Assembly (NCBI GenBank): GCA_002269645.1
Contig: NIVC01002724.1
Span: forward strand, 56,461 to 120,460
Direction: 5' to 3'
Length of the DNA stretch: 64,000 nt
DNA from: Macrostomum lignano
Lineage: Eukaryota
Position numbers and translations under genes: made by a program. The notes under the pieces were generated by a model. It saw only the letters and a list, made by a program, of their open reading frames with translations, was not told the origin of the DNA and ran no database searches. Below are positions 1 through 64,000 of this stretch, piece by piece (positions within the stretch are counted from its first letter, which is position 1; each line of letters starts with the position of its first letter).

Positions 1-1849
1 AGCAGATGAGCTTTCCAATTCCGCTCCTTCAGCACCGCCCGAACAGCAGTCACTGGTGACAGGATGTCCTCCTCCGTCACTGAGAAGCCGAGATGTTGAA
101 GCTTTGCCGTCAGCCCAGCTCGAGTCGTCTGACTCTCGTTGGTGACAAATTTCAGCGGAAATCGAGCGTCTTTCAATCTGGGTTGGAAAGCAGAAGGCGA
201 GTTTTGGCTTAATTATGATTGATACATGTGAATTCAGGGTTAACATGTACATGTATCAGAGTGATTCTCACGGTGAGACTCAGGAGTGACTCTCAGTATG
301 AGATTCGAGTGCGATTCTCAGGGTGAGATTCGAAAGGGATTCTCAGGGTGAGAAATTCTCAGGGTGAGATTCGAAAGGGATTCTCAGGGTGAGATTAATG
401 GCGACTCTCAGGGTGAAATTCATGGCGATTCTTAGGGTGAGATTCGAGTGTAATCTTCAGGGTGAGATTTGGGTATGATTCTAAGGGTGAGATTCGAAAG
501 CGACTCTCATGGCGAGATTACCAGTAGAGTGTTATTCTTAGGGTGAGATTCAATGGCGATTCTCAGGGTGAGATTTGGGTGTGATTTTCAAGGGGAGACT
601 TCTTAGGGTGAGATTTGGGTGTTATTCTCAGAGTGAGATTTGGGTGTGATTCTTAGGGTGAGATTCAAGAGTGATTCTCAGGGTGAGATTCGAAAGCGAT
701 TCTCAGGGTGAGCTACGGGTGTGATTCTTAGGGTGAGATTCGAGTTTAATCTTCAGGGTGAGATTTGGGTATGATTCTAAGGGTGAGATTCGAAAGCGAC
801 TCTCATGGCGAGATTACCAGTAGAGTGTTATTCTTAGGGTGAGATTCAATGGCGATTCTCAGGGTGAGATTTGGGTGTGATTTTCAAGGGGAGAATTCTT
901 AGGGTGAGATTTGGGTGTGATTTTCAAGGGGAGAATTCTTAGGGTGAGATTTGGGTGTTATTCTCAGAGTGAGATTTGGGTGTGATTCTTAGGGTGAGAT
1001 TCAAGAGTGATTCTCAGGGTGAGATTCGAAAGCGATTCTCAGGGTGAGCTACGGGTGTGATTCTTAGGGTGAGATTCGAAAGTGATTCTCAGGGTGAAAT
1101 TCGAAAGTGATTCTCAGGGTGAGATTCGAAAGTGATTCTCAGGGTGAGATTCGAAAGTGATTCTCAGGGTGAGATTCGAAAGTGATTCTCAGGGTGAGAT
1201 TCAAAAGTGATTCTCAGGGTGAGATTCAAAAGTGATTCTCAGGGTGAGATTCGAAAGTGATTCTCAGGGTGAGCTATGGGTGTGATTCTTAGGGTGAGAT
1301 TCGAAAGTGATTCTCAGGGTGAGATTCAAAAGTGATTCTCAGGGTGAGATTCGAAAGTGATTCTCAGGGTGAGATTCGAAAATGATTCTCAGGGTGAGAT
1401 TCGAAAGTGATTCTCAGGGTGAGATTCAAAAGTGATTCTCAGGGTGAGATTCAAAAGTGATTCTCAGGGTGAGATTTAAAAGTGATTCTCAGGGTGAGAT
1501 TCAAAAGTGATTCTCAGGGTGAGATTCAAAAGTGATTCTCAGGGTGAGATTCGAAAGTGATTCTCAGGGTGAGATTTTACACGATTCTTAAAACAAGATC
1601 AGAAAATATTCCTAGAATTTTACGGGTTACTCTTTACTTACAGGCTAAGTCTCTGAAGACTTAAGGCCAGTCAAAGGTGGGTTGAAATCTACTCAGACAA
1701 TGTACGAGCGTAGGTTTCCTGTACAGTTACCTTTTGACCGCCTCAATGGATCCTTCAATCAGTCTGCCGCCTGATCCATCCGGGTCGTAAAGCACGCCGG
1801 AAATGTCGCACAGCAGGCCCTTTGCAGATCGCAGCAGGTGTGACGCCAT
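1..1849 (-). CDS. LHPP: Phospholysine phosphohistidine inorganic pyrophosphate phosphatase (HAD family), first two exons; gene runs off the window start
   Basis: Exon 1 1849-1731 translates to MASHLLRSAKGLLCDISGVLYDPDGSGGRLIEGSIEAVK with donor AG|gtaact. Exon 2 from 177 (cag|A) gives R-LKDARFPLKFVTNESQTTRAGLTAKLQHLGFSVTEEDILSPVTAVRAVLKERNW. Phases match; DISGV and TNESQ are LHPP signatures. Confidence 0.9.
258..1578. repeat. 25-bp minisatellite (GATTCTCAGGGTGAGATTCGAAAGT) in LHPP intron 1
   Basis: About 50 tandem copies, degenerate at the left and near-homogeneous from about 1080. Confidence 0.95.
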
Positions 1850-2184
1850 TTTTACAGACCAATTCAAAAGTTCCGATCTGTAAAAATTGAAGTTTGCAGA
1901 CAGATTTATGTCACAAGTTAGTAGTGCCTTAGTGCTTGTGTGCGCTAAGGAGTCAGCGGAATGGGGCAGAACTGCCTTAGTGCTCTGCTTGTGGGAGGGT
2001 TAGCTGATCGTCTCATCGACAGGAAGACAAAATCATGTACACACTCAAAGTCTGGCTATCATAACAGCGAATTTTTTAATCGCACAACATGCGACCGGCT
2101 ATTTTCTATGGTTTTTTATTACTATAAGTAGACAAAACTAGATATGAGTTTAAAAACCGAACAAGCGTGAGGAGAAAGAGCAGT

Positions 2185-2232
2185 CTGTCCTCTGATTGGC
2201 TGGGTTCGACTCAGGATAGTTCTAATTGGCAA
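2185..2232. promoter_or_regulatory. Two reverse CCAAT-box motifs in the LHPP/GPCR divergent intergenic region
   Basis: CTGATTGGC near 2191 and CTAATTGGC near 2222, between ATGs at 1849 (-) and 2328 (+). Confidence 0.35.
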
Positions 2233-2327
2233 AAGATTTGGAAATACGAGCTAAATAACGAGATCGACAAGCAAGAAAAGCTCTTCTATAGGAAGAGTAG
2301 ATATTTTCGTCACGAACTAAAAAAACA

Positions 2328-3554
2328 ATGAACGTCACAAACAACGGAACTGAATTGCTAGCAGACGCGGCACCGTTTGGCGACCTGGTGACTCGAGTGA
2401 TTGCTTCAATCTACGGAGCATGCATAATCGTATTCGGCACCATTGGCAACATGCTGAGCCTGAAGATCTTCTGGAATAGCGACGTGTTCAAGGAGAGCAC
2501 GCACTTCCTGCTGATCATCCTGCAGATTGCTGACAGCTGCGTCCTGCTGCTAGTCGTTGGTCGCTACTGGATTCAACAGGCGTTTCGCTTTGACATCCGG
2601 GATCTTGGCTATCCAGTCTGTTTAAGCCACGTCGTTCTGACGTATCTGTGCGTTGACTTCGCCACCTGGGTGTTGGTGTTCATCGTGTTGGACAGATTTC
2701 TAGCAGTGACCTATCCGATGCGAGCCAGACTCATCATGACGAAACGGAATGCGGTGAAAGTCCTGCTGGCTATCCTGGCCGTTCTCTGCGCCAAAGATTT
2801 GCCGCTGTTGATGTCGCACGATTGGCACGCCGACGAGACGCGACGCTGCATGTACCGGGACAACTTCTTCAAGTACTACTTGGTAGCTGACAGTATTTTG
2901 AACTTCTTCGCTCCAGACTCTCTGCTGTTGATATTCAATTTGATCATCTTCTTTAGCATCAGGAAGCATGCCAGGCTGATGGCGCAGACGGTGAAAGCAT
3001 CCGTGGATCGGAACTCGTCAGTAGCTTCGGTGTCTATCTTAACACCGGCCAGGAAACGAAGTCAGACGGACAGTCGGCAGAGGCAAATGTCTGTAGCCAG
3101 GGTGGCGTTGGTCTCGGGCACAATTCACCTGCTAACAACCATGCCCAGTGCCGTTTACCTGCTGTCGCACTCGTTCATTGACTACAAAGGCACCAGCTTT
3201 CTAGTGAATAACATCTTACTAATGCTGTCCTACACTAACAACGCCATCAACTTTCTAATCTACCTGCCAATTGACGGTCGATTTCGAACCAGCTTCAACA
3301 CGATGGTCACCCCTGAGTGCTCCAACATTAACAATGCCAACAGGCGAGCGACCAAGCGTAACACTAGAAAGTTGGCTTTGCAACAGCGAGAGGAGGACAA
3401 CGACGAAGAAGCCTGCGCTGCGGACGCGTCGAAAGTTCAGAGAGCGACCGAACTATCACAGGAAACTAAAAATGCTAACGAAACGCCGCTGCTGCTAGCA
3501 GAAGTTGCTAAAGATAATGCTAACAATGATTTGAATGTTGACAGTCGTGTGTAA
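2328..3554 (+). CDS. Intronless class A (rhodopsin-like) GPCR, peptide-receptor type (FMRFamide/orphan-like)
   Basis: 408-aa ORF with seven hydrophobic segments, TM1 GTIGN, TM2 LQIADS, TM3 DRF then YP, extracellular Cys pair, TM7 NAINFLIY, N-terminal N-glycosylation sites. Confidence 0.92.
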   Translation: MNVTNNGTELLADAAPFGDLVTRVIASIYGACIIVFGTIGNMLSLKIFWNSDVFKESTHFLLIILQIADSCVLLLVVGRYWIQQAFRFDIRDLGYPVCLSHVVLTYLCVDFATWVLVFIVLDRFLAVTYPMRARLIMTKRNAVKVLLAILAVLCAKDLPLLMSHDWHADETRRCMYRDNFFKYYLVADSILNFFAPDSLLLIFNLIIFFSIRKHARLMAQTVKASVDRNSSVASVSILTPARKRSQTDSRQRQMSVARVALVSGTIHLLTTMPSAVYLLSHSFIDYKGTSFLVNNILLMLSYTNNAINFLIYLPIDGRFRTSFNTMVTPECSNINNANRRATKRNTRKLALQQREEDNDEEACAADASKVQRATELSQETKNANETPLLLAEVAKDNANNDLNVDSRV

Positions 3555-4079
3555 CAAGCAGTAATGTTTCACGAGTTATAGTTACACGTTAAAAAAGTTT
3601 TTTTTGACAGTTTGCACATAATGGTAGACCCCGAAAGTTGAACGCGCTGGAGTAACCGTCTGTGTGCACACACACGCACACGAACACTGGAAATGTTTAA
3701 TCAGATTAAATATTCATGTTAGCAACTAACTGTTATTATACTATACATATATACTTTGAACAGCGATTCTTTGCATTAGCTATCGGGAACACAGAAGCGC
3801 GAAAGCTAGCTACTAAGAATAAACAGTATAAGTCCAATCTCTACTGAACAACATACTGTACAATATTTACAATCTGCATAGCTAACTATGGCTATGGAAA
3901 TTAAGTACTACCCTCAGTACCCTCAGGTAGCATCCACTACACTATACAAATATACATATATACATAAATATAATTCCTACGCTTCAGTCTGCACAGGGAC
4001 CGCTGTTCCCACCTAAAATATATGCGGATCGATAAATAATTACATAATCTAATTATCTCTGCTGGTCAGGAACAAAGAA

Positions 4080-4169
<90 letters not shown>
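4080..4169. repeat. (GA)n microsatellite
   Basis: About 45 dinucleotide units. Confidence 0.97.
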
Positions 4170-4173
<4 letters not shown>

Positions 4174-4299
4174 GATGCGGAGGCGCAGAGAACTTTATTT
4201 TCAAGTTGACCTCGATAGGCATAGCTACCTGAAAATTGTCGTGTTTGTTTCTCAATTGCTATTTTGTATTGACGTACATTCGGGATAGTTACAGTAGGT

Positions 4300-4525
4300 G
4301 AAGGTTAAGCTGTAGATTAGGTGAAGGCAGATTTGTAGATTAGGTGAAGGCATAAGTTTGTAGGTTAGGTAAAGGGAGGGTTGTAGGTTAGGTAAAGGGA
4401 GTGTTGTAGGTTAGGTGAAGGGAGGGTTGTAGGTTAGGTGAAGGAGGGTTGTGAGTTAGGAGGATTGTAGGTGAAGGAGGGTTGTAAGTTAGGTGAAGGA
4501 GGGTTGTAGGTTAGGTGAAGGAGGT
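4300..4525. repeat. Degenerate G-rich ~22-bp tandem repeat (GTAGGTTAGGTGAAGGGAGGGTT-like)
   Basis: About 10 imperfect units. Confidence 0.75.
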
Positions 4526-4809
4526 CTTATCCAGCATAAAAAGCGAAGACCATTCAAAAGCTATTTTAAAAGTATAAGACAACGAAGGAGTTTGAAAGCT
4601 AACTTCCGCCTTTTACTTCGAAGTTATATATGCAACTTTCACCATAAATACTTCAGCATTGTTTACGATTTCGATTTAAATTGTTATACCAAAGGTCATA
4701 GAAAGCAATAGGCGTTACCACTCAATGAACAAAAAATTCAATTGATTTGAAATTACGTGTAAAAAGTAAGATATTGCATTGCTAATATAACCTAAATAAT
4801 TGGTGAATG

Positions 4810-5575
4810 TAATAGAATGGATTGCTAATCTAGCCAGCATCATGGATGAAGGAATAGAATGTATTGCTAATCTAGCCAGCATTATTAATGGAGGAATATA
4901 ATGGATTTCTAATCTAGCCAACATAATGGATGAAGGAGTAGAATGGGTTGCTAATCTAGCCAATATCATGGATGAATGAATAGAATGGATTGCTAATCTA
5001 GCCAACATCATGGATAAAGGAATAGAATGGATTGCTAATCTAGCCAACATAATGGATGAAGGAATAGAATGGGTTGCTAATCTAGCCAATATCATGGATG
5101 AATGAATAGAATGGATTGCTAATCTAGCCAAACATCATGGATAAAGGCATAGAGTGGATTGCTAATCTAGCCAACATCATGGATAAAGGAATAGAATGGA
5201 TTGCTAATCTAGCCAACATAATGGATGAAGGAATAGAATGGGTTGCTAATCTAGCCAATATCATGGATGAATGAATAGAATGGATTGCTAATCTAGCCAA
5301 ACATCATGGATAAAGGCATAGAGTGGATTGCTAATCTAGCCAACATCATGGATACAGGAATAGAATGGATTGCTAATCTAGCCAATATCATGGATTAAGG
5401 AATAGAGTGGATTGCTAATCTAGCCAACATAATGGATAAAGGAATAGAATGGATTGCTAATCTAGCCAATATCATGGATTAAGGAATAGAATGGATTGCT
5501 AATCTAGCCAACATCATGGATAAAGGAATAGAATGGATTGCTAATCTAGCCAATATCATGGATTAAGGAATAGAA
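4810..5575. repeat. 42-bp minisatellite (GGAATAGAATGGATTGCTAATCTAGCCAACATCATGGATAAA)
   Basis: About 18 copies; explains ORF 4715-5131. Confidence 0.95.
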
Positions 5576-6066
5576 CGCATTTACTTTGGCCCCTCCTTGA
5601 ACTAGCATAAAATAATGGTGACCCTTTTCAAGAGCTTCAAAAATCCCAAATCTAGATCGAGTCGCGGATCTGAAGACACAAAAGGGCCAGCCGCAATCCC
5701 AGCTCGATGGAAATTTTGCATGATAAATCAGATCCGCCTAGCCTGCCAAGCTGCTTGCCACAGATACAGGACAAGCAAGCCGAATAATATCGTATCTTAT
5801 TTTTAATAACTCTTTAAAAATAGAATATACTTCCGGTCTCTTTTTCCTGTTGGATTTAAAGCGCTTTTTGCAGCCTTATAAAAAGAATCTGCACAAATTT
5901 GACGCGACCCTCTTGTTACACTTATAAGATTTCAACGGCACTGCAGAAAAAATGGTTAAAAATAATTGAAGCCCATGCAATGATTTAATTAAAAAAGGTT
6001 CCTTCTCGTGAAACGAGTACCAACTGCATATTGATTTAATTAACTTTTTTCCAGAATACATCCGCC

Positions 6067-7610
6067 TTGACGCTACTGACACCCAATTTGACGCAAGTGA
6101 CACCCAACTTGATGCTACTGACACCCAACTTGACGCTACTGACACCCAATTTGACGCTACTGACACCCAATTTGATGCTACTGACACCCAAACTGGAGCT
6201 ACTGACACCCAACTTGACGCTACTGACACCCAATTTGATGCTACTGACACCCAATTTGATGCTACTGACACCCAATTTGATGCTACTGACACCCAACTTG
6301 AAGCTACTGACACCCAAACTGGAGCTACTGACACCCAACTTGACGCTACTGACACCCAATTTGATGCTACTGACACCCAATTTGATGCTACTGACACCCA
6401 ACTTGAAGCTACTGACACCCAATTTGACGCTACTAACACCCAATTTGACGCTACTGACACCCAACTTGAAGCTACTGACACCCAAACTGGAGCTACTGAC
6501 ACCCAATTTGACGCTACTGACACCCAATTTGACGCTACTGACACCCAACTTGAAGCTACTGACACCCAAACTGGAGCTACTGACACCCAATTTGACGCTA
6601 CTGACACCCAACTTGAAGCTACTGACACCCAAACTGGAGCTACTGACACCCAATTTGACGCTACTGACACCCAATTTGACGCTACTGACACCCAACTTGA
6701 AGCTACTGACACCCAAACTGGAGCTACTGACACCCAACTTGACGCTACTGACACCCAATTTGATGCTACTGACACCCAATTTGATGCTACTGACACCCAA
6801 CTTGATGCTACTGACACCCAACTTGATGCTACTGACACCCAACTTGATGCTACTGACACCCAACTTGATGCTACTGACACCCAACTTGATGCTACTGACA
6901 CCCAACTTGATGCTACTGACACCCAACTTGACGCTACTGACACCCAATTTGACGCTACTGACACCCAACTTGATGCTACTGACACCCAACTTGAAGCTAC
7001 TGACACCCAAAATTGATGCTACTGACACCCAAAATTGATGCTACTGACACCCAACTTGATGCTACTGACACCCAACTTGATGCTACTGACACCCAACTTG
7101 ATGCTACTGACACCCAACTTGATGCTACTGACACCCAACTTGACGCTACTGACACCCAATTTGACGCTACTGACACCCAACTTGATGCTACTGACACCCA
7201 ACTTGATGCTACTGACACCCAAAATTGATGCTACTGACACCCAAAATTGATGCTACTGACACCCAACTTGATGCTACTGACACCCAAACTGAAGTTGCTG
7301 ACACTTGAACTGGAGCTACTGACACCCAAACTGAAGTTGCTGACACCCAAACTGAAGTTGCTGACACATGAACTGGAGCTACTGACACCCAACTTGATGC
7401 TACTGACACCCAAACTGAAGTTGCTGACACTTGAACTGGAGCTACTGACACCCAAACTGGAGCTACTGACACCCAAACTGAAGCTACTGACACCCAAACT
7501 GGAGCTACTGACACCCAAACTGGAGCTACTGACACCCAAACTGGAGCTACTGACACCCAAACTGGAGCTACTGACACCCAAACTGAAGCTACTGACCCCC
7601 AACTTGACGC
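6067..7610. repeat. 21-bp minisatellite (GCTACTGACACCCAACTTGAT)
   Basis: About 73 copies; source of the VASSW/LLTPN ORFs. Confidence 0.97.
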
Positions 7611-8199
7611 CACAGAACCCAGAGTAACACATCTGTGGTCAATCAACACACACAGTAACATTCGCTGTCATTTCAATTAAAACAAGGAAAATAAATATTA
7701 TCGAACGAATCATTCGTTTTGCATCGTCACGCGCAGATCATTTTTCTTCTCGCCATGAAAGTCGATATGGCGCCGAACTTGCCACTGGCTGAGAAGAAAA
7801 TTATTAATTCAGCATTTGTCTTGTCTCCCTTCTGTGACGCACGCAATTCTAGTCAACAGTGTTGAATTACCTTGAATCCTTCAGCAACCCTGATGCACCT
7901 GGTTCACATTTGCAATGCAGAATTAACGACTGAAAACAACTCAAGAACATTTTATCACTGACTATCCCCCCCTCCTTTATTCTCTTTTGCCCTGCCTCGC
8001 TTTGACTTGCATGACAAATTGGCTAGCAAGGATATAAGATTGCTTGCTTTCTTGAAGAAATTCTATTCTGCATTTTGGCCTTTGTTCTTGTCACGATTAC
8101 TTTGTTTATGGCTATTAGCCAATCTTGATAGGAAGAGTCAAAGGTTGAGGGGAAAGGATTAGTGTTAATCCTGACAGTAATCTGCTCTCAAATCTAGTT

Positions 8200-8665
<466 letters not shown>

Positions 8666-9332
8666 ATCTGCGAGTGCACATATTTTGCATCTACTCGTTA
8701 TTTCCCCCCATGTACTTCTCTTCAATTTCTTTCCATCTCTGCCCCCTCATGGGTTAAGCTTCAATTTTATAAAATCCAGTTTTTATCCCCCCCCCTCAAA
8801 TCTGTCCACTTTGTTTCAAACAATTTTCCTCATAGAAGCCATTATTAAAATGTCAGTCCTTTCTTTACAACCGCAATAGAAAGTCCTACGAAACTTTGCC
8901 TTCTCATCAACTATTTATCGAATCTATACAAGAAACTTTCATTCCGAACATAATAGCATGCGCGAACTTCTATGAGAAAAAAAGACTTGAAGTGAAAAAG
9001 GGAGAGCGCAGAGAGGACTGAGAAAGCTTGCTCTCGCTTAGAAAGAAAGAAACACGCAGTGTCTCAAAGAAAAAAATCAACACGTAAAAATCAATGACTC
9101 CCCACTCAGCTGCCTTCGCTGAATTTATTTTATTGATCTCCAACTAACCCAGCGGAACTTGCCTCGTTCCTATCCGCCAGGTTAGCAAGGTCGGAAAAAT
9201 ACCGTATGTAGAGAGAAAAGCATAATAAAAGTGGCTTCTTGAAGCTTCTTGGATATTTAAAAAAAATTGAATATCAGTTTAAACCCATTGAAGTCGGGAG
9301 ATAAATTGTTTTGTCGGAGAATAAGTACATCC

Positions 9333-9640
9333 AGGGTGAGTTAAGTGGGGTGTTGTGGATTGGTTTGATCGGAGTCTATGTACACTGAGGGGTGAGTGAA
9401 GTTGGGGGTTGGGCTGGTTTGATCGGAGTCTATGTACACTGAGGGGTGAGTGAAGTTGGGGGTTGGGCTGGTTTGATCGGAGTCTATGTACACTGAGGGG
9501 TGAGTGAAGTGGGGGTTGGGCTGGTTTGATCGGAGTCTATGTACACTGAGGGGTGAGTGAAGTTAGGGGTTGGGCTGGTTTGATCGGAGTCTATGTACAC
9601 TGAGGGGTGAGTGAAGTGGGGGTTGGGCTGGTTTGATCGG
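9333..9640. repeat. 54-bp tandem repeat (TGGTTTGATCGGAGTCTATGTACACTGAGGGGTGAGTGAAG...)
   Basis: About 5.5 copies; unit starts at 9361 and 9415. Confidence 0.93.
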
Positions 9641-10589
9641 AAATATTTGTCTGCAAAGATATTAGCAAATTAACCATAGCTAGCTTTAACAAAACTCTAT
9701 ACGGCATAATAAAAAATTAATGTCAGAAGTAAGGGACATGCTGTCAAATCTGCAAAACTAGTGGGCAAAGTTTTTATGGATTTTTTAAATCTCAAGAGAG
9801 AGGGCTAGAGTTTTAATATCCTAGCTCGTAAAAAAACCCTGACACTTTATGATGCCTTGTAATACTCATAGCAGATCTCACTTCTCACTTTCTCGACATG
9901 AGATTATGTTTCTAAGGCCAAAGTTTCACTCTTTAGAGGGTAGACACAAGAATGGACTCACCAAAAAGTGACAATGTAATCCGTTAAAACCGAAATAATA
10001 ATTAACTCTATTAGCGAAGTGCTGCCTGCTGCTGATGTGCGTGGTGAATCGTTGATTATTTATTTTTGTTTGCTGTCAAAAGTGACTGAAAAGGGTAAAA
10101 AATTATTATTTAAAACTTTTGTTTACCTAGAGTCCACCTAGTTGTATCTTATTTTTCTCTCTAATAATTTACTTTTCAGGTACATAAAAGTGCAACAAGA
10201 CGACACGTGCTCGATTTTTTACTCCTTGCTCAACTTAGCTAGCTGAAGTTCTTTCCACAAGCAGTCCGCGTGAACAGTCCATAGCATTGTTAATTGGCAG
10301 AATGACTCAAGGAGGACTCCTGGTCACGATAGTGAAACAGGAAACTAAGCTAAGTAGTTAGAGAAGTCGAAGATGAGTCAAGCTAGCCAATTTAAAGACG
10401 CGTCCGCAACCGCAGCACAGATGGCCTAATTAAGCTGAGATAAGCAGCTGCCTTGGCTTGGACAAAAAATGTTTCTATTTACGCTCGTAAAAAATTACAG
10501 TTTCGCTGTTTACCTACATGTCCTTGGCAACAAAGCGGCTAGGGCTAAATTTGAAAATATTTATAGTTTTTACATTTTTCTCAAAAAAT

Positions 10590-12525
10590 GTCTCATCTTT
10601 TGCTCTCCCCGTCTCATCATCTCTTGCTCTCCCTGTCTCATCATCTCTTGCTCTCCATGTCTCATCATCTCTTGCTCTCCATGTCTCATCATCTCTTGCT
10701 CTCCATGTCTTATCATCTCTTGCTCTCTCCCTGTCTCATCATCTCTTGCTCTCCCCATCTCATCATCTCTTGCTTTCTCCCTGTCTCATCATCTCTTGCT
10801 CTCCCTGTCTCATCATCTCTTGCTCTCCCTGTCTCATCATCTCTTGCTTTCTCCCTGTCTCATCATCTCTTGCTTTCTCCCCGTCTCATCATCTCTTGCT
10901 TTCTCCCTGTCTCATCATCTCTTGCTTTCTCCCTGTCTCATCATCTCTTGCTCTCCCCATCTCATCATCTCTTGCTTTCTCCCTGTCTCATCATCTCTTG
11001 CTTTCTCCCTGTCTCATCATCTCTTGCTCTCCCCATCTCATCATCTCTTGCTTTCTCCCTGTCTCATCATCTCTTGCTCTCTCCCTGTCTCATAATCTCT
11101 TGCTCTCTCCCTGTTTCATCATCTCTTGCTCTCCCCATCTCATCATCTCTTGCTTTCTCCCTGTCTCATCATCTCTTGCTCTCCCCATCTCATCATCTCT
11201 TGCTTTCTCCCTGTCTCATCATCTCTTGCTCTCCCCATCTCATCATCTCTTGCTTTCTCCCTGTCTCATCATCTCTTGCTTTCTCCCCGTCTCATCATTT
11301 CTTGCTCTCCCCATCTCATCATCTCTTGCTCTCCCTGTCTCATCATCTCTTGCTCTCCATGTCTCATCATCTCTTGCTCTCCATGTCTCATCATCTCTTG
11401 CTCTCCATGTCTTATCATCTCTTGCTCTCTCCCTGTCTCATCATCTCTTGCTCTCCCCATCTCATCATCTCTTGCTTTCTCCCTGTCTCATCATCTCTTG
11501 CTCTCCCTGTCTCATCATCTCTTGCTCTCCCTGTCTCATAATCTCTTGCTTTCTCCCTGTCTCATCATCTCTTGCTTTCTCCCCGTCTCATCATCTCTTG
11601 CTTTCTCCCTGTCTCATCATCTCTTGCTTTCTCCCTGTCTCATCATCTCTTGCTCTCCCCATCTCATCATCTCTTGCTTTCTCCCTGTCTCATCATCTCT
11701 TGCTTTCTCCCTGTCTCATCATCTCTTGCTCTCCCCATCTCATCATCTCTTGCTTTCTCCCTGTCTCATCATCTCTTGCTCTCTCCCTGTCTCATCATCT
11801 CTTGCTCTCTCCCTGTCTCATCATCTCTTGCTCTCCCCATCTCATCATCTCTTGCTTTCTCCCTGTCTCATCATCTCTTGCTCTCCCCATCTCATCATCT
11901 CTTGCTTTCTCCCTGTCTCATCATCTCTTGCTCTCCCCATCTCATCATCTCTTGCTTTCTCCCTGTCTCATCATCTCTTGCTTTCTCCCCGTCTCATCAT
12001 TTCTTGCTCTCCCCATCTCATCATCTCTTGCTTTCTCCCCGTCTCATCATTTCTTGCTCTCCCCATCTCATCATCTCTTGCTTTCTCCCTGTCTCATCAT
12101 CTCTTGCTCTCCCCATCTCATCATCTCTTGCTTTCTCCCTGTCTCATCATCTCTTGCTTTCTCCCCGTCTCATCATCTCTTGCTCTCTCCCTGTCTCATC
12201 ATCTCTTGCTTTCTCCCCGTCTCATCATCTCTTGCTTTCTCCCTGTCTCATCATCTCTTGCTTTCTCCCCGTCTCATCATCTCTTGCTTTCTCCCCGTCT
12301 CATCATCTCTTGCTTTCTCCCCGTCTCATCATCTCTTGCTCTCTCCCTGTCTCATCATCTCTTGCTCTCTCCGTCTCATCATCTCTTGCTTTCTCCCTGT
12401 CTCATCATCTCTTGCTCTCTCCCTGTCTCATCATCTCTTGCTCTCCCTGTCTCATCATCTCTTGCTCTCTCCCTGTCTCATCATCTCTTGCTCTCCCTGT
12501 CTCATCATCTCTTGCTCTCCCTCAT
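10590..12525. repeat. 24-26-bp pyrimidine-rich minisatellite (CTCATCATCTCTTGCT(TT)CTCCCTGT)
   Basis: About 75-80 copies; source of the 680/470/341-aa low-complexity ORFs. Confidence 0.97.
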
Positions 12526-12949
12526 CATATCCTTTTAAACTCTGTCCCTTTCCTGTATGAAACTCTGTCCTTCATCAGTTTTATTACTCTTAGCTGATGT
12601 GAAAATCTTCTCATCTTCTCATAGGAAAACTCAATAACTGGCACCCAACGACGAGAGAAAGAGAGATGTTGAGTCAACAGGATCTCGTGCTCCCATCTTC
12701 CCAACTCACTTAAAACCTCTGCAGACTGGGTTCGGTTGGTTCCATCACTTTCGCCAGCTCAGCAGCCTATATAAACGGTCTGTTTGCTCAAGTCACACAC
12801 GAGCTCATTGCCCTTCTATTCCACCAAACTAGGCTCCAGGGCTTGCAGGACTCAAAGCCTATCCATCCGTATGGCTAATCTCAAACAATGTTTTATCGTT
12901 CTACGAGCGTAGGTTTACACTTTAAAGGGGCCATGGAACTCTAATAAAA

Positions 12950-13260
12950 TTTATAGGATCTGGAGTTCTTAGATTCTTATATCAAGCTGGGATTTTGCTG
13001 ACTTTAGGTCCCCTTGACTTTGGGATCCCTTTAACTTCGGGATCTTTTTGACTTTGGGATCCTTTGACATCGAGATCTCTTTGATTTTGGAACCTTTTTG
13101 TCGTTAGGAACTTTTCGAATTTCGGGATCTTTTTGACTTTGGGATTTTCGAATTTGTTTTAGTCTGAATTTGGGATCAGAGTTTTTCATAGTTCGATTTT
13201 TGAATCGTTCTCCAACTTTGGGATCTTTAGGTTTGGGATGGTTGGGATTTAAATTTATAG
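12950..13260. repeat. Degenerate TTTGGGATC low-complexity repeat; reverse-orientation relative at about 22385-22620
   Basis: Repeated TTT(T/G)GGATC motifs here and AAAGATCCCCAAAAT motifs at 22.4-22.6 kb. Confidence 0.6.
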
Positions 13261-13385
13261 TCGAAGATCCGAAAAAGCCCAAATTAGAGCAAATTACAAA
13301 CCTGATTGCAAGCTTTATTCCTCCTGAAATCTATATTATTGTGGATCTCCTTGCAATAAGAGGTCTCTCCTTTGCTTCAACTTCC

Positions 13386-13661
13386 CATCAATCTATTAAT
13401 CCTTAGGTCAGACGGAGTCAAATATTAGATCTCATCAATCTATTAATCCTTAGGTCAGACGGAGTCAAATATTAGATCTCATCAATCTATTAATCCTTAG
13501 GTCAGACGGAGTCAAATATTAGATCTCATCAATCTATTAATCCTTAGGTCAGACGGAGTCAAATATTAGATCTCATCAATCTATTAATCCTTAGGTCAGA
13601 CGGAGTCAAATATTAGATCTCATCAATCTATTAATCCTTAGGTCAGACGGAGTCAAATATT
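13386..13661. repeat. 47-bp tandem repeat (CATCAATCTATTAATCCTTAGGTCAGACGGAGTCAAATATTAGATCT)
   Basis: About 6 near-identical copies; starts at 13386 and 13433. Confidence 0.96.
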
Positions 13662-14005
13662 TGTCTACTTAGACAGAGTGCAGCTAAATGAGAGAATTAG
13701 CAAGGATACTACCGGCGTACAGTCAAACATCACGCGACCAACTAGCCACTATTTAATCAGCTGATAAACAGAAAGACAAAATAAGAAAATATGTTGCGCC
13801 CCAATCTACCTATAGCGCCTTTAACAGCTTTTCTTAGCTAATGACGCAAAAACACTAATTAGGCCAAAAGCTAGCAAAAAACAGGCAGGTGCAAAATCTT
13901 GCTGACGGGAATAAACAGTCGAAATTTTATCCCTTTCCCTGTTTTTTTCTCTTCCCAAGTGCATCCGGTGGATAAACACAAACCCATTTAAATGTGGATG
14001 ACCAT

Positions 14006-14850
14006 GATGATGGGAGATTCTCTATGGGAAGATGGGAGGCGATTCTCTATGGGGAGATGGGAGGGGCGATTCTCTATGGGAAGATGGGAGGCGATTCTCT
14101 ATGGGAAGATGGGAGGCGATTCTCTATGGGGAGATGGGAGGGGCGATTCTCTATGGGAAGATGGGAGGCGATTCTCTATGGGAAGATGGGAGGCGATTCT
14201 CTATGGGGAGATGGGAGGGGCGATTCTCTATGGGAAGATGGGAGGCGATTCTCTATGGGAAGATGGGAGGCGATTCTCTATGGGGAGATGGGAGGGGCGA
14301 TTCTCTATGGGAAGATGGGAGGCGATTCTCTATGGGGAGATGGGAGGGGCGATTCTCTATGGGGAGATGGGAGGGGCGATTCTTTATGGGGAGATGGGAG
14401 GGGCGATTCTTTATGGGGAGATGGGAGGGGCGATTCTTTATGGGGAGATGGGAGGGCGATTCTTTATGGGGAGATGGGAGGGGCGATTCTTTATGGGGAG
14501 ATGGGAGGGCGATTCTTTATGGGGAGATGGGAGGGCGATTCTTTATGGGAAGATGGGAGGGGCGATTCTCTATGGGGAGATGGGAGCGGCGATTCTTTAT
14601 GGGGAGATGGGAGGGGCGATTCTCTATGGGGAGATGGGAGCGGCGATTCTCTATGGGAAGATGGGAGGGGCGATTCTCTATGGGGAGATGGGAGGGGCGA
14701 TTCTTTATGGGGAGATGGGAGGGGCGATTCTCTATGGGGAGATGGGAGGGGCGATTCTCTATGGGAAGATGGGAGGGGCGATTCTCTATGGGGAGATGGG
14801 AGGGCGATTCTCTATGGGGAGATGGGAGGGGCGATTCTCTATGTAAAGAT
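14006..14850. repeat. 25-27-bp G-rich minisatellite (GGGAGATGGGAGGGGCGATTCTCTATG), left block
   Basis: About 32 copies. Confidence 0.96.
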
Positions 14851-15999
14851 GGGATCTACGACGTTTGCCTGCCGGACGTCTGCCAGCCGACGTTTGCCAG
14901 CGAGACGTTTGCCAGCCGACGTTTGCCAGCTGACGTTTGCCAGCCGACGTTTGCCAGCCGACGTTTGCTAGCCGACGTTTGCCTGCGAGACTTTTGCCAG
15001 CCGACGTTTTCCAGCCGACGTTTGCGTGCGGGACGTTTGCCAGCCGACGTTTTTCAACCGACGTTTGCGTGCGGGACGTTTGCCAGCCAGACATTTGCAG
15101 ACGGCAATTGGTTAAAGAAGTCTGCCCTCTCTAGACTTACATGTACTTGCATTTGAAAACTGTGGACATAGCACTAATCTAATTCCACCTCGCTCCCTAC
15201 TACTGCTATTAAATATACAGGTTACTAACAAACTACGGTTCAGGCTTATTGAAGTTATTGCTCTTTTCTGCCTAAATACAAAAATACAAAATAGGAGTTT
15301 CCATTGTCACAGTTGATGTCTATGTATGCCATGAAATCGCCCTTTCCATCTCAGTGGCCAAACAAGCTAAGTGTTTACAAGCTAAATGGGAAAAGACTGA
15401 GACATCCATAATGGTATTGGCCTAGTCTCGCCTATATATACTTAACTCAAAAGCCAAACTCTGCTTAAAGGAGTTTGGCCATGACAGCGTGCACTTGACA
15501 AACTGCATTGGAATTAATTCGCTTACTTTTGGATCTCCCAATGAACTGGGAAATATGTAAGCCAGAATTATCGTTCAGCAGTGCTTTTATTTGCCCAAAA
15601 CTTGGCTCGCTGGAGATTCCCGTTTAAATTTGCGTGTCTTCATTCGCAAATCAGAAATCAAACTTCTCAAACTAGGAAAAGCGATACAAAACTGTCAGAA
15701 GTAAACTTTATGATATTTTCACATTCAAAGAAATTGTTGTTAAACTGGATGCTAGATTGATGAACTGCATAATTTGGATAGATTTTGTTTTCGAACTTTT
15801 ATACATGTGAATAACCGTCAAAAAGTTGGACTAAAAATCGCTAAACTGCGAATATTTCAGTATCAATTTTTTCACTCACTGACCTAATGTTGGCTGGCAA
15901 ACGTCGGCTAGCAAACGTCCCGGAGGCAAACGTCGGCAGGCAAACGTCGGCTGGCAAACGTCGGCTGGCAAAGGTCCCGCAGGCAAACGTCGCTATCCC
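14851..15999. mobile_element. Putative non-autonomous TIR element with inverted arrays of a 14-bp subterminal repeat (GCCAGCCGACGTTT), splitting the G-rich satellite
   Basis: Left end GGGATCTACGACGTTTGCCTGCCGGAC versus reverse complement of right end GGGATAGCGACGTTTGCCTGCGGGAC; 14-bp arrays at 14860-15105 (+) and 15890-15995 (-); TSD not resolved. Confidence 0.65.
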
Positions 16000-17310
16000 G
16001 AGAAGATGGGAGGGGCGATTCTCTAAAGGAGGAGATAGGGGGGGTTCTCTATAGGGAGATGCATAGGAGGGGCGATTCTTTATTGGGAGATGGGAAGGGA
16101 GATTCTCTAAGGAGAGATAGGAGGGGCGATTCTCTATGGGGAGATGGGAGGGGCGATTCTCTATGGGGAGATGGGAGGAGCGATTCTCTATGGGGAGATG
16201 GGAGGGGCGATTCTCTATGGGGAGATGGGAGGGGCGATTCTCTATGTGGGAGATGGGAGGGGTGATTCTTTATAGGAGGAGATAGGAGGGGCGGTTCTCT
16301 ATGTGGAGATGTATGGGAGAGGCGATTCTCTATGGGAAGATGGGAAGGGAGATTCTCTATGGGGAGATGGGAGGGGCGATTCTCTATGGGGAGATGGGAG
16401 GGGCGATTCTCTATGTGGAGATGTATGGGAGAGGCGATTCCCTATGGGAAGATGGGAAGGGAGATTCTCTATGGGGAGATGGGAGGGGCGATTCTCTATG
16501 GGGAGATGGGAGGGGCGATTCTCTATAGGAGGAGATAGGAGGGGCGGTTCTCTATGTGGAGATGCATGGGAGGGGCGATTCTCTATGTGGGAGATGGGAG
16601 GGGTGATTCTTTATAGGAGGAGATAGGAGGGGCGGTTCTCTATGTGGAGATGTATGGGAGAGGCGATTCTCTATGGGAAGATGGGAAGGGAGATTCTCTA
16701 TGGGGAGATGGGAGGGGCGATTCTCTATGGGGAGATGGGAGGGGCGATTCTCTATGTGGAGATGTATGGGAGAGGCGATTCCCTATGGGAAGATGGGAAG
16801 GGAGATTCTCTATGGGGAGATGGGAGGGGCGATTCTCTATGGGGAGATGGGAGGGGCGATTCTCTATAGGAGGAGATAGGAGGGGCGGTTCTCTATGTGG
16901 AGATGCATGGGAGAGGCGATTCTCTATGGGAAGATGGGAAGGGCGATTCTCTATGGGGAGATGGGAAGGGCGATTCTCTATGGGGAGATGGCAGGGGCGA
17001 TTCTGTATGGGGAGATGGGAGGGGCGATTCTCTATGGGGAGATGGCAGGGGCGATTCTCTATGGGGAGATGGGAGGGGCGATTCTCTATGTGGGAGATGG
17101 GAGGGGCGATTCTCTATGGGGAGATGGGAGGGGCGATTCTCTATGTGGGAGATGGGAGGGGCGATTCTCTATGGGGAGATGGGAGGGGCGATTCTCTATG
17201 GGGAGATGGGGGGCGATTCTCTATGTGGGAGATGGGAGGGGCGGTTCTCTATGTGGAGATGCATGGGAGAGGCGATTCTCTATGGGGAGATGGCAGGGGC
17301 GATTCTCTAT
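16000..17310. repeat. 25-29-bp G-rich minisatellite, right block (same family and orientation as 14006-14850)
   Basis: Same GGGAGATGGGAGGGGCGATTCTCTATG unit with variants. Confidence 0.95.
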
Positions 17311-17774
17311 AACGAGATTTAAATGGTCATAAACTTTGTTCATATCGAAAAGTAGTTTTATGGGTAAGGCATAAAAATGCTTTTCCAGGGTACGCGGTGC
17401 AAATTTAGGACTCAAGCGCAAGTTCAAGAAATACTCACAGAGTTGTAAGCAATTTGAACAGATGAACTTATCTAAAAGAAACCAGAAAGAAGGTCATAAT
17501 TTTTATTACACAGAAGACAGATTCTCTTATCTAGTTCGTGCAGCACATTGAGCATGCAAGGTACACAGCTATAAACATAAATTACAATAAAATAAGCTGG
17601 TTATTACATCTTGGGCAGTCATAACCTAACTTGATGACGCACAGAATGTAACTATAGCAACTAGGGAATTTCTATATGGCAAGGATAAAGAAATAATACA
17701 TAATAATGTAAACAGACCGCAGTACAGAATGTATTACAAGCATGGAGGGTAAAATAAAGGAGGGTAAGATGGAA

Positions 17775-20700
17775 CAGAGAGGGGAGGGTAAGAGGGGAGG
17801 GCAGAGGGTAAGATAGGAGAGGGTAAGAGGCAGGGCAGAGGTTAAGATAAGGGAGGGTAAGAGGGTAGACAGAGGGTGAGATAAGGGAGGGTAAGAGGCG
17901 GGGCAGAGATTGAGATAAGGGAGGGTAAGATGCGGGGCAGAGGGTGAGATAAGGGAGGGTAAGAGGCAGGGCAGAGGTTGAGATAAGGGAGGGTTAGAGG
18001 TGAGGGCAGAGGTTGAGATAAGGGAGGGTTAGAGGCAGGGCAGAGGTTGAGATAAGGGAGGGTTAGAGGTGAGGGCAGAGGTTGAGATAATTGATGGTTA
18101 GAGGGGAGGGCAGAGGGTGAGATAAGGGAGGTTTAGAGGCAGGGCAGAGGTTGAGATAAGGGATGGTTAGAGGGTAGACAGAGGTTGAGATAAGGGAGGG
18201 TTAGAGGGGAGGGCAGAGGGTGAGATAAGTGAGGGTTAGAGGGTAGATAGAGGTTGAGATAAGGGAGGGTTAGAGGGGAGGGCAGAGGGTGAGATAAGGG
18301 AGGTTTAGAGGCAGGGCAGAGGTTGAGATAAGGGATGGTTAGAGGGTAGACAGAGGTTGAGATAAGGGAGGGTTAGAGGGGAGGGCAGAGGGTGAGATAA
18401 GTAAGGGTTAGAGGGTAGACAGAGGTTGAGATAAGGGAGGGTTAGAGGGGAGGGCAGAGGGTGAGATAAGGGATGGTTAGAGGGTAGACAGAGGTTGAGA
18501 TAAGGGAGGGTTAGAGGGGAGGGCAGAGGGTGAGATAAGTGAGGGTTAGAGGGTAGACAGAGGTTGAGATAAGGGAGGGTTAGAGGGGAGGGCAGAGGGT
18601 GAGATAAGGGAGGGTTAGAGGTGAGGGCAGAGGTTGAGAAAAGGGAGGGTTAGAGGCAGGGCAGAGGTTGAGATAAGAGAGGGTTAGAGGCAGGGCAGAG
18701 GTTGAGATAATTGATGGTTAGAGGGGAGGGCAGAGGGTGAGATAAGGGAGGTTTAGAGGCTGGGCAGAGGTTGAGATAAGGGATGGTTAGAGGTGAGGGC
18801 AGAGGTTGAGATAAGGGAGGGTTAGAGGGGAGGGCAGAGGGTGAGATAAGTGAGGGTTAGAGGGTAGATAGAGGTTGAGATAAGGGAGGGTTAGAGGGGA
18901 GGGCAGAGGGTGAGATAAGTGAGGGTTAGAGGGTAGACTGAGGTTGAGATAAGGGAGGGTTAGAGGGGAGGGCAGAGGGTGAGATAAGGGAGGGTAAGAG
19001 GCAGGGCAGAGGTTGAGATAAGGGAGGGTTAGAGGTGAGGGCAGAGGTTGAGATAAGGGAGGGTTAGAGGCAGGGCAGAGGTTGAGATAAGGGAGGGTTA
19101 GAGGGGAGGGCAGAGGTTTAGATAATTGATGGTTAGAGGGGAGGGCAGAGGGTGAGATAAGGGAGGTTTAGAGGCAGGGCAGAGGTTGAGATAAGGGATG
19201 GTTAGAGGGTAGACAGAGGTTGAGATAAGGGAGGGTTAGAGGGGAGGGCAGAGGGTGAGATAAGTGAGGGTTAGAGGGTAGACAGAGGTTGAGATAAGGG
19301 AGGGTTAGAGGGAGGGCAGAGGGTGAGATAAGGGATGGTTAGAGGGTAGACAGAGGTTGAGATAAGGGAGGGTTAGAGGGGAGGGCAGAGGGTGAGATAA
19401 GTGAGGGTTAGAGGGTAGACAGAGGTTGAGATAAGGGAGGGTTAGAGGGGAGGGCAGAGGGTGAGATAAGTGAGGGTTAGAGGGTAGACAGAGGTTGAGA
19501 TAAGGGAGGGTTAGAGGGGAGGGCAGAGGGTGAGATAAGGGAGGGTTAGAGGTGAGGGCAGAGGTTGAGATAAGGGAGGGTTAGAGGCAGGGCAGAGGTT
19601 GAGATAAGGGAGGGTTAGAGGGGAGGGCAGAGGTTGAGATAATTGATGGTTAGAGGGGAGGGCAGAGGGTGAGATAAGGGAGGTTTAGAGGCTGGGCAGA
19701 GGTTGAGATAAGGGATGGTTAGAGGGTAGACAGAGGTTGAGATAAGGGAGGGTTAGAGGGGAGGGCAGAGGGTGAGATAAGTGAGGGTTAGAGGGTAGAC
19801 AGAGGTTGAGATAAGGGAGGGTTAGAGGGGAGGGCAGAGGGTGAGATAAGGGATGGTTAGAGGGTAGACAGAGGTTGAGATAAGGGAGGGTTAGAGGGGA
19901 GGGCAGAGGGTGAGATAAGTGAGGGTTAGAGGGTAGACAGAGGTTGAGATAAGGGAGGGTTAGAGGGGAGGGCAGAGGGTGAGATAAGGGATGGTTAGAT
20001 GGGAGGGCAGAGGGTGAGATAAGGGAGGGTACGAGGCAGGGCAGAGGGTGAGATAAGGGATGGTTAGATGGGAGGGCAGAGGGTGAGATAAGGGAGGGTA
20101 CGAGGCAGGGCAGAGGGTGAGATAAGGGAGGGTAAGAGGCAGGGCAGAGGGTGAGATAAGGGAGGGTAAGCAGGGCAGAGGGTGAGATAAGGGAGGGTAA
20201 GCAGGGCAGAGGGTGAGATAAGGGAGGGTAAGCAGGGCAGAGGGTGAGATAAGTGAGGGTTAGAGGGTAGACAGAGGTTGAGATAAGGGAGGGTAAGAGG
20301 CAGGGCAGAGGGTGAGATAAGGGATGGTTAGATGGGAGGGCAGAGGGTGAGATAAGGGAGGGTACGAGGCAGGGCAGAGGGTGAGATAAGGGAGGGTAAG
20401 AGGCAGGGCAGAGGGTGAGATAAGGGAGGGTAAGCAGGGCAGAGGGTGAGATAAGGGAGGGTAAGCAGGGCAGAGGGTGAGATAAGGGAGGGTAAGCAGG
20501 GCAGAGGGTGAGATAAGGGAGGGTAAGAGGCAGGGCAGAGGGTGAGATAAGGGAGGGTAAGCAGGGCAGAGGGTGAGATAAGGGAGGGTAAGAGGCAGGG
20601 CAGAGGGTGAGATAAGGGAGGGTAAGCAGGGCAGAGGGTGAGATAAGTGAGGGTTAGAGGGTAGACAGAGGTTGAGATAAGGGAGGGTAAGAGGCAGGGC

Positions 20701-20970
20701 AGAGGGTGAGATAAGGGAGGGTACGAGGCAGGGCAGAGGGTGAGATAAGGGAGGGTAAGAGGCAGGGCAGAGGGTGAGATAAGGGAGGGTAAGCAGGGCA
20801 GAGGGTGAGATAAGGGAGGGTAAGCAGGGCAGAGGGTGAGATAAGGGAGGGTAAGAGGCAGGGCAGAGGGTGAGATAAGGGAGGGTAAGCAGGGCAGAGG
20901 GTGAGATAAGGGAGGGTAAGAGGCAGGGCAGAGGGTGAGATAAGGGAGGGTAAGCAGGGCAGAGGGTGAA
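17775..20970. repeat. 31-35-bp purine-rich minisatellite (GAGATAAGGGAGGGTTAGAGGGGAGGGCAGAGGGT)
   Basis: About 95 copies in two variant zones (TTAG-type, then TAAG-type from about 20030). Confidence 0.96.
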
Positions 20971-21242
20971 ATCGAAGACATAAAAAGACAAAATCTACAC
21001 AACCAATACAAAAAATTCTGCATGGAAACAAAAAGAAAAATTTAAAGTAAAAGACCTACAGAGATTGCCTCACTCTGCTAAATTCACTGCTTTACTTCAC
21101 TATTGAATATCGTCAAGTTCAATTTCCGGAGGTAAGCTAAGAGTGTTTGCTTTCGCGCCCAAAAATATTGCGGCGGGGAGAAGCAAAGTAAAGCCTGGGG
21201 GCCAGGACCCCCCGAAAGCTTATTGTAACTTCATTGATAAAC

Positions 21243-21765
21243 AGTGTGAGTGAGCGAGTGATTGAGTGAGGTGATTGAGTGAGGTAATCGTGATTGAGTG
21301 AGTGATCGTGATTAAGTCACTGATTGAGTGAGTGATTGAGTGAGGTGAGTGAGTGTTTGAGTGAGTGATTGAGTGAGGTGAGTGAGTGTTTGAGTGAGTG
21401 ATTGAGTGAGGTGATCGTGAGTGAGTGAGTGAGGTGATCGTGAGTGATTGAGTGAGGTGATCGAGAGTGATTGAGTGAGTGAGTGAGCACAGTGAGTGAG
21501 TGATTGAGTGAGGTGAGTGAGTGTTTGAGTGAGTGATTGAGTGAGGTGATCGAGAGTGATTGAGTGAGTGAGTGAGCACAGTGAGTGAGTGAGTGATTGA
21601 GTGAGGTGAGTGAGTGTTTGAGTGAGTGATTGAGTGAGGTAATCGTGAGTGATTGAGTGAGGTGAGTGAGTGAGTGATTGAGTGAGGTGAGTGAGTGTTT
21701 GAGTGAGTGATTGAGTGAGGTGATCGTGAGTGAATGAGTGAGGTGAGTGAGTGAGTGATTGAGTG
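21243..21765. repeat. (GAGT)n-derived compound microsatellite
   Basis: GAGTGAGT/GAGTGATT/GAGGT units. Confidence 0.93.
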
Positions 21766-22780
21766 CATATCTAAGGACTGACGTGACACAAAGGACTTAT
21801 ATGTTTATAACGTGACCCATTGTTGATAAGTGAATGCTGTGGCAGAAGGCACATTGATGGTACATTAAAGAAGGTTGTGCCAGACAGCAAGCAGACAACC
21901 TACTGACTACTCCCTAAAATTTTAGGTTTAGCAAAGTTTTCTTACACTTTTTAGCACTCATTTAGTAAAAATCTAAGTCCATTGTTTGACTCAAGATACT
22001 CTAGTTCAGTTTGAAAAATAAATAAAACGATTTTTGAAGACTTAAACAAACAAAATTCTTTTTTATAAATCGTAGCAAAAATCATATTTTATTATTGTAT
22101 AAATAGCCGTTTAAAAGAACTGTTAAGTGAGTAGCCAAAAGTTACAAAAATGGCACAAATAATTTTTAGCGCACTACTGACAAAGTAGAGTACGTGTCTA
22201 TTAAAGGAATTTTTGTTCAATAAAGCATACGATTTGAAAGAGCTTAAAAATTATTAGTGTGGTAATTCTTGACATTGATCAAATTTAAAGAGCTGTTCAC
22301 AACTAGGAACCTGAATAAGTGGGCAAACAATACAAAAATCACTGTTACTTCCATCAGCAATGAAAAGCATTCGATTCTTGAATCACGAAAAAATCCCAAA
22401 TTTCAAAGATCCCCAAAATCTTCAAGTTCCCAAAACTCTCAAAGATCCCTAAAAATGTTAAAGATCCCCAAAATCTCAAAGATCCTTTAAATCTCAAAGA
22501 TTCCTAAAATCTCAAAGATCCCCAAAATTTCAAAGATCCCCAAAATATTAGAGATACTAAACTAAACCCCTCCAGATCTAAAACATCCCATATCCCATAG
22601 AACTTTTAACATCCCGTAGTTTATTCAGATTCGCAGTATTTTTCTTAACCAACGTAAAATTAACAAACATCAATTGGCAGTGCAATCAATCTGATTTAAA
22701 TTATAATAATTCACATTTTTATCGAAACCAACTAAACTAGTTAAGGTAAAAAACTAATGTCCATAACTCAATCAAGGTAA

Positions 22781-25402
22781 CTACAGGTGATCGAAGTTAT
22801 CAATTCTTTGAGCTTCAACCAGACGAATCATTGGAACAACAGCAGCCTGCTCAGCAGATTTATACTTCAACTGAGCATCATCTTTCGCTGGCAGACTATT
22901 GGCACTGCTAATACTCAGATTAGCAAAGCACGCTAAGCCGAAGTTCTCAGAGCCCAAACCGGCGAAACCGGTGCTTGGCGTGCTGCCAGGCAGCGTCTCC
23001 AAGTTCGCGACAGTTTGGTTTCCAATCTTTGCCGTGTACTTGCCGCTCTGCCATTGGTTGGGGCGCGATTGTGGGTTAATTGGGTCTTAGACTTTAGCCC
23101 CCCCAGCACCCCTGATGCTTCAGTGAGTTGTCACTGCCCCCCCCCCCCTGATGCTTCAGTGAGTTCTCACCGCCCCCCTTGATGCTTCAGTGAGTTGTCA
23201 CTGCCCCCCCCCGGATGCTTCAGTGAGTTGTCACTGATCCCCCCCTGATGCTTCAGTGAGTTGTCACTGCCCCCCCCTGATGCTTCAGTGAGTTGTCACT
23301 GACCCCCCCCTGATGCTTCAGTGAGTTCTCACCGCCCACCCCTGATGCTTCAGTGAGTTGTCACTGCCCCCCCCGGATGCTTCAGTGAGTTGTCACTGCC
23401 CCCTGATGCTTCAGTGAGTTGTCACTGACCCCCCCCCAATGCTTCAGCGAGTTGTCACTGCCCCCTGATGCTTCAGTGAGTTGTCACTGCCCCTCCCCCC
23501 TGATGCTTCAGTGAGTTGTCACTGCCCCCCCTGATGCTTCAGTGAGTTGTCACTCCCTCAGCTCCCCCTGATGCTGCAGTGAGTTGTCACTGCCCCCCCC
23601 CCTGCTGCTTCAGTGAGTTGTCACTGCCCCCCCCCCCTGCTGCTTCAGTGAGTTGTCACTGCCCCCTGATGCTTCAGCGAGTTGTCACTGCCCCCTGATG
23701 CTTCAGTGAGTTGTCACTGCCCCCTCCCCCCCTGATGCTTCAGTGAGTTGTCACTCCCTCAGCTCCCCCTGATGCTGCAGTGAGTTGTCACTGCCCCCCA
23801 CCCCTGCTGCTTCAGTGAGTTGTCACTGCCCCCCCCCTGCTGCTTCAATGAGTTGTCACTGACCCCCCCTGATGCTTCAGTGAGTTGTCACTGCCCCCCC
23901 CTGATGCTTCAGTGAGTTGTCACTGCCCCCCTGATGCTTCAGTGAGTTGTCACTCCCTCAGCCCCCCCCCTGATGCTTCAGTGAGTTGTCACTCCCTCAG
24001 CCCCCCCCTGATGCTTCAGTGAGTTGTCACTCCCTCAGCCCCCCTGATGCTTCAGTGAGTTGTCACTCCCTCAGCACCCCCTTATGCTTCAGTGAGTTGT
24101 CACTGCCCCCCTGATGCTTCAGTGAGTTGTCACTCCCTCAGCACCCCCCTGATGCTTCAGTGAGTTGTCACTCCCTCAGCCCCCCCCCTGATGCTTCAGT
24201 GAGTTGTCACTCCCTCAGCCCCCCTGATGCTTCAGTGAGTTGTCACTCCCTCAGCACCCCCTTATGCTTCAGTGAGTTGTCACTGCCCCCCCCTGATGCT
24301 TCAGTGAGTTGTCACTCCCTCAGCCCCCCCTGATGCTTCAGTGAGTTGTCACTCCCTCAGCACCCCCTGATGCTTCAGTGAGTTGTCACTCCCTCAGCCC
24401 CCCCCCCCTAATGCTTCAGTGAGTTGTCACTCCCTCAGCCCCCCCCCTGATGCTTCAGTGAGTTGTCACTCCCTCAGCACCCCCTTATGCTTCAGTGAGT
24501 TGTCACTGCCCCCCTGATGCTTCAGTCAGTTGTCACTCCCTCAGCACCCCCTTATGCTTCAGTGAGTTGTCACTGCCCCCCTGATGCTTCAGTGAGTTGT
24601 CACTCCCTCAGCACCCCCTTATGCTTCAGTGAGTTGTCACTGCCCCCCTGATGCTTCAGTGAGTTGTCACTCCCTCAGCACCCCCTTATGCTTCAGTGAG
24701 TTGTCACTGCCCCCCCCCTGATGCTTCAGTGAGTTGTCACTCCCTCAGCACCCCCCTGATGCTTCAGTGAGTTGTCACTCCCTCAGCACCCCCCTGATGC
24801 TTCAGTGAGTTGTCACTCCCTCAGCACCCCCCTGATGCTTCAGTGAGTTGTCACTCCCTCAGCCCCCCCTGATTCTTCAGTAAGCCAAATAACAATACTC
24901 ACCTGCAAATTCAGCGTCAACTTCACCCAGGCATCGTAGCCATAGACAAAACTGCCTCCTTTGATCTTCTTGGTTTGAGCTGTGAAAGCAGAGTAAGCCA
25001 GGTAAGTAGGTAAGTAAGTAAGTCAGGTTGGCCCTGACGGCTGTGAATCGCACATCTCCAAAAGCCCAAAATAAATTCGGCCGCGAATGTAGGCCGCTCA
25101 CCTAAGTCATTAGTAACGGCATACTGGTTGCTAGCCGGAAACAGCCACAGGAAGAGGCCTTTGGCTTGGAAAGCACCGCAGCCGCCTTGGTCAATGCGGG
25201 CAGCAACAAAAATTCCTGTGGTGGAATTCACAGAGGGGACCAGCACGGAGGCGGACACGGAGATGTCAGACCTGCGGGTTGCGTTTGTAATCTGTTTCAA
25301 TTGCTGTTGCTGGGGCAAACGGCAGCAATGATTGGCTGAGCTCTGCTTTTTAGTAAGACACGTAGTTGGGAATAACACATTAATAGATACTTATTACAAA
25401 TG

Positions 25403-25478
<76 letters not shown>

Positions 25479-25691
25479 CACAGACAGACAGACAGACAGG
25501 CAGACAGACAGACACACACACAGACAGACAGACAGACAGACACACAGACAGACAGACAGACACACACACACACAGACAGACACACAGACAGACAGACAGA
25601 CAGACACACACACAGACAGACAGACAGACAGACACACAGACAGACAGACAGACACACACACAGACAGACAGACACACAGACAGACAGACAC

Positions 25692-25726
<35 letters not shown>

Positions 25727-25727
25727 C

Positions 25728-25766
<39 letters not shown>

Positions 25767-25767
25767 C

Positions 25768-25798
<31 letters not shown>

Positions 25799-26035
25799 CA
25801 CAGACAGACAGACAGACACACAGACAGACAGACAGACACACAGACAGACAGACACACAGACAGACACACAGACAGACAGACAGACAGACAGACACACAGA
25901 CAGACAGACACACAGACAGACAGACAGACACACAGACAGACAGACAGACACACAGACAGACAGACACACAGACAGACAGACAGACACACAGACAGACAGA
26001 CAGACACACAGACAGACAGACACAGACAGACAGAC

Positions 26036-26082
<47 letters not shown>

Positions 26083-26123
26083 CACAGACAGACAGACAGA
26101 CACACAGACAGACAGACAGACAC

Positions 26124-26170
<47 letters not shown>

Positions 26171-29100
26171 CACAGACACACAAACAAGCAACAGGAACAG
26201 ACTCCACCAGATAATCAATAAATTAAGAGCACAACAAATTAGCCAATAGCAAGTAGCAGCACACAGACCAGTTGCCCATAACAGTGTAAGGGCTGGTCAG
26301 TCTCAGTGGGCACCAGTTCAATGTGGCCAGTGTGACCACCTGGCAGAGGGCCTGCGGCTGGGCGGACACTTCAGATGCGCCGCCACTCAACTTGACAGCT
26401 TCAAAGAAGCCGGCCTGAGGAGTGAGAAAGCTGGGCGACTGGCCCACACTGAGGTCTAAAAACATAATTTTTTATTTCTTTTTAGAGTTCTTTTATTCTT
26501 TAAATTTTAACTTTTATAATTTTTACGAGTAGCAGATAAACAAAAAATGTGTCTATTGTTTTTAAGACTTTGCTTTGACCAACAAATTGGTTTCGAGTAC
26601 AATGCTCACGGTAATTAGATGGCAACTGGTCTGTGTGCTCAATTAAACAAAATAAATATAAATTAACACCATGTAAATTAAAATGCGTTAGTATGTGTTT
26701 ACTACTTGATTAGTCAAGTTAAATCACTAGAAAATATTATTAGCAACGTTTAGCAATGAAGATTACTAAAACAACTTCATTATTTTTATTGATACATAGG
26801 TTTTTATCTACTTAGACTGTCTTATAAATCTGTCACTGATTCTTATCTACCTGCCCTGTAATTACGAGCTATATATCTGATATCTGATATAATTTTCTAT
26901 CTACCTGGTATCTACCTGCCCTGTAATTATCTACGTGTTATCTACTTGCCCTGTAATTATCTACGTGTTACCTACTTGCCCTGTAATTATCTACGTGTTA
27001 TCTACCTGGTATCTACCTGTCCTGTAATTATCTACGTGTTATCTACCTGGTATCTACCTGCCCTGTAATTATCTACGTGTTATCTACCTGGTATCTACCT
27101 GCCCTGTAATTATCTACGTGTTATCTACCTGGTATCTACCTGCCCTGTAATTATCTACCTGATATCCATCTGCCCTGTAACTATCTATCTATATCTGCCC
27201 TGTAACTATCTATCTATATCTGCCCTGTAACTATCTATCTATATCTGCCCTGTAACTATCTATCTAGATCTGCCCTGTAATTATCTATCTACCTGCCCTG
27301 TAATTAATGATGCCGATCTACCGAGTCTCGGGTTGTATAGGAAAGCAAATAGCAAATTTCTACTACTCCGAATAAAAAATCTCACCAATTATAATTGCCA
27401 ATAACGGCAATTGGTTGAGACTGTTTGCACCAGTCCACAGGCTGCTGCAACACAGTCTGCATTAAGCATTGCTTATTAACGTTATAATGATCGATAATGC
27501 TACGCCCGTTACCGACAGTGGGCGGAGAGTCGACTATCTCAAAACTGCCAACCTGTGGCACCAGATTAAGCGGATTTGAGCCGGGCTGATAGTCTGAGAG
27601 GCGAGAATATCATGGATATATATATATATATGTATTGCATCATTTGATAAAATACACTCACCCTACTAACAGTAGTGAAAAATCAAATCAAGGCATTGCA
27701 AAAATTCACGACGCCACAAAACCAGAATGTTTCAAAATTTGACTTCTCGGTGTATTCAAGTTTAAATTTGTAGGTCAAAGCATAGCCTTAAGTAAGTTGA
27801 ATTAAGTTACATTAATTTATGTTGAAACTGTTACAGTCATGGGATAGGGATTCTGCAACTATGGGACTGGGATTCTGTAGTTATGGGATTGGGATTCTGC
27901 AGTCATGGGATTGGGATTCTGCAACTATGGGATTGGGATTCTGTAGTCATGGGATTGGGATTCTGCAGTTATGGGATTGGGATTCTGCAGTCATGGGATT
28001 AGGATTCTGCAGTTATGGGATTGGGATTCTGCAGTTATGGGATTAGGATTCTTCAGTTATGGGATTGGGATTCTGCAGTTATGGGATTAGGATTCTTCAG
28101 TTATGGGATTGGGATTCTGCAGTTATGGGATTAGGATTCTGCAGTCATGGGATTGGGATTCTGCAGTTATGGGATTAGGATTCTGCAGTCATGGGATTGG
28201 GATTCTGCAGTTATGGGATTAGGATTCTTCAGTTATGGGATTGGGATTCTGCAGTTATGGGATTAGGATTCTGCAGTCATGGGATTGGGATTCTGCAGTC
28301 ATGGGATTGGGATTCTGCAGTTATGGGATTGGGATTCTGCAGTTATGGGATAGGGATTCTGCAGTTATGGGATTAGGATTCTGCAGTTATGGGATTAGGA
28401 TTCTTCAGTTATGGGATTGGGATACTGCAGTTATGGGATTAGGATTCTGCAGTCATGGGATTGGGATTCTGCAGTTATGGGATTAGGATTCTGCAGTCAT
28501 GGGATTGGGATTCTGCAGTTATGGGATTGGGATTCTGCAGTTATGGGATTGGGATTCTGCAGTTATGGGATTAGGATTCTTCAGTTATGGGATTGGGATT
28601 CTGCAGTTATGGGATTAGGATTCTGCAGTCATGGGATTGGGATTCTGCAGTTATGGGATTAGGATTCTGCAGTCATGGGATTGGGATTCTGCAGTTATGG
28701 GATTAGGATTCTGCAGTCATGGGACTGGGATTCTGCAGTCATGGGATTGGGATTCTGCAGTCATGGGACTGGGATTCTGCAGTTATGGGATTGGGATTCT
28801 GCAGTTATGGGATTGGGATTCTGCAGTCATGGGACTGGGATTCTGCAGTTATGGGATTGGGATTCTGCAGTCATGGGACTGGGATTCTGCAGTTATGGGA
28901 TTGGGATTCTGCAGTTATGGGATTAGGATTCTGCAGTCATGGGACTGGGATTCTGCAGTCATGGGACTGGGATTCTGCAGTTATGGGATTGGGATTCTGC
29001 AGTTATGGGATTAGGATTCTGCAGTCATGGGACTGGGATTCTGCAGTTATGGGATTAGGATTCTGCAGTTATGGGATTGGGATTCTGCAGTCATGGGATT

Positions 29101-32100
29101 GGGATTCTGCAGTCATGGGACTGGGATTCTGCAGTTATGGGATTAGGATTCTTCAGTTATGGGATTGGGATTCTGCAGTTATGGGATTAGGATTCTGCAG
29201 TCATGGGACTGGGATTCTGCAGTCATGGGACTGGGATTCTGCAGTTATGGGATTAGGATTCTGGAACTATGGGATTGGGATTCTGCAGTTATGGGATTAG
29301 GATTCTGCAGTCATGGGATTGGGATTCTGCAGTCATGGGATTGGGATTCTGCAGTCATGGGATTGGGATTCTGCAGTCATGGGATTGGGATTCTGCAGTT
29401 ATGGGATTAGGATTCTGCAGTCATGGGATTGGGATTCTGCAGTCATGGGATTGGGATTCTGCAGTCATGGGATTGGGATTCTGCAGTCATGGGATTGGGA
29501 TTCTGCAGTCATGGGATTGGGATTCTGCAGTTATGGGATTAGGATTCTGCAGTTATGGGATTAGGATTCTTCAGTTATGGGATTGGGATTCTGCAGTTAT
29601 GGGATTAGGATTCTGCAGTCATGGGATTGGGATTCTGCAGTCATGGGATTGGGATTCTGCAGTTATGGGATTGGGATTCTGCAGTTATGGGATAGGGATT
29701 CTGCAGTTATGGGATTAGGATTCTGCAGTTATGGGATTAGGATTCTTCAGTTATGGGATTGGGATTCTGCAGTTATGGGATTAGGATTCTGCAGTCATGG
29801 GATTGGGATTCTGCAGTTATGGGATTAGGATTCTGCAGTCATGGGATTGGGATTCTGCAGTTATGGGATTGGGATTCTGCAGTAATGGGATTGGGATTCT
29901 GCAGTTATGGGATTAGGATTCTGCAGTCATGGGACTGGGATTCTGCAGTTATGGGATTAGGATTCTGGAACTATGGGATTGGGATTCTGCAGTTATGGGA
30001 TTGGGATTCTGCAGTCATGGGACTGGGATTCTGCAGTTATGGGATTAGGATTCTGGAACTATGGGATAGGGATTCTGCAGTTATGGGATTGGGATTCTGC
30101 AGTTATGGGATTAGGATTCTGCAGTCATGGGACTGGGATTCTGCAGTTATGGGATTAGGATTCTGCAGTTATGGGATTGGGATTCTGCAGTCATGGGATT
30201 GGGATTCTGCAGTCATGGGACTGGGATTCTGCAGTTATGGGATTAGGATTCTTCAGTTATGGGATTGGGATTCTGCAGTTATGGGATTAGGATTCTGCAG
30301 TCATGGGACTGGGATTCTGCAGTCATGGGACTGGGATTCTGCAGTTATGGGATTAGGATTCTGGAACTATGAGATTGGGATTCTGCAGTTATGGGATTAG
30401 GATTCTGCAGTCATGGGATTGGGATTCTGCAGTCATGGGATTGGGATTCTGCAGTCATGGGATTGGGATTCTGCAGTCATGGGATTGGGATTCTGCAGTT
30501 ATGGGATTGGGATTCTGCAGTTATGGGATTGGGATTCTGCAGTTATGGGATAGGGATTCTGCAGTCATGGGATTGGGATTCTGCAGTTATGGGATTGGGA
30601 TTCTGCAGTTATGGGATTAGGATTCTGCAGTCATGGGATTGGGATTCTGCAGTCATGGGATTGGGATTCTGCAGTCATGGGATTGGGATTCTGCAGTCAT
30701 GGGACTGGGATTCTGCAGTCATGGGACTGGGATTCTGCAGTTATGGGATTAGGATTCTGGAACTATGAGATTGGGATTCTGCAGTTATGGGATTAGGATT
30801 CTGCAGTCATGGGATTGGGATTCTGCAGTCATGGGATTGGGATTCTGCAGTCATGGGATTGGGATTCTGCAGTCATGGGATTGGGATTCTGCAGTTATGG
30901 GATTGGGATTCTGCAGTTATGGGATTGGGATTCTGCAGTTATGGGATTAGGATTCTGCAGTCATGGGACTGGGATTCTGAAGTCATGGGACTGGGATTCT
31001 GCAGTTATGGGATTAGGATTCTGGAACTATGGGATTGGGATTCTGCAGTTATGGGATTAGGATTCTGCAGTCATGGGATTGGGATTCTGCAGTCATGGGA
31101 TTGGGATTCTGCAGTCATGGGATTGGGATTCTGCAGTCATGGGATTGGGATTCTGCAGTTATGGGATTGGGATTCTGCAGTTATGGGATTAGGATTCTTC
31201 AGTTATGGGATTGGGATTCTGCAGTTATGGGATTAGGATTCTGCAGTCATGGGATTGGGATTCTGCAGTCATGGGATTGGGATTCTGAAGTTATGGGATT
31301 GGGATTCTGCAGTTATGGGATAGGGATTCTGCAGTTATGGGATTAGGATTCTGCAGTTATGGGATTAGGATTCTTCAGTTATGGGATTGGGATTCTGCAG
31401 TTATGGGATTAGGATTCTGCAGTCATGGGATTGGGATTCTGCAGTTATGGGATTAGGATTCTGCAGTCATGGGATTGGGATTCTGCAGTTATGGGATTGG
31501 GATTCTGCAGTTATGGGATTGGGATTCTGCAGTTATGGGATTAGGATTCTTCAGTTATGGGATTGGGATTCTGCAGTTATGGGATTAGGATTCTGCAGTC
31601 ATGGGATTGGGATTCTGCAGTTATGGGATTAGGATTCTGCAGTCATGGGATTGGGATTCTGCAGTTATGGGATTAGGATTCTGCAGTCATGGGACTGGGA
31701 TTCTGCAGTCATGGGATTGGGATTCTGCAGTCATGGGACTGGGATTCTGCAGTTATGGGATTGGGATTCTGCAGTTATGGGATTGGGATTCTGCAGTCAT
31801 GGGACTGGGATTCTGCAGTTATGGGATTGGGATTCTGCAGTCATGGGACTGGGATTCTGCAGTTATGGGATTGGGATTCTGCAGTTATGGGATTAGGATT
31901 CTGCAGTCATGGGACTGGATTCTGCAGTCATGGGACTGGGATTCTGCAGTTATGGGATTGGGATTCTGCAGTTATGGGATTAGGATTCTGCAGTCATGGG
32001 ACTGGGATTCTGCAGTTATGGGATTAGGATTCTGCAGTTATGGGATTGGGATTCTGCAGTCATGGGATTGGGATTCTGCAGTTATGGGATTAGGATTCTT

Positions 32101-35100
32101 CAGTTATGGGATTGGGATTCTGCAGTTATGGGATTAGGATTCTGCAGTCATGGGACTGGGATTCTGCAGTCATGGGACTGGGATTCTGCAGTTATGGGAT
32201 TAGGATTCTGGAACTATGGGATTGGGATTCTGCAGTTATGGGATTAGGATTCTGCAGTCATGGGATTGGGATTCTGCAGCCATGGGATTGGGATTCTGCA
32301 GTCATGGGATTGGGATTCTGCAGTTATGGGATTGGGATTCTGCAGTTATGGGATTAGGATTCTGCAGTTATGGGATTAGGATTCTGCAGTTATGGGATTG
32401 GGATTCTGCAGTTATGGGATAGGGATTCTGCAGTCATGGGATTGGGATTCTGCAGTTATGGGATTGGGATTCTGCAGTTATGGGATTAGGATTCTGCAGT
32501 CATGGGATTGGGATTCTGCAGTCATGGGATTGGGATTCTGCAGTTATGGGATAGGGATTCTGCAGTCATGGGATTGGGATTCTGCAGTCATGGGATTGGG
32601 ATTCTGCAGTTATGGGATTGGGATTCTGCAGTTATGGGATTAGGATTCTGCAGTCATGGGACTGGGATTCTGCAGTCATGGGACTGGGATTCTGCAGTTA
32701 TGGGATTAGGATTCTGGAACTATGGGATTGGGATTCTGCAGTTATGGGATTAGGATTCTGCAGTCATGGGATTGGGATTCTGCAGTCATGGGATTGGGAT
32801 TCTGCAGTCATGGGATTGGGATTCTGCAGTCATGGGATTGGGATTCTGCAGTTATGGGATTGGGATTCTGCAGTTATGGGATTAGGATTCTGCAGTCATG
32901 GGACTGGGATTCTGCAGTCATGGGACTGGGATTCTGCAGTTATGGGATTAGGATTCTGGAACTATGGGATTGGGATTCTGCAGTTATGGGATTGGGATTC
33001 TGCAGTTATGGGATTAGGATTCTGCAGTCATGGGATTGGGATTCTGCAGTCATGGGATTGGGATTCTGCAGTTATGGGATTAGGATTCTGCAGTCATGGG
33101 ACTGGGATTCTGCAGTCATGGGACTGGGATTCTGCAGTTATGGGATTAGGATTCTGGAACTATGGGATTGGGATTCTGCAGTTATGGGATTAGGATTCTG
33201 CAGTTATGGGATTGGGATTCTGCAGTTATGGGATAGGGATTCTGCAGTCATGGGATTGGGATTCTGCAGTTATGGGATTGGGATTCGGCAGTTATGGGAT
33301 TAGGATTCTGCAGTCATGGGATTGGGATTCTGCAGTCATGGGATTGGGATTCTGCAGTCATGGGATTGGGATTCTGCAGTCATGGGATTGGGATTCTGCA
33401 GTTATGGGATTGGGATTCTGCAGTTATGGGATTAGGATTCTGCAGTCATGGGACTGGGATTCTGCAGTCATGGGACTGGGATTCTGCAGTTATGGGATTA
33501 GGATTCTGGAACTATGGGATTGGGATTCTGCAGTTATGGGATTAGGATTCTGAAACTATGGGATTAGGATTCTTCAGTTATGGGATTGGGATTCTGCAGT
33601 TATGGGATTGGGATTCTGCAGTTATGGGATCGGGAGTCTGCAACTATGGGATTAGGATTCTGGAACTATGGGATTGGGATTCTGCAGTTATGGGATTAGG
33701 ATTCTGCAACTATGGGATTAGGATTCTGAAACTATGGGATTAGGATTCTGCAACTATGGGATTGGGATTCAGCAGTTATGGGATTAGGATTCTGCAACTA
33801 TGGGATTAGGATTCTGCAACTATGAGATTGGGATTCTGCAGTTATGGGAGCAAGCTCTTAGGAGACATGACGCTTAATATATTATGTAACAAGCATTAAG
33901 GTAAATTAAAAAAAGATTTTATATTGTCAAAAACAGATTGACTTGAATATTATCTTACTCTGAAAATTGTCGCTATAAGGCAGAGGAAAGGGCTTCGATG
34001 GCGGAGGCTGAGAACGCTGGCCTTTAGTTGCCGTAGCAACTGTCGATAGAGTTACGACAACGTCAACATCGAGGAACAGAGTCAGTTGTCCAGATTTTAC
34101 CTGAATTTGAGATTAATTTGTTCTAATTACTGCTCGGGAGGGGTAGAGGTTGCCTGGTTAATGTACGTTGGGGCTGATTGGCTCGGGAGGGGTAGAAGTT
34201 GGCTGGTGGATGCACATTGGGGCTGATTGGCTCGGGAGGGGTAGAAGTTGGCTGGTGGATGTACATTGGGGCTGATTGGCTCGGGAGGGGTAGAAGTTGG
34301 CTAGCGGATGTACACTGGCTCTGATTGGCTCGGGAGGGGCAGAAGTAGGCTATCGGATGTACATTAGGGCTGATTGCTTTGATCTTTTGATAATAAAATC
34401 AAACTACTTTTCTCACCTGCAACGGACTCTGTTTAACAAAATAACTCGACGAAACGCCTTTCTTATAGCTAAGAACGGACTTCCAATAATAAAGCTGAGT
34501 GATAGAAGCAAATGCGCCAGCCAGTTTGATGGTGACATTCTGCGGCTTCACAGTGTAAGGCGGCAGTGACGGCCTAATGCACTCGGAATGATCGTGACTC
34601 TGTGGGAAAATGAAATAGCAGTAATTATTATTGACTTGTTCTTTAATAAAGAGATAAATTTGCAAACTACTCTACTTAAATAGTCTTATAAGTACGGTAT
34701 CCCAAATATTTATGATCATTTTATGCTCAATAAAATTTTAAAGGGCAGGGTGTAGTACGAAAAAAATCTACATTGTTTCGCTTTTCAAATTTTAGATTAT
34801 CTTACAAGCAAACATAAACCTTAGAAATTTAGTCTTTTTGGATTAACGCTAAAAATCTTATAAAAATGTTTCAACTACACTACTGAATGACGCAAGTAGT
34901 GTACGTAACATTTTATTGCTCAAACTAGAAGTTGTAGCCTAGTGGTTAAAGCGTCGAACTCACGACTGAAAGGTCGGGGTTCGATTTCTCGACCTTACTC
35001 GGAACAATTTGTGTCCCTGAGCAAGCAGCTGTAAAATTGGTGCCAGCATTAGCTGGGCTAGGGTGTGTGTGGCGACCCCCCCCCCAGTCCTTGGACTGAA

Positions 35101-38100
35101 CAGCCGTACGCAGCTTTCAGATGCGCCGCGCAATAGCCGCAGCCTGAGCTGTCGGAACTTGCACAACTGCCCATTAGGACGGGTTTATTAAAAATTCTCG
35201 AAAGCTAAAAATTCAATTAAAATTACTAAAAAATAACGTTTTTAGCCTCACCATAGTCTCAAATATAATCGTCAACTGTTTAGTATTAGAATCGGTCAGT
35301 CCAACATAGCTGCCCCCGCTAGGCAGCCTGCCAGAACCGCCGCCAGCCGGTAGATAATACCAGCCCGGCAAAGCAAACTGACTAGTGTGGGCTGTCATCC
35401 AAAGCGGCCCAGTGACCTCGTAGTGACCCGACCAAGGCTCATTAGCGGTCATTAGCGAGCAGCGTGGGAATGGCAAATTATCATAATAAGCCGCCACAAG
35501 ATTCCAAGCAATGCTACTAGTCATGCCGCCATCAACAAAATTTCTATTAAGAATTCTGGCCCAGCAGCCGCTGCCGATGTCGTCATTGAATGTGCTGAAG
35601 TCTTCAGAGGCCCACAGCGGCTTGCCAGTACGTTTAGCTTCATTAGAGGACAAAGTACCCGGGTAGTGAGCGCCAAGTGCGAAGGTGGCAGCGGCGAACT
35701 GGGGATCATTAAGTACATCGTGCGCCGGTCCCCAATCGCCGTCGCCAACAACCAAACGGATGTTTTTAAAGCCGGCGTGATCTAAAACTGCCCTGAGCAG
35801 TCGGACGTACTCAACATCGTAGGCGCGCTCGTTCCAGATCTGTTAGTGAAAAATACAGAAATGTAACTATAGATCAGATTAAAATCTCCATTCGCAGATC
35901 CCCAGTAAATCAGATTGAAATCCCATTCACAGATCCCCAATAAATCAGATTGAAATCCCATTCACAGATCCCAATAAATCAGATTGAAATCCCAATTCAC
36001 AGATCCCCAATAAATCAGATTGAAAATCTCCATTCGCAGATCCCCAGTAAATCAGATTGAAATCCCATTCACAGATCCCAATAAATCAGATTGAAATCCC
36101 AATTCACAGATCCCCAATAAATCAGATTATAATCCCCATTCACAGATCCCCAATAAATCAGATTAAAATCCCAATTCACAGATCCCCAATCAATCAGATT
36201 GAAATCCCATTCACAAACCCTCAATAAATCAGATTGATATCCCTATTCACAGATCCCCAATCAATCAGACTGAAATCCCATTCACAGATCTTCAGGATAT
36301 ATTAACATTAAAACAAGGTTAAAGATAATATAAAAAATAAAACTTACACCAAGATAGTCTATGGTAAGGTTGTGATAATCCTTGGCTCCCTGAACCCATT
36401 TGAGCACGTACTTGGCGGTGAGGCTGGGATAATTGTAGGGACTTGAAGTGCCATTGCCAACCCAGCCAGGGAAGGCCCATGGCAGCCCATACAGCGTGAT
36501 GTTGGGATTTCGCTGTAAAAAGGTAGAGAAAATACAACAAAATGTAAGTTTTTTCATCCAAAAGTCAATTCTTGGTTACCTGAATTGGATTCATTAGTTA
36601 CCCAAATGGGATTCTTGGTTACCTGAATGGGATTCATTAGATACCCAAATGGGATTCTTGGTTACCTGAATGGGATTCATAAGTTACCCAAATGGGATTC
36701 TTGGTTACCTGAATTGGATTCATTAGTTACCCAAATGGGATTCTTGGTTACCTGAATTGGATTCATAAGTTACCCAAATGGGATTCTTTAGTTACCTGAA
36801 TTGGATTCTTAGTTTACTTGAGATTCTTAATTAATTAGGGTTCTTAAAAAATTAATTTAGCTAACTTACTTTTTTGGCTTCCTTCATCAGCCACCATTCA
36901 TATCCTCGATTATAGTTCAAATCCCAGCTATGATGCATGTGTGATGCCTCTGTGCCCTCAGTACTCTGCGAGTCGCCACCTATCTCAACTTTCAACATGT
37001 GCAATGAGGCACCAAAGTTGGGCTATAAAATGAAAAAATGTAGTAATATACAATTTACTTACTGAAAGTAGAAAAAACGAAGTTAATAATATAATTAATT
37101 TTTTAAAATCATGTTTTTTTATTTTTGATTGCTTACCAAGAAGAGGTAATCCAAAATTTGATCTCGCTGATTTTGTGGATAGTTTTGCAACAGTTTGGAT
37201 GTTGCCTAGAAACAAAAAATGGAATACCAATATGAATAGATAAATAATGCATACAAGTCTCTATGTAATTACATTAATATAACATTCAATACTATTTTCT
37301 GCATATTTATTCTATATATATCATAAAATAAAACAACATTTATCTCTATACATTATTAACTATTAAAAACTAGCTTTAGCAAACATATAGATAGAATTAA
37401 ATAGTAAATAAATAATTAAATAAAAATTAATAAATATTAATAATAATAAAATATTAATAAAAATTAATAAATATATAAATATATTAAATAAATATAAACA
37501 ATTAAATACATAATTAAATAATAAATTAAATAATTAAGTTAGACAACAATTAATTTTATTTCTTCTTTAAAAAAAGCATATAAATAAATATTTTATTAGA
37601 ATGATATAATTTTTTTATTTTAACATAAACTTATATTTTCTAAATTTAATTTCAATGCAAAAGTTTAGTATCAATGACAAATCTAATTAATAAATTAATT
37701 ATTAAATGTTAAATAATGTTAATGTTAAATAATTTCACTATTCATGCATCTATATATAAATAATATAACATGAACATGATGCCATAGTCTGGAAGGTGGC
37801 CTTTACACTGGAATTTTCTGGTGTATTTTTGCTCTCGCTGACAATCTTAGCATACACTTGGCATATAGAATTTTCAGGTTCAACATGAAGTGTACATAGT
37901 CGGCATACAAAAAATAGCCATGTTCAAGGCTAATGTAATTGTGTAGTGAAATATCAACCAACATAAAAGGGTCTTTAAAAATAATTGGAAACTAAAATAG
38001 AAAATATGAACACAATCACAAGAAAATCAAAATTAAAACAAAGAATATCAGTTTTTCGCAAAAACAGCTGTTTTAAAGTTAGTAAAAGTTTTGAGTTCCT

Positions 38101-38606
38101 AAAAATATATATTCATTAAAAAATGGCGTATAAACAATTTTAGTTTCAGAGTAAAATTTTTATTTTATTTTATGTCAGCATAAAATTGAAAAAAAACATG
38201 AATTTTCATTCTGGCGTAAAGCTGCCATGATCCGGACTATGGACATGATGTAACTTGGGAAGTTGAGTGATTAGATTGTAGTAAAGTATTTGGGCTTGTG
38301 TGTGGCCTATGCAATGGTTGTATAATGGGTACAGTGCTCTGTGCTAAAAATTAGCAATACAATTGAATAAATTAAATACTAAAAAATATAACAATATAGC
38401 CTTCCCTTCACCCTCCAGGTACAAATAAAGAAAAAACTTACACCTCCTCCACTGATGGCTCCAATGCCATAAAACATCGAGGCAGCATTTTTGATAACTG
38501 ATTCATCACTGATGCGAATCTTAGAGTTGAACTTGTTTTCAAAACTCAGATGGATACTGTGACCAGAAGCGAAAAATAGCGCCAAAAATATTACGGCTGA
38601 CTTCAT
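22781..38606 (-). CDS. GALC: Galactocerebrosidase (glycoside hydrolase family 59), spliced gene
   Basis: Phase-consistent GT-AG exons: 38606-38442 (signal peptide...GIGAISGGG), 37205-37137 ([10 protein letters not shown]...DYLFL), 37022-36870 ([17 protein letters not shown]...[13 protein letters not shown]), 36512-36348 ([17 protein letters not shown]), 35839-35252 (IWNER...SEDFST...GCWARILN...EPWSGHY...FETM), 34599-34417, 34100-33959, alternative 27593-27386 or 26455-26269, 25271-25102, 24979-24903, about 23047-22781 (acceptor weak). Catalytic WNE and SED motifs intact. Confidence 0.95.
23100..24880. repeat. Hairpin-containing minisatellite (TGATGCTTCAGTGAGTTGTCACT plus variable poly-C spacer) in the last GALC intron
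   Basis: About 50 units of about 29-42 bp. Confidence 0.95.
25402..26182. repeat. (CAGA)n/(CA)n compound microsatellite
   Basis: Direct inspection; explains the QTDR/CLSV ORFs. Confidence 0.98.
26269..26455 (-). CDS. GALC: GALC alternative exon 8B (paralogue of 8A)
   Basis: tttag|AC ... TG|gtctgt, 187 nt, open: [20 protein letters not shown]...[28 protein letters not shown]. Confidence 0.8.
26845..27305. repeat. Degenerate tandem repeat (TATCTACCTGCCCTGTAAT-based) between GALC exons 8A and 8B
   Basis: About 15 imperfect units. Confidence 0.85.
27386..27593 (-). CDS. GALC: GALC alternative exon 8A
   Basis: cag|AC ... TG|gtgag, 208 nt, open: [20 protein letters not shown]...[28 protein letters not shown]. 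Confidence 0.85.
27830..33848. repeat. 22-bp satellite (ATGGGATTGGGATTCTGCAGTT), about 6 kb, filling GALC intron 7
   Basis: About 270 copies; explains all MGLGFCS ORFs. Confidence 0.98.
34132..34380. repeat. 49-bp tandem repeat (GCTCGGGAGGGGTAGAAGTTGGCTGGTGGATGTACATTGGGGCTGATTG)
   Basis: About 5 copies; starts at 34132, 34181, 34230. Confidence 0.9.
34931..35160 (+). mobile_element. tRNA-derived SINE-like element (possible CORE-like body)
   Basis: A box TAGCCTAGTGG at 34935 and B box GGTTCGATTTC at 34978, followed by TGTGTCCCTGAGCAAG...TGTAAAATTGG; no complete cloverleaf. Confidence 0.55.
35870..36292. repeat. 34-36-bp tandem repeat (AAATCAGATTGAAATCCCATTCACAGATCCCCAAT) in GALC intron 4
   Basis: About 12 copies. 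Confidence 0.92.
36572..36815. repeat. 42-43-bp dimeric tandem repeat (GGATTCATTAGTTACCCAAATGGGATTCTTGGTTACCTGAAT) in GALC intron 3
   Basis: About 5.5 copies built from two related ~21-bp halves. Confidence 0.9.
37782..38242. mobile_element. MITE with 8-bp TSD in GALC intron 1
   Basis: TIR CCATAGTCTGGA / TCCGGACTATGG (one mismatch, further subterminal similarity); TSD ACATGATG at 37774-37781 and 38243-38250. Confidence 0.8.
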
Positions 38607-38927
38607 TTTAAATTTAATTTACTACTTCACAAGCTGAGAACTAGCACTATCACTACCACCTGATCACTGCCTATATATCTATGTAATGACAGTATGGGCT
38701 GATTCTCTTCTTCCTCGATCAGGAGTAATTAGGCAGTGACCACGAAGTCAAATTATTAGCCATTGTTATCTCATAGAAAATTTTTTTTGAGGTAAATACT
38801 TCTAAATATTAAATATAATTTTTTGAAAATTTTAAACGCTACAGGTACAATCTGCTTACGCTAAATCTAACAGTTCTTTGAAATGTTTGTTAATATGTTT
38901 GTACCTTCCGTAAACGTATTTAACTCT

Positions 38928-39311
38928 GGGTAGACCTCCCTAAAACACGCACCGCACCGCCTCGAACCGCTACACATTATAACATTTTTTGTCAATGCAG
39001 TATTTGATTGCAAAGAAAACTATTTGTTGTACGAGTAATGGAATAAATATCTTTAATTATTATTATAAATATTGTTATTATTTTTTATATTCTCGTTTTC
39101 ATTAATAAATTATTTTATTAATTTTTTATTAATATTATTAATAATATCACTTCTTATTCACCGAATTTTATATTTTATAGTAAAAAAACTTAATTTAATA
39201 AAAACTTTGAAGCCTAACAGAAAACGCATTTTGAAGTGTCTTCAGTTATAGTCCAATTTGTTTTAATGTGTAGCGCTGCAGGGCGGTGCGGGGCGTGTTT
39301 TAGGGAGACCC
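38928..39311. mobile_element. Mutator-like MITE about 320 bp upstream of the GALC ATG
   Basis: About 50-bp imperfect TIRs (GGG...CTCCCTAAAACACGC.CCGCACCGCC...CGCTACACATTA); 9-bp TSD TTTAACTCT at 38919-38927 and 39312-39320; AT-rich interior. Confidence 0.8.
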
Positions 39312-40707
39312 TTTAACTCTGGGCCTTTTCATATTGCTTGTTCTGGTTCCAGAATTTGTGAAGCATAACTTTTTGTCTCCATAACTAGAGGGAGGTACGT
39401 GCTATAAAGTTTTTATTATTGAATGACAATCGCCAAGAAGAAAGTGAAAAATAGTGCTAAATGAGGTTGTTAAGACAGTCAAACATTCAACAGAATTAAA
39501 TAGTTATACTGCTGTTTTTCTTGGAAGATCCGAACCGATTCTGATTCTGGAATTGGTAATATGAAAAGCCTCTCTGAGGTGCGAAGATTTTTTTATTGCA
39601 TACTACAGTATGTTGGAGTTGCGTGACTTTTTTATGTCTCTATATTCTAAAAGGCTCCAGCATGATGAAGAAAAAGGAAGAATGGGCATATCAAATACAT
39701 TTGTTCTCCCAATCACTTTTCTAGAAAAAAAATTAGTTAAATATATACTGTACAATCAAAACACAAGAACAAAGAAATTACACTCCGAAGGACGTACGTG
39801 CTAGAATGGAACCTGAAACCCGGCTCCAGACCGCGACTAAAACAAACCGACTGAAATCGATAAGTGATCGGGGCTATACACATTAACAACTACAATCACT
39901 GAGATTCACACAGTGCGTACCAAACCCATGCGCCATGTAAACATTTACAGCAAGACTGGTTGATATTTTAATTCGCAATGTTGACATATGAACCTTTTAC
40001 TTTGTACTTTACTTTACCTTAAAATTATATTTTACTTTTTTGTTTCATTCAAGTGTGGCAATATGTTCCGCCAATTAAATTCGAACTTGCATCGATTTTC
40101 GAAATTGAAATCGACATTGAAAAATCTCCAAGCCAACACATTCAAATCAGGAAAATTTCTGATCAAAATTTCAGCTCGTAGAGATTGAACATCGAAGTAG
40201 ATAGACGTGTGAGTTTACCCTCAAATGGATTTCTGGCTAAAATATGTGCTGCTATTTTAATACATAATGAGAAAATTCCATCAATAATATTTCATGACAT
40301 AGTTCGTCTTTTAATACTGGCGCTCTGGTACTCTCTGAAGGGTGATCGACAAAGAAGCATGATGAATGCGATGACTTGAAAGTCTGGCTTCTAAGAGTCT
40401 AACAGAGTGAGACTGAGAAGCCTGCCTTATCCGTTAAATGCACAATTATCAAATTATCAAATTATTAAATGCACAAGCAAATTTTTCTCACAAGTTTTAT
40501 ACATGTACATGGGGGCGCAAGCTGGGCCAACCACTGAGAATAGTTGAACTGGCGGAGTACGTGAAACCAAGGACCACATCAGAATCGTCAAGGAAAACAA
40601 ACAGATGTGGCATGGGGGTTGGGAGCCTACATGTATTTATACTGTAAGTCTGACTGCCAAACTTACAAAATCATGCGCTTCTAAATTACTGCTTTGGCCA
40701 AGAAGAA

Positions 40708-43700
40708 ATGCTGAAACTGTTTCTTAGAATCTTCGCCTGTTGCAGCGTTGTTGAATTCTGGTTCGCGGCTGACGCACAGTCAATCGGTGAGTTGATTATC
40801 CAGTTTGTTGGGACGCTTTTAGCACTGCCGACCGACCCGACGTAAGCAAAATGAGACGTCGACCCGAAGCTCAGCAAAATGCACACAGATACGTAGGATA
40901 GCACACGCTCTGCAAGATGGTTGAGAGCTCGGATCAGCTTACCTCCCTCTCATCTCGACAGGTGCCGCCCAGCTCGACCAGCTCAGCCGGTCTCCGATGG
41001 GCCTCGGCCGCTACTTCCCCGTCTCCTGGGTCGTTCTCGGCAGCAGCGAAACTGATCAGGGCCTGGTGTCGCTCAGCTTCCGAGCCGAGCCAGGCGGACC
41101 CACAGCTCAGGGCGCCCTCCTGAACGGCGACAAATGGGTCCGGATCTACTTTCCTCTGAACTTCACGGTCACTGGCTTTCTGGTGTTCAGCAACATCAGC
41201 AGGGCGGCGAACTCGAGCCCGGTGACCCATTTCTACGCTGGCCACTCGCCCAAGAAATCGCTGATGACCACTTCGCCCGTGTACTCGGCTGACGCATTCA
41301 ACAACAAGGTGAGTCACTGCGATTATAAACTTTATGCACTTGTCTGTTCTCCACTTGGTTTAGTAGCAAGGATTTTTTTTGTAAATTTAACTCTATTATA
41401 TTGGTATTTACGAATTCGGCAAATTATGTCAATATATTCCTAGACACATACACACAAACTCATTTAGTTAGTAACTTTTAGAACATCTTTCGAGCATTGT
41501 CTTAAGCACTGCGACGCTTTTCATCTGATCTGTGAGAAGTCTTCCTAAATGTTGTTTATCGCTCGCAATGATATTTGGTAAGCTATTGCAAATGCTTCTG
41601 ATGCTGGAGAGCATCGCGATCGACTTCCAGAAGCAAAGGTGGGTAGGGGGTGGGGTTCGAGGCCCCCTTTACCTCTCCCCCACCTGGCCAAAGCCCTTGA
41701 AGTTTTATATGCGCTCGAAAAAAGTTTTGTGTTTCCAGAGCCCTGCTTCAGGGTTTCCAGCTAAGCTACTTGTTAACTTACTTTTCATGTTGAATGACAA
41801 GCCTCTTGAAGAAGTATTATATTATTTGATTATAGGTTTTGTGTTTTTTCATAAAAAAGAAAGACATCCGGGAATCGTCGGTTTCCAGTGCATGCCGCGG
41901 CATTTGAGCTGTAAACCGTGTTTAAGCCAAGTTTTGAGAAGTCAATTTTATCCTTCCTTCTTTTTTCTATTTATCTATCTTCTATCTACCTATATTTTAT
42001 ATCTATCTATATAAATAAAGTTGGATCCATCTATTTTCTATCTATCTATATACCTATACTATCTTCTTCCATCTTCCAGATTCAACCGATTGACCAATTT
42101 TGATCGCGTTTTCGCTAAAAGACTTGCAATTATCTGGAAGGAAGACAGTTAAATTTTTTAAATCTACTTTAATGCTAAAGGCATTAAATATTCGAAAAAC
42201 GAGTTTCTCCAATGCTTTGAAGGGATGGCTCATGGGGAATTGCTGAGATGCCAAGACTTATGTGGAGAATTACTGGAATGCAGTTGCTCATGGGAGAATG
42301 GCTCAAGCTGTGAGTTTTTAGCAATTAAGGTTAAGTTAGCGATAGGGTTAAACCATAAAAGAATCCCCCGGTCGTCTATAAAGACTTATGCGTGGGCGAA
42401 TTGCTATTGCCCAGTGGTCTGGCGCACGCTCTGATGTGCCAGCGGCCCAGGCTCGATTCCAAGTTAGAGAGTAAAGACCCAGGAGGTGGATTCTGGAGGG
42501 TAAAGACCCAGAGGGGGGGCATTCACATTAATTTGAGACTAAATTGGTAACCTCGGCTCGTGCAATTAACGCACTTAAGGGCCAACCCCCAAGGCACAGT
42601 GAAGTGTACATGCCTAACGATAAATAAAGTTAGGGCCGCTGTACACTCCTGTGAGAGTGTGTGCCCGTGTGTATGACTGCGTACGTGTCCACGCGCTTGT
42701 GTGCCTGCTCAGGGAAGTCGCGGAATGGGCAGCAATGCCTCTCGCCGGTTGTCTGTTGCTTAAGTGCGCCAAGGTGCACACAACCCCTGCGTCTTTTGAA
42801 ACATAGCAAAAAACTATTCATTGGCTAAGCGACTGTCTCGCTCAAAACGACAAGGCTCTTTACAACTGCTTGGAGATTATATTAAAGAAAAGTTCCGACA
42901 AGGCTTCGATTTTGTGAAATAAAATACACTATTGCCATGCGCATACAAACTTCACAGTGCTTTCTCGAATTTACGGCTCGTAGATCCAATATTGATTTTT
43001 GCATTCTCCATCAGCCAAACGTTTGTCAGTTTCCACACTCCAAATTTACTTTGTAGAACCTGATCCATACCGGTAGATGACTGCAGTTGGCACCCAGTGC
43101 AGCTTTGTACAGGATCGTAGAGAAAATTGTGAAAATTCTGTTAGATTAAGTTTCATTATCTAAACTCAATTCAGATCCGGTTGTGAAACTCAAATAAGAA
43201 ATCTACATGCAGCAGCAAACTCTGATATTCAACACCGATCCAGACGAGACCAACTATAAAAGTTTTCCCAGTGCGTTCAGTTTTTGTAGACGCTACAAAA
43301 TGCCTGAAGGATCGATCTTATATTGAAATTAGAAGTCGTCTGCTAAATCGTTTCCCACATTTGGTTAATTATAGTATTCACTGACTCATGGGGGAGATTG
43401 TTGAGATTTCAAGGCCTAATTTGGAGTTGCTTGGTAGGTAGCAGTGGCGTAGCCAGGAGGGGGGAGCCGGAGGGCCGCGGCCCCCCCCCCCCAATCGCCT
43501 GGGGGTGGCGTTGGGCGCGGCGATACCAAAAACCATGAGGCAATTGAGTGCCTGCGGCGCTAAATTGAGTGCCTGCGGCGCTAAAATGAGTGACTGCGGC
43601 GCTAAAATGAGTGCCTGCGGCGCTAAAAATGAGTGCCTGCGGCGCTAAATTGAGTGCCTGCGGCGCCAAAATGAGTGCCTGCGGCGCCAAAATGAGTGCC

Positions 43701-46700
43701 TGCGGCGCTAAATTGAGTGCCTGCGGCGCCAAAATGAGTGCCTGCGGCGCCAAAATGAGTGCCTGCGGCGCCAAAATGAGTGCCTGCGGCGCTAAAATGA
43801 GTGCCTGCGGCGCCAAAATGAGTGCCTGCGGCGCTAAAATGAGTGCCTGCGGCGCCAAAATGAGTGCCTGCGGCGCCAAAATGAGTGCCTGCGGCGCCAA
43901 AATGAGTGCCTGCGGCGCCAAAATGAGTGCCTGCGGCGCCAAAAGTGGCAATGGCATAAGGCATGGCCAGCCAGGCCAACCCGACCCCCCCCCAATTGAA
44001 ATTCCTGGCTACGCCACTGGTAGGTAGGCCAAGCATCAACGGGAGATTTACGGTTAAGTCATAGCTTAAATTGAGTCTTTGAGGCCGAGGTTCACAGGGC
44101 CTGATGCTATTTTGCTAAAAACGTCATTTTCCTTGAAGATAACAAATAACAATAGCGACCGTATACAATCTCAAAACCTGCATGTAGTTTATTGAAACAT
44201 TTATTATTCTATTCTTTTTTGCCTCCCCAACGGGGAGCGCAGATTGAAAGTCACATCTAACTATGAATCAGTGTGTCCAAACGCCTTTGTTCTGACTTGG
44301 CTTGTCTCAACCATTTTTTACTTCTAAATTCGTTTAGCGATACTGGTCCCAGCGTCTACTCTGCCCAGCCGTGACGTCAGAAGCCTTTCACTGGACCGCA
44401 TCATCGTGTTCTCCATATTTCGCATAATTCGCGTCTCCAATCCTTTTAGCCTCAACCGCTTAGTTAGTTTAGTTTGGGGTGGCCCTGAAAAGGGCCGTTT
44501 GACTTTCCAGTCAGTCTTTTTGATGCACAAAACCTACAGGTCGCTTGCCGTGTCGCCTTTGCCTTTTATGTAGAATGGGGGTGGTTGCTTTGGTTGGCTT
44601 CTGCTATTCAATTTATTGGCTTTATCGGTTTTTCCCTGGGTGGCCCTTTCTTATGGATTTCTAAACGCGGCCTAAAAGCTCGATCCATTCTCTGCTCTAA
44701 CACCTGTTTGTGGTTATAAAATAGCCCACATTTCCCTCAATAGACTGTGCCACCCACACAGTCTGTGTCCTATTGAAACTCTAAGCAAAGCAATCACAAG
44801 CAACTAACCAAGTTTGCGACACTCTACTGCTACAGTAGCAGTTAGTAGTATGATTGAAATCCGACAATTCTTTTCCTTTAAGCTAGCTATGTACGAGATA
44901 AGAAGAATATAAGCAAATAAGATACTTCTTTGCATTTCTTTAGATTGGTTTTTTTAAATTGTTGCATATACGAATGTATTCAAGCATTTAGTCATTTCCA
45001 GTGTCACCGGTGTCGCATTTGAACACTGTATTTGGGGAGACGAAGCAATAAAACAAAAGCAGTTTGAAAAGGAAAGCAGATCGCAGCTGATCAAACTGAA
45101 CGGATAACTGATAGGGCAGAAAATAAGCAAAATCATTTTGCTGTGAATGTCCTTGAAATTAGCCAAGTATCTTACGAGTATCATTATCTACCGGTCTTAC
45201 TGTCGTGGCTACAGATGACTGAGAACATGGTTTTCTTTTCAACTCACCATAAACTTACCAAAGCTTTTACACTAATCATTTTAATTCCTTGTATTTTACC
45301 CTTCCACCCCCAGACCGAGTACTCTGTATCGTGCGCCAACACGGACAAGTCGCCCTGTCTCGTAGCGCTCAACAGTCCATTTGAAACCCAGTTGGCTTAC
45401 TTTGAAGCAACAAACTGCAATACCAGTTGCATTCTGCAGCTTGACTTAATTGGCCATCCAAGTCCTAATGGTGAGTGAAAATTGATCCAACCTTCGTTAT
45501 CCACTGTTGTTGATTGTTTTTAGCTTCCGTAAAAACAACGGATCTGATTCCGATGCAAACTGTTTAAATCGAAGCAATGGTGCACGCAGGGAATTTTAAT
45601 TAGAATGGACCGCAGTCCTAAGGTACGCCAATATTTGGTGTCATGGTGGGCGCCTCTGTCTCTTCGAACCTATCCCTCGGTGCGCGCCACTATTCCTGTC
45701 TCATTGGCCAGTGGATGCCACGTCCAAAAGTTGCCACGTGCACGTCAATGCAAAATTGAGCTCCTGTCATTCGTCGAGATTGGTTGCCTCCTTCACTTAC
45801 TCTTATTTTTTGGAGGGACTTCTGTGTACGCCACTATTAAAGGGTTACTAGCTACGCAAGTTAACTTTGTTAACAGGTCGAATCTAAAATCACTAGATAA
45901 GAATTACGAGTAGATACAGAAATTCCCTAAAATTCGGCCAAAGCTTTGGATGTCTGTCCAGAAACTCTAGAGAGTCTTGCTGGAATTAACCCTAGAGTAA
46001 ATTTTTTTACTTGTAAGTTCTTGAAGTTGAAGATTCGAAACTCTGATCACATGCTGAGATGCGTTGTTATGAAATGTGCGACATACTAATGTTTAGAATT
46101 TTGAGAAACTTCTAAGCGTAACGTGAGACGGAAGTCGATAGCGTCAACTTCCGTCTGCAGGTCAACAAATCGCAGATTTAGTTTTACTGCGTACACTTTT
46201 GTTTGAGCGTCTGCAATGTAAAACATTCGATGTTAAACTTCAGCTTGCCCAGTTATCAACAGCTCAGACTACTCAAAATCTGGGCTCTGGAGCAGCCGCT
46301 CAGAGACTCTGCTGCAGCTAAACTTCTCGCGGATTCACTACGTGACTGCCTTCACGCTTGTCAACCTGCCAGCTGGCGGCAGCTTCTGGGTGTCCTACCA
46401 GCTGGCGGCCGGCAAGGGCTTCGTCAATCTGACTCACGCCTGGAATGACAGCCTGTGGATTGTAAGATTCTCAGAAAATAAAATATAGTGACTGTAGTCG
46501 GTAAGAGACCCGGTTGTTGGGTCGTGTGGACACAAAAAATTGCCCACACTGGCTTTGGGAGAGAGTGAAGAGAGTGAAGCCAGGATACAGAGGCGTTGGG
46601 ATAAACAATGAATCTCTTGAGGTTCAGCGCTGACAGAAGTACAATACCCCTAAACTGTAGCACCGTAGCCGTTGGTCGCCGTTAGGATCATCACTTGTCT

Positions 46701-47892
46701 GTTACTCTCACTGGACAATTGTTTGGTGCCGAAAAAACTAGATTTAGATTAAAAATGAATGAAAATTCAATAAAAATTCAGTTTCAGTATTGGTACATAA
46801 GTTAGAAAACTCTTATAACCTTCTTATTTGGAGTTGAGGACCAATCAAAATACGTCTAGTTGCCTAGTTCATCTCAGACTGACAAGAATCACTGGTAACT
46901 GATAGCTGGTACATTCACCAGTCACCAGTCGTTTATGAACTCTCGCTCAGGTGCTAATCGCGTCAATAATTATTTCATGCCCCCCCCAGTTTCCCATCAC
47001 CTACACTAGCGAGACCTTCGTTATGCCGTTCTCCCTGACGCCGCTGAGTCTGACGCTTCACTTCGCCGCTGGATCAGCCGAAATTGCCGTTGCCTCGGTG
47101 CAAGGCTGTAAAGTCAATGGTGAGTGTCCATAAGCTGCAGAAAAAGCAAAGGAGAATAAAAATACAGTTGGCATTCTTTAACAATTCGCTAGTCTGCCCC
47201 GATGGTTGGATGGCGTCGTTGCACAGCTGCTGGTACCCGGTGGAAAACCGAGTCACCTGGACCGCTGCCAGCCAGTTCTGCTCCGAGCACACCTGGGGCG
47301 GCGTCAGGGGCCGCCTGTTGGACGCCAAGACTGCCGTGGAACGCAGCTTTGTCGCGCCTCCGTGAGTTTTCGTGTAGGAGAATTGGCTGGGAGCATTGCT
47401 GCGGGTACACCGGGGGTGAAAGGGGCGTAGCGGTAGCGCTCCTAGTACCAGGTTCGATTCCTCGCATGGAATCTTGTCCTGGGGTAATCTGTGTGATTCT
47501 ACGCCGGACCCTCAAGGTGCAGTGTGTGTACGTACACTGCCTGACAATGCGAAGTGCATGTGCGCATTCAGGGGTCAGTGAAATGGATGCGTGCACTTGA
47601 CTCCTCTCTGCCAGTGTTTAGTACACGCAATACAAACTCAGGTGGCGAGGAAGAATTTCTTCAGTTTGTTTAAAATTCAATCGAAAATCTACACATTTCT
47701 TGACGTCCAAGCAGCAAACATGCATTTCATACAATGTGCTCACGTGCTACCGTCTGGAAGCAAAGCAAAGAATGTTCCCGCGAAATTTTCAGTCAATCAG
47801 TCAGTCAGTCACGCATTCACTCACTCTAGTCAGTCAGTCAGTCAGTCAGTCAGTCATTCACTAAAGTCAGTCAGTCAGTCAGTCAGTCAGTC

Positions 47893-47924
<32 letters not shown>

Positions 47925-48515
47925 ACTCACTCTAGTCTGTCAGTCAGTCAGTCAGTCAGTCAGTCAGTCAGTCACTCACTAAAGTCAGTCAGTCAGTCAG
48001 TCAGTCAGTCAGTCATTCACTAAAGTCAGTCAGTCAGTCAGTCAGTCAGTCATTCACTAAAGTCAGTCAGTCAGTCAGTCAGTCAAGTCAGTCAGTCATT
48101 CACTAAAGTCAGTCAGTCAGTCAGTCAGTCAGTCAGTCATTCACTAAAGTCAGTCAGTCAGTCAGTCAGTCAGTCAGTCAGTCAGTCATTCACTAAAGTC
48201 AGTCAGTCAGTCAAGTCAGTCATTCACTAAAGTCAGTCAGTCAGTCAGTCAGTCAAGTCAGTCATTCACTAAAGCCAGTCAGTCAGTCAGTCAGTCAGTC
48301 ATTCACTAAAGTCAGTCAGTCAGTCAAGTCAGTCATTCACTAAAGTCAGTCAGTCAGTCAGTCAGTCAGTCATTCACTAAAGTCAGTCAGTCAGTCAGTC
48401 AGTCATTCACTAAAGTCAGTCAGTCAGTCAGTCAGTCAAGTCAGTCATTCACTAAAGTCAGTCAGTCAGTCAGTCAGTCAGTCAGTCAGTCAGTCAGTCA
48501 GTCAGTCAGTCAGTC

Positions 48516-48547
<32 letters not shown>

Positions 48548-51500
48548 ACTCACTCTAGTCTGTCAGTCAGTCAGATTTCATAAAAATGGATGAAACTGGA
48601 TCAACTGGATTGAAGTTCGATAAATTGAAGTTCAATGCGCCCTATTCACACTGGTCCATGGTACGTGTACGTTGGGTGACGAGCAGCTTCTTACAAAAAA
48701 ACAACAGGAGTTCCGGAAGCGACGCCAGCTACTTCAGTTATTTTCACACGGGTCTCAAGCGTAACGCCAGCAACAACCAGTGGGTCTGGGGTGACGGCAC
48801 CCAGCCTGAGGTTGGCGCCTTCTACATGGGCCGGCCCGCGCCCAACTGTGCCGCGCTGGACACTTTCACCGGAGCCATGGTGGACGTCACCTGCGGCCTG
48901 CAGCTCAAATTCATCTGCCAGATCGATAAGTACATTGGTGAGCGACTTGGCTCAAATTGGATGAATTTTAACGTTGAATACTTCTCTTAGTTACTTTGAT
49001 TTTGTTTGATTTTACAGAATCACCAAACGACTGGCATGCGATCCAGCTGAGCAGTGGTTCCACGTGTGACTATACAAGGAAGGATAATATCACTACCGTG
49101 TCTGGAATGTTTCAAGCCCTTCGCCTGCTGAACTTGGACAGCCAGAGTAGCAAACATGTGGAGTGCGGATCCAGCTGCACTTTTGTCATGAGTTCGCCCG
49201 ACGACTGTTCTAGAAGCAGGGCGTACAAGATCAAATACTATCAAATGCAGGGAAGGCAGAGTGAGTTTTCTGTTATTTTTTGCAACTATAAGCCCAAACC
49301 TTAATTTGAATGAAAGTTATGTATATGTACATGTTCTTCGATTGTTACTTACTGTTGTTAACAGTAGAAAGACCATTGGGGTGTATTTCAAATACACATA
49401 TTTTTCCTTTGTCTGGATCTGCAAAAATATTCAACCAGTTGCCATGAAAATCCAGAACACGGGCTAAAATTTTCTGCTCTATTCGATGAAGCAACTTCAA
49501 AAATCACGAAAAATCGGCATCGTCGAGATATTCAACGATTCTCCTTGGGGTGTCTGGTGGCAAAACCACCAATATTGGCAAAATTTTTCTGCTCACAAAA
49601 TCTCATCACGAAACCACGTCGGCTCAAAAAACTATACATATCAGTCGCAGGGACTTTGCTCTCAGCATCCCAGGCACCAGGGTCCCCTTCATCATCGTCT
49701 GGAGCATCGGCGGCGACCGTCAGGATCTTCAACAAAAGCACCCGATCGGCATCTCAGAGACGGCTGCGTTCCCAAAACTGAAATGGAAGAATCCTATCCT
49801 GCATGCAACATTCAGTCAGTAGGCATAATCGGTGAATGAAATGGACGATGGCTACCCTCTAGGCTGACCTGTAGACATACAGGCGACCTTCGGGACCTTC
49901 AACGGAGTGTCACCACGCGGCCCCGACGAGCTGAAACCCCCCGACATCGTGATTTTAACATGGTGCAGGACCATCGTATAATATGCAGACATGCCTGGTT
50001 TGGTGCCTTGATAGAAAAATCACGATGTTGGCGGTGTCAGCTCGTCGGGGCCGCGTGGTGACACTCCGTTGAAGGTCCCGAAGGTCGTCCAGACAGAGCT
50101 GAATGCTGAACACGATGAGGACCATTGTATAATATGCAGACATGCCTGGCTTGGTGCCTTGATAGAAAAATCACGATGTTGGCGGTGTCAGCTCATCGGA
50201 GCCGCGTGGTGACACTCCGTTGAAGGTCCCGAAGGTCGCCTGTATGTCTACAGGTCAGCCTAAAGGGTCGCCATCGTCCATTTCATTCACCGATTATGTC
50301 TACTGACTGAATGCTGCATGCAGAAGAGCATTCTTCCATTTCAGTTTTGAGAATGCAGCCGTCTCTGAGATGCCGATCGGGTGCTTTTGTTGAAGATCCC
50401 GACGGTCGCCGCCGATGCTCCAGACGATGATGAAGGGAACCCTGGTGCCTGGGATGCTGAGACCAAAGGCCTCTACGACAGATTGACCCAGATTATTGAG
50501 CCAATATGGATTCACCATAAAGGTTTATACAGTGTAGTGTTGGTTGTCCTTGCCACCAGTGTCTTCGACAAGAATCGTTGAATATCTCGACGATGCTGAC
50601 GTCGCATGACTTTGAAAGTTAATTCGTCGAAAATGGCGGAAAATATTGAATTATATGGTAGACTTTTATGAAAATCGGTAATTCGGTTTGCGAGCTATCG
50701 TGAAATAGGTCGTGTGTATTTGTAATACACCCCCGTGGTCTTCCCCATGGGGAAAAATAGCGTGTTCTTTCTACTGTTACGAGTAATTGGTTTTGTAGCT
50801 AGTTTTAAGCAGTTAATTAATTTTAGTTTTTAAAATAACCGTTCTTTTATCGATAAAGTACATGGATACAGTAAACGTAAAGCTGGAGTTCGTCCATCCG
50901 TCATCCACCCATCCATCGAAATTCCATCCATCATAAAGACTCAAAGCATGTTGAAAAATAGTAGCTAATTTCATTTCTGTTTCCAATGCATAACGATTTG
51001 TCATTGCTTGCTCGGTTCTTCAGACTGCATGCAGCCTCTGCTTCCTGGCATTCCCGGCCAACTCGAGGTGGCTGTGTCAGCCTCCAGCAGCAATTACAGG
51101 CGCGGTCCAGAGACTGCCCTTCTAGGAGCAACTCTCAACTATGAAGGTGCGATGCCAGAATAGTTTACCTGATTTTATAAAAGCTGTCACAATAACCCAA
51201 TGACCGATCCAAAACCAAACAGATCACCTAAAGTGCACCGTAGTTGGAGGCGACTCAAACTTCTACGACTATGGCGTCACGATGACCGCCTCAGGAAGAG
51301 CGTGCGTACCTTGGACTGGATCGAATTCTGCATTCAATCGGTCCTGCGTCACTCGTGAGTATAGATTTATGAGAAACTGTAGAACAATGACCAGTTAGAG
51401 TACAGGGAAAAGACACTTCTAGGAGGCGAAATTGAAAGCTTTGAGGTCTAATGATTTCAAAACAAAATATAATTCAGTAATGATTTCTGTTTCTGGCTAA

Positions 51501-52122
51501 GGGCCGGGCAAATGCTCGTAACTTGCCTACGAAATAGCTTAGTTGAACCGATGAAACAGTTTATCTCTAGGGGTGCAATACAATACGGTGTAGCGACTGA
51601 CAAAGCTTGCTACGTATATACGTGGAGCGAGTGTATCTCGCAGAGCGGAAGAAGGCGCGGCTTAGAAGGGAGAAGATACAGAGCCTTTTACTAGGCCAGA
51701 CCGATGTAAGTCGATCTTTGTAAGTCTTTGGTCAGCCGGGTAACTCATCCCTGTCCAGACAGTGCGTGAGATGTCTGGCGGACAAACTGCCTGGGGCGGA
51801 GCGCTCACTCCGCCACAACAGTATATTTATATCCTAGAAATCAAATAAAAAATCAAAGATTGCTACAAACTTTATGTTAAAAGTGGCAAGTATATGTCAA
51901 GGGTGGCCATACCGGCACGCGAAGTGTGTGCTTTGGAGTACGCAACCCTAAAAAATTCTAAGAATTAAATTCTATTTGAGTAAAATGTAGATTTCACACC
52001 TAATTAAGTGAATCAATTTTCCCTTTGTAATTCAGTTTCAGCTGGAAAAACAACCAGATGCCAAGTTAACAGCACTGGCGGAACTGAAAACTGTCACAAC
52101 TCAATGGAGGATTTTCTGTGCT
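40708..52122 (+). CDS. Secreted multidomain protein: signal peptide, two discoidin (F5/8C)-like domains, C-type lectin, PAN/Apple-like, third F5/8C start and kringle-like segment; 3' end not resolved
   Basis: Phase-consistent GT-AG exons: 40708-40786 (MLKLFLRIFACCSVVEFWFAADAQSI), 40962-41308, 45314-45470 (CILQLDLIG), 46244-46461, 46990-47119, 47193-47361 (CPDGW...CW...TWTAASQFC), 48708-48937 (GLKR...WVWGDG...C...C...KFICQ), 49018-49260, 51024-51146 (CMQPLLPG...SASS), 51244-51354 (VTMTASGRACVPW), 52042-52122. Confidence 0.8.
42400..42630 (+). mobile_element. tRNA-like SINE; 3' tail shared with a partial copy at 52278-52320
   Basis: A-box-like TGCCCAGTGG at 42408, B-box-like GGCTCGATTCC at 42451; tail GGGCCAACCCCCAA...GGCACAG...GTGTACATGCCT recurs at 52278. 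Confidence 0.5.
43442..44019. mobile_element. hAT-like non-autonomous element carrying a 21-bp internal tandem array
   Basis: Perfect 17-bp TIR CAGTGGCGTAGCCAGGA / TCCTGGCTACGCCACTG; 8-bp TSD GTAGGTAG (43434-41, 44020-27); about 19 copies of AAAATGAGTGCCTGCGGCGC(C/T). Confidence 0.92.
44476..44500 (-). promoter_or_regulatory. Replication-dependent histone mRNA 3' stem-loop motif (orphan)
   Basis: Minus strand reads AAACGGCCCTTTTCAGGGCCACCCC, matching the canonical SLBP-binding stem-loop with flanks. Confidence 0.6.
47415..47575 (+). mobile_element. tRNA-like SINE
   Basis: A-box-like GGCGTAGCGG near 47424, B box GGTTCGATTCC at 47451; tail CCCTCAAGGTGCAGTGTGTGTAC resembles the 42400 copy. Confidence 0.45.
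47790..48575. repeat. (GTCA)n microsatellite interrupted by TTCACTAAA
   Basis: Direct inspection; lies between the two C-type-lectin exons. Confidence 0.97.
49348..50786. mobile_element. Foldback-like nested palindromic element in intron 8 of the lectin gene
   Basis: About 300-bp arms 49654-49955 versus 50170-50468; perfect 26-bp inverted pair GCATCGTCGAGATATTCAACGATTCT (about 49516) / AGAATCGTTGAATATCTCGACGATGC (about 50570); outer imperfect pairs about 49350-49400 versus 50710-50786. Confidence 0.75.

Positions 52123-64000: not shown

What the first reader, a model, noticed from the sequence alone, without database searches (positions are those of the whole stretch)
26269..27593. Tandemly duplicated, mutually exclusive exon pair in galactocerebrosidase
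Exons 8A (27593-27386) and 8B (26455-26269) are homologous ([14 protein letters not shown] / [14 protein letters not shown]; [13 protein letters not shown] / [13 protein letters not shown]; AVIGNYNW / TVMGNW). Both are stop-free, both enter in phase 1 and leave in phase 2, and both lengths are 1 mod 3, so including both or neither shifts the frame. They encode the start of the GALC lectin domain and are highly diverged yet intact, implying two retained isoforms. I know of no such arrangement in vertebrate GALC.
Basis: partly seen in the sequence, partly recalled or inferred. Interest (0 to 1): 0.8.

Follow-up and report, generated by a model that had tools for sequence, protein, structure and literature searches.

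The report
Alternative exon pair in flatworm galactocerebrosidase
A flatworm gene for the lysosomal enzyme galactocerebrosidase carries two diverged copies of one exon. Only one copy is spliced into each mRNA, which gives two enzyme forms that differ around a tryptophan lining the substrate pocket, and molluscs and a brachiopod have the same switch.

Summary
The window holds the Macrostomum lignano GALC gene (minus strand, 12 exon slots). My isoform-A model is identical to GenBank PAA55656.1.

- **The two exons:** 8A (27593-27386, 208 nt) and 8B (26455-26269, 187 nt) are homologous (alignment z = 9.2 against shuffles). Both have GT-AG sites, enter in phase 1 and leave in phase 2. Including both or neither shifts the frame into stop codons.
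- **Both are used:** the RNA-based M. lignano annotation has 7-8A-9 models (Mlig000813g1/g2) and a clean 7-8B-9 model (Mlig005578g1). A transcript contig from an unnamed relative joins exon 7 directly to an 8B-type exon.
- **8B is under purifying selection:** pN 0.22 against pS 0.55 at near-saturated divergence. All three differences from one paralogous copy are synonymous.
- **The pair is not flatworm-specific:** Haliotis and Crassostrea genomes have the same layout, with the A-type exon upstream, the B-type downstream, and both 1 mod 3 in Haliotis. Lingula has both forms as RefSeq isoforms. Saccoglossus, Owenia and Tubulanus have a single exon.
- **What the exon encodes:** the start of the lectin domain, including the equivalent of mouse Trp524, a substrate-pocket residue. 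The loop after it is polar in A and more hydrophobic in B in 8 of 8 species pairs.

This is a real, old, undescribed example of a known kind of splicing. The functional difference between the isoforms is inferred, not shown.

The parts
22781..38606 (-). Whole GALC (GH59) gene, start codon to stop codon, with 12 exon slots
   Evidence: Gene model built. The isoform-A translation (728 aa) is identical to GenBank PAA55656.1 / P0121. Pfam finds GH59, GH59M and the GH59_C lectin domain.
38442..38606 (-). Exon 1 (ATG at 38606, signal-peptide-like N-terminus)
37137..37205 (-). Exon 2
36870..37022 (-). Exon 3
36348..36512 (-). Exon 4
35252..35839 (-). Exon 5. It holds both catalytic Glu equivalents: WNE (mouse E182) and ASED (mouse E258).
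34417..34599 (-). Exon 6
33959..34100 (-). Exon 7 (constitutive). It ends ...NFQ plus one base, so the next exon is entered in phase 1. Donor AGA|gtaaga.
27386..27593 (-). Exon 8A (208 nt), the upstream alternative. It encodes residues 489-558 of isoform A, has a polar loop after the pocket Trp (W543, ...[10 protein letters not shown]...), and a strong donor gtgaga.
   Evidence: Used in P0001/P0121. Predicted as four beta-strands; the region is at about pLDDT 80-93 outside a low-confidence stretch at about 511-530 that contains the lineage-specific insert (516-525 below 50).
26269..26455 (-). Exon 8B (187 nt), the downstream alternative. It encodes residues 489-551 of isoform B, has a more hydrophobic loop after the pocket Trp (W536, ...[12 protein letters not shown]...), a weak donor gtctgt, and 60% GC.
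   Evidence: Used in P0123. Conserved in L001. Predicted as four beta-strands at pLDDT 81-96, apart from one loop block at 65.
25102..25271 (-). Exon 9 (constitutive). Its first base G completes the Trp codon begun by either exon 8. It contains the GGC cysteine.
24903..24979 (-). Exon 10
22781..23047 (-). Exon 11, including the stop codon
27834..33849 (.). 22-bp minisatellite (about 273 copies) that fills most of intron 7-8A
   Evidence: The intron is 6365 nt here but 1419 and 889 nt in the paralogous copies.
26898..27303 (.). GATA/GGTAGATA-rich minisatellites in intron 8A-8B, complementary (with G-U pairs) to the repeat downstream of 8B
25403..26186 (.). (GACA)197 microsatellite, which reads (UGUC)n in the pre-mRNA, in intron 8B-9

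Best explanation
Exons 8A and 8B are a genuine pair of mutually exclusive exons made by an old tandem exon duplication in the galactocerebrosidase gene of Macrostomum lignano.

Each mRNA takes exactly one of them. The result is two full-length enzymes (728 and 721 aa) with the same catalytic TIM barrel and beta-sandwich. They differ in the first 60-70 residues of the C-terminal lectin domain: four beta-strands plus the loop that carries the tryptophan equivalent to mouse Trp524 (human Trp540), which lines the substrate pocket.

Exclusivity is enforced at least by the reading frame. Both exons are 1 mod 3, so including both or skipping both gives premature stops, and such transcripts would be unproductive (nonsense-mediated decay is inferred). 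The choice between the two is probably regulated, because 8B has a weak donor (gtctgt) while every other donor is gtaag or gtgag.

The functional reading is inferred, not shown. The A form keeps the ancestral polar loop beside the pocket tryptophan, and the B form presents a more hydrophobic, proline-initiated loop. The two isoforms would then differ in how the pocket rim meets the lipid part of the substrate, or the saposin-type activator that sits over the active site.

The pair most likely predates the split of flatworms, brachiopods and molluscs and was lost in some lineages.
For: **Shown: the pair is real and frame-exclusive**
- Exact coordinates, splice sites, phases and frame consequences.
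- Homology of the two exons, z = 9.2.
- The isoform-A model equals GenBank PAA55656.1.

**Shown: both exons are used**
- P0123 (BOX15_Mlig005578g1) is a clean exon 6-7-8B-9-10-11 product. Its locus also keeps 8A intact.
- That annotation was built from RNA-seq and transcript assemblies: StringTie, TACO, a de novo transcriptome and TransDecoder (PMC5730564).
- A spliced transcript contig from an unnamed relative (Logan SRR30276804) joins exon 7 directly to an 8B-type exon.

**Shown: 8B is under constraint**
- Between that relative and the window, 8B has pN 0.218 against pS 0.554 and a 24-nt in-frame indel. Synonymous sites in exons 1-7 are near saturation (pS 0.78).
- Against paralog L003, all three 8B differences are synonymous. 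Against P0123 the only 8B amino-acid change is V to I.

**Shown: both forms look like complete GALC**
- Both isoforms keep all three Pfam domains and align end to end with mouse GALC.
- AlphaFold models predict the same four-strand pattern for both segments. The 8B model's best PDB match is mouse GALC, E = 5e-23.

**Shown: residue mapping**
- The chain index of 4ccc_A plus 14 gives mouse numbering; E182 and E258 check out.
- The RPITW tryptophan is therefore Trp524, which is human Trp540. That residue is listed among the substrate-pocket residues in PMC13187500. It aligns with W543 in 8A and W536 in 8B.
- The saposin A dimer covers the active site and touches all three domains (PMC5764952).

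**Shown: the same architecture elsewhere**
- Haliotis cracherodii has an A-type exon at 18478-18652 (175 nt) and a B-type exon at 20857-21034 (178 nt), both entering in phase 1 and leaving in phase 2.
- Crassostrea virginica has the A-type exon at about 9033-9215 and the B-type at about 10159-10338.
- Same-gene or same-genus isoform pairs exist in Lingula, Mytilus, Crassostrea, Pomacea, pectinids and unionids.
- The loop after the pocket Trp is more hydrophobic in B than in A in 8 of 8 pairs.
- In a neighbour-joining bootstrap, flatworm 8B groups with Lingula B in 92% of replicates. Flatworm A with flatworm B gets 3%.
Against: - No read-level junction counts were available. The relative usage of 8A and 8B, and the absence of transcripts with both or neither, are not shown.
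- The three near-identical M. lignano copies were annotated from multi-mapping reads. Which copy makes which isoform is therefore unresolved.
- The relative's transcript contig reads through the 8B donor into the intron. That contig shows the 7-8B junction but not 8B-9.
- Deep orthology is not secure. The exon is only about 60 residues. Mollusc A and B groups have low bootstrap support (7-19%), and an all-B clade gets 6%.
- In the four-way score comparisons between the flatworm and each mollusc, the within-species A-B sum is higher than the cross-species A-A plus B-B sum.
- Owenia, Tubulanus and Saccoglossus have only one exon. A single ancient origin therefore requires several losses.
- No enzymatic or structural data distinguish the two isoforms.
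Confidence: 0.82

Rival explanations
1. Independent, convergent duplications. The flatworm pair arose within Platyhelminthes, and the mollusc and brachiopod pairs arose separately. The shared features (upstream polar exon, downstream WCP-hydrophobic exon) would then be convergent.
For: - A single exon at this position in an annelid, a nemertean and a hemichordate.
- Within-species A-B similarity in molluscs exceeds flatworm-mollusc A-A or B-B similarity.
- Mollusc A/B clades and an all-B clade have low bootstrap support.
Against: - Flatworm 8B groups with Lingula B in 92% of bootstrap replicates. Flatworm A+B and Lingula A+B get 3% and 5%.
- The order is the same, A upstream and B downstream, in the flatworm, a gastropod and a bivalve. 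The identical phases and 1-mod-3 lengths were checked in the flatworm and the gastropod only.
- The Pro right after Trp-Cys is shared by the B exons of seven of the eight species pairs (all but the oyster), and the 6-residue hydrophobic loop by all eight, across three phyla.
Confidence: 0.3
2. Division of labour between gene copies instead of alternative splicing. In the polyploid M. lignano genome, some GALC copies would use only 8A and another only 8B.
For: The annotation gives 8A to Mlig000813g1/g2 and 8B to Mlig005578g1.
Against: - All three loci keep both exons intact with unchanged splice sites.
- The copies are 98-100% identical in their exons, and reads were multi-mapped. Assignment of an isoform to a copy is therefore arbitrary.
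- The 8B-annotated copy has a 1-nt gap in exon 5 and a truncated model.
- In Lingula the two forms (X2, X3) and in Pomacea (X1, X2) are RefSeq isoforms of one species' gene.
Confidence: 0.08
3. Exon 8B is an unproductive or terminal exon. Its inclusion would mostly lead to retention of the downstream intron and a truncated protein without most of the lectin domain, so it would be a regulatory off-switch and not a second enzyme.
For: - Weak 8B donor gtctgt.
- The relative's transcript runs through the donor into the intron.
- Lingula isoform X3 is likewise truncated just after its A-type exon.
Against: - P0123 shows 8B spliced precisely to exon 9 with a complete lectin domain.
- Purifying selection acts along the whole of 8B, including the split Trp codon and the Cys.
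- The model folds with high confidence.
Confidence: 0.05
4. Exon 8B is a decaying duplicate (a pseudo-exon) that happens to be open by chance.
For: It is more diverged from other GALC sequences than 8A: 110.9 against 125.3 bits to mouse GALC. It also has a weak donor.
Against: - It is transcribed and spliced.
- pN is well below pS at saturating divergence, and the indel is in frame.
- All changes against paralog L003 are synonymous.
- Conserved counterparts exist in other phyla.
Confidence: 0.02

Closest known systems
Mutually exclusive exon pairs that arose by tandem exon duplication and swap part of a binding domain, for example FGFR2 IIIb/IIIc and pairs in tropomyosin, SNAP25 and voltage-gated channels (recalled from general knowledge, not tested here)
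   Same: Two adjacent homologous exons with the same phase, of which one is chosen per mRNA. The swapped segment is half of a beta-sandwich domain that contributes to ligand or substrate recognition, and the rest of the protein is constant.
   Different: The host gene is a lysosomal glycosidase, for which I found no such report. The cluster has only two members. Exclusivity is explicable by reading frame alone. No steric, U12 or docking/selector mechanism was found.
Galactocerebrosidase-like isoforms X1/X2/X3 in RefSeq for molluscs (Haliotis, Mytilus, Crassostrea, Pomacea, pectinids and others) and Lingula anatina
   Same: The same exon position, with the same A-type (polar, often N-glycosylated loop) and B-type (WCP-hydrophobic loop) alternatives. 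The same order in the genome (Haliotis, Crassostrea), and the same phases in Haliotis.
   Different: The flatworm exons are much more diverged. 8A carries a 15-20-residue lineage-specific insert and lacks the mollusc NKS-type sequon. 8B has lost two residues before the final Trp. These database isoforms are automatic predictions that, as far as I could find, nobody has described.
Vertebrate GALC (mouse structures 3ZR5, 4CCC, 5NXB; the human Krabbe disease enzyme)
   Same: The same three-domain architecture, catalytic Glu pair and pocket Trp524 equivalent. The intron positions flanking this exon are conserved at least to a hemichordate.
   Different: The shark and mouse sequences seen here have one A-like version of this segment and lack the Cys after the pocket Trp. 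No vertebrate genome was examined here. The absence of a second exon was shown only for Saccoglossus, Owenia and Tubulanus.

Membership tests
Mutually exclusive exons from tandem exon duplication | Neighbouring exons in one gene are homologous to each other | tested here: met
   Alignment score 77 against -12 +/- 9.7 for shuffles, z = 9.2. 38% identity. Both align to the same segment of mouse GALC.
Mutually exclusive exons from tandem exon duplication | Same entry and exit phase, so that either exon fits between the same flanking exons | tested here: met
   Both enter in phase 1 and leave in phase 2. Both spliced products are open to the normal stop codon.
Mutually exclusive exons from tandem exon duplication | Each exon is found on its own in mature transcripts | tested here: met
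   7-8A-9 in P0001/P0121 and 7-8B-9 in P0123, from an RNA-based annotation. The 7-8B junction also appears in an independent transcript contig.
Mutually exclusive exons from tandem exon duplication | Transcripts with both exons or neither are absent or unproductive | tested here: inconclusive
   Both and neither give a frameshift with immediate stop codons, so such transcripts cannot encode GALC. Whether they are made, and whether they are degraded, could not be tested without reads.
MXE mechanism: steric hindrance (intron between the pair too short to splice) | Donor-to-branch-point distance below about 50-60 nt | tested here: not met
   Intron 8A-8B is 930 nt here and 1506 and 1410 nt in the paralogs.
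MXE mechanism: U2/U12 spliceosome incompatibility | One intron has U12-type splice sites ([AG]TATCCTT donor) | tested here: not met
   The donors are gtaaga, gtgaga and gtctgt, and the acceptors are ordinary polypyrimidine-AG.
MXE mechanism: competing RNA structures (docking and selector sites) | A docking site that can pair alternatively with a selector next to each exon | tested here: inconclusive
   A duplex scan of the 400-nt flanks found no specific docking/selector pair. The only strong signal is complementarity between low-complexity repeats on either side of 8B. There is no intron sequence from distant relatives to test conservation.
Glycoside hydrolase family 59 (galactocerebrosidase) | GH59 TIM-barrel domain with the catalytic acid/base and nucleophile glutamates | tested here: met
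   PF02057 E = 3e-119. WNE and SED align with mouse E182 and E258.
Glycoside hydrolase family 59 (galactocerebrosidase) | Central beta-sandwich and C-terminal lectin domain | tested here: met
   PF17387 and PF21708 in both isoforms. The best PDB match of the 8B model is mouse GALC.
Glycoside hydrolase family 59 (galactocerebrosidase) | Beta-galactosylceramide hydrolase activity | not testable with these tools
   Needs an enzyme assay.

The most novel reading that the evidence does not exclude
One gene has encoded two galactocerebrosidases since before flatworms, brachiopods and molluscs diverged. An ancient splice switch exchanges the lectin-domain loop next to the pocket tryptophan (mouse Trp524) between a polar form and a hydrophobic form. 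This gives the isoforms different lipid-substrate ranges or different dependence on a saposin-type activator. Deuterostomes, and at least some annelids and nemerteans, either lost the switch or never had it. If true, it would be a natural experiment on what the poorly understood GALC lectin domain does.
Probability: 0.3. Interest if true: 0.65.

Novelty: new member of a known kind. Interest (0 to 1): 0.5.

Why it matters
- **For GALC biology:** GALC is the enzyme deficient in Krabbe disease, and the role of its lectin domain is still described only as 'proposed' (PMC13187500). Here evolution has kept two versions of the part of that domain that reaches the substrate pocket, across several phyla. 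Comparing the two natural isoforms in activity, substrate range, activator dependence and tissue of expression is a direct and cheap way to ask what this segment contributes.
- **For splicing evolution:** it adds a deeply conserved two-exon mutually exclusive cluster in a housekeeping lysosomal enzyme, in a lineage (Spiralia) where such events are little studied.
- **For annotation:** the M. lignano annotations split or mis-join the isoforms: separate models on different gene copies, and a hybrid 8A/8B model in UniProt (A0A1I8GXE8). These could be corrected.

Tried and rejected
- **PDB search with each exon peptide alone.** It found no GALC hit, only chance DARPin matches for 8A. The exons are too short and diverged, and the mapping worked only with flanking exons included.
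- **Genomic loci for Lingula X2 and Pomacea X1/X2.** They are not on record, because only the longest product of a gene is indexed. The genomic order of the Lingula pair is therefore unverified.
- **Profile search with a B-type exon alignment to map its taxonomic range.** It returned only 16 short, mostly unnamed fragments and was not informative.
- **Structural papers by Deane 2011 and Hill 2013.** They are not held in the library. The pocket-residue list came from PMC13187500 instead, and I verified the numbering myself.
- **Structure prediction of my spliced full-length isoform B.** I used P0123, the C-terminal half with 8B, and P0001, full length with 8A, instead. Model coordinates are not returned, so distances from exon-8 residues to the active site could not be measured.
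- **Unsupervised clustering of 118 exon-8 segments.** It did not give a clean A/B split for the flatworm. 8A falls with the mollusc B-type and single-exon sequences because it keeps ancestral features. I therefore do not claim that flatworm 8A is the strict orthologue of mollusc A.
- **Docking/selector RNA pairing.** No specific pairing was found.
- **Literature searches for a described GALC mutually exclusive or tandem-duplicated exon.** None was found.
Full report
**What the window is**

The region 22781-38606 on the minus strand encodes a glycoside hydrolase family 59 galactocerebrosidase (GALC). I rebuilt the gene from open frames and splice sites. The exons are 1 (38606-38442), 2 (37205-37137), 3 (37022-36870), 4 (36512-36348), 5 (35839-35252), 6 (34599-34417), 7 (34100-33959), then 8A (27593-27386) or 8B (26455-26269), 9 (25271-25102), 10 (24979-24903) and 11 (23047-22781). 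The best database match is Macrostomum lignano, a free-living flatworm. With exon 8A the translation is identical, over all 728 residues, to GenBank PAA55656.1 (BOX15_Mlig000813g2). The exons and the three intron lengths around exon 8 are identical to contig NIVC01002724.1 of assembly Mlig_3_7.

**Checking the observation**

- Exon 8A is 208 nt, with acceptor ctctcag|AC and donor TTG|gtgaga.
- Exon 8B is 187 nt, with acceptor gtttttag|AC and donor CTG|gtctgt.
- Each exon is open in one frame only, and that frame gives the quoted peptides.
- Exons 1-7 total 1465 nt, so both alternatives are entered in phase 1. Both leave TG, which the first G of exon 9 completes to Trp.
- Splicing 7-8A-9 or 7-8B-9 gives an open frame to the normal stop codon (728 and 721 aa). 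Including both or neither runs straight into stop codons.
- The two peptides are 38% identical over aligned columns. Their global alignment score of 77 lies 9.2 standard deviations above 2000 shuffles, and none reached it. They are truly homologous.

**Are both exons used?**

Yes, as far as annotation-level evidence can show.

- The GenBank annotation of Mlig_3_7 contains two 8A models (Mlig000813g1 and g2).
- It also contains a third model, Mlig005578g1 (P0123, 342 aa). This reads exon 6-7-8B-9-10-11 with exact junctions (...SDNFQ|NLSVGQ...VMGNW|SDISVS...).
- According to the genome paper, these models derive from RNA-seq and transcript assemblies (STAR, StringTie, TACO, a de novo transcriptome and TransDecoder), not from ab initio prediction (PMC5730564).
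- The locus behind P0123 (L006) contains both 8A and 8B intact. It also has a 1-nt gap in exon 5, which explains the truncated model.
- Independently, a 2001-nt spliced contig from a public sequencing run (Logan SRR30276804, organism not named, 74% protein identity) joins exon 7 directly to an 8B-type exon and skips any 8A. It then reads through the 8B donor (gtcagt) into intron sequence, so it documents the 7-8B junction only.

**Is 8B under selection?**

Between the window and that distant relative, synonymous sites in exons 1-7 are essentially saturated (pS 0.78, pN 0.11). Exon 8B has pN 0.218 against pS 0.554, which gives omega of about 0.26. Its pN is comparable to that of constitutive exon 6 (0.22). 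The only length difference is a 24-nt in-frame indel. Against paralog L003, the three nucleotide differences in 8B are all synonymous third-position changes, while 8A has one His-to-Asn change, and the splice sites are unchanged. The third copy differs in 8B by one conservative V-to-I change at the protein level. A decaying pseudo-exon is excluded.

**What the exon encodes**

- Both isoforms have the GH59 catalytic domain, the central domain and the C-terminal lectin domain. The lectin-domain model starts at profile position 2 inside exon 8B.
- Both C-terminal halves align end to end with mouse GALC, at 125 bits with 8A and 111 bits with 8B.
- I fixed the numbering by locating the catalytic glutamates. 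In chain 4ccc_A the WNE glutamate is index 168 and the SED glutamate is index 244, so index plus 14 gives mouse numbering (E182, E258).
- The tryptophan of mouse RPITW is index 510, which is Trp524, equal to human Trp540. That residue is listed among those forming the active site and substrate pocket (PMC13187500).
- It aligns with W543 of isoform A (...QQPVDWC...) and W536 of isoform B (...ATLNWC...).
- A review from the group that solved the structure states that all three domains contribute to the active-site pocket (PMC5031207). The saposin A dimer sits over the active site and contacts all three domains (PMC5764952).
- AlphaFold models built with a 59-sequence alignment predict the same pattern of four beta-strands for both versions. 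With 8B the region is at pLDDT 81-96, apart from one loop block at 65. With 8A it is about 80-93 outside a low-confidence stretch at about 511-530 that holds the lineage-specific insert, of which 516-525 is below 50.
- The best PDB match of the 8B-containing model is mouse GALC (E = 5e-23), followed by lectin and CBM folds.
- A cysteine directly after the pocket Trp, and a cysteine in the GGC motif of exon 9, are at least 90% conserved in the 59-60-sequence alignments, and both flatworm exons keep the former. A disulfide between the two is my inference.

**The pair is not confined to this flatworm**

Among the 120 best homologues, the segment falls into recognisable types. In Lingula (isoforms X2 and X3) and Pomacea (X1 and X2) both types occur as RefSeq isoforms of one species' gene. 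In Mytilus, Crassostrea, pectinids and unionids the two types were found in related species or unnamed contigs with matching flanks.

Genomic loci confirm the architecture.

- In Haliotis cracherodii, an A-type exon (18478-18652, 175 nt) is followed 2.2 kb downstream by a B-type exon (20857-21034, 178 nt). Both are 1 mod 3 and both go from phase 1 to phase 2.
- In Crassostrea virginica, an A-type exon (about 9033-9215) precedes a B-type exon (about 10159-10338).
- This is the same order as in the flatworm.
- In 8 of 8 species pairs, the six residues after Trp-Cys are more hydrophobic in the B exon. Examples are PLRLTS, PFLQTF, PINLVF and IFNLVF in B against KQSQPI, GGGNNT, QAEKAN and DADQKN in A. 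Single-exon taxa and mouse are polar, like A.
- By contrast, the loci of the hemichordate Saccoglossus, the annelid Owenia and the nemertean Tubulanus have one exon at this position, with the same boundaries and no second copy in the flanking introns.

**How old is the duplication?**

- Within molluscs, cross-species A-A plus B-B scores always exceed A-B plus B-A and also the within-species sums. The pair therefore predates the gastropod-bivalve split.
- For the flatworm the signal is weaker. A-A plus B-B is higher in 5 of 7 comparisons, lower in one and tied in one. In all six flatworm-mollusc comparisons the within-species sum is higher than A-A plus B-B; only against Lingula is it lower.
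- In a neighbour-joining analysis, flatworm 8B groups with Lingula B in 92% of 500 bootstraps. Flatworm A with flatworm B (3%) and Lingula A with Lingula B (5%) are disfavoured. The mollusc groups and an all-B clade are unresolved.
- With about 60 columns, and with possible long-branch effects, I rate a single origin before the flatworm-brachiopod-mollusc divergence, with later losses, at about 0.6. Convergent duplication remains the main rival.

**How exclusivity is achieved**

- The intron between the pair is 930 nt (1506 and 1410 nt in the paralogs), which rules out steric hindrance.
- All donors and acceptors are ordinary U2-type sites, which rules out U2/U12 incompatibility.
- A duplex scan of the exon flanks found no specific docking/selector pairing.
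- What the sequence does show is frame-based exclusivity: both exons or neither gives premature stops. Degradation of such transcripts by nonsense-mediated decay is inferred from general knowledge.
- Exon 8B has the only weak donor in the gene (gtctgt), and its read-through in the relative's contig fits a regulated exon.
- One oddity: 8B is bracketed by low-complexity repeats that are complementary to each other in the pre-mRNA. GAUA-rich minisatellites lie upstream and (UGUC)n lies downstream. The predicted duplex is -318 kcal/mol against -193 +/- 10 for mononucleotide shuffles. Both repeat types persist, at different lengths, in all three gene copies. Pairing across them would loop out 8B and favour 8A. 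That is speculation, the shuffle control is lenient for repeats, and this genome is full of such arrays.

**Comparison with what is known, and verdict**

Mechanistically this is a textbook two-member mutually exclusive exon cluster born of tandem exon duplication. It resembles cases where half of a beta-sandwich domain is swapped to change binding, such as FGFR2 IIIb/IIIc (from my own knowledge). It meets the defining features I could test: homology, equal phase and separate use. Absence of both/neither transcripts remains untested.

Full-text searches found no paper describing such an arrangement in GALC. It exists only implicitly, in automatic isoform predictions and in inconsistent M. lignano models, including a hybrid 8A/8B model in UniProt.

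I therefore class it as a new member of a known kind. It is real, conserved and of moderate interest. The interest comes mainly from the swapped segment carrying a substrate-pocket residue of a disease-relevant enzyme whose lectin domain is poorly understood. The functional difference between the isoforms is inferred, not shown.

Noticed in passing
window 54900-61600: Pieces of a Maverick/Polinton-like mobile element. There is a protein-primed family-B DNA polymerase (59062-60603, PF03175, E = 1e-9), apparently continued in 60865-61557 with a YTDTDS motif. There is an rve integrase (56469-57506, PF00665, E = 3e-9). On the other strand there is an ORF with a parvovirus-type phospholipase A2-like domain (55974-56681, PF08398, E = 7e-14).
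   Followed up: partly
window 25403-26186 and 26898-27303: Exon 8B is flanked by repeats that are complementary in the pre-mRNA: (UGUC)n downstream and GAUA/GGUAGAUA-rich minisatellites upstream. The predicted duplex is -318 kcal/mol against -193 +/- 10 for shuffles. Both repeat types are kept, with different lengths, in the two paralogous loci. Pairing might loop out 8B, or it may be a coincidence in a repeat-rich genome.
   Followed up: partly
window 27834-33849 and 23109-24881: Very large intronic minisatellites. About 273 copies of a 22-bp unit fill intron 7-8A, which is 6365 nt here but 1419 and 889 nt in the paralogs. A 37/67-bp array fills intron 10-11.
   Followed up: no
window 27386-27593 / 26269-26455 (UniProt A0A1I8GXE8, P0122): An older M. 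lignano gene model is a hybrid: the first 14 residues of 8A are joined to the rest of 8B. It uses an internal CAG|GT in 8A and an internal CAG| in 8B, at the homologous Pro-Gln codons. It could be an ab initio artefact or a real minor splice form.
   Followed up: no
L004 (Haliotis cracherodii) 14578-14688 and 15469-15600: A second tandemly duplicated exon in the abalone GALC-like gene, homologous to flatworm exon 6 (SHDHSLCIRPALPPYNV... and TFRHSFCIRPPILPYNV...). It may be another alternative pair or a decayed copy.
   Followed up: no
L006 (M. lignano NIVC01003356.1) 9417-10003: The third GALC copy has a 1-nt gap in exon 5 relative to the window. This is either an assembly error or a frameshift, and it explains why its annotated protein starts only at exon 6.
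   Followed up: no
window 1-2000, minus strand: Exon-like open frames of another gene (for example ...LLCDISGVLYDPDGSGGRLIEGSIEAVKR, 1730-1999). They resemble a HAD-type phosphatase by eye, but Pfam gave no hit at E <= 0.01.
   Followed up: partly

What the first reader, a model, noticed from the sequence alone, without database searches (positions are those of the whole stretch)
26258..26639. Perfect 19-bp inverted repeat that would sequester the exon 8B donor
Plus-strand 26258-26276 (AGCACACAGACCAGTTGCC) is the exact reverse complement of 26621-26639 (GGCAACTGGTCTGTGTGCT), both in non-repetitive DNA. In the pre-mRNA, the intronic copy upstream of 8B pairs with the last 8 exon nt plus the first 11 intron nt (GGCAACTG|GTCTGTGTGCT), looping out the whole exon with its acceptor. 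This is a concrete RNA-structure switch for 8A/8B choice, analogous to docking/selector pairing in other mutually exclusive clusters. If the weak donor is read through, the frame ends in a short hydrophobic tail ([15 protein letters not shown]).
Basis: partly seen in the sequence, partly recalled or inferred. Interest (0 to 1): 0.8.

Follow-up and report, generated by a model that had tools for sequence, protein, structure and literature searches.

The report
RNA stem masking alternative exon donor

Summary
Window 26258-26276 and 26621-26639 are a perfect 19/19 inverted repeat. It is unique in the window and lies outside the tandem repeats.

The window is Macrostomum lignano contig NIVC01002724.1. 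The gene is a galactocerebrosidase (GALC, GH59) on the minus strand, with 11 exons and a duplicated exon 8: 8A at 27593-27386 and 8B at 26455-26269. Both have the same phase, and including both or neither breaks the frame.

RNA-seq-derived GenBank models use 8A in two genomic copies and 7->8B->9 in a third, at exactly the predicted junctions. So the downstream arm does cover GGCAACUG|GUCUGUGUGCU, the weak 8B donor. The helix is -37.7 kcal/mol and has pair probability about 0.99 in a 1.6-kb fold.

The A/B exon pair is ancient. Abalones and Pomacea have isoforms that differ only in this exon, and mussel and brachiopod proteins carry the same A/B signatures. In abalone a different, conserved 21-bp helix loops out exon B.

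Function in M. lignano is unproven. The three copies are too similar for covariation. In the one related transcript the intronic half of the arm differs. There is no shared docking site, so this is an exon-masking or looping-out stem rather than a docking/selector system.

Verdict: a new member of a known kind, moderately interesting.

The parts
26621..26639 (-). Upstream (5') arm of the 19-bp helix I2. In RNA sense it reads AGCACACAGACCAGUUGCC. It lies in the intron between 8A and 8B, 165 nt upstream of the 8B acceptor.
26258..26276 (-). Downstream (3') arm of I2. In RNA sense it reads GGCAACUG|GUCUGUGUGCU: the last 8 nt of exon 8B plus the first 11 nt of the intron, covering the 5' splice site.
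26269..26455 (-). Exon 8B (187 nt, B-type). It has a weak A-rich acceptor (uuauguuuuuag|AC) and a weak donor (CUG|GUCUGU).
   Evidence: used in the transcript-based model P0123
27386..27593 (-). Exon 8A (208 nt, A-type) with strong splice sites (cucucag|AC ... UUG|GUGAGA). It is used in the annotated proteins P0001 and P0121.
27765..27791 (-). Arm a of the second helix I1, 171 nt upstream of the exon 8A acceptor.
26562..26588 (-). Arm b of I1 (25 of 27 positions pair, including one G-U; -30.7 kcal/mol). It lies 32 nt downstream of the I2 upstream arm. Pairing with arm a would loop out exon 8A.
26223..26268 (-). In-frame read-through of the 8B donor ([14 protein letters not shown], then stop). 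It would give a GALC truncated near the start of the lectin domain.
   Evidence: a related species' transcript shows read-through of the homologous donor
33959..34100 (-). Constitutive exon 7 (donor CAGA|GUAAGA, phase 1).
25102..25271 (-). Constitutive exon 9 (acceptor cccgcag|G).
26898..27303 (-). Tandem array inside the 8A-8B intron. Its RNA-sense units carry repeated pseudo-donor motifs (CAG|GUAGAU). Any role is unknown.

Best explanation
The inverted repeat forms a long-range RNA helix in the Macrostomum lignano GALC pre-mRNA. The upstream arm is transcribed first, inside the intron between exons 8A and 8B. About 360 nt later the 8B donor emerges, and it can pair perfectly over positions -8 to +11. 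This would hide an already weak 5' splice site from U1 snRNP and enclose exon 8B, with its poor acceptor, in a 344-nt loop. Exon definition of 8B would then fail by default. The strong 8A donor would splice to exon 9, giving the 8A isoform. 8B would be included only when the helix is prevented or removed, for instance by a helicase or RNA-binding protein, or by prior use of the 8B acceptor, which excises the upstream arm with the intron. Shown: the helix exists in the sequence, is highly stable, covers the donor, and both isoforms exist. Inferred: that the helix forms in vivo and changes the 8A/8B ratio.
For: Perfect 19/19 complementarity, unique in the window and far beyond chance. The duplex is -37.7 kcal/mol. 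It extends to -44.3 with flanking pairs that reach about 25 nt into the exon. It is present in the minimum-energy and centroid folds of a 441-nt fragment (z = -3.0), and has mean pair probability 0.99 in the 1644-nt fold spanning both exons. The complementarity of the proximal intron to the 8B end and downstream region exceeds all 200 shuffles (z = -5.2), while the control pairings do not. The 8B donor is weak and the 8A donor strong. 8A and 8B are a true mutually exclusive pair: same phase, with both or neither giving premature stops. RNA-seq-derived models show 7-8A-9 and 7-8B-9 (annotation method in PMC5730564). Both arms are intact in all three genomic copies. The pair is ancient, and in abalone an unrelated helix of 21 nt loops out the B exon. 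Its arms are conserved islands in otherwise unalignable introns of three species. Of the four substitutions seen in the upstream arm, two keep pairing (A-U to G-U, G-U to A-U) and two, both in H. rubra, break distal pairs. So RNA-structure control of this cluster has a precedent. Weak hint: the last 9 codons of 8B keep 6 of 7 synonymous sites against a related species, compared with 14 of 27 elsewhere.
Against: There is no covariation test. The three copies are 97-99% identical, so intact arms are expected by chance with P about 0.1-0.3. In the related transcript L001, 15 of the 19 arm positions are identical, but beyond intron position +7 only 1 of 4 matches. The perfect helix is therefore lineage-specific or young. 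8B is nevertheless spliced at this donor in an assembled transcript, so any block is partial. A short inverted duplication would produce the same sequence with no selected function. No experimental or read-level data were available here.
Confidence: 0.5

Rival explanations
1. Neutral by-product. A short inverted duplication (template switch) copied the 8B exon-intron junction into the upstream intron shortly before the recent genome duplication of M. lignano. The repeat is perfect because it is young, and any effect on splicing is incidental and not selected.
For: The match is perfect and ends abruptly, as expected for a recent copy. The intronic part of the arm is not conserved in the related transcript. 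The genome is rich in repeats and rearrangements (PMC5730564). Intact arms in the three copies carry no statistical weight.
Against: A -37.7 kcal/mol helix over a weak donor is unlikely to have no effect if it forms. It sits exactly at a regulated alternative exon. A second non-random complementarity (I1) shares the same 78-nt intronic segment. The abalone orthologue uses a conserved helix at the same exon pair.
Confidence: 0.3
2. Two-helix hub. The 78-nt segment 26562-26639 pairs either with a site upstream of 8A (I1, looping out 8A and favouring 8B) or with the 8B donor (I2, masking 8B and favouring 8A). This would be a bidirectional switch that enforces mutual exclusivity.
For: In I1, 25 of 27 positions pair, at -30.7 kcal/mol. 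Its blastn E-value is 1.7e-4 in the local search. The complementarity of the 8A-upstream segment to the proximal intron exceeds all 200 shuffles (z = -3.1). The arms are ordered I1a, I2a, I1b, I2b, so the helices cross. In a nested fold I2 excludes I1 completely. Both I1 arms are intact in all copies.
Against: The two helices do not share nucleotides, and with loops of 1125, 32 and 285 nt they could coexist as a pseudoknot. Both exons would then be hidden and the frame lost. I1 is AT-rich and much less significant than I2. There are no conservation data.
Confidence: 0.15
3. The flanking complementarity promotes back-splicing, producing a circular RNA of exon 8B.
For: Inverted repeats that bracket an exon are the usual trigger for exon circularisation (general knowledge). 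The arms bracket 8B.
Against: The downstream arm contains the donor itself, so the helix would hide the site needed for back-splicing. No circular junction evidence is available.
Confidence: 0.03
4. The arms are the terminal inverted repeats of a small DNA transposon (MITE).
For: The size (382 bp) and short perfect terminal repeats are MITE-like. Two other isolated short inverted repeats in the window are associated with repeats.
Against: There is no target-site duplication (flanks ...caagtagc and caattaaa...). It is single-copy in the window. The interior is a coding exon homologous to the B-type exon of molluscs and a brachiopod. One 'terminal repeat' includes conserved codons (GNW) shared with a related species.
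Confidence: 0.02

Closest known systems
Chicken beta-tropomyosin exons 6A/6B: a secondary structure around exon 6B represses it (Libri et al. and Clouet d'Orval et al., 1991; cited from my own knowledge)
   Same: A two-exon mutually exclusive pair in which an RNA helix between the upstream intron and the downstream member of the pair hides that exon, making the other exon the default.
   Different: A different gene and phylum. Here the helix is a single perfect 19-bp duplex that directly includes the 5' splice site. No experimental support exists.
Docking-site/selector-sequence competing pairings (Dscam1 exon 6, 14-3-3xi, srp, Mhc; PMC4691838, PMC6071210)
   Same: Long-range intronic base pairing associated with tandem-duplicated mutually exclusive exons. 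Looping out brings the chosen exon into play.
   Different: No single docking site with a selector at each variant was found. The upstream arm pairs only with the 8B donor, and one arm is partly exonic. Those systems activate the selected exon, whereas this helix would repress one.
Human/mouse ATE1 exons 7a/7b, controlled by several competing and ultra-long-range helices (PMC7797038)
   Same: A two-exon cluster with more than one helix. Structures sit close to splice sites and bias the exon ratio.
   Different: The ATE1 elements R1 and R4 compete for the same partner R3 and are conserved across mammals and validated by mutagenesis. Here the two helices use adjacent, non-overlapping segments and are unvalidated.
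5' splice-site stem-loops (MAPT exon 10, SMN2 exon 7 TSL2; cited from my own knowledge)
   Same: A helix that includes donor positions limits U1 access at a weak donor.
   Different: Those are short local hairpins of a few base pairs. This is a 19-bp duplex closing a 344-nt loop that contains the whole exon.
Abalone (Haliotis) GALC A/B exon cluster helix, found here (L005 18671-18691 with 22331-22351)
   Same: The orthologous exon pair in the same order. The helix also loops out exon B. It is similar in length (21 bp) and energy (-36.9 kcal/mol).
   Different: The arms are unrelated in sequence and position: one is just downstream of the A donor, the other deep in the intron between B and the next exon. 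The abalone helix does not touch the B donor, and it is conserved across three species, which could not be shown for the flatworm helix.

Membership tests
Mutually exclusive exon pair from tandem exon duplication | The two adjacent exons are homologous to each other. | tested here: met
   8A and 8B align over their full length with each other and with the single exon of other GALC genes. No residual DNA similarity remains, so the duplication is old.
Mutually exclusive exon pair from tandem exon duplication | Same phase; inclusion of both or of neither destroys the reading frame. | tested here: met
   The exons are 208 and 187 nt, both 1 modulo 3. Translations with both or with neither hit stop codons.
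Mutually exclusive exon pair from tandem exon duplication | Mature transcripts carry exactly one of the two exons. | tested here: inconclusive
   RNA-seq-derived GenBank models exist for 7-8A-9 (P0001, P0121) and 7-8B-9 (P0123). Read-level junction counts, and the absence of 8A-8B junctions, could not be checked.
Docking-site/selector competing RNA pairings | One docking site is complementary to a selector sequence next to each variant exon. | tested here: not met
   The complement of the upstream arm occurs only at the 8B donor. The proximal intron against the 8A donor region is not better than shuffles (z = -0.9).
Docking-site/selector competing RNA pairings | The pairings are mutually exclusive because they share nucleotides. 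| tested here: not met
   The I2 arm (26621-26639) and the I1 arm (26562-26588) are 32 nt apart. They cross topologically but do not overlap.
Docking-site/selector competing RNA pairings | The pairing is conserved or covaries across species. | tested here: inconclusive
   Only three 97-99% identical copies from the same genome and one spliced transcript of a relative lacking the upstream intron were available.
Splice-site/exon-masking RNA stem | The helix includes the nucleotides recognised by U1 (-3 to +6 of the donor). | tested here: met
   The arm spans -8 to +11 of the 8B donor.
Splice-site/exon-masking RNA stem | The helix is stable and favoured in the context of the surrounding pre-mRNA. 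| tested here: met
   -37.7 kcal/mol. It is in the minimum-energy and centroid folds and has pair probability 0.99 in the 1644-nt context. These are predictions only.
Splice-site/exon-masking RNA stem | Disrupting the helix raises exon use, and restoring it lowers exon use. | not testable with these tools
   This needs a minigene or transgenic experiment.
MITE / terminal-inverted-repeat transposon | Target-site duplication flanking the terminal repeats, and multiple genomic copies. | tested here: not met
   The flanks caagtagc and caattaaa share no duplication. There is a single occurrence in the window. The interior is a conserved coding exon.

The most novel reading that the evidence does not exclude
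GALC carries a mutually exclusive exon pair, at the start of its lectin domain, that dates back at least to the common ancestor of flatworms, molluscs and brachiopods. The choice between the two exons is governed in different phyla by independently evolved long-range RNA helices that all remove exon B from play. In Macrostomum the helix has moved onto the donor itself. Together with a second helix anchored in the same 78-nt hub, it would form a bistable switch that enforces 'one and only one' exon.
Probability: 0.25. Interest if true: 0.7.

Novelty: new member of a known kind. Interest (0 to 1): 0.55.

Why it matters
RNA-structure control of mutually exclusive exons is documented mainly in arthropods and a few mammalian genes. 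A clear candidate in a flatworm would widen its known range. It sits on an exon pair that appears to be more than half a billion years old, and an independent, conserved helix acts on the same pair in abalone. The helix is short, perfect and sits on a defined splice site, and M. lignano can be made transgenic (PMC5730564). Disruption and compensatory mutagenesis is therefore a feasible, decisive experiment. The two exons encode alternative versions of the first strands of the GALC lectin domain, so the switch would also select between two forms of a lysosomal glycolipid hydrolase. I found no paper mentioning mutually exclusive exons in galactocerebrosidase.

Tried and rejected
1. A homologue search with the 84-residue 8B peptide plus read-through tail found nothing.

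2. Exact look-ups of Pomacea X1 and X2 and of Lingula X2 failed, so those loci could not be examined.

3. The accession SRR30276804 is not mentioned in any paper searched, so the species of the related transcript is unknown.

4. Rfam gave no family at or near the repeat. The only hit was a sub-threshold SNORA67 match over exon 9 (E = 0.14), taken as chance.

5. The third weak inverted pair, 26646-26666 with 27812-27832 (76%, AT-rich), is not collinear with I1 and was treated as chance.

6. I looked for extended homology that would show a longer inverted duplication of the 8B end. Only about 9 extra pairs in 16 nt were found, which is not decisive.

7. I looked for a flatworm counterpart of the abalone helix (region just downstream of the 8A donor against the intron downstream of 8B). 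None exists, because that intron is mostly (UGUC)n.

8. The first duplex-shuffle script timed out. It was redone with mononucleotide shuffles.

9. The transposon, circular-RNA and pure-chance readings were considered and given low weight (see the rival explanations).

Full report
**Observation.** The window holds a perfect 19-nt inverted repeat, 26258-26276 (AGCACACAGACCAGTTGCC) and 26621-26639 (GGCAACTGGTCTGTGTGCT), with 344 nt between the arms. With up to three mismatches the sequence occurs nowhere else in the 64 kb; 0.03 matches are expected in dinucleotide shuffles. Neither arm lies inside a tandem array. This genome is extremely repeat-rich, so I checked the background rate. Outside satellites and large palindromes, only three isolated perfect inverted repeats of 17 nt or more within 2 kb exist in the window. 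The repeat is real and is not chance. It is probably the product of a small inverted copy or of selection.

**What the locus is.** Six-frame inspection and splice-site reading give a galactocerebrosidase (GALC, glycoside hydrolase family 59) gene on the minus strand.
- It has 11 constitutive exon positions, from 38606 to 22781.
- Two alternative versions of exon 8 are present: 8A (27593-27386, 208 nt) and 8B (26455-26269, 187 nt).
- Both start in phase 1 and both end with ...GN(YN)W split as TG|G.
- Either exon alone gives an open frame (728 or 721 residues). Both together, or neither, give premature stops.

A protein search identifies the organism as the flatworm Macrostomum lignano. The window is 100% identical to GenBank contig NIVC01002724.1, gene BOX15_Mlig000813g2.

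**Is 8B a real exon?** Yes.
- The genome has three near-identical copies of the gene: the window (= L003), L002 and L004. All three carry both exons.
- GenBank models for two copies (P0001, P0121) use 8A.
- The model for the third copy, BOX15_Mlig005578g1 (P0123), reads ...PYSDNFQ|NLSVGQ...TVMGNW|SDISVS... This is 7->8B->9, at exactly the acceptor and donor I had inferred.
- The GenBank annotation of this assembly is derived from a genome-guided RNA-seq assembly made with StringTie and TACO, not from ab initio prediction (PMC5730564).
- A Logan transcript contig from run SRR30276804 (L001, protein P0002, 81% identical) comes from an unidentified relative. It joins exon 7 directly to a B-type exon, then reads through the donor (CTG|GTCAGT) for at least 230 nt.

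**Anatomy of the helix.** In RNA sense the upstream arm (26639..26621) lies 747 nt downstream of the 8A donor and 165 nt upstream of the 8B acceptor. The downstream arm (26276..26258) spans positions -8 to +11 of the 8B donor.
- The duplex is worth -37.7 kcal/mol. With flanking pairs it reaches -44.3 and extends about 25 nt into the exon.
- It appears in the minimum-energy and centroid structures of a 441-nt fragment (z = -3.0 against shuffles).
- It has mean pair probability 0.99 when the whole 1644-nt interval from upstream of 8A to downstream of 8B is folded.
- The 8B donor is weak: its U1 duplex is -3.4 kcal/mol against -8.1 for 8A and -9.5 for exon 9. The 8B acceptor follows an A-rich tract.

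**A second complementarity.** A 27-nt segment 171 nt upstream of 8A (27791..27765) pairs at 25 of 27 positions (-30.7 kcal/mol) with 26588..26562. That partner lies only 32 nt downstream of the upstream arm of the 19-bp helix. This pairing would loop out 8A.
- Both complementarities beat all 200 shuffles (z = -3.1 and -5.2). Two control pairings do not.
- The two helices cross: the arm order is I1a, I2a, I1b, I2b. Nested folding therefore makes them exclusive.
- They share no nucleotides and could physically coexist, so a clean two-state switch is not established.

**Conservation within Macrostomum.**
- All four arms are unchanged in the three copies. The copies differ by only 1-3% overall and about 4-6% in the adjacent intron, so this is nearly uninformative.
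- Exon 8B differs between copies by three synonymous changes, plus one conservative V-to-I change in L004. This is consistent with a coding exon under constraint.
- In the related transcript, 15 of the 19 arm positions are identical. Beyond intron position +7 only 1 of 4 matches (GAAAT against GTGCT), and the upstream intron is not in the contig.
- The last nine codons of 8B are 25/27 identical between the species and keep 6 of 7 synonymous sites, against 14 of 27 in the rest of the exon. This is a weak hint of an extra constraint. A splicing enhancer would explain it as well as the helix.

**Wider comparison.** The exon pair is ancient.
- The Pomacea canaliculata RefSeq isoforms X1 and X2 differ only in this exon. 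The same holds in Haliotis cracherodii and H. asinina.
- The two types have recognisable signatures. B-type has WCP..L.(F/Y)P; A-type has WC.A(D/E)...N(V/I)IG.
- M. lignano 8B, the Macrostomum relative, a brachiopod and many gastropods carry B-type sequences. Mussel proteins from two Mytilus species carry one type each, followed by an identical next-exon sequence.
- M. lignano 8A, a liver fluke (Opisthorchis) and the mouse structure sequence carry the A type.
- In abalone genomic DNA the order is A then B, as in the flatworm.
- The Opisthorchis locus has only an A-type exon.
- No paper in the searched library mentions mutually exclusive exons in galactocerebrosidase.

**The abalone helix.** In H. 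cracherodii a 21-bp helix (20 Watson-Crick pairs plus one G-U, -36.9 kcal/mol) pairs a site about 18 nt downstream of the A donor with a site in the intron between B and the next exon. It loops out exon B.
- Between H. cracherodii, H. asinina and H. rubra the introns are otherwise unalignable.
- Both arms nevertheless sit in conserved islands, and the downstream arm is identical in all three species.
- Of the four substitutions seen in the upstream arm, two keep pairing (A-U to G-U, G-U to A-U). Two, both in H. rubra, break distal pairs but leave a 13-bp core.

This is decent evidence that RNA structure controls this exon pair in molluscs. It gives a precedent for a helix that removes exon B from play, although the flatworm and abalone helices are unrelated in sequence and placement.

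**Most likely mechanism (confidence about 0.5).** The 19-bp helix represses exon 8B by occluding its weak donor and enclosing the exon in a loop. 8A is then the default. 8B is used when the helix is prevented, or when its intronic arm is removed.
- Shown: the sequence, the predicted stability, the overlap with the donor, and the existence of both isoforms.
- Inferred: formation in vivo and an effect on the isoform ratio.

**Rival explanations.**
- A neutral, young inverted micro-duplication (0.3).
- The elaborated two-helix hub (0.15).
- Promotion of a circular RNA (0.03). This is disfavoured because the donor is inside the helix.
- Transposon terminal repeats (0.02). There is no target-site duplication, the unit is single-copy, and the interior is a conserved coding exon.

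**Comparison with known systems.** It works like the exon-masking structure of chicken beta-tropomyosin exon 6B and like 5' splice-site stems (both from my own knowledge). It resembles the looping-out helices of arthropod clusters and of ATE1 (PMC4691838, PMC6071210, PMC7797038). It is not a member of the docking/selector class. There is no shared docking site with a selector at each variant, and the two candidate helices do not overlap.

**Verdict.** This is a new member of a known kind: RNA structure at mutually exclusive exons. Its added value is that it lies on an apparently undescribed, very old GALC exon pair and that it can be tested directly in a transgenic flatworm.

Noticed in passing
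window 27386-27593 and 26269-26455; loci L005, L006, L007; proteins P0023/P0041, P0013/P0128, P0129/P0022, P0017/P0027: The GALC exon 8A/8B pair is not specific to Macrostomum. Abalones and Pomacea have isoforms that differ only in the homologous exon, and mussel and brachiopod proteins carry the same A-type and B-type signatures. In abalone DNA the exon order is also A then B. This looks like a mutually exclusive pair dating to the lophotrochozoan ancestor, and I found no paper describing it.
   Followed up: partly
L005 18671-18691 with 22331-22351 (also L006 and L007): A conserved 21-bp long-range helix in abalone GALC loops out exon B. Its arms are conserved islands in otherwise unalignable introns of three Haliotis species, and two of the four upstream-arm substitutions preserve pairing.
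   Followed up: partly
window 27765-27791 and 26562-26588: A second inverted repeat (25 of 27 positions pair, -30.7 kcal/mol) joins the intron upstream of 8A to a site 32 nt from the upstream arm of the 19-bp helix. It would loop out exon 8A, and it crosses the first helix.
   Followed up: partly
window 26898-27303: A tandem array in the intron between 8A and 8B has RNA-sense units that repeat a donor-like motif (CAG|GUAGAU) about 20 times. These could be decoy U1 sites.
   Followed up: no
window 27834-33849: A 6-kb satellite of 22-bp units fills most of intron 7. The array is much shorter in the homeologous copy L002 (gene span 10.2 kb against 15.8 kb).
   Followed up: no
window 26190-26268: The roughly 80 nt downstream of the 8B donor are identical in all three M. 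lignano copies, whereas the intron upstream of 8B differs by 4-6%. This could reflect constraint or gene conversion.
   Followed up: no
L001 1760-2001: In the related species' transcript the 8B donor (CTG|GTCAGT) is read through for at least 230 nt, adding a 50-residue tail before a stop. 8B may double as a terminal or retained-intron exon that gives a GALC truncated near the start of the lectin domain.
   Followed up: partly
L005 21229-21257: About 190 nt downstream of the abalone B exon there is a pseudo-donor, CCAACTGGTCTGT, that shares a 12-mer with the flatworm 8B donor. It is not conserved in H. asinina and is probably coincidence.
   Followed up: partly
L008 (Opisthorchis felineus GALC locus): Only an A-type exon is detectable, with no B-type copy. 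This suggests the alternative exon was lost in this parasitic flatworm.
   Followed up: partly
window 3-212 and 1730-1999 (minus strand): Two exons of a haloacid-dehalogenase-family phosphatase that resembles LHPP by eye (Pfam Hydrolase_6, E = 2.4e-11, for the second exon).
   Followed up: partly
window 60503-62248 (plus strand): Open frames resembling a family B DNA polymerase motif, plus a weak adenovirus-type cysteine protease match (PF00770, E = 1.4e-3, below the family cut-off). This may be a fragment of a Maverick/Polinton-like element.
   Followed up: partly
window 49466-50647; 14859-15992; 43442-44019: A large near-perfect palindrome (291-nt arms, 94%), inverted blocks of a 14-bp satellite, and a 17-nt inverted repeat bracketing a 21-bp satellite. 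That satellite recurs inverted at 52849-53291. All look transposon- or satellite-related.
   Followed up: no
proteins P0122 and P0124 (older M. lignano gene models): These database proteins are chimeras that begin with 8A sequence and continue with 8B sequence. They are probably prediction artefacts caused by the duplicated exon.
   Followed up: no
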